This document shows positions 1-32,000 of a DNA stretch of 32,000 nt, piece after piece (position 1 is the stretch's first letter; each line of letters opens with the position of its first letter). The stretch covers positions 120,001-152,000 of the forward strand of contig NZ_CP179200.1 of the NCBI RefSeq assembly GCF_051201565.1, given 5' to 3'. A program made the position numbers and the translations under genes. Source of the DNA: Pseudothioglobus sp. nBUS_23 (GTDB taxonomy: Bacteria > Pseudomonadota > Gammaproteobacteria > PS1 > Pseudothioglobaceae). The notes under the pieces are model-generated. The model had not been told where the DNA came from. It saw only the letters and a program-made list of their open reading frames with translations, and searched no databases.

Positions 1-49
1 CCTTTGGTTATCACAGACTAGCTAGTTCTTGTCTTTTATGGCGGCTGAG

Positions 50-766
50 TTAGCTTAGGGCTGATCTTCCGCCATCAACCCCAATTATTTGCCCTGTCAC
101 CCAAGCACTCTCGTCACTCAGAAGAAACTTCGCAAGCGCTGCTGAGTCTTTTCCTTCGCCCAGCCTCTTTAGAGGGTGCGCCTTAGCAAGTGCCTCAGCA
201 ACCACTTCACTTTTAAGCATTGACTGAGAAATTTTTGAATCAGTCAGACTTGGGGCTATGCAGTTGACGCGAATAGTTGGGGCAAACTCCGCAGCAAGGG
301 TAACCGTTAAGCCCTCAATAGCAGCTTTTGCTGAAGCAATTATCGTATGATTTGTGAAGCCTTTTTGTGCTGCGACAGAGGAGAATAGTACGATTGATCC
401 ATGATTATTTTTTAGATTATCTTGAAAGCCTTGAATCGCCTCGATTGCAGAATAAAGATTAAGTTTCATACATTTATTCATATCAGATTCAGTAACTCTT
501 TTTAATGGTTTAAGGTCAATTGAACCAATACAGTATGCAAGTCCCTTAATAATATTATCAGAGACATCAGATTTAATTTGGTCAATAAAACCATCCTCTA
601 AAACATCCGCAACAGTGAAGCTAAATCCAAGTTTTTCAGAAAGGGCTTTGAGCTCATCTTCATTTCTAGAAATAAGGTGTGCTTCTTGATTTGAATCTTT
701 AAGTTGTTGAGCAAGACTAGAGCCTATAGATCCAGTTGCACCAAAAATAAGATATTTATCTGACAT
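50..766 (-). CDS. Short-chain dehydrogenase/reductase (SDR) family oxidoreductase
   Basis: 238 aa. N-terminal Rossmann motif FGATGSIGS (TGxxxGxG). SDR core ...LFSSVAAQKG...ASAKAAIEGL. C-terminal VTGQIIGVDGG. The canonical Tyr of YxxxK appears replaced (IASAK), so it is atypical. Confidence 0.8.
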   Translation of the reverse strand: MSDKYLIFGATGSIGSSLAQQLKDSNQEAHLISRNEDELKALSEKLGFSFTVADVLEDGFIDQIKSDVSDNIIKGLAYCIGSIDLKPLKRVTESDMNKCMKLNLYSAIEAIQGFQDNLKNNHGSIVLFSSVAAQKGFTNHTIIASAKAAIEGLTVTLAAEFAPTIRVNCIAPSLTDSKISQSMLKSEVVAEALAKAHPLKRLGEGKDSAALAKFLLSDESAWVTGQIIGVDGGRSALS

Positions 767-899
767 ATATACTACTATTTTTAAAAAATAATTTTCATTT
801 TACTTATGACCTCTTAATGAAGATGTAATTTAGATGTGATTTAAGTGTTTATTTTGTTTATACTTTAACGTTTATTTATTCATACTCCTTCCTAAATCT

Positions 900-1472
900 A
901 TGAAAAAAATAGTCCCTATATTATTGCTTTTAGTTGGATTGGTTTCGCCTATATATGCAGAAAAAGAGGTTGCTGATAGAGCAATTAGATGCTCAGCTCT
1001 TATTTATATTGAGCTCATAAGACCTGAAATGGCAGGCCTAACTGCGGGTGAGGCATTAATGAATAGAGTCTATGCTTATCATATGATTGATGATAATGAG
1101 GATTTGGAAATGACCAATGGTCAAATTACTGAAGCTCAGACAGATGCTATAACAAAGCTCACTCAAGAATACATTCAAGGCGTAAATCTTGCTGAGGAAT
1201 ATAGAGGGTGCATTTACTGGATGACTGATGTCGCAAAATTTATTAATATTAGTGAGTATGTGGCTACTGAGGACAGTACTGAGGAATCTGATGCTGCTGA
1301 GATGGAGTTATTTCTTTCAGCCCCAACTGAAACCACTGTTACTTCATTCAAAAACCCTATCAAAACATGGGGGCAACAGGTTGATTTAGGTTTTGTCGCA
1401 TGGGCATCACAGGAATTAGAGGTGCCTTACAAAGAAGCTATTCTTTTAAAAGTCAGTGAAAAATTTGAGTAG
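900..1472 (+). CDS. Hypothetical secreted acidic protein (no recognisable domain)
   Basis: 190 aa ORF with a clear signal peptide (MKKIVPILLLLVGLVSPIYA/EKE). The central and C-terminal parts are Asp/Glu-rich. I recognise no motif. Coding status rests on ORF length and the signal peptide. Confidence 0.55.
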   Translation: MKKIVPILLLLVGLVSPIYAEKEVADRAIRCSALIYIELIRPEMAGLTAGEALMNRVYAYHMIDDNEDLEMTNGQITEAQTDAITKLTQEYIQGVNLAEEYRGCIYWMTDVAKFINISEYVATEDSTEESDAAEMELFLSAPTETTVTSFKNPIKTWGQQVDLGFVAWASQELEVPYKEAILLKVSEKFE

Positions 1473-1500
1473 AATTTGATGACTAATACTAAGATTTATA

Positions 1501-2499
1501 ATGGATAAGAAAACAAGAGACAACTCCGCAATGATGAATGGCCTCTATTGGTGGGGCGTTCCTACTTTGTTTCGATGTCCTCATCAGCCTGAGACTGATG
1601 GCTGTGATATTGCACTTGTTGGCGTTCCACATAGCACCGGGAATGGGACAACACAGCGCGATCAGCATTTGGGACCTAGGGCAGTTAGAAATATTTCAGC
1701 TCAGGGCAGAAGAGGACACTTAAAGTTTGGAATCTCTCCCTGGGAGATGTGTGAAATTAGAGATTTTGGTGATGTTCCCCTTCCCGAAGCTAACAATAAT
1801 GAGCAATGTATTGAGCGCATTACTGAGTTTTATGATGTCATTGCAAAGTCGGGTGTTAGGCCTATTTCAATTGGCGGTGACCATTCAATTACTGGAGGAA
1901 TTCTGCAGGCCATTGCAGGCCCCAAGTCCAAACTCACAAATGGTGAAAAAGCAGTACTAGTTCATTTTGATGCTCATACTGATGCATTTCATCAGCTCGA
2001 TCATTTCCTAGGTGCTGTTAAATCAGCGGCCCATTGGGCGAGCTATTTGGTCAGAGATGGATTTGTTGATGCGTCAAAAAGCATACAGGTTGGCATTAGG
2101 GGCAATACCAGAACGCTTGACTGGCTTGATTCAAGTTATGAGCTCGGATACGAAATTATTACCAAGGATCAGTACGATGAATACGGTGTTGAAAAATGTA
2201 TAGAAATGATTCAAGAGCGTGTTGGTGATGCGCCAATCTACATTACATTTGACTTAGACTGTTTAGACGTGACCGTAGCACCTGGAGTCTCTAATCTAGA
2301 GCCGGCAATTGAGGGTTTCAAGATGCCAGATGTTCTTAAAATGCTTCAAGGTTTAAGAGGTAAAAATATTATTGGTGGTGACGTTGTCTGTCTGATGCCA
2401 ACAGTTGACTCACCTAATCAGATTACAGCACATGTTGCAAACTCTATCATGTTTGAGATGGTCTGTTTGATTGCTGACAATATGGGTAATAAGTCTTAA
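1501..2499 (+). CDS. Ureohydrolase (arginase/agmatinase/guanidino-acid hydrolase family), substrate uncertain
   Basis: 332 aa. Binuclear-Mn ligand motifs are intact: GGDHSIT, HFDAHTDAF, TFDLDCLD. The substrate-side motifs diverge from canonical agmatinase (see finding). Confidence 0.85.
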   Translation: MDKKTRDNSAMMNGLYWWGVPTLFRCPHQPETDGCDIALVGVPHSTGNGTTQRDQHLGPRAVRNISAQGRRGHLKFGISPWEMCEIRDFGDVPLPEANNNEQCIERITEFYDVIAKSGVRPISIGGDHSITGGILQAIAGPKSKLTNGEKAVLVHFDAHTDAFHQLDHFLGAVKSAAHWASYLVRDGFVDASKSIQVGIRGNTRTLDWLDSSYELGYEIITKDQYDEYGVEKCIEMIQERVGDAPIYITFDLDCLDVTVAPGVSNLEPAIEGFKMPDVLKMLQGLRGKNIIGGDVVCLMPTVDSPNQITAHVANSIMFEMVCLIADNMGNKS

Positions 2500-2882
2500 G
2501 ACCTATAATTTTCCAGATGAATGTCCAAAGCCTTCGTAGATATCAAAGTTTCTAGGAGTGCAAAAAAGAGCGAGCCAGATAACATAAGAAGTCCAAAGCC
2601 AAATACGTAATTGGCAAATAAATAGTATTTGAGATAAACCAAAATAATTGTCATTAAGTTAAAGATAAAACTCATAACACCGAATACTTGCATTCTTCTT
2701 ATATAGATCACGCGCTTTTCTAGAATATTCAGTTGTTCATCTGCATGCTTGGTTTTAGATTCATCGCTTCCTTCTGTTGTCATTGCACGAATTAAGACGC
2801 TAAGCGAGTGAAGCCGATTTGTATAGGCCACAAACAAAAGAGAGATTGCAGGGAAGAGAAGTGCGGGAGTTGTAATATCCAT
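2496..2882 (-). CDS. Small integral membrane protein, DUF2721-like
   Basis: 128 aa. The N-terminal segment LLFPAISLLFVAYTNRLHSLSVLIR resembles the DUF2721 signature as I recall it, and there are 2 further hydrophobic helices at the C-terminus. Its stop overlaps the convergent ureohydrolase stop by 4 nt. Confidence 0.6.
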   Translation of the reverse strand: MDITTPALLFPAISLLFVAYTNRLHSLSVLIRAMTTEGSDESKTKHADEQLNILEKRVIYIRRMQVFGVMSFIFNLMTIILVYLKYYLFANYVFGFGLLMLSGSLFFALLETLISTKALDIHLENYRS

Positions 2883-2924
2883 AGATGATTATTTTAATAA
2901 CTATTAGGCACCTATTAAGACTAT

Positions 2925-5231
2925 TTAAAACTTAGTTGATTTAATGACATCAATAAGCTGATGCATATCATCCTCATCCGAATAAATGTGTGGCGATAGC
3001 CTAATTCCTTGACTTCGAAGGTCAACACTAATTTTATGATCACTAAGACTTTTTAAAATTTTCTCTTGGTAGTTTTTAAAATTAAGAATCATTGTGCCGC
3101 CTCGCTTTGCTTCATTTCTTGGAGATACAAATTCATCATCGAAAGATTCTTCAACAACCTTAATGAGTTTTTGGTTGTGCTCTCTAACTTTAATGATTCC
3201 TAATTGATTAAAGTATTTGATACTATTCGTAGCGGTAATATAAGGAGCAACTGATGGAGTTCCACCCCAAAATCTTAATGCAGTATCTGTATAGCGAAAA
3301 TCATGAATATCAAACTCAAAAGGATTTTCATGGCTAAACCAGCCCACATCTCGAGGATTACAAAAAGGCAAGCGATTAGAATTAACCCACAAAAAAGCTG
3401 CACCGGGACCACCACAGAGCCATTTGACGCATGAGCCAATCATAAAGTCTGGCTTAAGGATGTTTAAATCAATTGGAACAATTCCTGCAGATTGAGCAAT
3501 ATCAAGTATGGAGATTATATTTTTTGATTTTGAATGATTAATCACATCTGAAATAGGTGAGATCTGGCCCGTATTTGAGTAAGCGTGACTAACGAAGACT
3601 ATATCAATATCATTGGTCAGGTATTTTTTCCAAACTTCAAGATCTGTGACATCCTCATTGGAAGGTATAAATCGAACTTCAGAGCCCTCAGGGAGTGATT
3701 TTTTTAACGTGAAGCCCATTCCTGGAAAATCTATCTCACTCATTAGAACAGTTCTAGTGCTCTTTTGCGTGTCTGGAAGAGATAATATTATTTTACTAAG
3801 TCCAGAGGATAAATTGACTTGAGGGCAGAATTCCGTTGATTTAGCATTAAAGAGTTTGGAGAGTTCTGAGGTAAAGTCTTCTATTGACTGAAGCCAATCA
3901 TTCCAGGGTTCACTCAGAGAGTTGGACCATGTCATAAAAAACTGATTATTAAAAAACTTTTCGGTTTCTTTGAGTGGCCTTCCAACTGAATGACTTAAAA
4001 GATAGTTGGCTTCTGTTAATATGAAATCATTTTTTAACGTATTTAACGAAGACTCTTTGTCTTTAAGTTTCTTTTTGAGAATTTTAATATCATGGTGCCT
4101 CGAAGGTATATCTTTTCGGTCTGCTGCAGCTCTTCTATCTCTGAGTTTCTCCAGTGAATTAATTAAAATTTCTAGTGGCGGTCCACTTGCCGTAATATTA
4201 TCTAGCTGAGACTCTTTTAAAGCACCTGACGGAGCAGCAATGTATTTTTTAACAAGTTGATTGTGGTGTTGTTTTGCAGCATCACCATGTAGTTCACATA
4301 ACTCTAAAAACAGCGTTAAATTTTTTTTATACCATGATTGATTTACATTTTTCGTGTTTAAAAACTCATCCATAAAACTTGATCGTCTCATGCAGTCTCT
4401 GAGAATGGCCTGATCTTCCGGCATCATATACATAAACTTATCAACAAGCATTTGAGAATAGGCTGGTTCCTTTGCGAGGCAAAGTCCTAAAAGTATGTCG
4501 ATGACATTAATTCCAGCAAAATCGCCAGCATTTGCTCCACGGTAGACTTGGAATCCTACATGATAAGGCTTATAGTATGGCCTTACGCAATAAAAAAAAT
4601 CATCAACATCAAGTCTGTCAAAAAGAATTTGATTTGATTTTATAACTTCTTCAAGTGACTCTTTTGTCACCTCAAATAGCTCTTCACTCATAGGATGTGA
4701 TATTCCTAGAGAGTGGAGTTTTAGAAGGGCGTCACCAGCTCTCTTGTATGCGAGTATGGCTTTAGTGTTGTAATCAAGAAAGAATTTTTCAGCAGGAAGA
4801 GTTGTAAAACTTTTATAGACACCATTAATCGCTTTATTGTGTGTGGATAGGTGGGCTGTTGCAAATCGAGGAGTGACACCAATTGAGGCGCCAATATTCA
4901 TCGCTAGTCCAGATGCTTCTTTAAGAGGCGAAGATGAATCTCTAGAGGGATCGGTAATTTCATGTCTTCGACAAGAGGCCATATAGAGACCAACATTCCC
5001 CAATAAATCAAAAGCGCTATCAAATCCCTCGTCCGTATTTCCTTCATAGAGCAGTTTTTTTATATATTCCCTGCCCTCATTTTCGATTGATTTCTTTAGC
5101 TCATCCCCAACCAAATGAACATTGATTCGTTCAGGCTGTTTTTTATAAAGAAATTCAAGTTCTGTATTCATTTCAACAAAACTATTTCTTATCCAATGAT
5201 CAAAAGCAATTGAATTTGGCGTCATGAGCAA
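2925..5231 (-). CDS. Fusion protein: N-terminal IDO/PrnB-like heme dioxygenase domain + C-terminal kynureninase-like (class V fold) PLP enzyme
   Basis: 768 aa. Residues 232-250, GANAGDFAGINVIDILLGL, match the IDO signature GGSAGQSSVFQCFDVLLGI. Residues 322-331, HHNQLVKKYI, match the IDO proximal-His helix YHLQIVTKYI. The C-terminal half carries kynureninase motifs: YLLSHSVGRP, DFMIGSCVKWLCGGPGAAFLWV (Lys603 as candidate PLP lysine) and GWFSHENPFEF...RFWGGTPSV. Confidence 0.8.
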   Translation of the reverse strand: MLMTPNSIAFDHWIRNSFVEMNTELEFLYKKQPERINVHLVGDELKKSIENEGREYIKKLLYEGNTDEGFDSAFDLLGNVGLYMASCRRHEITDPSRDSSSPLKEASGLAMNIGASIGVTPRFATAHLSTHNKAINGVYKSFTTLPAEKFFLDYNTKAILAYKRAGDALLKLHSLGISHPMSEELFEVTKESLEEVIKSNQILFDRLDVDDFFYCVRPYYKPYHVGFQVYRGANAGDFAGINVIDILLGLCLAKEPAYSQMLVDKFMYMMPEDQAILRDCMRRSSFMDEFLNTKNVNQSWYKKNLTLFLELCELHGDAAKQHHNQLVKKYIAAPSGALKESQLDNITASGPPLEILINSLEKLRDRRAAADRKDIPSRHHDIKILKKKLKDKESSLNTLKNDFILTEANYLLSHSVGRPLKETEKFFNNQFFMTWSNSLSEPWNDWLQSIEDFTSELSKLFNAKSTEFCPQVNLSSGLSKIILSLPDTQKSTRTVLMSEIDFPGMGFTLKKSLPEGSEVRFIPSNEDVTDLEVWKKYLTNDIDIVFVSHAYSNTGQISPISDVINHSKSKNIISILDIAQSAGIVPIDLNILKPDFMIGSCVKWLCGGPGAAFLWVNSNRLPFCNPRDVGWFSHENPFEFDIHDFRYTDTALRFWGGTPSVAPYITATNSIKYFNQLGIIKVREHNQKLIKVVEESFDDEFVSPRNEAKRGGTMILNFKNYQEKILKSLSDHKISVDLRSQGIRLSPHIYSDEDDMHQLIDVIKSTKF

Positions 5232-5373
5232 AGATTATTTAAAAAAGCAAATCTTATCATTCTTCTTTAAATTTATTTAACTAAAATCAACTTATAATTA
5301 AAATTATATTGAATACAATCACTAAAATAATAATAATTAATATAGAATATAGCTAATAATACAAATAATAATA

Positions 5374-5868
5374 ATGAATATTACTATGGACTCGAAAGAT
5401 CTACGTATCTTGACATTACTTCAACAAAATGGAAGAATGCCAATTTCAGAATTAGCTACAAAACTCAATATGTCTGATACGCCCTGTTTAAGGCGTGTCA
5501 AAAAAATGGAAGAATCAGGTGTGATTAGTGGGTATTCTGCAAACATCTCTGCCGACAGTATTGGCTTTAATGCTATTGTCTATGTTTTTGTACGACTCAC
5601 CGAGAATTCTAATGCTAATGCTGACATGTTCGAGAGTGCTGTTAAGAAATTAATTGAGATTCAGGAGTGCTCAGTCATTTCTGGATCCCATGATTACCTT
5701 TTAAAAATTATCTCTAGAGATCTGCTAAGTTATGAAAGTTTTATTAAACAATCAATCGGAAATTTAAGATGTGTCTCAAGCATTGAATCTACTGTTGTAC
5801 TTAAGCAGACTTTTGCCAGATATGAACTGCCGATAGATAATACTGAAAAAAAATCTAGTTTTTTCTAG
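5374..5868 (+). CDS. Lrp/AsnC family transcriptional regulator
   Basis: 164 aa. HTH_AsnC-type N-terminus (LDSKDLRILTLLQQNGRMPISELATKLNMSDTPCLRRVKKMEESGVI) plus a C-terminal RAM/ligand domain. Divergent from the dioxygenase-kynureninase fusion. The start may be the ATG at 5386. Confidence 0.9.
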   Translation: MNITMDSKDLRILTLLQQNGRMPISELATKLNMSDTPCLRRVKKMEESGVISGYSANISADSIGFNAIVYVFVRLTENSNANADMFESAVKKLIEIQECSVISGSHDYLLKIISRDLLSYESFIKQSIGNLRCVSSIESTVVLKQTFARYELPIDNTEKKSSFF

Positions 5869-6581
5869 ACTGAGGCGTTTGCTGATATAAGCCCACAGCT
5901 CTGATTCGCAGGAACTGCAACTTTAATTTTCTTTGGCAAGCCTAAATCTAGACTATTAACATTCTCTATAAAAGTCTCTTGATCAAAAGATTCTCTTATC
6001 ATTGAATTGAATTTTTTCTCCTCTCCAATTGTACTCACTGAAAGCCCATTGTAATCATGAGCAGGATAGACTTCAGTAGTATCGGGAAGTTTAAATAGTT
6101 TTTGAATAGACTCATAGAGAGATTCAGCAGAGCCACCCTGAAAATCACACCTTCCGGTACTCCTAATAAAGAGCGTATCCCCTGTTAATAGTTTATTTTC
6201 AACAAGGTATGACATGCACCCTACGGTGTGTCCAGGCGTCTCAATTGTTGTGATTTGATATTGTCCAATATTTAAGATATGTCCTTCACTAACCATAATA
6301 TCTGAACAGGCCTCAGCATCAACATTCTCCATTCCAATGACAATTCTTGCTTTTGGATAATATTTTTTAAGGGGGCAGGCACTCGTAATATGATCTGCAT
6401 GTATGTGAGTTTCAATAATGAATTTCAGGTCTAGATCAAGCTCTTTAAGTAGAGCTGTATCTCTATCAATCATGATATCTACTGCATCAACTATAGCCGC
6501 TTCTTTAGTTTCACTGTCAGCAATCAAATAAGTATAAGTGCAACTTTCTCTTTCAAAGAGTTGTTTAAAGATTAGGCTCAT
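5865..6581 (-). CDS. Metallo-beta-lactamase-fold persulfide dioxygenase (ETHE1-like)
   Basis: 238 aa, collinear with human ETHE1 as I recall it: FKQLFERESCTYTYLIAD, THIHADHIT, TPGHTVGC, TGDTLFIRSTGRCDFQGG, YPAHDY, VAVPANQSCG. Confidence 0.85.
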   Translation of the reverse strand: MSLIFKQLFERESCTYTYLIADSETKEAAIVDAVDIMIDRDTALLKELDLDLKFIIETHIHADHITSACPLKKYYPKARIVIGMENVDAEACSDIMVSEGHILNIGQYQITTIETPGHTVGCMSYLVENKLLTGDTLFIRSTGRCDFQGGSAESLYESIQKLFKLPDTTEVYPAHDYNGLSVSTIGEEKKFNSMIRESFDQETFIENVNSLDLGLPKKIKVAVPANQSCGLISANASV

Positions 6582-6625
6582 ATCTCAAGACTTTGTTCAT
6601 TCATACTAAAATTATAACTCAATTT

Positions 6626-7405
6626 TTAGCAGTTGTATTTAGTCTTCATTTTTTCAGTTTGTAAATAGTAGTCATAGAGCTTGAGGTCTGAGGCCGCAAG
6701 TTTGTCTAAGACTATAGTAGCATTAAGATGATTTTGAAGAGCACTGCCAGGACAAAATGCAGAGAGTGGACCTTCTACGACATCTGCAACCGCCTTGCTT
6801 TTATGTTTACCCAGGCCAATCAGCAGAATATTTTTAGCTTCCATGATGGTTCCAATTCCCATTGTTAGTGCCAGTGATGGCTGGTTTTCATGAGGCTTAA
6901 AAAAACGAGCATTTTTTGAGAGTGTATTTTTTGTCAATGTTTTAACTCTTGTTCTAGACTGTAAGCTCGAAGTAGGTTCATTGAAACCAATGTGCCCATT
7001 CGATCCAACCCCTAAGAGCTGAAGACCAATGCCTCCATGTTTAGCTATATTAGCTTCATAGTTTGAGCTAGCTGAGTCAAAGTTTTCATCAAAACACTCA
7101 GGAATATAGACATTATTTGGATCAATATCAATATGATCAAATAGCTTTTGGTTCATATAATTTCGATAGCTCTGAATATGATTTGGAGGTAAGCCAATGT
7201 ATTCATCTAAGTTAAAAGTAATAGTATTTTTAAAACTAAGCATTCCATTTTTATAATGATTTATCAATGCTTCATAAGTCAAAAGAACTGAGCCACCTGT
7301 TGCTAATCCAACAATAGGATTTTTGTTATTATTTATATAATCTGTAATAAATTGACCTGCAAAATTACTGGCCTCAACCTCTGTTGGAAGGATGACTACT
7401 CTCAT
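6626..7405 (-). CDS. nagB: Glucosamine-6-phosphate deaminase
   Basis: 259 aa classical NagB: GLATGGS, FNLDEY, GVGSNGHIGFNEP. Overlaps the upstream nagA stop by 4 nt. Confidence 0.92.
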   Translation of the reverse strand: MRVVILPTEVEASNFAGQFITDYINNNKNPIVGLATGGSVLLTYEALINHYKNGMLSFKNTITFNLDEYIGLPPNHIQSYRNYMNQKLFDHIDIDPNNVYIPECFDENFDSASSNYEANIAKHGGIGLQLLGVGSNGHIGFNEPTSSLQSRTRVKTLTKNTLSKNARFFKPHENQPSLALTMGIGTIMEAKNILLIGLGKHKSKAVADVVEGPLSAFCPGSALQNHLNATIVLDKLAASDLKLYDYYLQTEKMKTKYNC

Positions 7406-8550
7406 GGTTGTATGCGCTCTATTGGGTTGCCCGCTAACCAGACATTTTGGATTTTGAAATCTGAGCTAAAATGCACAAGGTCGGCTCTGTAGCCTTTTTT
7501 GAGTTGCCCTAGGCGGTCAGATACGCCTATATACTCAGCTGGGTAAAGCGTTGCCATTGAGATTGCACTCTCGAGCGGAATGTTACATTTCTCGTAAGCA
7601 TTTTTTATCGCATCAATTTGCGTTATAGAGGATCCCGCTAGCTTGCCTTCAGAGTTAATAATTCGTCCTTTGGATTCACTGACTACTTCATCATAAAGCT
7701 CAAAAGAGGGCTCACCATGGTTAATGGTAGCCATCGAATCAGAGACAAAAAACAGTTTACCTTCAGGCTTTTGTTTAAATGATAAATTAATTAAGGATGG
7801 GTGTACATGATGTAAGTCAACAATAATACTAGCCCAGACTTCATCAAAATCTAATGCAGAGCCAACAACTCCAGGCTCTCGAGCAGAAATTTGACCCATT
7901 GCATTAAATAAATGTGTAAAGCCATCTAACCCATACTTAATAGACTCTTCAAGTTGATCATAGTTTGCATCTGTATGGCCAGCTAAGATTTTAAATCCTA
8001 ATGACTTTAGGCTCTTAAGTTGTTTAATAGAAATGCATTCAGGCGCTAGTGTCAACATCACAGGGAACTCATTCAATGTTTCAAATAGACTCATATAGGT
8101 GGCATTAATAGTATTGATGTATTGCTTTTGGTGAACCCCACGATATTTAACATTAAAAAATGGACCTTCTATATGAACGCCCAACAGAGATTGATTGTTA
8201 TGAATCTCTTTTGAAATGGTGTCTGTGCATTCTTGAAGTACATTGAGTGAGTCACTAATCACGGTAGGCATAATGCTAGTTGTGCCAAAATGTTGATGCG
8301 CACTTATTATTGTATTTAGGCTGTCTTTATCTGGCGAGTTATTAAATAGCTTACCGCCTCCACCATTGACCTGAAGGTCGATAAAGCCAGGAGAGAGAAT
8401 GCCACCATTTAAATTTTGAGTCTCAAAATCCTGTGGAATCTGAGATTCATCAACTATCTCAATAATTTCTTCATTTTCAAATAAAAGTGCTTTATTGTCA
8501 GCCAATTCTTTGCCAGAAAAAAGTTGAGCCCCTGTCAGTGCTTTTTTCAT
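7402..8550 (-). CDS. nagA: N-acetylglucosamine-6-phosphate deacetylase
   Basis: 382 aa amidohydrolase with NagA motifs: GFIDLQVNGGGG, HIEGPFF, LAGHTDA, THLFNAM, DLHHV. Overlaps the regulator gene stop by 4 nt. Confidence 0.92.
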   Translation of the reverse strand: MKKALTGAQLFSGKELADNKALLFENEEIIEIVDESQIPQDFETQNLNGGILSPGFIDLQVNGGGGKLFNNSPDKDSLNTIISAHQHFGTTSIMPTVISDSLNVLQECTDTISKEIHNNQSLLGVHIEGPFFNVKYRGVHQKQYINTINATYMSLFETLNEFPVMLTLAPECISIKQLKSLKSLGFKILAGHTDANYDQLEESIKYGLDGFTHLFNAMGQISAREPGVVGSALDFDEVWASIIVDLHHVHPSLINLSFKQKPEGKLFFVSDSMATINHGEPSFELYDEVVSESKGRIINSEGKLAGSSITQIDAIKNAYEKCNIPLESAISMATLYPAEYIGVSDRLGQLKKGYRADLVHFSSDFKIQNVWLAGNPIERIQP

Positions 8551-9299
8551 CCCAGTTCTACCACATAATCATAACGATCGCCTCGATAGTAAGACTGAGT
8601 ATATTCAACTACTCGTCCATTAGCATCCTTGCCGCGCCTCTCAACAAACAAAACAGCACTGCCTGGGGTCACTTCAAGTTTATCTGCAAGATTATCATCG
8701 GCTATGATGGCATGAATATTTTGCTTTGCTGTTACAGGATTCATATTTTTAGATTCTAATAATTCATAAAGAGAATTATCCAATGCTGATGTGATTGAAA
8801 TAATAGAGGCAGGAATGACTGCTATTTCATAGAGTAGTGGTTCATTAACCAGGTAGCGAACTCGATTTAGTCTGTGAACCAAATCACCTTCATTTAAATT
8901 CAAAATTAAGGCTTCTTTTGGTGAGGCCTTTCCCTCTTCCCTAAGAACCACTCTTGAGTATGACTCAAGCCCTCTTTTTTTCATATCCGCCGTAAAACTG
9001 TTTAAAGATGAAAGGTTTTTATGAAGCACAAGATCAACATTTTCAGAGACAACAGTTCCTGCTCCTTGTCTTTTGACAAGCAGGCCAATTTCAACAAGCT
9101 GATCAATAGCTTTACGAACAGTAATTCTAGACATTTTTAAACTAGTGGCCAGGTCTCTCTCTGGAATAAGTGCATCTCCAGGACTCAGGAGACCCTCCTG
9201 GATGGCATTATTGAGTGATCGAGATAATTGTTTATATAAGGATTCAGAGCTATCACTCGATGGCTTTAAAAAATTAATCAAATTGTCATTAGTAGCCAT
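8547..9299 (-). CDS. GntR/HutC-subfamily transcriptional regulator (NagQ/NagR-like) with UTRA effector domain
   Basis: 250 aa. GntR winged HTH (PERDLATSLKMSRITVRKAIDQLVEIGLLVKRQGAGTVV) followed by a UTRA-like C-terminal domain. It is the first gene of the regulator-nagA-nagB operon. Confidence 0.88.
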   Translation of the reverse strand: MATNDNLINFLKPSSDSSESLYKQLSRSLNNAIQEGLLSPGDALIPERDLATSLKMSRITVRKAIDQLVEIGLLVKRQGAGTVVSENVDLVLHKNLSSLNSFTADMKKRGLESYSRVVLREEGKASPKEALILNLNEGDLVHRLNRVRYLVNEPLLYEIAVIPASIISITSALDNSLYELLESKNMNPVTAKQNIHAIIADDNLADKLEVTPGSAVLFVERRGKDANGRVVEYTQSYYRGDRYDYVVELG

Positions 9300-9347
9300 A
9301 ATCTCTTTAGTTTACTAAATTTAAAATAATATGATAAATTATTAAAA

Positions 9348-9368
9348 ATTGGTATTTAATTGGTATTA
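9348..9368. promoter_or_regulatory. Candidate NagQ-type operator 1: tandem AATTGGTATT repeats (TGGTATT-N4-TGGTATT)
   Basis: AATTGGTATT occurs at 9348-9357 and again at 9359-9368, a perfect 10-bp direct repeat with 11-bp period. It abuts the predicted -10 of the minus-strand promoter. Confidence 0.55.
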
Positions 9369-9398
9369 TTATAAACTGACTATTTACAAGCAGTCAAT
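9369..9398 (-). promoter_or_regulatory. Predicted sigma70-type promoter for the regulator-nagA-nagB operon
   Basis: The minus strand reads TTGACT (9398-9393), an 18-nt spacer, then TATAAT (9374-9369). This lies about 70 nt upstream of the regulator start codon. Confidence 0.5.
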
Positions 9399-9533
9399 CT
9401 TTATAACAAAATATAATTGAGAAAATATTAGATCAATATATTTAAAACAAGATTAAAAATTCAATATATAAGGCTTATCTACTTGGCTTTATTGTGATAG
9501 AAACTAAAAAACAATTTTTTTTGAGCATTTAAT

Positions 9534-9563
9534 TTGTTTTTTATTAAATTCCTGTTATATAAT
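9534..9563 (+). promoter_or_regulatory. Predicted sigma70-type promoter for the GH20/ABC/oxidoreductase operon
   Basis: TTGTTT (9534-9539), an 18-nt spacer, then TATAAT (9558-9563). This lies about 80 nt upstream of the ATG at 9646. Confidence 0.45.
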
Positions 9564-9578
9564 ACCATTATATTACCA
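9561..9578. promoter_or_regulatory. Candidate NagQ-type operator 2: inverted copy of the tandem repeat (AATACCA-N4-ATTACCA)
   Basis: AATACCA at 9561-9567 and ATTACCA at 9572-9578. The reverse complement reads TGGTAAT-ATAA-TGGTATT. The site overlaps the predicted -10 of the plus-strand promoter. Confidence 0.5.
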
Positions 9579-9645
9579 ATTTGAAATGAGCTATGTACTC
9601 ATAATTAGTGAGAAATAGCCTTTTTTAAGATAGCGAGAACTGAAG

Positions 9646-11637
9646 ATGAGTACAACAGATTTTGTAATTAAAACATCAATCAATTCCGAGAATTATTTTT
9701 GCTCTAAGCTGATTAATAATTCGAATGAATCAATTGAAGGCTTTATGTTTTGCTTTAGCGTGCTCGCACCTGTGAAGATCATAGATAACTGCGTTTTACA
9801 TTTTAGCTCTGGCGGATATGCTGAGTTAAAACCGAATGCTGGGTTTGTTTTAAAACCTGGCGATGAATGGAGCTTTAAGTTTGCTTATGAAGAAACAAGA
9901 CACAAGCCGATGAATTATAGATGGTCTCCTCAAGGATGTTTTTTAAAAACAGAAAATGAAGAAATATTAAACTTAAATGTTATAGATTTAGACTTAGAAA
10001 GAATCTCCTCCGTGGCACCAATCCCCCATATTTCGGGAGATAAATTAAATTATGAATCACTACGATTGGTGCCACACCCTTATTCATGGACTGCGAGTGC
10101 AGGAGTGTGCAACCTATGTCCACCTGTCAATGTTTTCTTTGACGATAACTCAATAATTCATAGTGCCTATGAATCTGCATGTCAGCTAGGAAAACGCATA
10201 AATCTTAATTTGTTTCCTGAAAAAATAAATAATGAAATCAGCAATGCCTCAACCTCAGTTAAGATTAAACACCTTGTGTCAATGGATGAGTCTTCCTATG
10301 AAATTATAATCACCAGTGATGTCATTGAGATTATTGCGGGAGATGAAACTGGGATTTATTATGGCCTGATCTCTCTAATGCAACTAGCTCAAACCTATCA
10401 TCAATTAGTGCCCTGCGGAGCAATAATTGATAAGCCTCGCTTTAGTTGGAGAGGACAACACTTAGATACAGTAAGACACTACTTTTCTGCCGACAGTATT
10501 TTAAAACTTCTAGATTTAATGAGCTTATTTAAACTCAATAAGTTTCATTGGCATGGAGCAGATGATGAGGCATTTCGATTTAAATTAGATGATGATTATG
10601 AAATCGCGACTTCAACCTCAACAAGAGGTGATGGTCAATTAGTACCTCCTGTGTTCGGATCTGGACCATTTCCATCTGGAGGCTGTTATGACTTAGTTCA
10701 GATTAAAAGAATTATTGATAGGGCTTCAGAAAACTACATTGAAGTAATGCCTGAGTTTGACCTGCCAGGACATAATATGTCACTCGTCAAACTTTATCCA
10801 AGTATGCGAGATCCAGAGGATAAAAGTTATGAAGTCTCAGTCCAGGGATATACTGAAAACACAGTAAACCCAGCTATGCCAGATACTTTTTTAATATTGG
10901 AAAAGGTAATTGATGATCTATGTAAAGTATTTCCAGGTGAATATATTCACTTAGGAGCTGACGAGATTGCGCCTGATGCATGGAGTAAATCTCCTGCCAT
11001 TGATTCTCTTAAGTCTAAGCATAATCTCAATACTAGCAAAGATGTAGCCTCATGGTTTATTAATAAACTTTCAAAGAGAGTAGAACTAAACAATAAAAAA
11101 ACTGCCGCTTGGCAAGAGGCTGAGGATGGAAAGCATCAGGATGTGAAGATAGATAAGTTATTATTTTCTTGGCAGAATTTAGAGTCTGGTATTAGCCTTG
11201 CACGGCAAGGATTTAAAGTTGTACTGTGTCCAGCTGAGTTTATTTATTTTGATATGGCTCAAAGTAGAAACTATGCGGATCGAGGAGCAAACTGGGCAGC
11301 AGTTATTCCATTTGAAAAAACTTTAGATTGGTCAATTATTCCAAAGGATGAGCCTGAGCTTGAAGCAAATGTTGAGGGTATTCAGGGCCATCTATGGTGT
11401 GAAACTATTCTTCAAGACTATGAAATGGAGTCTATGCTGTGTCCAAGAATTTTAGGTCTATCAGAAAGTGCTTGGTCGAGCCAAAGTAATAGAAGGAGTG
11501 GCGGCGAATTAAATGATTTAGTATTGAGTAGTTACAGAAACCTATTTAAAAAAATCGAATGGGACTTTTATAAGCCAGAGAATTTTGATATGATGTCCGA
11601 TCCAGCAATGAATAAGGAGGCATTGGTCAATGAGTAA
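9646..11637 (+). CDS. Beta-N-acetylhexosaminidase (GH20, chitobiase-type), cytoplasmic
   Basis: 663 aa. GH20 catalytic-domain motifs: RGQHLDTVRHYF, FHWHGADDEAFR, IHLGADE (Asp-Glu catalytic pair), LWCE. No signal peptide. Its stop overlaps the first permease start by 8 nt. Confidence 0.88.
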   Translation: MSTTDFVIKTSINSENYFCSKLINNSNESIEGFMFCFSVLAPVKIIDNCVLHFSSGGYAELKPNAGFVLKPGDEWSFKFAYEETRHKPMNYRWSPQGCFLKTENEEILNLNVIDLDLERISSVAPIPHISGDKLNYESLRLVPHPYSWTASAGVCNLCPPVNVFFDDNSIIHSAYESACQLGKRINLNLFPEKINNEISNASTSVKIKHLVSMDESSYEIIITSDVIEIIAGDETGIYYGLISLMQLAQTYHQLVPCGAIIDKPRFSWRGQHLDTVRHYFSADSILKLLDLMSLFKLNKFHWHGADDEAFRFKLDDDYEIATSTSTRGDGQLVPPVFGSGPFPSGGCYDLVQIKRIIDRASENYIEVMPEFDLPGHNMSLVKLYPSMRDPEDKSYEVSVQGYTENTVNPAMPDTFLILEKVIDDLCKVFPGEYIHLGADEIAPDAWSKSPAIDSLKSKHNLNTSKDVASWFINKLSKRVELNNKKTAAWQEAEDGKHQDVKIDKLLFSWQNLESGISLARQGFKVVLCPAEFIYFDMAQSRNYADRGANWAAVIPFEKTLDWSIIPKDEPELEANVEGIQGHLWCETILQDYEMESMLCPRILGLSESAWSSQSNRRSGGELNDLVLSSYRNLFKKIEWDFYKPENFDMMSDPAMNKEALVNE

Positions 11638-12571
11638 TTTGATACAAATGCTTAAACCTAAAACTAAATCTCAAACCACCACGCTTTTTGCATGGGCGCT
11701 TATTGCGCCTGCAGCTCTGGTCATGTTTTGGATAGTCGTTTGGCCTCTTTATGAAACTTTTAGACTCTCATTTACAAATTCTAATCTAGGTACACTCATG
11801 GGTGGGGCGGAATATATTGGATGGGAAAACTATGAAAAGGCAATAGGTGGTCGAAAGTTTCCATCAATTGTAACAAGAACTTTTTACTGGATGTTTTTAT
11901 CAGTTGGCTTGAAGATAGTTTTGGGGTTAATTGGAGCATCTTTACTTGCAAGTAACATAAGAGCTAGAGGTGTTTTTCGTGCTCTGGTTATGCCGCCATG
12001 GATAGTACCAATAGCAATAGGTTGTTTTGGGTGGTTGTGGCTATATAATGGCCATTTTGGACTCATCTCAAACTTTATAGAAATGGTCGGCATTACTGAT
12101 GGACCTTTCAGTTTCTTGGCATATAAACAAAGTGCTTTTTACTCTGCGGTTGTTACTGATGTATGGATTGGAACCCCAATGGTAACCCTGTTCTTTTTGG
12201 CTGCAATTCAAGGTGTCCCAAGAGATCTTTATGAAGCCGCATACGTTGATGGTGCTTCTCGTTGGTATCGCTTTAGAAGAATAACTTTGCCTCAAATTAT
12301 GCCAACAATAGTCTCAATGGCTCTTCTCTCTGCAATATGGACCTTTAATTCTTTTGAAATTATTTGGATATTAACTGAAGGTGGCCCACGTGGAGGAACT
12401 ACTACATTAATTATTGATACTTTTAAGACTGCAATCTTTAGTTACAAGTTTGGCGCAGGCGCAACAAGAGCGGTGTTAGTTGTTTTAATACTCGGAGTAT
12501 TCTCTCTAATTTATTTGACGGTACTTGATAAGCTTAACAAAAGGTATGGTTATTCTGGAGTTCAAAAATGA
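11630..12571 (+). CDS. Carbohydrate ABC transporter permease (MalF/UgpA-type, CUT1)
   Basis: 313 aa, multi-TM. EAA loop: LYEAAYVDGASRWYRFRRITLPQI. A strong AAGGAGG RBS sits at 11614-11620. Confidence 0.9.
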   Translation: MSNLIQMLKPKTKSQTTTLFAWALIAPAALVMFWIVVWPLYETFRLSFTNSNLGTLMGGAEYIGWENYEKAIGGRKFPSIVTRTFYWMFLSVGLKIVLGLIGASLLASNIRARGVFRALVMPPWIVPIAIGCFGWLWLYNGHFGLISNFIEMVGITDGPFSFLAYKQSAFYSAVVTDVWIGTPMVTLFFLAAIQGVPRDLYEAAYVDGASRWYRFRRITLPQIMPTIVSMALLSAIWTFNSFEIIWILTEGGPRGGTTTLIIDTFKTAIFSYKFGAGATRAVLVVLILGVFSLIYLTVLDKLNKRYGYSGVQK

Positions 12572-13452
12572 TGGATAAATATACATTCCTACAAAAAATA
12601 GGGATTTATTCTTCTCTTGCTTTGTTCATTCTATTTATGCTTCTGCCATTTGTAGAGATGTTTATTGCTTCATTGAGGCCTTTGACCCATTTGTTTAGTA
12701 GGCCTGATGTTCCTGTTGGTGAAACTATGACCTTTATGGATTTTATGAGTCGTTTCTATTCTGACAAAATGAGCTTTCAAGCATATAGAGATATGTGGGT
12801 TACTGTTCCTCAGTTACCACGGTACATTTTCAATAGTGTATTTTTATCAACTGCTGTGACATTTTTTTCTATGTGTTTTATTGTTCCTGCTGCATATGCC
12901 TATGCGAGATTTGACTTTCGTGGAAAAACGACAAGTCTTACTCTATTTCTTGCAGTGAATATGTTTTCAGGCGCTGTGCTTCTAATACCTCTATACAAAC
13001 TATTAAGGGTTTATGGTTTATTAAACACCTATTGGGCAATGATTATTCCAGGGGTAGCATTTCTTATACCAACTGGAATTTGGCTGCTCAAGTCATTTTT
13101 GGAAAAAATTCCTTATGAGCTGGAGGAAGCTGCTTTTGTAGATGGAGCATCTAGACTTTATACCTTGCGCCGTGTAATATTGCCTTTAGCGGTCCCAGGA
13201 TTAATTGTGGTCGGTGTTGCTATGTTTATTGGAGCATATGCACAACAATTCTTATTTGCGATTACATTTAATCAAGATAGAGACTATATGCCACTTCCAG
13301 CCGGCATATTTGAATTTATTGGATACCAAGACGTATTGTGGAACGAAATGATGGCCGCAAGTCTTGTAGGAATTCTGCCCGTGTTGTTAATTTTCCTGTT
13401 TATGCAGAAACATTTGATAGCAGGATTAACATCAGGCGCAGTAAAGGAGTGA
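12568..13452 (+). CDS. Carbohydrate ABC transporter permease (MalG/UgpE-type, CUT1)
   Basis: 294 aa, multi-TM. EAA loop: LEEAAFVDGASRLYTLRRVILPLA. Overlaps the preceding permease by 4 nt. Confidence 0.9.
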   Translation: MMDKYTFLQKIGIYSSLALFILFMLLPFVEMFIASLRPLTHLFSRPDVPVGETMTFMDFMSRFYSDKMSFQAYRDMWVTVPQLPRYIFNSVFLSTAVTFFSMCFIVPAAYAYARFDFRGKTTSLTLFLAVNMFSGAVLLIPLYKLLRVYGLLNTYWAMIIPGVAFLIPTGIWLLKSFLEKIPYELEEAAFVDGASRLYTLRRVILPLAVPGLIVVGVAMFIGAYAQQFLFAITFNQDRDYMPLPAGIFEFIGYQDVLWNEMMAASLVGILPVLLIFLFMQKHLIAGLTSGAVKE

Positions 13453-13530
13453 GAATTAAAATACTCACATTTAGTATTACTAGATCTATTTTATTCTAGT
13501 AATTTGTTGTAAAAATAAAAGGAGAAGTAA

Positions 13531-14736
13531 ATGAAAAATATAACTAAAGCACTTTTCTTGGCAGTAATTGGAGCGGGTTTAATTGCTCCAGTTCAGGCTG
13601 AGGAAGTTCACATGATTATGTGCGGTGGTGAAATTCGTGAAGCTGATCAAGCAGTAATTTCTGCTTTTGAATCCAAGCACTCGGGTGTTACAGTCAATGC
13701 AGAAGCAGTTCCATGGGGAACTTGTCAGGATAAATCTATGACATTAGCTGCTGCTGGTGATCCTGTAGGTCTTGCTTACATGGGCTCACGTACCCTAAAG
13801 CAATTGGCACGTAGTGGATTGATTATTCCAGTTGATATTTCCGACGAACAGCAAGGCATGTATCAGCCAGGTATTCTCAATACAGTTACTGATGGTGGAA
13901 AAACTTGGGGATTCCCACACGCTTTTTCTACAAAAGCTTTGTTCATCAACTGTGGTTTAGTTGAAGAGGCAGGTATGGCATGTGTAGCTCCAAAGACTTG
14001 GGCAGGTATGTATAACATGGCTAAAGCAATTAATGACAATACTTCAGCTGCAGGTGTTGGCTTAGCTGCTAAAGACTTTGACAATACAATGCACCAATTC
14101 TTGAACTATCTTTATAGTAATGGCGGTTCTGTAAGTAATGCAGATACTGGAGAAATTACTTTTAACAGTCCAGAAACTGTCGAAACACTTGAGTTTGTTG
14201 GCAAATTGGCTGGTGTTGCTCAGGAAGGACCATCTGGATATGAGCGTTCTCAATTGACTCAGTTATATAACGATGGTCAAATTGGAATGTATATCAATGG
14301 ACCATGGGGCGCTGGACAGCATAATGATAACATTGCTGAAATCGTAGTTCCAATTCCCGCTGGACCAAGTGGTGAAAGTGGAACATTATTAATCACTGAC
14401 TCAATTGCGGTTTTTAAAGGTTCTGCAAATGAAGATCTTGCAATGGAATTGGCTTCAATGCTTTCATCAGGTGAGGCTCAGTACGATCTTGACATGAGCT
14501 GGGGTTTAACTCCAATCATGCAGTATGAGAAAATGATGGATGATGTCTACTACACAACTGACTATTGGAAAGTTTTTGTTGATCCAATTGGTAGTGGTGG
14601 ACCAGAGCCAATGTTTGAGGACTTTAAAGCACTTCAGGCAGGTATCAACAGCGCCATCCAAGGCATAATCTTGGGCGAGGGATCTGCTGCTGATCTAGTG
14701 GCAGAGGCTGCTGAAACTCTAGCAGAGGGTCTGTAA
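13531..14736 (+). CDS. ABC transporter extracellular solute-binding protein (family 1, sugar/oligosaccharide)
   Basis: 401 aa. Signal peptide MKNITKALFLAVIGAGLIAPVQA/EE. SBP_bac_1-like organisation. RBS AAGGAGAAG lies upstream. Confidence 0.85.
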   Translation: MKNITKALFLAVIGAGLIAPVQAEEVHMIMCGGEIREADQAVISAFESKHSGVTVNAEAVPWGTCQDKSMTLAAAGDPVGLAYMGSRTLKQLARSGLIIPVDISDEQQGMYQPGILNTVTDGGKTWGFPHAFSTKALFINCGLVEEAGMACVAPKTWAGMYNMAKAINDNTSAAGVGLAAKDFDNTMHQFLNYLYSNGGSVSNADTGEITFNSPETVETLEFVGKLAGVAQEGPSGYERSQLTQLYNDGQIGMYINGPWGAGQHNDNIAEIVVPIPAGPSGESGTLLITDSIAVFKGSANEDLAMELASMLSSGEAQYDLDMSWGLTPIMQYEKMMDDVYYTTDYWKVFVDPIGSGGPEPMFEDFKALQAGINSAIQGIILGEGSAADLVAEAAETLAEGL

Positions 14737-14749
14737 GTCTAGAAACTAA

Positions 14750-14775
14750 TCAGGGGTAATGAAAATTGCCCCTGA
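14750..14775 (+). terminator. Possible intra-operon attenuating hairpin / weak intrinsic terminator after the SBP gene
   Basis: TCAGGGG (14750-14756), a 12-nt loop, then CCCCTGA (14769-14775), followed by ATTTAAT. This is only a weak U-tract. Confidence 0.35.
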
Positions 14776-14899
14776 ATTTAATGAGGTGAGCATTAAAAGT
14801 ACGTTTAATTTATTGAGCGTTCTTTTAGGGCAGGCTTTGTCAAAAGTATTTAATTATTTTAAAAATGCGTATGAAATACGCTTAAGTTAGGAAAGCAAT

Positions 14900-15979
14900 A
14901 TGGCGTCTGTAAAACTCGAAAATATTAGTAAGAGCTTTGGTGAAACTGAAGTTTTGTTTGATATTAATCTTGAGATTAATGATAAAGAGTTTGTTGTTTT
15001 TGTTGGACCATCAGGCTGTGGAAAAACAACTTTACTGAGAATTATTTCCGGCCTAGAAGAGGCAACCGTTGGCAGTGTACTTATAGACGGCAATGATGTT
15101 TCGAATGCACCTCCAGTCGAGAGAGGCATTTCTATGGTATTTCAATCTTATGCACTTTATCCCCATCTTTCAGTTTTTGAAAATATTGCTTTTCCTCTAA
15201 GAGTTGCAAAAGTTAATGAAAAAGAATTAGAGGAAAAGGTTTTTAAAGCTGCCGATATTTTGCAATTAAGAGATCGTTTAGATTTTAAACCTGGTCAACT
15301 TTCAGGTGGGCAGCGTCAAAGGGTGGCGATTGGTCGTTCTATTGTTAGGGACCCAAAAGTGTTCCTTTTTGACGAGCCGTTATCGAATTTAGATGCAGCT
15401 CTTCGAGGTGATATGAGGGTCGAACTCGCTAAACTTCATCAAAATTTAAATTCAACAATGATTTATGTCACGCATGATCAGATTGAAGCGATGACGATGG
15501 CAGATAAGATTGTAGTTTTGCATGATGGTGTGATTGAACAAGTTGGCTCCCCAATGGATTTATACCACAACCCTAAAACAAAATTTGTCGCTGGCTTTAT
15601 TGGCCACCCTAATATGAATTTTTTACAAGCAAGTGATACAAAAATTAACAAGGGTAAATTGACAGCAACTCTTGGCGATTCTACTGTGAATATACCTTTA
15701 GAGGCTGGAGACACCAAAGACGGTGATAGTATAGAAATTGGGATTCGACCTGAAGATACTGTAGTGTCTAATAAAGGAGGTGTTCCAATGAATGTTGATG
15801 TTGTAGAGCATGTTGGAGCAACTGTTATCTTATATGGTTCTGTCTTAGATAATAGTAATTTTTGTGCAGTGCTGCCTAGTGATTCAGTTATTAAGCCGGG
15901 TGATGAGATTCATCTTACGATAGATTCAAATAAATGCCATGCTTTCAATCTAGCAGGTCAAGCACTTAAAAGAATTTAG
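14900..15979 (+). CDS. Sugar ABC transporter ATP-binding protein (MalK/UgpC/MsmX-type)
   Basis: 359 aa. Walker A GPSGCGKTT, Q-loop, signature LSGGQRQR, Walker B VFLFDEPLSNLD, H-loop VTHD. C-terminal TOBE-like regulatory domain. Confidence 0.93.
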   Translation: MASVKLENISKSFGETEVLFDINLEINDKEFVVFVGPSGCGKTTLLRIISGLEEATVGSVLIDGNDVSNAPPVERGISMVFQSYALYPHLSVFENIAFPLRVAKVNEKELEEKVFKAADILQLRDRLDFKPGQLSGGQRQRVAIGRSIVRDPKVFLFDEPLSNLDAALRGDMRVELAKLHQNLNSTMIYVTHDQIEAMTMADKIVVLHDGVIEQVGSPMDLYHNPKTKFVAGFIGHPNMNFLQASDTKINKGKLTATLGDSTVNIPLEAGDTKDGDSIEIGIRPEDTVVSNKGGVPMNVDVVEHVGATVILYGSVLDNSNFCAVLPSDSVIKPGDEIHLTIDSNKCHAFNLAGQALKRI

Positions 15980-15994
15980 AATAGGAGATTAATC

Positions 15995-17149
15995 ATGAGG
16001 ACAGGTATCGTTGGACTTGGCTTAAGGGCTGGAAATGTTCTTAAAATGATTATGGAAGATATGCCAGAAATGGAACTAGTTGGTTATGTAGATCCTGATC
16101 CATGTGGCTTATCAATTATTGAAGAGCATTCCAATTCCTTAACCCAATACCAGTCTCTTGATCAAATGATTAAAGGGCCTAATCTTGATCTTCTGTGGGT
16201 AGCTTCTCCAAATCACCTTCATTTAGAACATATTCGTTTAGGGCTTGAAGCAGGCCTGAAGGTCTTTTCAGAAAAGCCAATAGTAACAACTAAAGAAGAC
16301 AGTTTTGCTCTTGCTAAATTAATTAAAAAATTTGGCGAAAATCAATTAATTGTTGGGCTTGTTTTAAGATACTCAGTTCATATGCGTGAAATGAGAAGAG
16401 TTATAGATAATGGCATGCTAGGCAAGATAACTTCACTTGAAGCTAATGAGCACATAGCGCCTTATCATGGCTCATTTTTTATGAGAGATTGGCGACGGCT
16501 TGAAAAATATTCAGGTGGCTTTATGCTTGAAAAGTGCTGTCATGACATCGACTTATACAATGGAATTGTTGGAGATAGGCCAAAGAGAGTTGTTAGTTTT
16601 GGAGGAAGAGATAATTTTATACCTTCAGAAGAGCCTGAGGGAAGTGAGCATGATGATGTCTATCAAAAAAAGCTGTCCTATTGGGAAAACGTTGACAATC
16701 CTTTCACGAGCGATGCTGACATAATAGATCACCAAAATGCATTAATTGAATACCCAAATAATGTAACGTTTACTTTCCATACAAGTATCAATGTTCCTGA
16801 TGAGCAGAGGCGTTTCTGCGTTATTGGGTCTAGAGGCATGGCTGAAGGAGATTTTGGTAGAGGCGGTCTTAAAGTTACAGATGCTCGTACTGGTGAGTGT
16901 CTTGAGGACCATGATTTTAGTGTTCCAGTTTCCTCTGAGACTGGCAACTATCCAGCTCACTATGGTGCAGACAAGTTAATGAGTGAAGACATTGTTAGTT
17001 TTTTAAGAGGAGAATCAACCTCTTTGCCAGTAGGCCCAAAAGAAGCAATAGCAGCAGGTCTTGTCGCTATGGCAATTGATGAGAGTATGAAGACTGGTCA
17101 GATTGTCGACATGACTAAAACCTGGGTAGAGCTCGATTCATTATATTAA
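15995..17149 (+). CDS. Gfo/Idh/MocA family NAD(P)-dependent oxidoreductase
   Basis: 384 aa. N-terminal Rossmann GIVGLGLRAGN, conserved EKP motif (VFSEKPIV), C-terminal alpha/beta dimerisation domain. RBS TAGGAGA lies upstream. Confidence 0.85.
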   Translation: MRTGIVGLGLRAGNVLKMIMEDMPEMELVGYVDPDPCGLSIIEEHSNSLTQYQSLDQMIKGPNLDLLWVASPNHLHLEHIRLGLEAGLKVFSEKPIVTTKEDSFALAKLIKKFGENQLIVGLVLRYSVHMREMRRVIDNGMLGKITSLEANEHIAPYHGSFFMRDWRRLEKYSGGFMLEKCCHDIDLYNGIVGDRPKRVVSFGGRDNFIPSEEPEGSEHDDVYQKKLSYWENVDNPFTSDADIIDHQNALIEYPNNVTFTFHTSINVPDEQRRFCVIGSRGMAEGDFGRGGLKVTDARTGECLEDHDFSVPVSSETGNYPAHYGADKLMSEDIVSFLRGESTSLPVGPKEAIAAGLVAMAIDESMKTGQIVDMTKTWVELDSLY

Positions 17150-17159
17150 GGAGTAGGTT

Positions 17160-18005
17160 TTGATTAAAGGTATAAGTTATCTCTCTTTTGAGAATGGTCT
17201 TTCAAACAATGAATCTATAGAGTCGGCTTTATCTCAAACTAAAAAAAATGGTTTTGATGCACTTGAACTTTCTGTCTCAAGTGAAGGGGTTATCAATACA
17301 AACACCTCAAAAGCTGAATGCGAAATAATTCGAAAAAAAATTGATGACTCTGGAATTTTTGTTGATAGCATTGCTACTGGAATGAGTTGGGGAGTGAGTC
17401 CAACAAGTAATGACAGGTCGATAAGAGAAAAATCAATTAAACTTCATCAGGATGCATTAAAAGTTGCAAGCTTCCTTGACTGCAAAGCTCTGCTTTTCGT
17501 TCCAGGAGTTGTCAAAAGTCCAATTTCAACGGATATAGTTCGATATGACAAAGCCCTGGATCGACTTAGAGAGGCTATTAATCAAATGTTGCCAATAGCA
17601 GAGGATTTAAATGTTGATTTGTGTATGGAAAATGTATGGAATGGTTTTTTCTACTCACCCATTGAGCTCAGAGATTTTGTAGATTCATTTGATTCGGACA
17701 GGTTAGGTGTCTATCTAGATATAGGAAATTTAATTGGCTATCAGCAATATCCACCGCACTGGGTAGAGCTTCTCAACTCAAGAATTAAAAGAGTTCAGAT
17801 TAAAGATTTTCAGGAGAATTTTGACTGGATAGGTAGCTTCAGTTTTTGTGATATTGGTGCGGGCGATGTTCCGTGGAAAGAGACAATAGCGGCTTTAAAT
17901 GCTATCCAGTACAAGAGCACTATTATTGCTGAAATGCTTCCATGGGACGAGACTATTCTCTCTCGTACCTCAGCAGCAATGGATCAATTATTTAATTTCA
18001 AATAG
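17160..18005 (+). CDS. Xylose-isomerase-like TIM-barrel protein (sugar phosphate isomerase/epimerase family)
   Basis: 281 aa with a TTG start preceded by AAGGAG. Family-like features: ...DLCMENVWNGFF..., LGVYLDIGN and a terminal ...IAEM segment, typical of AP_endonuc_2/IolE-like barrels. Confidence 0.75.
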   Translation: MIKGISYLSFENGLSNNESIESALSQTKKNGFDALELSVSSEGVINTNTSKAECEIIRKKIDDSGIFVDSIATGMSWGVSPTSNDRSIREKSIKLHQDALKVASFLDCKALLFVPGVVKSPISTDIVRYDKALDRLREAINQMLPIAEDLNVDLCMENVWNGFFYSPIELRDFVDSFDSDRLGVYLDIGNLIGYQQYPPHWVELLNSRIKRVQIKDFQENFDWIGSFSFCDIGAGDVPWKETIAALNAIQYKSTIIAEMLPWDETILSRTSAAMDQLFNFK

Positions 18006-18019
18006 ACTTTTTTAACGAT

Positions 18020-19054
18020 ATGGCTAACAAACTTAAGGTTGGAATTATTGGGCTTGGTAGTATGGGATCAACTCATTTGGACATTTATTTAAAAATAAAA
18101 GAAGTTGAGGTGATTGCTATTGCGGATTCAATTCAGAGTAGGCTTGATGGCTCTTCTAAAGCTGAGGGCAATATAAGCGGTCAAGCTGAAGGGGGTGTTA
18201 CTGGATTGAGTGCAATAAAATATCTTGATGGTATGGAGCTTATTGAAAATCCTGACATAGATATAGTTGATATTTGCGTTGGAACAGACCTTCATTTTAC
18301 TTTTGTAGAGGCAGCACTTTCAAAAGGAAAGCATGTTTTGGTCGAAAAACCTTTAGCAAGAACTTATGATGAGGCTAAAAAAATAATTCAATTGGCAGAA
18401 CAATCTAGCAAATATGTTATGTCAGCAATGTGTCTTAGATATTGGCCTGCTTGGGTTTTTCTCAAGGAAGCAATAGATTCAAATGCTTACGGTAAATGCT
18501 TGTCTCTTAACTTTAAGAGGCAAACCAGTTTTCCTGGCGGCGCTTTTTACTCTGACCATAATCAATGCGGCGGAGCGCTTCTAGATCTTCATGTGCATGA
18601 CACTGATTTTGTTAGTTACTGTTTAGGCTTGCCAGAGGCAGTTTTTAGTCAAGGCTATAAAGGGCCAAGTGGAGGGATTGATCATATTGCTACTCATTAT
18701 ATTTACAATCAATCAGATTTATCACCACTAGTTAGCTCTGAAGGATCATGGACTATGCAAGAGGGTTATGGATTTAATATGTCGTACACTGCTAATTTTG
18801 AGAATGGAACTCTCAGTTATCTTTTAGAGCAGGATGAGACCCTTAAACTGTTTAGATCTGGCTCTGAGCCAGAATCAATTAATTTAAAAGAAGGCATGGG
18901 CTATGAATTTGAGATACGCACATTTGTCGATGAAATTTTGTCAGGTAATTCTACAAATCTTGATTTATTGAGGCAGGCTTCAGAGACTATTGCTATTATT
19001 GAGGCAGAAAAGACGAGTATAGAAACCTGTTCATTGGTTTCGATAAAGATTTAA
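18020..19054 (+). CDS. Gfo/Idh/MocA family NAD(P)-dependent oxidoreductase (second paralogue)
   Basis: 344 aa. Rossmann VGIIGLGSMGSTH and the EKP motif (VLVEKPLART). Confidence 0.85.
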   Translation: MANKLKVGIIGLGSMGSTHLDIYLKIKEVEVIAIADSIQSRLDGSSKAEGNISGQAEGGVTGLSAIKYLDGMELIENPDIDIVDICVGTDLHFTFVEAALSKGKHVLVEKPLARTYDEAKKIIQLAEQSSKYVMSAMCLRYWPAWVFLKEAIDSNAYGKCLSLNFKRQTSFPGGAFYSDHNQCGGALLDLHVHDTDFVSYCLGLPEAVFSQGYKGPSGGIDHIATHYIYNQSDLSPLVSSEGSWTMQEGYGFNMSYTANFENGTLSYLLEQDETLKLFRSGSEPESINLKEGMGYEFEIRTFVDEILSGNSTNLDLLRQASETIAIIEAEKTSIETCSLVSIKI

Positions 19055-19080
19055 ATCAAATTAATTAGGCTTAATACTTC

Positions 19081-19617
19081 CTAATAGGTGCCAAGTTTAT
19101 AATCATCCCAAACTTGCTGAGCAAGTGCCCCAATGTACTCATCATTATTTTCTAGGGCCTGTTTAATCCAAAACCTAGCCTCTAAAAAATTTTTATCTCC
19201 ACCTTTTCCAAGAAGATACATTCTTCCAAGATTGTATTGAGCAGGCGCATCACCCTGTTCTGCTGCCTTGATGAACCAACTAAACGCCAGGTTATCGTTT
19301 TGAGTGGCACCCTGTCCCCGAAGATAGAGATTGCCTAAATTGTATTGTGCATTAACATTACCCTGCTCTGCAGACTTTGTATACCACTTAATTGCTTCCT
19401 GGAAGTCCTGAGCTATGCCTCTTCCGTTTGCATGCATCCATCCAAGATTATATTGAGCCCTGGCATTTCCATCTTGTGCGACTTGGGTCCATTCAAGTAT
19501 AGCTCCTTCATAGTCCCCACTAGCATAAGCTCTCTGTCCATCAATGTAGTCGGCTGAGACGCTTAATGTAAAACAAAAAGAACATAAAAAAGCTAATAAA
19601 ACATGATTTTTAGACAT
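19081..19617 (-). CDS. Secreted Sel1-repeat (TPR-like) protein
   Basis: 178 aa. Signal peptide, then four Sel1 repeats (AQYNLGWMHANGRG, AQYNLGNLYLRGQG, AQYNLGRMYLLGKG and others). Confidence 0.85.
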   Translation of the reverse strand: MSKNHVLLAFLCSFCFTLSVSADYIDGQRAYASGDYEGAILEWTQVAQDGNARAQYNLGWMHANGRGIAQDFQEAIKWYTKSAEQGNVNAQYNLGNLYLRGQGATQNDNLAFSWFIKAAEQGDAPAQYNLGRMYLLGKGGDKNFLEARFWIKQALENNDEYIGALAQQVWDDYKLGTY

Positions 19618-19787
19618 TATTTTCCTTTAATTTTCTGCATTCTTACTAATCCTTAATATATTAACATAATTGAATTTAATTATGCAGCTTTGAATGGGGA
19701 CAATTATAACAATTAGAGGAGTTATTCACTATAGAATGTATTTACCAAATTGCTAAGATTGACCCCACATTTGCTAATCATTTTAAA

Positions 19788-20573
19788 ATGCCAAAAATCT
19801 ATATGTTGCATGCTAAGTTAAAGGTCTTTGTGTTGATATTTGCCTGCCAATTTCTTTTTATCACTCAAGCTTTGTCCAGTGAAATCAGAATTGCAGTGGC
19901 TAGTAATTTCTATTCAACGATGCAGGAGATTATTGTCCAGTTTGAATTAGAAAACACTGATACTTCTAAAGCAAATGAAATAGTTCTTATTCCAGGCTCC
20001 TCGGGAAAACACTTTGCCCAAATTATCAATGGCGCACCTTTTGATCTGTTTTTTTCAGCTGATAAAATAAGACCAACATTACTCGAGGAGCAAGGAGCTA
20101 TCAGAGAACAATCAAGATTCACTTATGCATTAGGAAGGCTTGCACTTTGGAGCCCTAGAAGTCCATTCATTGATTCAGAGGGAGAGGCTCTTTTTGATGA
20201 AGATTTTAGATTTATAGCTATAGCCAATCCTAAAATTGCACCTTATGGAATAGCATCTAAAGAGGTACTTATGTCCATGAAGTTATGGCAAGATTTGAAT
20301 AAAAAAATTGTAAGAGGAGAAAATATTGCACAGACATTTCAATTCGTCAGCAGCGGAAATGCAGAGTTGGGATTTGTTTCATATTCTCAAATTTTAGATT
20401 CAAATTTTAATTTAGGCGGCTCTTTTTGGCTAGTTCCTCAGTCGTTGTATAATCCAATTGAACAGCAAGCAGTGCTTTTAAGAGATAGCACTTTGGCAAG
20501 AGACTTTATTGCGTTTTTAAAATCTGAGAAGGCATTAAATCTAATTAAAAAAAATGGATATGATTTACCCTAA
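19788..20573 (+). CDS. modA: Molybdate ABC transporter periplasmic binding protein
   Basis: 261 aa. Signal peptide plus ModA-like IRIAVASNF, GSSGKHFAQIINGAPFDLFFSAD, APYGIASKEVL. The start may be the ATG at 19803. Followed by modB and modC. Confidence 0.88.
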   Translation: MPKIYMLHAKLKVFVLIFACQFLFITQALSSEIRIAVASNFYSTMQEIIVQFELENTDTSKANEIVLIPGSSGKHFAQIINGAPFDLFFSADKIRPTLLEEQGAIREQSRFTYALGRLALWSPRSPFIDSEGEALFDEDFRFIAIANPKIAPYGIASKEVLMSMKLWQDLNKKIVRGENIAQTFQFVSSGNAELGFVSYSQILDSNFNLGGSFWLVPQSLYNPIEQQAVLLRDSTLARDFIAFLKSEKALNLIKKNGYDLP

Positions 20574-21262
20574 TGTTAAGTGAAACAGATATTTCAGCGA
20601 TTAGTGTTACCATTAAATTGGCTTTACTCAGTACAGCCATATTAATTGCTATTGGAACGCCGCTAGCCTGGTGGTTATCGCAAACAAAGTTTAAATTTAA
20701 AGTTGTATTTGAGGCTATTATTGCATTGCCTCTGATACTGCCGCCAACCGTATTAGGCTTTTATTTACTAATGACATTAGGCTCCAATAGTCCATTAGCT
20801 GGAGTTTTAGAATATTTTGGAGGGGGTTCAATTGCCTTTACTTTCAGTGGCCTAGTTGTTGGATCTGTAATTTACTCACTTCCTTTCGTAGTTCAGCCAC
20901 TTCAAAATTCTTTCAGCACAGTTAGAAGTGAATCTTTGGAAGTGGCAGCAACTTTAGGAGCATCAAATATCGATCGATTTTTTACAGTTGCTGTTCCATT
21001 AGCACGATCTGGTTTTATAACAGCTGCAGTTCTCGGATTTGCCCATACCGTAGGTGAGTTTGGAGTTGTGCTAATGATTGGAGGAAACATTCCAGGCGAA
21101 ACAGGCGTTTTATCAATAGCCATTTATGATCATGTTGAGGCAATGGAGTATTCTCAAGCCCATTTATTAGCTGGTGGTTTACTGGTAGCTTCTTTTGTAA
21201 TGCTAATTTTTGTGTATCTCTTTAATCGTCATTTTTCACTAATGAGGAGCAGGGACTGGTGA
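20573..21262 (+). CDS. modB: Molybdate ABC transporter permease
   Basis: 229 aa, 5-6 TM. EAA-type loop: LEVAATLGASNIDRFFTVAVPLARSG. Its start abuts the modA stop. Confidence 0.9.
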   Translation: MLSETDISAISVTIKLALLSTAILIAIGTPLAWWLSQTKFKFKVVFEAIIALPLILPPTVLGFYLLMTLGSNSPLAGVLEYFGGGSIAFTFSGLVVGSVIYSLPFVVQPLQNSFSTVRSESLEVAATLGASNIDRFFTVAVPLARSGFITAAVLGFAHTVGEFGVVLMIGGNIPGETGVLSIAIYDHVEAMEYSQAHLLAGGLLVASFVMLIFVYLFNRHFSLMRSRDW

Positions 21263-22320
21263 TTGAATGCCAGTTAAAAATCAAGTTAAAAGGCTTCACA
21301 TTAGATGCTAAATTCACTACACCTGATAAGGGTATAACCGTTATTTTTGGACCCTCTGGCTCAGGTAAGACAACATTATTAAGAGCTATTGCAGGTCTTG
21401 AAAAGAGCGATTCAGGTTTTCTTAAAGTTGGCGATTCAATTTGGCAAACAGATGATAATTTTGTTCCAACACATAAACGTCAGATCGGCTATGTATTTCA
21501 GGATGCTGGCTTATTTGATCATCTTGATGTAAGTGGCAACCTTAATTACGTAACAAAAAGAAAAACTGGGCTCAAAAAAGTTTTTATTGATTCAATATAC
21601 ACTTTACTAGATATTGAATCATTACTGAATAGGCGAATAGGTCAGCTTTCAGGTGGTGAAAAGCAGCGGGTTGCAATTGCAAGAGCGTTATTGACTAATC
21701 CCAAAATTTTACTCTTGGATGAGCCTCTATCAGCTCTTGACCTTAAGCGTAAAAATGAAATTCTTCCCTACCTCGATAGTCTTCATAATCAATTAGAGAT
21801 TCCAATTCTTTATGTAACTCACTCACAAGATGAGACCTCAAGACTAGCAGACCACATTATGCTTATTGAAGATGGAAAAATTATTGGGAATGGACCAATT
21901 AATGAGATGTTGACTAGTTTTGAAATGCCCTTGTCTCACAGTGGTGATGCAATATCAATTTTTGAGGTCAGAGTGATTAGTCGTGATACTGATTTTAATT
22001 TGATGCATCTTGAATTTAATGGTGGACAATTTATTGTTCCGGATAATGCGTTGCCAATAGACAGTCTTGTCAGAATAAGAGTTGCAGCACGTGATGTTAG
22101 TATTACAAAAAAGAAGCGGTCTGATACAAGTATTCTAAATATTTTTCCAGCAGTTGTTGAAGAGATAGTTCCTGAAGGGAATGCTCAAGTCATCGTTCGA
22201 CTGACATTGAACGGAGTTGTATTGCTTGCATGCTTGACTAGAAAGTCTTCAGCTTCTCTTAAACTAGACAAAGGATCCAGCGTATTTGTTCAGGTTAAAA
22301 GCGTTGCGATTCTTAACTAG
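21259..22320 (+). CDS. modC: Molybdate ABC transporter ATP-binding protein with C-terminal TOBE/Mop domain
   Basis: 353 aa. GTG start overlapping the modB stop. Walker A GPSGSGKTT, signature LSGGEKQR, Walker B LLLDEPLSALD. C-terminal TOBE-like beta domain. Confidence 0.9.
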   Translation: MIECQLKIKLKGFTLDAKFTTPDKGITVIFGPSGSGKTTLLRAIAGLEKSDSGFLKVGDSIWQTDDNFVPTHKRQIGYVFQDAGLFDHLDVSGNLNYVTKRKTGLKKVFIDSIYTLLDIESLLNRRIGQLSGGEKQRVAIARALLTNPKILLLDEPLSALDLKRKNEILPYLDSLHNQLEIPILYVTHSQDETSRLADHIMLIEDGKIIGNGPINEMLTSFEMPLSHSGDAISIFEVRVISRDTDFNLMHLEFNGGQFIVPDNALPIDSLVRIRVAARDVSITKKKRSDTSILNIFPAVVEEIVPEGNAQVIVRLTLNGVVLLACLTRKSSASLKLDKGSSVFVQVKSVAILN

Positions 22321-23569
22321 TCTGAAGATTGGTTCTGAGTCTTTGGATAGGCCTTTCATCAATAAAGACATGAATAAGCGCAGTAATAGCTGCAATTATT
22401 GCAGCCCACCACCAGACCTGATTATATGAACCAGTTGTGTCAAAAAGGTAGCCCCCAAGCCAAACACCTGTAAATGAGCCAATTTGATGATTTAGGAACA
22501 CGATTCCGTAGAGAGTTCCCATAAATCTCAAACCAAACATCTGGGCGACCAATCCTGAAGTTGGCGGAACTGTAGCAAGCCATAGAAGGCCAGTAGCAAA
22601 AGAGAATGCATAGATTGTAAGTGTAGAAATTGGAATAACAAGAAACAAGACAATCACAACAGACCTTGCTGCATAGATATAAGTCAAAATCCATTTCTTT
22701 GAATAGATTCCAGATAGATGACCAGAGACGAGTGAGCCAATAATATTACAAAGACCAATAATCGATAAGCTAATTGCTGCAACAGAGCTATCAAACCCCT
22801 TATCCGCAAGGTAAGACGGCATATGAACTGTAATAAAGGCTAGCTGAAACCCGCACACAAAAAATCCAGCAATGAGAAGCCAATAATGAATGTGTCCAGA
22901 AGCCTCACTCAGAGCTTCTTTTAGGTTTTGTTGAGGTTCATTATCAACAGTAATATTAGTTTTCACATCACCCTTGAATACGGGCGAAAAAAGAATCATA
23001 ACTAGTGCTCCGATCGCCATCAAGATCAGTGCAACTTGCCACCCATAGGCAACTAGAAACTCTCTTGCAACAGGAATAAAAATGAACTGACCAGCTGAGC
23101 CTGCAGCTGTTCCTACTCCAAGTGCAAGAGCTCTTTTTTCAGGAGCAACCATCCTTGCCATTGCTGGCAGAACAACGCCTAGGCCTGTTCCAGAGATACC
23201 CATTCCAATAAGAATTCCTGCTCCTAAGTGGAGGCCAATAAAGCTGTCAGCGGTTGCTGTAATATAAAGGCCTAGAGAGTAGAAAATCGAGCCCACTATA
23301 ATAACTCTAGAGGTACCAAACTTATCTGCTATTGCACCTGCTATGGGTTGAGACAAGCCCCACAATAGATTTTGAAGTGCTAGAGAGAATGCAAAAACCT
23401 CGCGTCCATATCCGAATGTTTCTGACACAGGCTTTAAGAAAAGACCAAGTGAAGATCTAAAGCCAAAGTTAATAGCCAAAAGAACACTCGCCAATAAAAT
23501 TGCTAAACTAATTATTTTTTTATGATGAGCCATTTGTTTAACAAGAATAGTTTCCGACAGTATAACCAA
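22313..23569 (-). CDS. Major facilitator superfamily transporter (substrate unknown)
   Basis: 418 aa with about 12 hydrophobic helices in a 6+6 arrangement and a central loop. The true start may be Met13 at 23533 (MAHHKKII...). The 3' end overlaps the modC 3' end by 8 nt. Confidence 0.85.
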   Translation of the reverse strand: MVILSETILVKQMAHHKKIISLAILLASVLLAINFGFRSSLGLFLKPVSETFGYGREVFAFSLALQNLLWGLSQPIAGAIADKFGTSRVIIVGSIFYSLGLYITATADSFIGLHLGAGILIGMGISGTGLGVVLPAMARMVAPEKRALALGVGTAAGSAGQFIFIPVAREFLVAYGWQVALILMAIGALVMILFSPVFKGDVKTNITVDNEPQQNLKEALSEASGHIHYWLLIAGFFVCGFQLAFITVHMPSYLADKGFDSSVAAISLSIIGLCNIIGSLVSGHLSGIYSKKWILTYIYAARSVVIVLFLVIPISTLTIYAFSFATGLLWLATVPPTSGLVAQMFGLRFMGTLYGIVFLNHQIGSFTGVWLGGYLFDTTGSYNQVWWWAAIIAAITALIHVFIDERPIQRLRTNLQTS

Positions 23570-23642
23570 TATAATTTGACGAACCTACTTATTAATATTA
23601 AGATGAGAGTTAGTTCTTTTCATTAATCCAAGAGAGGTTTCT

Positions 23643-24356
23643 ATGCGAGTATTGGTTTTTCAGCATGTTGATTGTGAGCACCCTGGATCACTGAGACAAT
23701 TTTTAGCCGAGGACGGCATTGATTGGGATCCTGTTTATTTGCATCGCGGTGATAAAATTCCACATTTTGATGATTATGATGCACTTTGGGTAATGGGTGG
23801 TCCAATGGATGTATGGGATATTGAGGAAAATCCTTGGCTTGTTGATGAAAAAGCTGCAATTCGGCACTGGGTTAAAGATTTAAGAAAGCCTTATCTTGGT
23901 CTTTGTTTGGGGCATCAGTTGCTTGCTGATGCATTGGGCGGAACCTGTGGACCCCAAAAAATTCCAGAAATTGGCGTGCTTGAGATTGAGTTAACTGAAG
24001 AAGGAAAAAAAGATCCGCTATTTAAAGGAACAGCAGAGAAACAGCAATGCCTCCAATGGCACTCTGTCAGGGTTGCTCAGGCGCCTGAGGGAGCAATTAT
24101 TTTGGCGAATTCAGATGTATGTTCAATACAAGCAATGCGAATTGGAAAGAATGCTTGGTCTATGCAGTATCACGTAGAAATAGAGTCGGATACTGTTGAC
24201 AATTGGGGAGCCATTCCAGAATATGCAGAAGCGCTGAGAAATACATTGGGTCAGGGCGCCTTATCAGAACTCAAGCAAAAAACTGATCAAAATATTAGTC
24301 AATGTTTAAGTTGCGCTAAGCAAATTTATGACAACTTTATGGGACAAATAGTTTAG
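23643..24356 (+). CDS. Stand-alone class I glutamine amidotransferase-like protein
   Basis: 237 aa. GATase1 nucleophile elbow GLCLGHQLL (Cys) and the His-x-Glu pair in MQYHVEIE. No fused synthase domain. Confidence 0.8.
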   Translation: MRVLVFQHVDCEHPGSLRQFLAEDGIDWDPVYLHRGDKIPHFDDYDALWVMGGPMDVWDIEENPWLVDEKAAIRHWVKDLRKPYLGLCLGHQLLADALGGTCGPQKIPEIGVLEIELTEEGKKDPLFKGTAEKQQCLQWHSVRVAQAPEGAIILANSDVCSIQAMRIGKNAWSMQYHVEIESDTVDNWGAIPEYAEALRNTLGQGALSELKQKTDQNISQCLSCAKQIYDNFMGQIV

Positions 24357-24493
24357 TTTATTTCAACTTTTTTTGTCGTTTTTTTCATTTGATTTTGGAC
24401 ATGTCAATATTCACAAATAACATTGATTTAAAAGGCTTTAACAGTCAATTTTTTTTCCTCAAAAGAAAAAAGATTAAAATGTAAATTTAATGA

Positions 24494-24522
24494 TTGACAC
24501 CGAATTTAATTCAAGGTATCTT
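24494..24522 (+). promoter_or_regulatory. Predicted sigma70-type promoter of the corrinoid methyltransferase operon
   Basis: TTGACA (24494-24499), a 17-nt spacer, then TATCTT (24517-24522). This lies about 50 nt upstream of the ATG at 24572. A GAGGG RBS precedes the start. Confidence 0.45.
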
Positions 24523-24571
24523 TCCGTTTTTTTAAAGTTAAATTTATTCCTAACATTTCGAGGGTTGGCTA

Positions 24572-25276
24572 ATGAGTGAAGAAGACGATTTTGACCTAAA
24601 TGATCTTGATGATAAGGAGCTCGTTGAGCAAATTCAAGATGACCTCTATGATGGTCTTGATGCTGAAGTAACTGAGGGAACTGAAATTCTACTTTCAAGA
24701 GGATGGGATGCTAACGACGTTCTAGGTGAAGCCTTAGTTGGTGGTATGAAGATTGTAGGAATAGATTTCAGGGATGGTATTCTTTTTGTTCCAGAAGTCT
24801 TAAAGTGTGCTGGTGCGATGAAGGGCGGTATGAGTATATTAAGACCTATACTTGCCGAATCAGCTGAAGATACATCATTAGGAAAGTTTGTTATTGGTAC
24901 TGTTAAAGGCGACATTCATGACATCGGTAAAAACCTTGTGGGGATGATGTGTGAGGGAGCAGGGTTTGAGGTCATTGACCTCGGCATTAACAATCCTGTT
25001 GAAAACTATTTAGAGGCAGTTGATACTCATGAGCCGGTTATCCTTGGAATGTCTGCATTACTCACCACAACAATGCCTTACATGGGAGTTGTTGTTGAGG
25101 AAATGGAAAAAAGAGGAATGCGAAAAGACGTACACATAATGTGTGGCGGCGCTCCTTTGAATCAAGAATTTGCTGATTCAATTGGTGTGCCTGCTTATGG
25201 TCGTGATGCTGCAAGAAGTGCTGAAATGGCCGAAGAACATGTCCGCGGCCTTGGTAAAAACCGTGCTCACAGATAA
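24572..25276 (+). CDS. Corrinoid (cobalamin-binding) methyl-carrier protein, MtgC/MttC-like
   Basis: 234 aa. B12-binding_2 helical cap plus a Rossmann-like B12-binding domain with DxHxxG (GDIHDIGKN), SxL (SALLTTT) and GG (CGGAPL) motifs. The N-terminal extension is unusually acidic. Confidence 0.9.
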   Translation: MSEEDDFDLNDLDDKELVEQIQDDLYDGLDAEVTEGTEILLSRGWDANDVLGEALVGGMKIVGIDFRDGILFVPEVLKCAGAMKGGMSILRPILAESAEDTSLGKFVIGTVKGDIHDIGKNLVGMMCEGAGFEVIDLGINNPVENYLEAVDTHEPVILGMSALLTTTMPYMGVVVEEMEKRGMRKDVHIMCGGAPLNQEFADSIGVPAYGRDAARSAEMAEEHVRGLGKNRAHR

Positions 25277-25898
25277 GGCAGTTGTTGATGAAAATAATAA
25301 AAGATTAGTATTAGGTTGTGGTGCGCTTGTTTACGATCTTTTAAGATTGTTAAAGCAAAACCCTTCGTTTTCAGATAGAGTCAACATTCAATGCTTACCT
25401 GCTAGTTGGCACAACTCCCCCCAATTAATTGCACCAGGTGTGGAGAAGTATTTGTCTGAGAATGCTCATCTTTATAAGGAAGTATATATAGCCTATGCTG
25501 ATTGTGGAACTGGTGGGGCGCTTGATAAGGTGCTCAATAAGTATAAGGCGAAACGAATAGAGGGAGCTCATTGCTATGAATTTTTTGCAGGTACAGATGC
25601 TTTTGAAAAACTTTCAGAAGAGGAAATAGGAACTTTTTATCTGACCGACTATTTGGTTAAAAATTTCAACAGGATAATGATTAAAGGTCTTGGACTTGAT
25701 AAGCATCCTGAACTTTTTGATGCCTACTTTAAGCATTATAAAAAACTTGTTTATTTGGCTCAAACAGAAAATGATGATTGGAAAAAAGATGCAGAGAAAT
25801 ACGCTAAGGATTTTGGTTTTGATTATGAATATAGGCTAGTAGGAACAGGGAGTCTTGATTCTGTTTTTGAAGAAATAGACATTGGGTTGTTAAGTTAA
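25239..25898 (+). CDS. DUF1638-like protein (unknown function, associated with corrinoid methyltransferase operons)
   Basis: The ORF frame is open from 25170. The domain-like core starts near KRLVLGCGALVYDLL. Plausible starts are ATG 25239 and GTG 25263, both overlapping the corrinoid gene 3' end. ATG 25170 would give a 107-nt overlap and a hydrophobic, likely spurious N-terminus. The family assignment is from memory of DUF1638 context and is uncertain. Confidence 0.6.
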   Translation: MSAALVKTVLTDKAVVDENNKRLVLGCGALVYDLLRLLKQNPSFSDRVNIQCLPASWHNSPQLIAPGVEKYLSENAHLYKEVYIAYADCGTGGALDKVLNKYKAKRIEGAHCYEFFAGTDAFEKLSEEEIGTFYLTDYLVKNFNRIMIKGLGLDKHPELFDAYFKHYKKLVYLAQTENDDWKKDAEKYAKDFGFDYEYRLVGTGSLDSVFEEIDIGLLS

Positions 25899-25921
25899 GA
25901 GTTATTTAGGATGAAAGAATT

Positions 25922-26824
25922 ATGTCAATTTTAAGTGCATTCACCTCAAAAGAGGAAAATATAAAGGTGAGCGAATCTCTTAAAGATTTTTTGGGTGATT
26001 TTTCAATAGAGGTTATGCCCCGTACTGCCTCAAAAATTGAGAGTTTCACTGAAATATTGCCCCAGAGCACTAGAATCTATATAGCCCATATTGAGGGTGT
26101 GCCTATTGAGGAGATGGTTGAAACTGCTAAAAGACTTGCTAGTGAGGGGTTTAATGTGATGCCTCATTTTCCAGCTCGCATCATTAAAGATAAGAGTATG
26201 CTCGATGACTGGATAAATAGATATCAGGGTGAGGCAGGAATTGAACAAGCGCTGCTTCTAGCTGGAGGAGTCAGTAAGCCTCATGGGGATTATGAAAACT
26301 CAATGCAGCTTGTTGAAACAGAATTATTTGAAAAATATAATTTTAAACACTTGCATTTTGCTGGACATCCAGAGGGTAATAAAGATATTGACTCCGATGG
26401 CTCAAATAAAAATGTTGATGCGGCCTTAAGTTGGAAGCAGAAATTTAAAGAACGGACTGATATTGCTTTGGCTTTAACTACACAATTCTGTTTTGAGGCT
26501 GAACCTGTTATTGAGTGGGCGAATTCATTGACCTCGAAAGGAATAGATATACCAATTCATATTGGGGTTGCTGGACCTGCTAAATTGCAGACATTGATTA
26601 AGTTTTCCATTGCTTGCGGGGTAGGACCATCACTTAGGGTTTTGCAAAAAAGAGCAAAAGATGTTAAGAAGTTACTACTACCTTTTGAGCCAAATGAGTT
26701 TTTAGAAGCTCTAGCTGAGCACAAAAAAGCAAATCCTGGCTTCAATATTACCAATATTCATTTTTTCCCATTGGGAGGGATTAATGTTAATGCTTCATGG
26801 ATAAAGAGCGCAACAAATAACTAA
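25922..26824 (+). CDS. metF: Methylenetetrahydrofolate reductase family protein (MetF-like)
   Basis: 300 aa TIM-barrel MTHFR-like protein (SIEVMPRTA..., ...ALLLAGG..., ...HFAGHPEG...). Sits between corrinoid and pterin-methyltransferase genes. The gene symbol is tentative. Confidence 0.7.
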   Translation: MSILSAFTSKEENIKVSESLKDFLGDFSIEVMPRTASKIESFTEILPQSTRIYIAHIEGVPIEEMVETAKRLASEGFNVMPHFPARIIKDKSMLDDWINRYQGEAGIEQALLLAGGVSKPHGDYENSMQLVETELFEKYNFKHLHFAGHPEGNKDIDSDGSNKNVDAALSWKQKFKERTDIALALTTQFCFEAEPVIEWANSLTSKGIDIPIHIGVAGPAKLQTLIKFSIACGVGPSLRVLQKRAKDVKKLLLPFEPNEFLEALAEHKKANPGFNITNIHFFPLGGINVNASWIKSATNN

Positions 26825-26840
26825 CTTAGGAGTAAATAAA

Positions 26841-27737
26841 TTGGCAACAACGACACTATCATCAACCTCCAAAGAGGTAACAATCGGCTTTGGCCATCCA
26901 TTTGTAATGATTGGAGAAAGGATTAATCCTACTGGAAGAAAAATTCTAGCTGCAGAAATGAAGGAAGGGGATTACTCAAGGGTAGTTGCTGATGCAATAG
27001 CACAAGTTGAAGCTGGTGCTCAAATGCTCGATGTCAATGCAGGTATTCCTTTGGCTGATGAACCTGCGATTCTTGCTGAGTCTATTAGGCGCGTGCAGGC
27101 AGTTGTAGACGTTCCCATATCAATTGACTCATCAATTATTGAGGCGCTTGAGTCTGGATTGGCAGCTTATCAAGGTAGAGCTCTTGTCAACTCTACTACC
27201 GGTGAAACTGAGGTTCTTGAACGTGTTCTCCCTTTAGTGAAGAAATATGATGCTGCGGTTGTTGCTATTTCAAATGATGAGACTGGTATCAGTGAGGATC
27301 CAAATGAAAGATTCAAGGTTGCTAAAAAGATTGTTGAGCATGCAGCTGATTATGGCATTAAACCTCAAGATGTAGTAGTTGATCCTCTGGTCATGCCAAT
27401 CGGTGCAATCTCTCAAGCTGGTAATCAAGTTTTTGAATTAGTAAGAAAGCTCAGAAGTGAGTTAAAGGTAAATACTACCTGTGGCGCATCCAATGTAAGT
27501 TTTGGATTGCCACAAAGGAATGGAATAAATAATGCTTTCTTGCCGATGCTAATTGCTGCAGGAATGACCTCTGCAATTGTTAATCCTTTGCATCCAGAGC
27601 TTGTGCAAGCAATTAGAGCAGGTGATGTTTTAACTGGAGTGGATGAGGGTTGTACGACTTGGATATCGGCCTATAAAGAACCTGCAAAAGAGGGTGATAA
27701 TCCCAGAGGTGAAAGGAGAAGAAGGAGACGCGCATAA
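26841..27737 (+). CDS. Pterin-binding methyltransferase (methyl-corrinoid:tetrahydrofolate methyltransferase, MtgA/AcsE/MetH-pterin-domain-like)
   Basis: 298 aa. TTG start preceded by TAGGAG. Pterin_bind features: IGERINPTGRK, MLDVNAG, SIDSS, LVNS, and CGASNVSFGLPQR. The C-terminus ends GERRRRRRA. Confidence 0.85.
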   Translation: MATTTLSSTSKEVTIGFGHPFVMIGERINPTGRKILAAEMKEGDYSRVVADAIAQVEAGAQMLDVNAGIPLADEPAILAESIRRVQAVVDVPISIDSSIIEALESGLAAYQGRALVNSTTGETEVLERVLPLVKKYDAAVVAISNDETGISEDPNERFKVAKKIVEHAADYGIKPQDVVVDPLVMPIGAISQAGNQVFELVRKLRSELKVNTTCGASNVSFGLPQRNGINNAFLPMLIAAGMTSAIVNPLHPELVQAIRAGDVLTGVDEGCTTWISAYKEPAKEGDNPRGERRRRRRA

Positions 27738-27740
27738 TTT

Positions 27741-28145
27741 ATGCCGAGTGTTGAGTATAAAGGTTCTTGTGTTTGTGGAAAGACGTCATATATAGCGTAT
27801 GATTTAAATGACATTTCATACTGCCATTGCGAACAGTGTAGAAAAATGACTGGACACTTTATGGCTGCCTCTCAAGTAAGTAGAGATAACATTAAGATCA
27901 AGGGTAAGATAAAGTGGTTTTATACTCACAAAGGTTCAAGACATGGCTTTTGTGATAATTGTGGAGCCAATATGTTTTGGCAGAATGATGACAAGTCTAC
28001 TATAAGCGTAACAGCAGGCAGTCTCGAGGATTCAAAGGGTTTGAAAACTTGGCACCATATATTTGTTGAAGAAAAAGGGTGTTATTACAATATCAATTCT
28101 AATAGCCCTCAATTCAAAGGATATGGTGAAAGTAATATTGATTGA
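27741..28145 (+). CDS. GFA/CENP-V family zinc-binding protein (glutathione-dependent formaldehyde-activating enzyme fold)
   Basis: 134 aa. Cys pattern CVCG...CHCEQCRK...CDNCG is typical of GFA domains. The start lies 3 nt after the preceding stop, behind AGGAGA. Confidence 0.8.
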   Translation: MPSVEYKGSCVCGKTSYIAYDLNDISYCHCEQCRKMTGHFMAASQVSRDNIKIKGKIKWFYTHKGSRHGFCDNCGANMFWQNDDKSTISVTAGSLEDSKGLKTWHHIFVEEKGCYYNINSNSPQFKGYGESNID

Positions 28146-30094
28146 TAATAGAGATGGAAGATAATTTTCAAGTATGTTTTACCCCTTCAGGTCGTCAATT
28201 TAAAGGCGAATTTGGAGACACTTTGCTTCAGGTTGCCCAGGATGCTGGAGTTGCAATACGCTCATTATGTGGGGGCTATGGCCAGTGCCATCAATGTTGG
28301 ATTGAAGTTTCTGAGGGCGAACATTCAAAATTTGGCGTTAAGTGTGAACCTGATAATGTCAGTGCTGTCACTAGGCTTGAAAAACAATTAATAATTGATA
28401 ATCCAACCTATAAGGGTAAGAGATTGGCTTGCCAATCTTGTATTCAGGGCGACCTTGTGATTGATGTTCCCGAGGAAAGTCAAGAGCATAAAGCCTATAT
28501 CAGTAAAAAAAATGAAAAGCAGAATTATACAGTTGCAAGTGCAATTAGTCTTTTTGATTGCACTCTGGACGAGTCAACCCTTGATGAGAATCCATCTGCA
28601 TCTGAAAACTTAGTTGCTCAACTAGACAAACAAGGTGTTAAAGCAAAGATTGACTTTAATCTTTTAAGAGGCTTGCAGCCTCTAATTCATGAAACCAAAG
28701 GAAATCTAACAGTTGCAGTTCGAGATAATAAACAAATTGTCGCTGCATACCCTCAAGGAAAACTTCAAATATTCGGCGCGGCAATTGATATAGGGTCTAC
28801 CACTCTAGCATTGTATGTCTATGATTTAAAAGATGGAGAATTAGTTTTTGAATCCTCAGCAATGAACCCACAAATTCGTTTTGGTGAAGATCTAATGAGT
28901 AGGGTTTCATACGTGATGATGAATAAAGGTGGGGATGAAAAATTAACAATTGCTGTTAGAACAAAAATCACTGAAATGCTTCATGATGCATGCGAAAACC
29001 TTGAGGTGGAATGGGATAAATTACTAGAAGTTGTTCTAGTTGGAAATCCAATTATGCACCATATATTTTTTGGAATCTCTCCAGTTGAATTGGGACAGGC
29101 TCCTTTCACTCTCTCTATTCGAAGCTGGCTAGATGTTGATGCCAAGGATTTAAGTTTTGAACTTTATCCAAAAACGAGATTATCATTTTTTCCTCTAATA
29201 GCTGGACATGTCGGTGCAGATACTGCAGCTGCCTATCTTAGCCAAATTGATATCATGCATTCCGAAACAACTTTACTTGTTGATATTGGTACAAATGCTG
29301 AAATTATGCTTTCCAAAAATGGCAAAGTATATGCAACCTCCTCACCCACAGGCCCTGCTTTTGAAGGTGCTGAAATTAGTTCTGGTGTTAGAGCAACCTA
29401 TGGTGCAATTGAGAGAGTGAGAATAGACAAAGAGACTTTAAAGGTTCGCTTTAAAGTGATTGGCTGTGATGCGTGGTCAGATGAGCCAGATTTTGAATTA
29501 GTTCAAATGAAGGCGGTTGGAATTTGTGGAAGTGGAATTATTGAGGCCATTGTTGCATTTGCCGAAGCTGGGATAATAGATCAAAGTGGGCTTTTTGTTG
29601 AGTCAATTGCACCTGAGCTTTTTTCAAAAAAAGGAAATACCACTCGTTTTTTATTAGTTGATCAGGGTGATAAATCAATTTATATTGAGCAAGTAGATAT
29701 TCGATCTATTCAGTTGGCTAAGGCTGCACTATCTGCAGGGGTATCAATACTGATGGACTATCTCGAATGTGATCACTTTGATAGAATACTGCTAGCAGGT
29801 GCTTTTGGAGCGCATTTAGATGCTAGATATGTTGCTTTGCTGGATATTATTCCAACTTCAACTGCTGAAAAAATCGTTTCAGTAGGAAATGCTGCAGGTA
29901 TCGGAGCAAGTGCAGCGCTATTGGATGTTAATAAGCGTAACGCAATTATTGAAGCTGTTGACAAGGTAGTGAAGATTGAAACCGCTACTGAACCAAGGTT
30001 TCAGGAGTTTTTTGTTGAAGCAATGAAGTTCAGTGTATCACCAGTAGAGCAACAACAAACCAAAAAAGTTAGACGCCGAAAACGAGTGTCATAA
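28142..30094 (+). CDS. RACo/RamA-type ATP-dependent reductive activase of corrinoid proteins ([2Fe-2S] ferredoxin domain + ASKHA ATPase domain)
   Basis: About 646-650 aa. The start is either TTG 28142 (4-nt overlap with the GFA stop) or ATG 28154. N-terminal plant-type ferredoxin cysteines (CGGYGQCHQC...LACQ). ASKHA phosphate motifs AIDIGSTT and LVDIGTNAE, then GICGSG. The C-terminus ends KKVRRRKRVS. Confidence 0.88.
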   Translation: MIIEMEDNFQVCFTPSGRQFKGEFGDTLLQVAQDAGVAIRSLCGGYGQCHQCWIEVSEGEHSKFGVKCEPDNVSAVTRLEKQLIIDNPTYKGKRLACQSCIQGDLVIDVPEESQEHKAYISKKNEKQNYTVASAISLFDCTLDESTLDENPSASENLVAQLDKQGVKAKIDFNLLRGLQPLIHETKGNLTVAVRDNKQIVAAYPQGKLQIFGAAIDIGSTTLALYVYDLKDGELVFESSAMNPQIRFGEDLMSRVSYVMMNKGGDEKLTIAVRTKITEMLHDACENLEVEWDKLLEVVLVGNPIMHHIFFGISPVELGQAPFTLSIRSWLDVDAKDLSFELYPKTRLSFFPLIAGHVGADTAAAYLSQIDIMHSETTLLVDIGTNAEIMLSKNGKVYATSSPTGPAFEGAEISSGVRATYGAIERVRIDKETLKVRFKVIGCDAWSDEPDFELVQMKAVGICGSGIIEAIVAFAEAGIIDQSGLFVESIAPELFSKKGNTTRFLLVDQGDKSIYIEQVDIRSIQLAKAALSAGVSILMDYLECDHFDRILLAGAFGAHLDARYVALLDIIPTSTAEKIVSVGNAAGIGASAALLDVNKRNAIIEAVDKVVKIETATEPRFQEFFVEAMKFSVSPVEQQQTKKVRRRKRVS

Positions 30095-30114
30095 TTATAG
30101 TATGGAGAATTTAA

Positions 30115-31662
30115 ATGGCTAGAGAAAGAAGAAGACGTAGAGGTGGATCTGAAGAAAAATCAGATTCAAATAGCATTCCTAAAGCGCCTGCATATATTAA
30201 ACGAAAAATACCACACTACAGTATTCTAAGTGATGATGATCTTAGTATTATTGAAGAAAATGCAGATACCATTCTAGAAGAGATTGGCATTGTTTTTTCT
30301 GAAGATCAAGAGGCACTTGATATCCTTGAAAAAGCTGGCGCAAGTGTTGATGGTATGAGAGTTAGATTTCCAAGAGGAATGTGCCGAAAACTAATTCAAG
30401 ATAATGCGCCAAAGCAGTTTACTCAATATGCACGAAATCCTGAAAGAAATGTTGAGATTGGGGGTAACAATATGGTTTTAGTGCCTGCTTATGGCCCCCC
30501 ATTTGTTCATGATCTCGATGAGGGTCGACGCTACGCAACAATTGAGGATTTTAGGAATTTTATTAAACTTGCTTACTTGTCAGATAATCTTCATCATTCA
30601 GGTGGAACCATTTGTGAGCCAGTTGACTTACCAGTTAATAAGCGCCACTTCGATATGGTGTACAGTCACATTAAATATTCTGATAAGCCTTTCATGGGCT
30701 CTGTTACTGCTGCAGAAAGAGCGCAGGATTCAGTTGATATGGTGAAAATAGTATTCGGAGATGAGTTTGTTGATAAAAACTGTGTATTGATTAATTTAAT
30801 TAATGCTAGTTCCCCAATGTCGTTTGATGCAACAATGTTGGGCGCACTTAAAGTCTATGCACGAAATAATCAAGCAACAATAATAACACCATTTATTGTT
30901 GCAGGAGCTATGGCTCCTACAACTGCAGTAGGTGTTGCAGCGCAAAGCCTGGCAGAAGGACTAGCAGGAATGGCATTTGCTCAGCTCATTAGACCAGGAG
31001 CGCCAGTCATTTATGGGAATTTTGTAACTGCAATGTCTATGAAATCTGGGGCGCCAACTTTTGGCACTCCTGAGGCCGCACATATGATGAATATTTCTGG
31101 AGCATTAGCGAGGCGATTGGGTGTTCCATTTCGAAGTGGGGGTGGCTTTAATGGAGCAAAGATGCCAGATGCTCAGGCAGGCTATGAAGCAGCTAACACT
31201 ATGCAAGCAACCCTGAATGCAAGTGTGAATTTTAATCTTCATACTGCTGGATGGCTTGAAGGTGGATTATGCATGAGTTATGAAAAATTTATTATGGATG
31301 CTGATCAAGCTGGGATGATGCGAGTTTCTGCTGAGGGAATTGATATGACTGAAAATGGTCAGGCAATGGAGGCAATTAGAGAAATTGGAAGTTTTTCAGA
31401 TGATGTGCCTAAGCATTATTTAGGATGTGAACACACCAAGAGAAATTTTAAGACAGCTTTTTATATGTCAGATGTTCTTGACGATAATAGTTTTGAACAG
31501 TGGGTTCAAGACGGTTCAAGAGATACAGCCTTGATTGCAAATGGGATTTATAAGAAAATGCTTTCAGACTATGAGTTGCCTCCACTAGATCCAGAAATTG
31601 ATAAGGCATTACTTGCATATATGAAGAGTAGAAAAGATAGTTTTGAGGATTCTAATGTTTAA
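30115..31662 (+). CDS. MttB-superfamily methyltransferase, non-pyrrolysine type (quaternary amine:corrinoid methyltransferase; substrate undetermined)
   Basis: 515 aa uninterrupted ORF with no in-frame TAG. MttB-family length and TIM-barrel-like core (…GAPTFGTPEAA…PDAQAGYE…HTAGWLEGGL…). The N-terminus is MARERRRRRGG. RBS GGAG lies upstream. Confidence 0.88.
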   Translation: MARERRRRRGGSEEKSDSNSIPKAPAYIKRKIPHYSILSDDDLSIIEENADTILEEIGIVFSEDQEALDILEKAGASVDGMRVRFPRGMCRKLIQDNAPKQFTQYARNPERNVEIGGNNMVLVPAYGPPFVHDLDEGRRYATIEDFRNFIKLAYLSDNLHHSGGTICEPVDLPVNKRHFDMVYSHIKYSDKPFMGSVTAAERAQDSVDMVKIVFGDEFVDKNCVLINLINASSPMSFDATMLGALKVYARNNQATIITPFIVAGAMAPTTAVGVAAQSLAEGLAGMAFAQLIRPGAPVIYGNFVTAMSMKSGAPTFGTPEAAHMMNISGALARRLGVPFRSGGGFNGAKMPDAQAGYEAANTMQATLNASVNFNLHTAGWLEGGLCMSYEKFIMDADQAGMMRVSAEGIDMTENGQAMEAIREIGSFSDDVPKHYLGCEHTKRNFKTAFYMSDVLDDNSFEQWVQDGSRDTALIANGIYKKMLSDYELPPLDPEIDKALLAYMKSRKDSFEDSNV

Positions 31663-31852
31663 AAGGGACGAATCTCAGATTTATTAGAATTCAAGCTATT
31701 ATGAATTTAATTATTAATAGCATAAAAAATTTGTAAGATAATATCTAGACTAAAAATCTTACGTCAAAAAAGCAATTTCTTGCCACCAAAATGATTAGTG
31801 GTCATGGATTTGTTTCTTTATTTTATGCTTTACATCGCAATTGGGAGAAGAA

Positions 31853-32000
31853 ATGAGCGAGTACAAAACAGATATTGACATTGCTAGAGAAGTTTCTGGT
31901 GAACATATAAATGATATTGGAGCAAAGCTCAACATTAATAAGGAGGACCTAGTTCCCTTTGGGCATGACAAAGCTAAGATTTCATGGAGTGCAATTGATG
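31853..32000 (+). CDS. fhs: Formate--tetrahydrofolate ligase, N-terminal fragment (runs off window)
   Basis: MSEYKTDIDIAREVSGEHINDIGAKLNINKEDLVPFGHDKAKIS matches the typical Fhs N-terminus (SDIEIA...I..IA.KLGI....L..YG.YKAKI). RBS GGGAGAAG lies upstream. Confidence 0.85.
   Translation, partial: MSEYKTDIDIAREVSGEHINDIGAKLNINKEDLVPFGHDKAKISWSAID

Follow-up and report, generated by a model that had tools for sequence, protein, structure and literature searches.

An SO4414-type heme protein and a kynureninase-like PLP enzyme, encoded by a two-gene operon in many marine bacteria, are fused into a single polypeptide in the Pseudothioglobus lineage

The SO4414/DUF1864 family has been represented by crystal structures since 2005/2006, and our literature searches found no function assigned to it. 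SO4414 of Shewanella oneidensis was crystallised with ferric heme (title of PDB entry 2NWB), and the fold of entry 1ZEE has independently been described as resembling indoleamine 2,3-dioxygenase (IDO; PMC2447717). Downstream of SO4414 lies a kynureninase-like gene, reached after the SO4414 stop codon, a spacer of ~5 bases and an ATG in another frame. The window analysed here, a 32-kb stretch of Pseudothioglobus DNA, holds the same two parts in the same order, but as one gene, whose C-terminal domain is 57% identical to the downstream Shewanella protein. A second point of reference is the KynR-kynBU/kynA regulon of Pseudomonas. As there, an Lrp/AsnC-type gene in the window stands beside predicted tryptophan-opening and kynureninase-type functions; unlike there, kynB is missing and the oxygenase is IDO/PrnB-like, where Pseudomonas has a TDO.

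The list of open reading frames gave one uninterrupted minus-strand frame at window positions 2925..5231; counted from a TTG at 5229-5231 it spans 768 aa, and its stop codon lies at 2925-2927. Because the 5' end reads TTG-CTC-ATG and close homologs measure 766-767 aa, the true start is probably the ATG at 5223-5225, which would make the fused gene 2925..5225 (-) and its product 766 aa; residue numbers given here follow the 768-aa frame. Pfam matches to PrnB and Aminotran_5 within this one frame bear out a sequence-only reading of the locus, which had proposed that a heme domain of the IDO/PrnB superfamily and a PLP domain resembling kynureninase are fused in a single polypeptide. The alternative of a decaying pseudogene, or of an artefact of assembly or frameshift, is an a priori possibility, given that the halves are separate genes in most other genomes, but we regard it as vanishingly improbable. 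It is refuted by more than 120 full-length fused homologs of 766-767 aa from independent assemblies (72-98% identity; drawn from ENA, JGI, NCBI, Logan and TARA, and including a single-cell genome and contigs >200 kb), by the retention of all family-invariant residues in both halves, and by a junction that stays in frame in diverged members.

Inspecting the spread of the architecture revealed the fusion in hundreds of metagenomic sequences, all confined to the Thioglobaceae/Pseudothioglobus lineage, and the split form widely among marine bacteria. The halves had been described as normally separate enzymes. They are indeed two genes in most genomes, but form a linked operon: in ~55 of 80 species-level loci, spanning many genera, they are adjacent on the same strand, often a few bases apart or overlapping, and usually accompanied by the same Lrp regulator. 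The divergence of the N gene correlates tightly with that of the C gene (Spearman 0.87). In ~14 loci, mostly of Alphaproteobacteria, the N gene occurs without a C-type partner nearby. The family is almost exclusively marine, with carriers in the ARCTIC96BD-19/Pseudothioglobus lineage, SAR92/Porticoccaceae, Pseudoalteromonas and Shewanella. The split pair is an ancient, tightly linked two-gene operon of many marine bacteria, and the gene in the window is a lineage-specific fusion of it.

The N-terminal heme domain (aa 6-389; 4065..5216 (-)) matches Pfam PrnB (PF08933, formerly DUF1864) over its full length with 606.9 bits (E 1.7e-182); this model is dominated by SO4414-like sequences. No match to Pfam IDO was found in the domain. 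Foldseek returned 65-67% identity to SO4414 (1ZEE/2NWB, E 4e-179), and in the AF2 model (pLDDT 88) the domain superimposes on the heme complex 2NWB with a TM score of 0.95 and an rmsd of 1.7 Å. A profile of the N-domain family reached PrnB (monodechloroaminopyrrolnitrin synthase) at E 3e-15 and human IDO1 at E 2e-5, placing the domain in the IDO/TDO/PrnB superfamily, and the model, the Foldseek hits and the profile matches all indicate the characteristic all-helical heme fold. PrnB, of the same Pfam family, is the nearest biochemically characterised relative and closer in sequence than IDO1, although single-sequence phmmer retrieved genuine PrnB at just E 2e-7, in a match that covers a part of the domain. 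Of the initial label, IDO/PrnB-like, the superfamily stands, but by sequence the domain is more precisely a member of the SO4414/DUF1864 subfamily, and neither simply IDO-like nor simply PrnB-like.

Conservation is stronger in the N domain than in the PLP domain, with 119 positions at least 97% conserved. The predicted proximal heme ligand, His322 (4266..4268 (-)), lines up with IDO1 His346 and H313 of PrnB (chain 2v7i); at least 97% of 75 family members keep it, and the near-invariant His323 (4263-4265 (-)) adjoins it. The YRGANAGDF loop (aa 230-238; 4518..4544 (-)), each residue of which is at least 97% conserved, emerged from HMM alignment as the counterpart of the IDO1 distal loop GGSAGQS, its invariant G232-A-N-A-G236 pairing with G261-G-S-A-G265. 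Within 4581..4598 (-), the same alignment matches Phe212 and Arg217, invariant in the family, to IDO1 Phe226 and Arg231, the latter being the ligand of the substrate carboxylate. The positions first assigned to GANAGDFAGINVIDILLGL (aa 232-250), His322/323 (nt 4263-4268) and, in the other half, Lys603 (nt 3423-3425) were all correct, as were the motif assignments themselves (proximal His, GxxAG loop, PLP lysine block and GWFSH), both quoted IDO-type motifs pairing with IDO1 in the HMM alignment. IDO1 is nonetheless remote in sequence: residues of the distal pocket before aa 185 cannot be aligned, and catalysis by the domain is a prediction. Its predicted role as a b-type heme binder is supported indirectly by the ferric heme in the crystals of its homolog SO4414.

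The C-terminal half (aa 400-768; 2928..4034 (-)) is a kynureninase-like class-V PLP domain with an Aminotran_5 match at aa 438-739 (E 6e-27) and a KYNU_C match of 28.0 bits (cutoff 27), a call that is precomputed for most, but not all, homologs. Its best structural and sequence relative is KynU (EC 3.7.1.3; 1QZ9), similar from end to end at 26% identity, albeit ~416 aa long against ~370 aa here. A profile of the C family found the kynureninases of P. fluorescens and human (8e-54 and 1e-34; 186 and 123 bits) far ahead of other PLP enzymes, which scored at most 109 bits (C-DES/SufS ~1e-30). On the NCBIfam kynureninase equivalog TIGR01814, however, the domain reached 80.6 bits and the partner protein of SO4414 in Shewanella 74.7, both missing the cutoff of 246.4 bits, which the P. 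fluorescens enzyme, our positive control, passed with 342 bits. By this score the domain is therefore a kynureninase paralog, not KynU. Assignment to the cysteine desulfurases or selenocysteine lyases (SufS, NifS, IscS) was rejected: the best score reached 82 bits where the cutoff stands at 475, and the SufS-type catalytic Cys is missing, the C-terminal loop reading R-L-S-P-H-I-Y and the sole Cys with at least 97% conservation, C469, lying elsewhere.

Several residues with roles known from kynureninase are kept: K603, D577, F502, W631-F632 (GWFSH, aa 630-634) and R744, all at least 97% conserved, pair with K227, D201, F129, W256 and R375 of 1QZ9, that is, with the PLP lysine, the Asp facing the pyridine nitrogen, the stacking Phe, the GWF motif and the α-carboxylate Arg. 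Lys603 (3423..3425 (-)) is the predicted Schiff-base lysine. Arg744 (3000..3002 (-)) comes from the alignment of GlRlSPh with ImRFGFT; its counterpart, Arg375, binds the substrate α-carboxylate in kynureninase. The position of kynureninase Trp64 also holds Trp, matching the kynurenine-preferring bacterial enzyme; in the human enzyme, which prefers 3-hydroxykynurenine, the site is His102. Other positions depart from the canonical enzyme. The PLP lysine is preceded by Val602 (at least 97% conserved), where kynureninases carry Tyr (Tyr226 in P. fluorescens), Met505, which stands at the Asp132 position, is not conserved, and the counterpart of Asn35 is His. The replacement of Tyr before the lysine and the unconserved Asp132 position imply that substrate or chemistry may differ from those of kynureninase.

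Between the domains, a flexible linker (aa 392-415; 3987..4058 (-)) was delimited by pLDDT and by the position of the junction relative to split forms. It is predicted to be disordered at aa 392-398 and 405-415 (pLDDT below 50), and the seven K/R residues within aa 380-405 agree with its initial description as basic. Comparison with the split genes traces it to what used to be the spacer between them and to the very start of the PLP protein. The relative orientation of the domains is undefined in the model of the fused protein (pTM 0.56).

Divergently from the fused gene, positions 5374..5868 (+) encode a 164-aa regulator of the Lrp/AsnC family, as had been proposed, with Pfam matches to HTH_AsnC-type and AsnC_trans_reg (E about 1e-16 each) and to HTH_24. 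It is not Lrp itself: the NCBIfam Lrp equivalog, whose cutoff is 233 bits, gave it 104. Half of the loci (40/80) carry an Lrp/AsnC homolog in the same divergent position; those of the S. oneidensis group lack it and have a DcuA/B-type transporter in its place. Since Pseudomonas KynR is an Lrp/AsnC-type regulator, the parallel drawn with it is plausible. The intervening 148 bp (5226..5373; 14% GC) form a putative divergent promoter/operator region, in which alignment of five orthologous intergenic regions uncovered conserved blocks, among them a TTTTAGTGA-like element that is repeated; promoter-like matches were weak.

The merging of the two genes strongly suggests that their products work together on tryptophan or an amino acid resembling it. 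Starting from the domain identities, the conserved residues that anchor cofactors and substrate, the operon-to-fusion relation and the linked regulator, all observed here, we infer substrate, products, order of steps and regulator effector as follows. With evenly balanced confidence, we propose a bifunctional enzyme born of a fused operon, in which heme-dependent ring opening of an indole amino acid, most likely L-tryptophan, precedes a kynureninase-type cleavage. The N domain would ligate b-type heme via His322, bind the indole α-amino acid and, with O2, open the pyrrole ring as IDO does, yielding an aryl-keto amino acid (N-formylkynurenine). The PLP domain, through Lys603, would then hydrolytically cleave between Cβ and Cγ to release L-alanine and (N-formyl)anthranilate, working either on N-formylkynurenine directly or on kynurenine deformylated by an unlinked or promiscuous hydrolase. 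The Lrp/AsnC regulator would respond to the amino acid, or to an intermediate of the pathway, by activating the gene, much as KynR acts on kynA/kynBU. Given a kynureninase-type partner, the heme step would have to deliver an aryl-carbonyl-alanine, that is, to be an IDO-like ring opening; a rearrangement and decarboxylation of the PrnB type would not fit, because its product would not be an aryl-carbonyl-alanine. Close coupling of the halves might be selected for, as free N-formylkynurenine is a reactive compound unless quickly hydrolysed.

Several observations speak against this proposal. The lack of an adjacent formamidase, already remarked upon from the letters, extends to the whole 32-kb window, and none is consistently linked across the 80 loci. 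The C domain, as described above, falls below the kynureninase threshold, with Val for Tyr and an unconserved Asp132 position, and the N domain lies nearer to PrnB than to IDO1 and lacks a C-type partner in the ~14 loci mentioned. In addition, isolated SO4414 is said to have been found by Forouhar and colleagues in 2007 to have no dioxygenase activity toward L-Trp. That reported inactivity would suit the same two-step logic applied to another substrate, such as a 5-hydroxy-, halogenated or methylated tryptophan or another modified indole or aromatic amino acid of seawater. We give this reading a smaller but appreciable probability. In its favour are also the proximity of the N domain to PrnB, whose substrate is 7-chloro-Trp, a C domain that differs from canonical kynureninase in several residues of the active site and falls short on the equivalog profile, the almost exclusively marine distribution, and a separate canonical kynA/kynB/kynU set that serves tryptophan in many organisms. 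Yet the residues for anchoring the α-amino-acid moiety resemble those of IDO, the Trp at the Trp64 position is that of the kynurenine-preferring bacterial enzyme, and the conserved neighbours in the 80 loci include neither a halogenase nor a hydroxylase or methyltransferase.

The reported inactivity of SO4414 could also reflect a heme domain that is not catalytic at all but regulates or helps the PLP enzyme joined to it, by sensing O2, redox state or gas or by binding substrate, while the PLP enzyme alone degrades imported kynurenine-like compounds. Sensors often make use of heme domains, and a flexible linker with undefined domain orientation would suit a regulatory module; we nevertheless deem this unlikely, as conservation is extreme (the 119 positions given above) and takes in the counterparts of the IDO1 carboxylate-binding Arg and distal loop, for which a sensor would have no need, and as the N domain is the more strongly conserved of the two and occurs without a PLP partner in the loci noted above. 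A biosynthetic role of the PrnB type, be it indole-ring rearrangement as in pyrrolnitrin or anthranilate supply for quinolone-type signals, appears very improbable. Its basis is the top Pfam name and the standing of genuine PrnB as nearest characterised relative, a similarity that is itself marginal. Neither prnA, prnC, prnD nor other biosynthetic genes occur in the window or among the conserved neighbours of the 80 loci, the product of PrnB does not carry the amino-acid moiety required by the PLP enzyme, and the fused gene adjoins catabolic and transport genes and an Lrp-type regulator in a streamlined heterotroph.

An extension of the preferred two-step proposal, which we put forward tentatively and consider rather doubtful, is that the fused enzyme, or a complex of the split pair, constitutes a self-contained short kynurenine pathway without formamidase. 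Its heme domain would be active only with its PLP partner, to which the reactive N-formylkynurenine would be handed over directly for conversion to N-formylanthranilate and L-alanine. Such dependence would explain the reported inactivity of isolated SO4414. If true, this would be an abundant route, so far overlooked, that lets marine heterotrophs gain alanine from tryptophan or photo-oxidised tryptophan.

As a natural fusion, the gene provides Rosetta-stone evidence for joint action of the heme protein and the kynureninase-like protein encoded next to it, and it points to studying both activities jointly, or the fused protein, over the heme protein alone. As carriers belong to the more abundant groups of marine heterotrophs, the pathway could be relevant to aromatic amino acid turnover in seawater. 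The architecture had been thought undescribed; literature searches turned up no published description or characterisation of it, but the protein is present in public databases with automatic domain calls, under the names 'aminotransferase class V-fold PLP-dependent enzyme', 'kynureninase' and 'cysteine desulfurase', which take no account of the heme domain and probably mislead. What is new is the fused form of an operon already known but uncharacterised.

On its downstream side, 42 bp from the fused gene, lies a gene for a DUF2721 small membrane protein (2496..2882 (-); Pfam DUF2721, E 5e-31), a neighbour seen only in the Thioglobaceae-type loci L001, L002, L081 and L082. No terminator-like site was found between the two genes, and the DUF2721 gene may be co-transcribed with the fused gene.

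The fused gene occupies 2925-5231 on the minus strand as one uninterrupted frame, 768 aa when counted from a TTG codon. Because its 5′ end reads TTG-CTC-ATG and close homologs measure 766-767 aa, the ATG at 5225, giving 766 aa, is the most likely start (residue numbers below keep the 768-aa frame). Pfam placed PrnB (PF08933) at aa 6-389 (E 1.7e-182, a match over the full length), Aminotran_5 at aa 438-739 (E 6e-27) and KYNU_C at aa 687-762 (28.0 bits; cutoff 27). Frame and domain matches confirm what had been proposed from the sequence-only reading—a two-domain fusion in a single ORF, divergent from an Lrp/AsnC gene—and the positions it assigned to the aa 232-250 motif, His322/323, Lys603 and GWFSH were correct on recheck.

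That reading had also raised the prospect of an assembly or frameshift artefact. Independent fused sequences, in their hundreds and including more than 120 full-length two-domain homologs (766-767 aa; 72-98% identity) retrieved from 5.8 billion proteins and originating from ENA, JGI, NCBI, Logan and TARA assemblies, contradict this, as does conservation in both halves, leaving the probability of an artefact negligible. As to how widespread the architecture is, the fusion is recurrent but confined to one lineage, Thioglobaceae/Pseudothioglobus. Among 1.84 billion representatives clustered at 50% identity and searched exhaustively, only one cluster spans both domains, the remaining strong matches being single-domain proteins of ~390 or ~370 aa. 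A group of fused proteins at 73% identity belongs to the window's lineage, given the gene order in common on its long contigs (GH20, GntR, NagA, NagB, MBL, Lrp, fusion, DUF2721, agmatinase, SDR). Database labels would suggest a SAR11 or PS1 origin for some entries, which we ruled out: the locus L001 (CALKDH010000034.1, labelled ‘PS1 clade’) carries the window's Thioglobaceae gene order, with flanking genes at 91-96% protein identity, and the protein P0081 (labelled ‘Pelagibacteraceae’) belongs to the 73%-identity group, whose long contigs keep that order. This shared order makes the labels look wrong and suggests mis-binning, so both are probably MAG binning errors.

The fusion derives from a widespread two-gene operon. 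With the N domain as query, a scan covering a single genome for each species yielded 80 loci, whose arrangement was read from stop-codon positions. Two were fused (L001 and L002, Thioglobaceae group). In about 55, an N gene was followed by a separate, directly adjacent C-type gene on the same strand; these came from Shewanella (including the SO4414 locus), Pseudoalteromonas, Porticoccaceae/SAR92/HTCC2207, Alteromonadaceae, Ferrimonas, Marinomonas and one Flavobacteriaceae MAG. The C-type gene lay on the opposite strand in 7 loci of the Woeseiaceae group and was absent nearby in about 14, mostly from Alphaproteobacteria. The two enzymes, initially described as normally separate, are thus encoded by separate genes in most loci, yet the majority of these are adjacent same-strand pairs. 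Many such pairs are spaced by a few bases or by an ATGA-type overlap, and comparison of fused and split junctions revealed the linker of the fused protein to be a read-through of the earlier spacer. AlphaFold predicted aa 392-415 of this linker to be disordered and did not fix how the two domains are oriented to each other (pTM 0.56). Identities of N and C counterparts to the window correlated across 62 loci (Spearman 0.87), a weak test since any two genes of one genome would also track phylogenetic distance. Canonical kyn genes were looked for beside the partner-less N genes of Alphaproteobacteria and not found. In two Marinicaulis loci without a PLP partner (L034, 6057-9179; L037, 6026-9155), the N-type heme gene comes after genes for a glutaryl-CoA-dehydrogenase-like acyl-CoA dehydrogenase and a 2OG-Fe(II) oxygenase, all in the same orientation; a member of that dehydrogenase family also adjoins the opposite-strand PLP gene of a Woeseiaceae-type locus (L046, 5484-6713).

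Among solved structures, SO4414 of Shewanella oneidensis (1ZEE and 2NWB) was the top match to the N-terminal domain by a wide margin (E 4e-179, aa 4-390 aligned). An AlphaFold model of the fused protein (input alignment of 31 sequences; mean pLDDT 88) superposed on 2NWB with a TM score of 0.95 and an rmsd of 1.7 Å at 67% identity (Foldseek), and the 2NWB entry, by its title crystallised with ferric heme, establishes heme binding experimentally for this close homolog. IDO and PrnB were absent from the Foldseek top 50, as PLP enzymes swamped the search with the two-domain model; the link to the IDO/PrnB superfamily comes instead from a profile of eleven diverse N-domain members, which matched genuine PrnB (E 3e-15) and human IDO1 (E 2e-5), bearing out the superfamily placement proposed at the outset. 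In the profile alignment, Phe226, Arg231, the GGSAGQS loop and the proximal His346 of IDO1 correspond to F212, R217, G232-ANAGDF and H322, all invariant within a family that has 119 positions conserved at 97% or more (75 members, species-level genomes). The N domain is a member of the SO4414 subfamily and neither IDO nor PrnB proper; identity as a true PrnB was ruled out by genomic context and low similarity. The IDO-like fold of SO4414 (DUF1864), uncharacterised as of 2008, has been noted independently (PMC2447717).

With the C-terminal domain as a single query, the best solved relative was Pseudomonas fluorescens kynureninase (1QZ9, E 1.6e-20), ranking above cysteine desulfurases. A 16-member family profile separated the two groups more clearly: 1QZ9 scored 186 bits (E 8e-54) and human kynureninase about 120-123 bits (E 1e-34), as compared to at most 109 bits (E about 1e-30) for C-DES and SufS. 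The domain aligns to 1QZ9 end to end at 26% identity. At least 97% conserved are the PLP Schiff-base lysine K603 (K227 of 1QZ9), the pyridine-nitrogen ligand D577 (D201), the PLP-stacking F502-P503 (F129), W631-F632 of the GWF motif (W256), the alpha-carboxylate-binding R744 (R375) and W443 of the substrate pocket (W64). In contrast, the kynureninase Tyr preceding the PLP lysine is replaced by Val602 and Asn35 by His414, and the counterpart of Asp132 is unconserved. Against the NCBIfam kynureninase equivalog TIGR01814 (cutoff 246.4 bits), the window domain and the Shewanella partner protein scored 80.6 and 74.7 bits, below the cutoff, whereas the genuine P. fluorescens enzyme, serving as positive control, reached 342 bits. 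The SufS-type catalytic cysteine was looked for in the domain and is absent; with scores far under cutoff, this ruled out the JGI name of cysteine desulfurase/selenocysteine lyase. The C domain is a kynureninase-like paralog, to be filed neither as KynU nor as a cysteine desulfurase. The same PLP domain type, at about 28% identity, occurs in two further proteins (P0249, 650 aa; P0265, 666 aa), fused to an unidentified region of ~280 aa, at the N-terminus of one protein and the C-terminus of the other.

The Lrp/AsnC-family regulator gene (5374-5868, plus strand) is separated from the fused gene by 148 bp of 14% GC, and a homolog takes the same divergent position in half of the surveyed loci (40/80); neighbour clustering across the 80 loci found no other broadly conserved neighbour. 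Aligning five orthologous loci revealed conserved blocks within 5226-5373, including TATATTCTATA and a twice-occurring TTTTAGTGA / GATTTTAGT element, which we consider candidate Lrp operator sites. Promoter and terminator matches did not rise above shuffled background. By analogy, the window regulator may parallel KynR, which is of the Lrp/AsnC type and activates kynA and kynBU in response to kynurenine. The Shewanella oneidensis group (L003-L011 and L014-L016) lacks the divergent regulator; in nine of these loci, a DcuA/DcuB-type C4-dicarboxylate transporter gene is divergent from the SO4414 homolog.

With respect to function, the N half keeps an intact IDO-like set of amino-acid-binding and heme-ligating residues, the C half is kynureninase-like with intact PLP site and carboxylate-binding residues, and the two halves are genomically coupled, ending in fusion, with an amino-acid-type regulator linked. 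We give roughly even credence to a route from Trp via N-formylkynurenine to (N-formyl)anthranilate and alanine, in which the heme domain would use O2 to open the indole of L-tryptophan, or of a close analogue, and the PLP domain would hydrolyse the aryl-carbonyl-alanine product to L-alanine and an aryl acid. A kynureninase-type hydrolase requires a gamma-keto alpha-amino acid, so the type of PLP partner constrains the heme chemistry: IDO-type ring opening gives such a compound, and PrnB-type rearrangement and decarboxylation does not. Biosynthetic chemistry of the PrnB type, yielding no substrate for the partner, is highly improbable. Three points nonetheless count against the Trp route: in sequence the N domain lies closer to PrnB than to IDO1, several active-site positions of the C domain differ from canonical kynureninase, and Trp dioxygenase activity reportedly went undetected in SO4414 (Forouhar et al., PNAS 2007). 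That the same chemistry acts on a modified tryptophan or another aromatic amino acid is a tentative alternative, and a heme domain serving as sensor or accessory rather than catalyst seems quite unlikely. It is an attractive idea that activity of the heme protein requires complex formation with its PLP partner.

Classical kynureninases convert N-formylkynurenine to N-formylanthranilate at low rates. As noted early on, no formamidase is adjacent, and none is encoded within the 32-kb window. Since formamidase is not linked, N-formylkynurenine may itself be the substrate of the PLP domain, yielding N-formylanthranilate, a conversion recognised in pathway maps; alternatively, an unlinked hydrolase would deformylate before the PLP step. 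Unless it is hydrolysed, N-formylkynurenine in free form loses its amino group spontaneously and becomes a reactive electrophile (preprint), which would be a reason to couple the two activities tightly or to fuse them. Formamidase candidates from neighbour clustering of the 80 loci were lineage-specific only: an Abhydrolase_3 esterase just past the Lrp gene in 12 Porticoccaceae/SAR92/HTCC2207 loci (for example 3038-3985 of L076, with HGGG and GDSAGG motifs and a Pfam E of 2e-60) and, in a single Woeseiaceae locus, an amidohydrolase downstream of the N gene. Abhydrolase_3 is the fold family of eukaryotic kynurenine formamidase, and the esterase is a possible lineage-specific candidate for an N-formylkynurenine formamidase; both associations are too weakly conserved to count as a linked formamidase.

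The pair has been visible as an operon since the SO4414 structures; the fused form is a new variant of a functionally unassigned parent system. The initial impression that the architecture had not been described holds for the literature searched (most subscription journals lie outside that coverage), in which we found no paper describing or characterising the fusion or operon and no functional study of the SO4414/DUF1864 (PF08933) family, but not for databases, which already contain the fused form with automatic domain calls. Its names there are generic or misleading (“aminotransferase class V-fold PLP-dependent enzyme”, “selenocysteine lyase/cysteine desulfurase”, “kynureninase”). A “cytochrome P422” preprint was set aside, as it concerns the unrelated DUF6875 family. 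For a family that has awaited a function for ~20 years, the fusion supplies strong comparative evidence, in abundant marine bacteria; it overturns no established knowledge and is of moderate significance.

Elsewhere in the window, the fused gene is followed at a distance of 42 bp by a DUF2721 membrane protein gene in the same orientation (2496-2882, minus strand), and no terminator-like site separates the two (scan at shuffled-background level). This association with the fusion is specific to the Thioglobaceae lineage. A cluster for chitobiose/N-acetylglucosamine use (6626-15979; NagB, NagA, a GntR/UTRA regulator, a GH20 hexosaminidase and an ABC sugar transporter) also flanks the fused gene in two other Thioglobaceae-type loci, L081 and L082. 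At 24572-31662 on the plus strand, a corrinoid-dependent methyltransferase cluster has the look of a system for quaternary-amine demethylation, for example of the glycine betaine or trimethylamine type. Its members are a B12-binding protein, DUF1638, an unassigned 300-aa ORF, a GFA-domain protein, a RACo-type reductive activase and two methyltransferases, one pterin-binding and one of the MttB family (E 1e-216).

Follow-up and report, generated by a model that had tools for sequence, protein, structure and literature searches.

The locus studied here raises the question of what a full set of corrinoid-dependent methyl-transfer genes does in an aerobic bacterium, and which substrate it serves. 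In the window, by which we mean the whole 32,000-nucleotide stretch of Pseudothioglobus sp. nBUS_23 DNA that was analysed, seven closely spaced plus-strand genes at 24494-32000 encode, in order, a corrinoid protein, a DUF1638 protein, an MTHFR-like protein, a pterin methyltransferase, a GFA protein, a RACo-type activase and an MttB homologue, followed by fhs on the same strand. The corrinoid and DUF1638 genes overlap by 38 nt, gaps of 23 and 16 nt precede and follow the MTHFR-like gene, 3 nt separate the pterin methyltransferase and GFA genes, the GFA and activase genes overlap by 4 nt, 20 nt precede mttB and a 190-nt spacer precedes fhs. This spacing, which agrees with that reported in an earlier note on this DNA, suggests co-transcription of the seven genes. 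A promoter-like site at their head (TTGACA-17-TATCTT, 24494..24522, + strand, 10/12 in a consensus scan) lies in a conserved block that also contains GAATTTAATTCAAG; the block AATTTAATGATTGACACCGAAATTAATTCAAGGTATCTTTCC is kept in 15 SUP05-lineage loci, while the flanking sequence diverges. Within the mttB-fhs spacer (31663..31852, + strand), a scan of which found no terminator, there is a promoter-like match at 31714-31742, and alignment of 17 SUP05-lineage mttB-fhs spacers delineates a conserved promoter-like block, AATTCAAGC..TTATGAATTTAATTA..TTTGTAAGATAAT. Because the spacer carries this block of its own, fhs is probably transcribed separately.

Pfam, NCBIfam and PDB matches uphold the domain readings gene by gene. 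The first gene (24572..25276) encodes an MtgC-like corrinoid (cobalamin) carrier with a cap and a Rossmann B12 domain (PF02310, E 4e-24; PF02607, E 6e-13; PDB 1y80, E 3e-49). Its best NCBIfam match, MtgC_2, scores 199 bits, below that model's cut-off of 370, and none of the NCBIfam MtgC models reaches its cut-off with this protein. Because the motif DxHxxG...SxL...GG can be read in its sequence as DIHDIG, SAL and GG, the protein fits predicted His-on binding. The start of the DUF1638 gene (25239..25898; PF07796, E 2e-28) was refined to the ATG used by gene callers, giving a 219-aa model common to database homologues; its AF2 model found no structural neighbour in the PDB. In P. inhibens, genetics shows that the activase needs DUF1638 as a partner (PMC5764234). 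The MtgD-like methylcorrinoid:THF methyltransferase (26841..27737) is a pterin-binding TIM barrel of the AcsE/MeTr/MetH type (PF00809, E 2e-30; NF005719, 361 bits against a cut-off of 259; PDB 2yck, E 1e-42), and the RACo-type ATP-dependent reductive activase (28142..30094; PF14574, E 9e-77, with PF17651, PF17650 and PF00111) is built from an N-terminal [2Fe-2S] ferredoxin (Fer2), linker, middle and ASKHA parts, with PDB 3zyy aligning full-length over residues 9-627 (E 1.5e-70).

The seventh gene (30115..31662) encodes a non-pyrrolysine, MtgB-like member of the MttB superfamily of substrate:corrinoid methyltransferases (PF06253, 720 bits); as noted earlier, it has no in-frame UAG, since its ORF comprises 515 uninterrupted codons. 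It scores 662 bits against the S. meliloti orthologue (PDB 4yyc) and 411-413 bits against D. hafniense MtgB (2qne/9yce), versus 120 bits against Pyl-MttB. MttB is 95-97% identical to its counterparts in Ca. Pseudothioglobus singularis, SUP05 single-cell genomes (SAGs) and SUP05 MAGs, which places the host in the aerobic SUP05/ARCTIC96BD-19 lineage (Candidatus Pseudothioglobus); the reference list of PMC4616169 gives the strain's isolation as that of an aerobic sulfur oxidiser. The aerobic, AT-rich setting described earlier holds in other respects as well, as the GC content of the window is ~0.30-0.41 and two O2-dependent enzymes are encoded in it: an ETHE1-type metallo-beta-lactamase-fold protein (5865-6581; 182-203 bits against persulfide dioxygenase structures, 66 bits against glyoxalase II) and a PrnB (heme-dioxygenase-like) domain protein (2925-5231; E 1.7e-182).

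The MTHFR-like gene (25922..26824) bears on the direction in which methyl groups would travel. Its product, MetF2, is homologous to the type 4 (S6MTHFR-type) methylene-THF reductase, matching PDB 7xg9 (S6MTHFR) at E 3.9e-48 versus E 5e-4 for the ordinary MTHFR 1v93, with weak Pfam and TIGRFAM matches (E 1e-3 and 4e-7). In the 7xg9 alignment, F215, C219 and P268 of S6MTHFR are kept, while L48 is replaced by Ile and F269 by Leu. S6MTHFR oxidises CH3-THF without use of NADH (PMC11868366), and MetF2 would likewise oxidise CH3-THF to CH2-THF. The likeness to Sphingobium ligM-metF-ligH drawn in the earlier note thus goes beyond analogy, as MetF2 is homologous to the oxidative MTHFR of SYK-6 (PMC11868366). 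In sister lineages, MetV and MetF occupy the slot held here by the S6MTHFR-type enzyme, an in-slot exchange with an oxidative-type MTHFR for which we found no description in the sources consulted. The window ends within fhs (formate-THF ligase; 31853..32000; PF01268, E 1.6e-7 on 49 aa), which is full-length in L002, a 97%-identical syntenic locus, where fdhD and genes for a NuoF-like subunit and the alpha subunit of formate dehydrogenase (TIGR01591, 777 bits) come next; across syntenic loci, fhs is succeeded by fdhD and by a Mo formate dehydrogenase that is NAD-linked. Neither folD nor purU was seen, and folD is absent from the window. Because S6MTHFR is a far nearer match to MetF2 than reductive MTHFRs are, and because fhs, fdhD and formate dehydrogenase follow in L002, flux through the pathway would be oxidative.

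The earlier note had regarded Co(I) chemistry in an aerobe as new and non-Pyl MttB systems as known only from strict anaerobes. An older precedent is the chloromethane (cmu) pathway, likewise aerobic. The claim of novelty is not supported: the same component set (MtgB, MtgC, MtgD, MetF2, a RamA-like activase and DUF1638) has been published for the aerobe Ruegeria pomeroyi, with SUP05 named among its carriers (PMC12478193). In that study, mtgC and mtgD knock-outs demonstrated that growth on glycine betaine depends on both genes, proteomics showed induction of MtgB1, MtgB2, MetF2, RamA and DUF1638, and homologues, often arranged as operons, were found in SAR116, SAR324 and SUP05 / Ca. Thioglobus, with SUP05 genomes included in Dataset S2. 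Genetic proof that an aerobe requires the activase and DUF1638 dates from 2018 (PMC5764234). The corresponding S. meliloti cluster, which also contains bmt/MtgE and a betaine ABC transporter, was assigned to the aerobic MtgBCDE glycine-betaine demethylation system (Mausz et al., PNAS 2025, PMC12478193); its proteins share 65% (MtgC), 42% (DUF1638), 63% (MtgD), 42% (RACo) and 60% (MttB) identity with those encoded here. The full order MtgC-DUF1638-MTHFR-MtgD-GFA-RACo-MttB-Fhs is kept in 23 SUP05-lineage loci, the core MtgC-DUF1638-MtgD-RACo-MttB recurs in Granulosicoccaceae, Woeseiaceae, Actinomycetota and Chloroflexota, and SAR324 loci contain MttB, MtgC, DUF1638 and MtgD. The earlier note had named membership among the known glycine-betaine enzymes of aerobic relatives as the finding that would remove novelty; orthology essentially places MttB there, although the R. 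pomeroyi MtgB was identified by induction alone and not by biochemistry, the knock-outs having covered mtgC and mtgD (PMC12478193). Because the system was published in 2025 for aerobic marine bacteria including SUP05, it is ordinary rather than novel: judged by its gene content, the locus is the SUP05 copy of a known aerobic gene set for B12-dependent betaine demethylation, real but ordinary.

We therefore consider it likely that the region is the SUP05/ARCTIC96BD-19 version of the aerobic, cobalamin-dependent MtgBCD system for demethylating quaternary amines, with folate-linked C1 oxidation attached to it. In the proposed mechanism, MttB would bind a quaternary amine that bears a carboxyl group, with glycine betaine as the most likely candidate, and offer one N-methyl to Co(I)-MtgC, yielding CH3-Co(III)-MtgC and dimethylglycine. 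MtgD would pass the methyl group from MtgC to tetrahydrofolate, MetF2 would convert CH3-THF to CH2-THF, and FolD and Fhs could carry the unit on to formate with a gain of ATP, leaving the Mo formate dehydrogenase encoded just downstream in syntenic genomes to produce CO2. MtgC would lapse to inactive Co(II), an event expected to be frequent in an oxic cell, and the activase together with DUF1638 would re-reduce it at the expense of ATP. Homology and gene context support this methyl route, which the earlier note had traced from N-methyl towards formate.

The same machinery could instead serve another methylated osmolyte, such as proline betaine, carnitine, gamma-butyrobetaine, beta-alanine betaine, trigonelline or homarine, which we regard as unlikely. 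Of the four D. hafniense MtgB residues that bind glycine betaine, three, the experimentally defined Y97, R312 and H348 (PMC13080624), are kept in MttB at 45% overall identity as Y126, R340 and H376, and these do not vary among orthologues drawn from five lineages. The fourth, F356, is replaced by G384, and both F356 and Y355 of MtgB are Gly in MttB; the F356L substitution raises the Km of MtgB several hundred-fold, and MtpB, MtcB, MtyB and MthB, whose substrates are different, depart from MtgB at the aromatic pair (Picking et al.). W380, four residues upstream of G384, is invariant and may compensate for the loss of F356. The window and the 10 kb downstream in L002 contain no dimethylglycine/sarcosine-oxidising gene and no recognised betaine transporter, and Mausz et al. 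(PMC12478193), who note that a genome can have as many as seven MttB paralogues, suggest that other methylated compounds are used. However, MttB falls in one tight orthogroup of 58-65% identity, members of which adjoin DMGDH-type, ETF and serine dehydratase genes in several phyla. Orthologues at 60-62% identity (L053 and L068) adjoin DAO-FAO_M-GCV_T (dimethylglycine/sarcosine dehydrogenase-type), ETF and serine dehydratase genes, and DMGDH-type neighbours lie within 10 kb in 24 of 81 loci, the SUP05-related L022 and L025 among them. In addition, the SUP05 MtgB is 56% identical to the glycine-betaine-induced R. pomeroyi MtgB1 (Dataset S2, PMC12478193). Because orthologue gene context and binding-site residues both point there, glycine betaine is the most likely substrate, and the earlier view that the sequence does not reveal the substrate was too pessimistic.

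Far less probable is a main role in methionine synthesis, with MtgC and MtgD as a split methionine synthase core, CH3-THF feeding homocysteine through a separate MtgE and MttB acting as a side entrance. Knocking out mtgC or mtgD makes R. pomeroyi auxotrophic for methionine (PMC12478193), P. inhibens needs the corrinoid- and pterin-binding pieces of its three-part synthase, along with its RamA-like activase and DUF1638, to make methionine (PMC5764234), and some SUP05 SAGs have MtgE-like matches at 48-51% identity (Dataset S2, PMC12478193). Yet no homocysteine-binding (PF02574) gene was found in the window or syntenic flanks, many SUP05 SAGs of the same dataset encode a classical MetH (55-58% identity), the operon pairs an oxidative-type MTHFR with subsequent fhs and formate dehydrogenase genes, and MttB is its last and best-conserved gene; the operon may nonetheless have a secondary, dual role in methionine supply. 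A reversed, anabolic branch from formate through CH3-THF and CH3-Co to a methyl acceptor is scarcely credible, for although Fhs and an MTHFR are both present and the operon's proteins resemble AcsE, CFeSP and RACo of the Wood-Ljungdahl pathway, with MtgD closest to AcsE/MeTr and the activase closest to Carboxydothermus RACo, CODH/ACS and both the large and small CFeSP subunits are missing, the corrinoid protein belongs to the MtgC/MtbC type, the operon includes a substrate methyltransferase of the MttB family, the MTHFR belongs with those that oxidise CH3-THF without NADH (PMC11868366) and the host is an aerobe with O2-dependent enzymes in the window.

Beyond the demethylation components, the operon encodes a GFA/CENP-V-fold zinc protein (27741..28145; PF04828, E 1e-18; PDB 8ajq, E 3e-8) that has all seven Cys of the two Zn sites, conserved in 28 of 28 aligned copies. 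Its homologues form only 41 database clusters at E<=1e-10, each at least 47% identical; the single named one is Candidatus Thioglobus, and two are on contigs that also bear the operon's MttB. This distribution argues that GFA is a lineage-specific accessory gene. The GFA subfamily is restricted to the mtg operon, a trait of which we found no description in the sources consulted.

Upstream, a modABC molybdate transporter (19788..22320, + strand; modA TIGR01256, 189 bits; a permease; an ATPase with a TOBE domain) is possibly linked to the pathway by providing Mo to the formate dehydrogenase encoded downstream. The GAATTTAATT motif, which lies at 19672 in the modA promoter, is common to the modA, mtgC and fhs promoters; we found no description of it in the sources consulted. 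Between modABC and the operon, Pfam and NCBIfam identify the gene at 22313-23569 (- strand) as an MFS transporter of the oxalate/formate-antiporter family and that at 23643-24356 (+ strand) as a class-I glutamine amidotransferase. Both genes adjoin the operon in 17 SUP05-lineage loci, whereas their place upstream is taken by a DMGDH-type gene in L022 and L025.

The predicted genes at 24494-32000 all lie on the + strand and form the operon described in the earlier note, whose gene-by-gene assignments are upheld throughout by Pfam, NCBIfam and PDB searches; the operon is real and was correctly read. Its first gene (24572-25276) encodes the corrinoid carrier MtgC, a stand-alone cap plus B12-binding architecture (PF02607 and PF02310) with DIHDIG, SAL and GG motifs in the translation and a PDB match to 1y80 (E 3e-49). 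A DUF1638 gene (25239-25898), the start of which was moved to the ATG of database gene models, is followed by an MTHFR-like gene (MetF2; 25922-26824) that scores weakly against Pfam and TIGRFAM. Next come the gene for MtgD (26841-27737), a pterin-binding methyl-THF:corrinoid methyltransferase with MeTr/AcsE and MetH as nearest structures, and the genes for a GFA-domain protein (27741-28145; Pfam match), a RACo-type activase (28142-30094) and an MttB-family protein of 515 aa (30115-31662), with fhs (Pfam match) beginning at 31853. The tight spacing is also as first reported: mtgC and the DUF1638 gene overlap by 38 nt, the junctions that follow are gaps of 23, 16 and 3 nt, a 4-nt overlap and a 20-nt gap, and 190 nt lead to fhs.

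The start coordinate chosen for the operon, 24494, coincides with a TTGACA-17-TATCTT site within a block that is kept across 15 related loci while its flanks drift, and fhs has a conserved promoter-like block of its own. Looking for internal terminators or promoters that might break up the operon, we found terminator-like hairpins to be no commoner than in shuffles (5 versus 5.5). A search of the whole window with Rfam at gathering threshold returned no family, and therefore no cobalamin riboswitch.

This gene set is that of a published aerobic pathway. When grown on glycine betaine, Ruegeria pomeroyi induces MtgB1 and MtgB2 (PF06253), MtgC, MtgD, MetF2, a RamA-like activase and DUF1638, and with either mtgC or mtgD knocked out it can no longer grow on glycine betaine and is auxotrophic for methionine (Mausz et al., PNAS 2025, PMC12478193). 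The window shares with R. pomeroyi a non-Pyl PF06253 protein (a putative MtgB), MtgC, MtgD, MetF2, a [2Fe-2S]/ASKHA activase and DUF1638, together with an aerobic marine host and delivery of the methyl group into THF-linked C1 oxidation. It differs in that the R. pomeroyi genes are scattered, whereas those of the window are gathered in one compact operon that is followed by fhs and formate dehydrogenase, in the insertion of the GFA-domain gene, and in the lack of mtgE near the operon. According to Dataset S2 of the same study, MtgC of SUP05 single-cell genomes is 64% identical, MtgB1 56%, MtgB2 47-49%, MtgD 57%, MtgE 48-51% and classical MetH 55-58% (PMC12478193). Since mtgE is not nearby and SUP05 additionally carries classical MetH, the methionine-synthase role may be dispensable in SUP05.

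A direct link to this pathway runs through Sinorhizobium meliloti, which Mausz et al. cite for a co-localised MtgBCDE cluster (PMC12478193). The annotated S. meliloti region encodes an ASKHA protein, a methyl-THF cobalamin methyltransferase, an MTHFR with a C-terminal-domain partner, DUF1638, a cobalamin-binding protein and MttB, and its MtgC, DUF1638, MtgD, RACo and MttB are orthologous to those of the window at 65, 42, 63, 42 and 60% identity, respectively. In contrast to the window, the S. meliloti cluster occupies two strands, has MetV and MetF in place of the type-4-like MTHFR, holds an unrelated ORF of 112 aa where the window has its GFA gene, and includes bmt (MtgE; PF02574) and a betaine/proline ABC transporter.

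The earlier note had taken the characterised non-Pyl MttB systems to come only from strict anaerobes, a premise overtaken by the R. pomeroyi work (PMC12478193); it fails because an aerobic system has been published and the proteins of the window are tied to it through S. meliloti. Association with the glycine-betaine enzymes of aerobic relatives, which the same note had named as grounds for denying novelty, is essentially what we find, the aerobic MtgB having been implicated through induction rather than by assay. The operon is the SUP05 member of a published aerobic marine system, for which SUP05 had already been named as a carrier: homologues occur in SAR116, SAR324 and SUP05, often in operons with cobalamin-reactivation and C1-oxidation genes, and Gammaproteobacteria, Candidatus Thioglobus included, account for 10% of oceanic mtgC reads (PMC12478193). 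That an aerobe can sustain Co(I) chemistry by means of a dedicated activase was already known, and the operon leaves this unchanged. What remains new lies in details, namely the GFA accessory, the MTHFR swap, an aromatic cage that seems to have changed and, possibly, a regulon comprising mod, mtg and fhs. The MtgBCD pathway has been presented as a major oceanic route by which the abundant osmolyte glycine betaine yields energy and ammonium, with a flux tied to the availability of vitamin B12 (PMC12478193). The window offers a very clean single-operon example of it from a cultivable, genome-streamlined SUP05 relative, in which every step between methyl capture and formate dehydrogenase, and perhaps molybdate uptake too, is legible at one locus, and the operon should be useful as a compact construct for heterologous reconstitution and as a marker locus for betaine use in SUP05.

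The individual components are consistent with this placement. MtgC is 62-70% identical to copies from other phyla and scores 199 and 149 bits on two anaerobe-type MtgC models with cut-offs of 370 and 310; its sequence would place it in the proteobacterial clade of the aerobic MtgBCD system, apart from MetH and from the MtgC of anaerobes. MtgD reaches 361 bits on NF005719, against a cut-off of 259, which agrees with its assignment. Both a RamA/RACo-like [Fe-S] plus ASKHA activase and DUF1638, the pairing expected of the aerobic MtgBCD system, are encoded within the operon. The activase carries [2Fe-2S] ferredoxin, linker, middle and ASKHA domains, all four found by Pfam in this order, and aligns with RACo structure 3zyy over its full length; because its 319 bits on the AcsV equivalog model fall under the cut-off of 800, it is a member of the RACo family and not an AcsV orthologue. 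For DUF1638, an AF2 model built from a 30-sequence alignment (pLDDT 77.8, medium confidence) is an alpha/beta protein for which Foldseek returned no PDB match at E<=1e-3, with TM below 0.35; the fold, having no PDB neighbour, therefore yields no functional clue.

MetF2 is a homologue of S6MTHFR from Sphingobium lignivorans SYK-6, as the match to 7xg9 (E 3.9e-48) far exceeds that to 1v93 (E 5e-4). S6MTHFR, on which the type 4 MTHFRs are defined, oxidises CH3-THF without use of NADH and has THF-dependent demethylases as partners (Yu et al., Commun Biol 2025, PMC11868366). Its residues F215, C219 and P268 are conserved in the window protein as F228, C232 and P283, whereas L48 is replaced by I57, P49 by Glu and F269 by Leu. 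The gene ends 16 nt upstream of mtgD, so that a putative MetF2 paralogue adjoins mtgD. The parallel drawn earlier with the SYK-6 ligM-metF-ligH genes is strengthened by these results, as the comparison becomes one of homology, beyond analogy, because the window MetF2 is a homologue of the SYK-6 type 4 enzyme. In both cases an S6MTHFR homologue stands beside a demethylase that makes CH3-THF and a formyl-THF enzyme; the demethylase LigM, however, is corrinoid-independent and of GcvT type. The published survey of type 4 partners comprises LigM, DesA, CmuAB and Dmt, and MttB systems were not covered (PMC11868366).

Comparison of the slot between the DUF1638 gene and mtgD (25922-26824 in the window; 5180-6645 in locus L019 and 5449-7124 in locus L081, among others from related genomes) showed MetV (DUF5981) and a canonical MetF at this position in Thioglobus autotrophicus-related SUP05, Granulosicoccaceae, Woeseiaceae and S. 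meliloti. Because sister lineages carry MetV and MetF there, we conclude that a single type-4-like gene replaced a two-subunit MTHFR in situ on the Pseudothioglobus branch, a non-orthologous replacement within the slot that characterises Pseudothioglobus-type loci.

To place the MttB homologue, we compared it with PDB entries and with the related loci, taking the figures for R. pomeroyi MtgB1 and MtgB2 from the published identity table. The protein matches PF06253 at 720 bits, and the reported absence of an in-frame UAG is borne out, as the ORF has no internal stop codon. A Pyl-dependent trimethylamine methyltransferase MttB is dismissed on these grounds and by scores of 242 bits on TIGR02369 (cut-off 525) and 120 bits against PDB 7xcl. 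The best PDB match is instead 4YYC (662 bits), a 'putative trimethylamine methyltransferase' to which the MttB-family protein of S. meliloti is identical over the aligned stretch.

The glycine-betaine site of Desulfitobacterium hafniense MtgB has been defined through mutagenesis and the ligand-bound structure 9YCE, with Y97 and F356 as cation-pi contacts and R312 and H348 as carboxylate binders (Picking et al., JBC 2026, PMC13080624). In a phmmer alignment to 9YCE, in which chain numbering equals native numbering minus 2, the window protein is 45% identical overall. Y97 corresponds to Y126, which is invariant in 7 orthologues and retains the first cation-pi residue, and R312 and H348 correspond to R340 and H376, likewise invariant, so that the carboxylate-binding residues are kept. 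The second cation-pi residue is absent, with F356 replaced by G384 and the preceding Y355 by G383, while W380 aligns with I352. Residues 376-385 of this pocket segment read HTAGWLEGGL, 4YYC shares the motif HxAGWLEGGL, and Y126, R340, H376, W380, G383 and G384 are invariant among orthologues from Gamma- and Alphaproteobacteria, SAR324, Actinomycetota and Chloroflexota. The aerobic orthogroup, PDB 4YYC included, thus has Gly-Gly at Y355-F356 and an invariant Trp at I352. Because Gly-Gly replaces Y355-F356, one of the four betaine-binding residues established by experiment is missing or relocated; judged from the alignment, the orthogroup retains the carboxylate clamp and one aromatic, and its second aromatic may have shifted, with Trp standing in for F356.

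Gene context provides support for the substrate that is independent of the pocket residues. In locus L053 the gene immediately after the orthologue encodes a DAO-FAO_M-GCV_T protein, the architecture of dimethylglycine/sarcosine dehydrogenase, with MtgC, DUF1638, MtgD, a serine dehydratase and Fhs next in order, and in locus L068 the order is RACo, MttB, a DAO-FAO_M-GCV_T-type dehydrogenase, ETF beta and ETF alpha. Neighbours of the DMGDH type lie within 10 kb in 24 of 81 loci, including the SUP05-related L022 and L025; the window itself contains no DMGDH-type gene. Given the retained carboxylate clamp and aromatic and the DMGDH-type neighbours of orthologues, glycine betaine is probably the substrate, with most of the remaining likelihood falling to another carboxylated quaternary amine. 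With Gly at F356 and an invariant Trp four residues upstream, the proteobacterial and actinobacterial orthogroup could hold its quaternary amine in a different aromatic cage and favour a substrate other than glycine betaine. Two loci from SUP05-related MAGs, L022 (615-3077) and L025 (579-3080), have a - strand gene of the DMGDH/sarcosine-dehydrogenase type upstream of the operon, and the upstream side of the operon has no MFS or amidotransferase match in these two loci. This layout points to the following demethylation step having been lost or relocated in particular lineages.

The GFA gene occupies the slot between mtgD and the activase gene in L002-L029 and L040 and lies inside the operon in all 26 SUP05-lineage loci where it is seen; the slot is empty in most other lineages. 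The seven Zn-site Cys residues are conserved in every one of 28 aligned copies (SUP05-lineage plus two other loci). The subfamily is tiny, comprising 41 database clusters at E<=1e-10, each at least 47% identical; only one of them carries a name, Candidatus Thioglobus, and contigs that also bear the MttB of the operon account for two. The supplementary text files of Mausz et al. make no mention of a GFA gene (PMC12478193). From its conservation and its near absence outside the operon, this GFA-fold zinc protein could be an accessory, not described before, to corrinoid methyl transfer in aerobes, and it might trap formaldehyde leaked from CH2-THF or serve in thiol handling. We consider it unlikely, for now, that the SUP05 operon is more than a plain MtgBCD copy, with a novel GFA accessory and/or a different aromatic cage for another substrate.

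Reading the operon as a SUP05-lineage copy of the aerobic MtgBCD system, we compared it with other known systems. Chloromethane utilisation in aerobic Methylorubrum and Methylobacterium (cmuA, cmuB, metF2, folD and purU; also mentioned in PMC11868366 and PMC12478193) likewise couples corrinoid-dependent methyl transfer to THF with MetF2-type oxidation to formate, but the role of substrate methyltransferase falls to the MtaA-like N-terminal domain of CmuA rather than to an MttB-family protein, and its formate is released through PurU and not Fhs. Aerobic MtgC is closest to CmuA (Mausz et al., PMC12478193). In D. hafniense, MtgB, MtgC, MtgA and RamA carry out anaerobic glycine betaine:THF methyl transfer (PDB 2QNE and 9YCE; PMC13080624), with the same reaction logic and an MttB-superfamily TIM barrel whose Y97, R312 and H348 are conserved in the window MttB. 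The differences are the anaerobic host, F356 in place of the Gly of the window MttB, a THF methyltransferase (MtgA) set apart by name from the AcsE/MetH-like enzyme of the window, and a separate MtgC clade, as indicated by sub-cut-off scores on the NCBIfam MtgC models and by the phylogeny of Mausz et al. (PMC12478193). In aerobically grown Phaeobacter inhibens, fitness genetics showed that a RamA-like protein and DUF1638 are needed for a split methionine synthase (Price et al., PLoS Genet 2018, PMC5764234). This three-part enzyme shares the corrinoid, pterin, activase and DUF1638 modules, yet it functions in methionine synthesis with a homocysteine-binding module and has no MttB.

Scanning one genome per species gave 80 loci, and 21 kb around each related locus were compared. 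The best matches, with MttB identities of 95-97%, were Candidatus Pseudothioglobus singularis, single-cell genomes labelled 'uncultured gamma proteobacterium' and Thiotrichales/SUP05 MAGs, and the host belongs to the ARCTIC96BD-19 branch of the SUP05 clade. An entry in the reference list of PMC4616169 has the type strain of this branch isolated as an aerobic sulfur oxidiser. The order MtgC, DUF1638, MTHFR, MtgD, GFA, RACo, MttB, Fhs was kept in 23 SUP05-lineage loci by tblastn, with an MFS transporter and a glutamine amidotransferase upstream in 17 of the 23. The core of MtgC, DUF1638, MtgD, RACo and MttB also occurs in Granulosicoccaceae, Woeseiaceae, Actinomycetota and Chloroflexota, and loci of SAR324 have MtgC, DUF1638, MtgD and MttB, with no RACo match within the stretch examined. 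A recent horizontal island is rejected, as GC content is uniform along the window (0.30-0.41, consistent with the host lineage) and the operon is syntenic throughout the SUP05 lineage.

The two O2-dependent enzymes that the earlier note had cited, an ETHE1-type persulfide dioxygenase (5865-6581) and a PrnB-domain protein (2925-5231; E 1.7e-182), both stand. The former, an MBL-fold protein, matches ETHE1-type structures at 182-203 bits versus 66 bits for glyoxalase II; glyoxalase II, between which and this assignment NCBIfam is ambiguous, is therefore rejected on the clear PDB matches.

In L002 (11739-18639), a syntenic locus 97% identical to that of the window, the genes after fhs encode FdhD, a NuoF-like subunit and the alpha subunit of a molybdopterin formate dehydrogenase (TIGR01591, 777 bits); the neighbourhood thus runs from methyl capture to CO2. 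With modABC at 19788-22320, just upstream of the neighbours of the operon, and formate dehydrogenase downstream in L002, molybdate uptake, methyl oxidation and formate oxidation are clustered, and modABC may supply molybdate to the formate dehydrogenase. Three copies of the 10-mer GAATTTAATT lie in the window, always on the + strand, against a chance expectation of 0.44. They stand in the promoter regions upstream of modA (19672-19681), mtgC (24502-24511) and fhs (31703-31712), the latter two copies falling within blocks conserved across SUP05 loci. The enrichment is only weakly significant, since three matches also turned up in 1 of 100 shuffles, and on these thin statistics the copies hint at one regulator or a shared operator for modA, mtgC and fhs.

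Adjoining the operon, a conserved MFS transporter gene (22313-23569, - strand) resembles the oxalate/formate-antiporter and lactate-transporter families, all matches being sub-cut-off, and its product could move formate or the substrate of the operon. Elsewhere in the window, the PrnB-domain gene (- strand) encodes a 768-aa fusion of the heme-dioxygenase-like PrnB domain with a class-V aminotransferase/kynureninase-like PLP domain, which may be a fused tryptophan-type catabolic enzyme, and an Lrp/AsnC-type regulator gene adjoins it at 5374-5868. A 190-aa ORF at 900-1472 has no Pfam match at E<=1e-3. The stretch 6626-19054 is a chitobiose/N-acetylglucosamine utilisation block with nagB-like and nagA-like genes, a GntR/UTRA regulator, a GH20 hexosaminidase, an ABC sugar transporter, two GFO/IDH/MocA oxidoreductases and a xylose-isomerase-like TIM barrel.

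Follow-up and report, generated by a model that had tools for sequence, protein, structure and literature searches.

How can one freely diffusing B12 carrier be shared by four or more separate enzymes? This question is raised by an operon of Pseudothioglobus sp. nBUS_23 located in a window of 32,000 nucleotides (the whole stretch of DNA analyzed; positions 120,001 to 152,000 of contig NZ_CP179200.1), and it is the question addressed by the putative docking code considered below. An earlier sequence-only reading of the window had claimed that poly-Arg tails are present on the three enzymes that dock on the corrinoid carrier, and that these tails act as tethers for an acidic N-terminus of the carrier. 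We compared the termini of the window proteins with those of orthologous loci, with solved structures and with AF2 models. All coordinates refer to the window, and all features described are on its + strand.

Gene content and charged termini of the operon

Judged by its gene content, the operon is an aerobic MtgBCD / split methionine synthase system. MtgBCD is reported to provide a main route for the demethylation of glycine betaine and, in many marine bacteria without MetH, methionine synthase activity as well (PMC12478193). The genetics of glycine betaine demethylation and methionine synthesis come only from R. pomeroyi and P. inhibens, and SUP05/Thioglobus is listed explicitly among the carriers of the system (PMC12478193, PMC5764234). 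We found a stand-alone MtgC carrier (B12-binding_2 cap and B12-binding domain) orthologous to Ruegeria/Phaeobacter MtgC; an MttB-superfamily PF06253 methyltransferase without pyrrolysine, encoded by an uninterrupted ORF, together with a pterin-binding MtgD; and a reactivation module comprising a RamA/RACo-like activase and a DUF1638 protein (Pfam PF17650, PF17651, PF14574, PF07796). The MttB-superfamily and MtgD genes share location in orthologous loci, and the RACo and DUF1638 genes are co-located in 55/80 and 66/80 of these loci, respectively. A PF02574 gene, which would encode the homocysteine-binding subunit MtgE, was not found within the window; this is expected, because marine Gammaproteobacteria usually keep mtgE elsewhere (PMC12478193).

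The Arg tails of the window are located on three enzymes. MtgD, the pterin-binding methyl-corrinoid:tetrahydrofolate methyltransferase (26841..27737; PF00809, 107 bits), has a core that aligns to MeTr 2YCK over residues 18-279. Beyond the solved cores, there is a C-terminal extension AKEGDNPRGERRRRRRA (27684..27734), in which a short linker is followed by an Arg run (27714-27731), the C-terminus reading PRGERRRRRRA (27702-27734, stop 27735). The RACo/RamA-like reductive activase of corrinoid enzymes (28142..30094; PF00111, PF17650, PF17651, PF14574) has the domain order 2Fe-2S, linker, middle and ASKHA, and its core aligns to RACo 3ZYY over residues 9-627. Its C-terminal extension SVSPVEQQQTKKVRRRKRVS (30032..30091), beyond the 3ZYY core, consists of a linker and a basic run (30062-30085), and the protein ends with KKVRRRKRVS (30062-30091). 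The composition of the MtgD and RACo tails (R 33%, G 25%, A 19% in MtgD) suggests disorder. The MttB-superfamily (MtgB-type) substrate:corrinoid methyltransferase (30115..31662; PF06253, 720 bits), which aligns to 4YYC with E=3e-198, carries its extension at the N-terminus: residues 1-33 (30115..30213), predicted to be disordered, begin with MARERRRRRGG (30115-30147) and include the Arg run RERRRRR at 30121-30141. The alignment to D. hafniense MtgB (9YCE) begins at MttB residue 32, and residues 1-28 have AF2 pLDDT below 50 in a segment where the alignment is without depth. The Arg tails are thus outside the folded catalytic cores, since alignments to the solved cores stop short of them.

Three other products of the operon have no such tail: the DUF1638 protein (25170..25898; PF07796), with no tail enrichment in its family; a divergent MTHFR-like (MetF2-like) protein (25922..26824; Pfam MTHFR E=0.0011, below the cut-off); and a GFA-family protein (27741..28145; PF04828), an accessory insertion with a homologue in 8/80 loci. 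It should be noted that the DUF1638 ORF begins within mtgC, near its end, and that the true start is further downstream. The sequence-only reading had described the same three proteins as tail-less, and the four charged termini that it reported, those of MtgD, RACo, MttB and MtgC, proved exact in sequence and coordinates, with the families confirmed by Pfam.

Conservation and specificity of the arginine tails

The Arg-run pattern is not a result of chance. In the 31 window proteins, Arg and Lys account for 3.6% and 5.7% of residues, respectively; at least four Arg in 12 residues were found at 3 of the 62 window termini, those of MtgD, RACo and MttB only, and the probability of at least six Arg in 12 is 1.7e-6 per terminus. 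We analyzed 80 orthologous loci from Alpha-, Beta- and Gammaproteobacteria, Actinomycetota and Verrucomicrobiota, with 36-70% GC. At least four Arg in the last 15 residues are present in 52/54 orthologues of MtgD (median extension 17 aa) and in 51/51 orthologues of RACo (median extension 41 aa); at least four Arg in 12 residues are present at the N-terminus of 32/34 in-clade orthologues of MttB. The alignment of orthologues proposed with the sequence-only reading therefore shows the tails to be conserved. The tail sequences are variable, with 4-8 Arg in the last 15 residues; it is the composition and the terminal position that are conserved, not the exact sequence. The R:K ratio is 330:2 in MtgD tails and 319:14 in RACo tails of orthologues. 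The tail Arg residues are retained as their codons follow genome GC, AGR giving way to CGN; therefore, selection acts on the amino acid.

These data bear on an incidental origin of the runs, by low-complexity drift or by a nucleotide constraint such as the purine-rich Shine-Dalgarno sequence of the next gene, which the sequence-only reading had put forward as a partial cause of the MtgD run. AAGGAGA (27722-27728) does sit within the MtgD tail and precedes the start codon of GFA by 13 nt; however, the tail is kept in 52/54 MtgD orthologues and GFA is present in only 8/80 loci, the codons vary with GC at constant Arg residues, the runs occur on four families, and chance alone would give such a terminus with a probability of about 1e-6. 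This origin is refuted by the comparative data, and we regard its probability as virtually nil.

An unbiased scan of termini included all 59 ORF families that are present in at least 6 of the 80 loci. Among real genes, Arg-rich C-termini were found only in RACo, MtgD and a third family, an Arg-rich N-terminus only in MttB, and an acidic N-terminus only in MtgC. The third family is a PF02574 homocysteine S-methyltransferase, that is, MtgE; it is found in 16/80 loci and has the Arg tail in 16/16 cases. MtgE is the homocysteine methyltransferase and the fourth partner of MtgC (PMC12478193). Thus, the docking hypothesis came through a test that might have gone against it, as a fourth docking enzyme, located outside the window, has the same tail. 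No Arg tails are present on MetF2, MTHFR, DUF5981, DUF1638 and GFA, all from the same pathway and operons. The tails are restricted to enzymes docking on the carrier, as had been claimed; the claimed set of three has to be extended to four families.

We found that the tails co-occur with the acidic extension of MtgC across clades. In-clade carriers have this extension in 80/81 cases, whereas anaerobe-type MtgB systems are without extensions: there are no real cases for MtgB, 0/30 for carriers, 0/7 for RACo and 1/13 for the pterin methyltransferase. For example, 120 anaerobe MtgB start with MLPKF, and 101/120 have no Arg in the first 20 residues. The Chloroflexota sister clade, with carriers about 52% identical, has a less acidic extension and sparser Arg tails, and several Chloroflexota MtgE are tail-less alongside carriers that have the extension. 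In phylogenetic terms, the co-occurrence amounts to roughly a single contrast plus a graded sister clade. Covariation of charge within the clade is weak (MtgC versus RACo, rho 0.31; versus MtgD, 0.26; versus MttB, -0.20; phylogeny ignored). The expectation of co-evolution was thus borne out in presence and absence, and only weakly in charge (rho 0.26-0.31 for the positive pairs).

In the Chloroflexota clade, one MttB paralogue has no N-terminal extension and instead has a C-terminal extension of 45 residues ending in GRDARRRRRHLRVAAG; the location of this Arg tail at the C-terminus and not at the N-terminus indicates position independence. The occurrence of the tail at either terminus, its conservation in composition rather than position, and the general binding of polyanions by poly-Arg (established biophysics) would fit Arg runs that bind a polyanion (RNA, DNA, polyphosphate or anionic lipid) or drive a charge-based condensate, with co-localization but without specific contact between tail and carrier. 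We consider this improbable: the tails are confined to the carrier-docking families and missing from the other proteins of the pathway, and, given a carrier of opposite charge, a direct partner fits better than a shared polyanion.

Another explanation is that the tails act within their own enzymes, as an auto-inhibitory or protective lid on the acidic corrinoid-binding groove or as a solubility or charge-balancing appendage, and that the MtgC extension is unrelated. All partner cores have a net negative charge (-2 to -3 per 100 residues), and the flexible linker of 17-41 residues is long enough to fold back. However, such a role is very improbable, as it leaves unexplained both the strong preference for Arg over Lys and the presence of the same appendage on four unrelated folds only where the carrier has an acidic extension.

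The acidic carrier and a putative docking mechanism

MtgC (24572..25276; PF02607, PF02310) consists of a helical cap and a Rossmann B12-binding domain, and is 63-79% identical to MtgC in the 80 loci, including those of Ruegeria arenilitoris, R. atlantica and Ruegeria sp.; the best match of its AF2 model is MttC of the MttB-MttC complex 7XCN. With a net charge of -25 and pI of 4.36, it is uniformly the most acidic component of the system (-10.9 charges per 100 residues versus -2 to -4 for the others). Its own C-terminus, unmentioned in the sequence-only reading, is mildly basic (GLGKNRAHR).

The first 38 residues of MtgC (24572-24685) contain 17 Asp/Glu and one Lys, which agrees with the earlier count; the acidity of this segment is confirmed, whereas its description as a 38-residue tail is not. 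Only residues 1-15, MSEEDDFDLNDLDDK (24572..24616), with 8 Asp/Glu, form an extension absent from solved homologues, with the conserved pattern M-[SA]-[DE]3-5-(I/F/L)-x-L-x-x-L-x-D. Residues 16-38 (24617..24685) are cap helices 1-2, acidic but folded, aligning to helix 1 of 1Y80, MttC and MtaC; the alignment of cap helix 1 starts at residue 5 of 1Y80 and at residue 6 of MttC (7XCN_M), and the Pfam B12-binding_2 domain begins at MtgC residue 18. In the AF2 model, residues 1-4 have pLDDT below 50; the average rises from 61 over residues 1-10 to 95 over residues 11-20, and the value is about 95 for residues 11-40. Residues 9-38 are ordered, the first four to eight residues are poorly modelled, and the extension beyond residues 1-4 packs onto the cap. 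Because most of the acidic region is predicted to be folded cap helix and only residues 1-4 fall below a pLDDT of 50, tail-to-tail pairing is, on this model, an over-simplification. Cap helix 1 is acidic also in systems without Arg tails.

The cap helices contain a DDLYDG motif (24638-24655), of which D23, D24, L25, Y26, D27 and G28 are invariant within the A1 clade. The presence of this motif follows that of the tails no less closely than the acidic run does: the tailed Chloroflexota sister clade, with a much less acidic N-terminal run, retains the motif, and carriers of 51% identity or lower have lost it, at exactly the point where the extension is gone too. DUF1638 behaves in a similar way, being found in 66/80 in-clade loci and in 0 outgroup loci. 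Since DUF1638 and the invariant DDLYDG also co-occur with the tails, the target of the tails could be other than the acidic run. The tails may serve an MtgC-centred assembly by binding the DDLYDG face of cap helix 1, with the cap held off the cobalamin (a "cap-opening key"), a general acidic surface of MtgC, or a DUF1638 scaffold. The acidic elements are on the mobile cap, the movement of which is needed for catalysis (PMC9842639), and DUF1638 is genetically required for the split methionine synthase, with no known role (PMC5764234). Conversely, DUF1638 has only a mild negative charge (-3.8 per 100 residues) and is absent from +/-10 kb around several tailed Chloroflexota loci, and the acidic composition of the MtgC N-terminus is itself conserved in 80/81 carriers. 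We regard these alternative targets as rather unlikely.

The tails are real, conserved extensions beyond the catalytic cores, specific to the carrier-docking families and co-occurring with the acidic carrier type. The putative docking feature is real, and a docking mechanism is plausible: the Arg runs probably tether the separate proteins of the system together, and we infer that they bind MtgC, at the N-terminal extension or at cap helix 1, and aid turnover. Free MtgC has to be visited in turn by MttB/MtgB as methyl donor, by MtgD and, elsewhere, MtgE as acceptors, and by RACo for reductive repair. Each visiting enzyme has, at one extreme terminus, a probably flexible linker ending in 5-8 Arg, and the acidic extension of MtgC is placed on the first helix of the mobile cap domain. 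In the most likely mechanism, the runs would serve as interchangeable, terminus-independent docking peptides that raise the local concentration of the carrier at each active site, permit fast and mutually competitive exchange of partners, and substitute functionally for the covalent linkers that join the same modules in one-chain MetH. That the Arg runs are electrostatic docking tethers for the acidic N-terminal/cap surface of MtgC, replacing MetH linkers, is a reading that we hold with evenly balanced confidence.

More tentatively, and with some doubt, the poly-Arg run may be a portable address tag for the MtgC hub, usable at either terminus and on unrelated folds, docking on the acidic cap as a non-covalent replacement of MetH linkers and providing a sequence rule for feeders of the B12 methyl shuttle. 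The run has been seen on MttB paralogues for different methylated substrates, on a pterin methyltransferase, on a homocysteine methyltransferase and on an ATP-dependent repair activase. If true, the address tag would predict which enzymes in a genome feed the shuttle. The docking code, if true, would make tail deletion or charge swap a simple handle on shuttle assembly and partner competition, and MttB paralogues and other MtgC users would be recognizable from sequence alone; it would also offer the engineering of split B12 enzymes a natural case in which charge-complementary peptides at the termini stand in for covalent domain linkers.

Relationship to known corrinoid systems

The closest known system is MtgBCD(E) of Ruegeria pomeroyi and Phaeobacter inhibens, which has the same genes (MtgC, MttB-family MtgB, MtgD, RamA/RACo-like activase, DUF1638 and a MetF paralogue; PMC12478193, PMC5764234); the window MtgC is 65-66% identical to that of Ruegeria loci. 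Terminal Arg runs or the acidic extension are not mentioned in PMC12478193, PMC5764234 or a 2025 preprint on MtgBCD, we found no account of them in the literature, and the Arg tails are apparently a new observation on a known system. The anaerobe MtgB-MtgC-MtgA system of Desulfitobacterium hafniense and the methanogen MttB-MttC system have the same chemistry and folds (TIM barrel, cap and Rossmann carrier, pterin/CoM methyltransferase, RamA), but no extensions: the first residues of MtgB already belong to the core and those of the carriers to helix 1, and nothing follows the core in RACo and the pterin methyltransferases.

With PKS/NRPS docking domains, the acidic C-terminal tip of SSB and electrostatic ACP-partner docking, separate enzymes likewise come to share one carrier by means of short terminal peptides or an acidic hub. 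In SSB, an acidic tail on the hub faces folded basic pockets of the partners; the polarity differs from that of the Mtg system, and the proteins are unrelated. To our knowledge, no poly-Arg tails have been described on partner enzymes of the PKS/NRPS, SSB and ACP systems.

MtaC, similarly to MtgC, is a corrinoid carrier with an extra segment upstream of the cap, and its alignment to the window carrier does not begin before MtaC residue 37. This N-terminal extension docks in a groove of MtaB and stabilizes the complex (PDB 2I2X; PMC9842639). The MtaC segment has about 36 residues and one dedicated partner in a tight complex, whereas MtgC has 15 acidic residues, for which the candidate match is poly-Arg on four partner families.

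MtgC has been reported to be phylogenetically distinct from the B12 domain of MetH (PMC12478193). MetH comprises the same modules as the Mtg system (Hcy, Fol, Cap/B12 and reactivation), which take turns at the B12 domain. In the 8SSC alignments, a short linker connects the C-terminus of MetH Fol with the N-terminal end of the cap, and the corresponding termini of MtgD and MtgC are oppositely charged. The modules of MetH are covalently tethered, whereas the separate Mtg proteins have a putative electrostatic tether.

Gene content and charged termini of the operon

Seven genes, all in the same orientation, occupy positions 24572-31662 according to an ORF and Pfam reading of the window. The corrinoid carrier MtgC (24572-25276, +), which consists of a Pfam B12-binding_2 cap and a B12-binding domain, is followed by DUF1638 (ORF 25170-25898, +; PF07796), a divergent MTHFR-like (MetF2-like) protein (25922-26824, +) matched by Pfam MTHFR only at E=0.0011, below the cut-off, the pterin-binding methyltransferase MtgD (26841-27737, +; PF00809), a GFA-family protein (27741-28145, +; PF04828), a RACo-type reductive activase (28142-30094, +; Fer2, RACo linker, middle and ASKHA domains), and an MttB-superfamily methyltransferase (30115-31662, +; PF06253, 720 bits). 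This is the aerobic MtgBCD, or split methionine synthase, system, known from genetics in Phaeobacter inhibens (PMC5764234) and Ruegeria pomeroyi (PMC12478193). SUP05 is explicitly named among the groups that carry it (PMC12478193), and proteins named Candidatus Thioglobus (SUP05) are among the closest relatives of the window carrier. In the nomenclature of PMC12478193, the MttB-family enzyme is MtgB. There is no mtgE, the homocysteine methyltransferase gene, in the window.

It should be noted that two of the mechanical ORF starts are probably too far upstream: the TTG at 25170 of DUF1638 overlaps the last 107 nt of mtgC (the true start likely lies near 25239-25284), and the TTG at 28142 of RACo overlaps the GFA stop (the start is likely the ATG at 28154). 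The GFA gene, inserted between mtgD and the RACo gene, is accessory: just 8 of the 80 related loci have a homologue. About 30 related loci have a canonical MTHFR (PF02219) and a DUF5981 partner instead of the MetF2-like gene, and 33 encode a small PF13769 "Virulence_fact" protein. The genes 5' of the operon are a molybdate-type ABC transporter set (19788-22320) and a major-facilitator-like membrane protein (22313-23569, minus strand), both named from ORF translations alone, and a class-I glutamine amidotransferase (23643-24356; PF00117 by Pfam).

The sequence-only reading had placed Arg runs at the C-termini of MtgD and RACo and at the N-terminus of MttB, and an acidic run at the N-terminus of the carrier; all four termini match the translations at the positions claimed, and DUF1638, the MTHFR-like protein and GFA indeed have no tail. 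The GC content of the window is ~37%, and Arg makes up 3.6% of the residues in its 31 proteins, compared to 5.7% for Lys. At least 4 Arg in 12 residues are found at 3 of the 62 termini, exactly those of MtgD, RACo and MttB, and the binomial probability of at least 6 Arg in 12 is 1.7e-6. Given this low Arg content and the 3/62 Arg-rich termini, a chance origin of the runs was ruled out. MtgC, with a net charge of -25 and a pI of 4.36, is the most acidic protein of the operon set.

Conservation and specificity of the Arg tails

Using one genome per species and the MtgC alignment as an anchor, we collected 80 loci with 10 kb flanks from Alpha-, Beta- and Gammaproteobacteria, Planktophila and Thermoleophilia (Actinomycetota), and Udaeobacter (Verrucomicrobiota), with GC contents from 36% to 70%. 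At least 4 Arg were found in the last 15 residues of MtgD in 52 of 54 complete orthologues and of RACo in all 51, and in a 12-residue window of the MttB N-terminal extension in 32 of 34 orthologues; at least 5 Asp/Glu were found in the 15 residues ahead of helix 1 of MtgC in 80/81. Even MttB paralogues of just 24-37% identity carry the Arg-rich extension. The idea that the runs are incidental sequence is refuted by these comparative data, and we give it practically no credence. N-terminal features could also be created by misplaced start codons; inspection of the upstream frames, in which every start codon was marked, excluded this artefact.

The tails use Arg nearly exclusively, with Arg:Lys ratios of 330:2 in MtgD and 319:14 in RACo. 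Low-GC loci encode these Arg residues with AGR and high-GC loci with CGN; codon choice thus shifts with GC while Arg stays, which is indicative of selection on the amino acid, not on DNA. The suggestion that the run at 27714-27731 reflects the Shine-Dalgarno sequence of the next gene fails, because the tail is kept where GFA is absent and its codons follow GC; nucleotide-level constraint as a source of the tails was rejected on the same grounds. The median extension is 17 residues in MtgD and 41 in RACo, rich in Arg, Gly, Ala and Pro, and lies outside the catalytic cores: alignments to MeTr 2YCK, RACo 3ZYY and D. hafniense MtgB 9YCE end before the tails. Residues 1-28 of MttB have AlphaFold pLDDT <50, a weak indication since the alignment has no depth there. 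A role of the tails as an intramolecular lid or in solubility appears quite improbable.

Specificity was assessed by clustering all ORFs of at least 110 residues from the 80 loci and scoring the 59 families present in at least 6 loci, with annotation ignored. Among real genes, Arg-rich C-termini were confined to three families, RACo (86% of members), MtgD (79%) and family 16 (94%); MttB alone had Arg-rich N-termini (89%), and MtgC alone had acidic ones. Five further families (12, 22, 31, 36 and 39) scored as Arg-rich, but on inspection consisted of antisense or wrong-frame ORFs from high-GC loci. Family 16 is a homocysteine S-methyltransferase (PF02574), i.e., MtgE, the fourth enzyme obliged to dock on MtgC (PMC12478193). 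All 16 members near mtgC have at least 4 Arg in the last 15 residues, for example ...GRERRRRRG; apart from L063 (2710-3771, +), tailed MtgE occurs in loci L008, L015, L026, L036, L037, L040, L055, L061, L065, L067, L073, L077, L078 and L080. Because MtgE lies outside the window, it provides an independent test that the docking hypothesis could have failed. The confinement of Arg tails to carrier-docking enzymes is therefore borne out, but not their restriction to exactly three families. In the same scan, no tails were found on DUF1638, MetF2, MTHFR, DUF5981, the small PF13769 protein or GFA. Co-localisation of the tailed enzymes through a polyanion or a condensate is disfavoured by this lack of tails on the non-docking pathway enzymes, and we consider it unlikely.

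The acidic face of the carrier and the limits of the distribution

The claimed 38-residue acidic N-terminus of the carrier holds in part. Residues 1-15 are a true extension, with pLDDT <50 at residues 1-4 only and a mean of 61 over residues 1-10, whereas residues 16-38 are cap helices 1-2: they align from residue 5 of 1Y80 and residue 6 of MttC, and lie inside the Pfam cap domain with pLDDT of about 95. Cap helix 1 contains the motif DDLYDG (24638-24655), invariant in the clade and in a Chloroflexota sister clade. An exhaustive MtgC search of protein representatives showed the extension and invariant DDLYDG to be limited to carriers that share 52% identity or more with MtgC; at 51% identity or below, carriers start at helix 1 and the motif is lost. 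DDLYDG follows the partner tails at least as closely as the acidic run, and the true site of docking may lie there. The alternative that the tails aim at DDLYDG, at the cap face or at DUF1638, and not at the acidic run, is thus a serious minority possibility; DUF1638 co-occurs with the tails, but is only mildly acidic. The carrier also has a mildly basic C-terminus of its own (25247-25273, ...GLGKNRAHR), unmentioned in the sequence-only reading; outside its closest relatives, this ending recurs in only a few carriers (...RKNKRAHR), and more distant orthologues end in ...VGKNR or similar.

The outgroup was the anaerobe-type system, represented by D. hafniense MtgB rebuilt from a PDB alignment, 120 relatives and 80 metagenome loci. 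Unlike the clade, this system has no extensions on MtgB, carrier, RACo or pterin methyltransferase, bar a few outliers. Its MtgB starts at the core (MLPKF...), with no Arg in the first 20 residues in 101/120; its carriers begin two or three residues before helix 1, with an acidic extension in 0/30; RACo ends at the core in 7/7 and the pterin methyltransferase in 12/13. The few numerically Arg-rich N-termini are start-codon artefacts in over-extended ORFs. The predicted co-occurrence of tails and acidic carrier extension is consequently observed: the clade has both and the anaerobe-type loci have neither.

The most divergent carriers with the extension are from Chloroflexota; they keep DDLYDG but have only 2-6 acidic residues in the first 15. 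Their RACo tails contain 5-7 Arg with other residues interspersed, and their pterin methyltransferase tails 6-7 Arg. MtgE has a tail in two of these loci and ends at the core in three (L165:10686-11585, L166:10233-11123 and L168:10788-11675), beside a carrier that keeps its extension and a RACo or pterin methyltransferase whose tail is retained; the tether model has to account for this exception. An MttB paralogue in L166 (5777-7315, +), 26% identical to the window MttB, starts at the core and has a 45-residue C-terminal extension ending GRDARRRRRHLRVAAG, i.e., the Arg tail is on the opposite terminus. This switch within the MttB family argues for a flexible, position-independent tag, not a structural element. 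The view that the MttB Arg N-terminus is a family legacy, based on the Pfam profile spanning it, is weakened by the anaerobe clade without it, and further by this paralogue.

The sharp presence/absence split amounts in essence to a single phylogenetic contrast, supplemented by a graded sister clade. Inside the clade, correlating acidic with Arg counts gave rho of 0.31 for RACo (p=0.03), 0.26 for MtgD (p=0.06) and -0.20 for MttB, with kinship ignored; quantitative charge covariation, being weak, was set aside as evidence.

A possible docking role and comparison with known systems

MtgC is the sole partner common to MtgB, MtgD, MtgE and RACo, and is uniformly the most acidic protein, with a median charge per 100 residues of -10.9, compared to -3.8 for DUF1638 and -2 to -3 for the enzymes. 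Its distinctive acidic elements are the N-terminus and the first helix of the cap, a mobile domain that must swing off cobalamin upon partner binding (PMC9842639). On balance, we give roughly even chances to the reading that the Arg runs dock the enzymes electrostatically on the acidic surface of MtgC, as peptides that can stand in for one another. Such peptides would hold the multi-partner shuttle assembled, yet permit competitive exchange of partners. Since Arg is preferred to Lys almost without exception, the contacts may be specific to the guanidinium group, as bidentate salt bridges or as interactions with the invariant Tyr.

The MtgBCD system itself is already known, whereas the tails are apparently new: they are not mentioned in PMC5764234, PMC12478193 or a 2025 preprint, nor in a broader full-text search, although most subscription journals are outside its coverage and absence is unproven. 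The tails are conserved and readable from sequence, and would give an ecologically important B12 system a docking feature that has apparently gone undescribed, for which the proposed mechanism is plausible.

Two known systems offer a comparison. Alignments to 8SSC show that the Fol domain of MetH continues from its C-terminus through a short linker into the N-terminal end of the cap, and the equivalents of these linked termini, the MtgD C-terminus and the MtgC N-terminus, bear opposite charges. This geometry is suggestive, but it is meant as an analogy and implies no common descent, since MtgC reportedly stands apart from MetH in phylogeny (PMC12478193). The nearest precedent is MtaC, in which an N-terminal extension docks in a groove of MtaB (PMC9842639).
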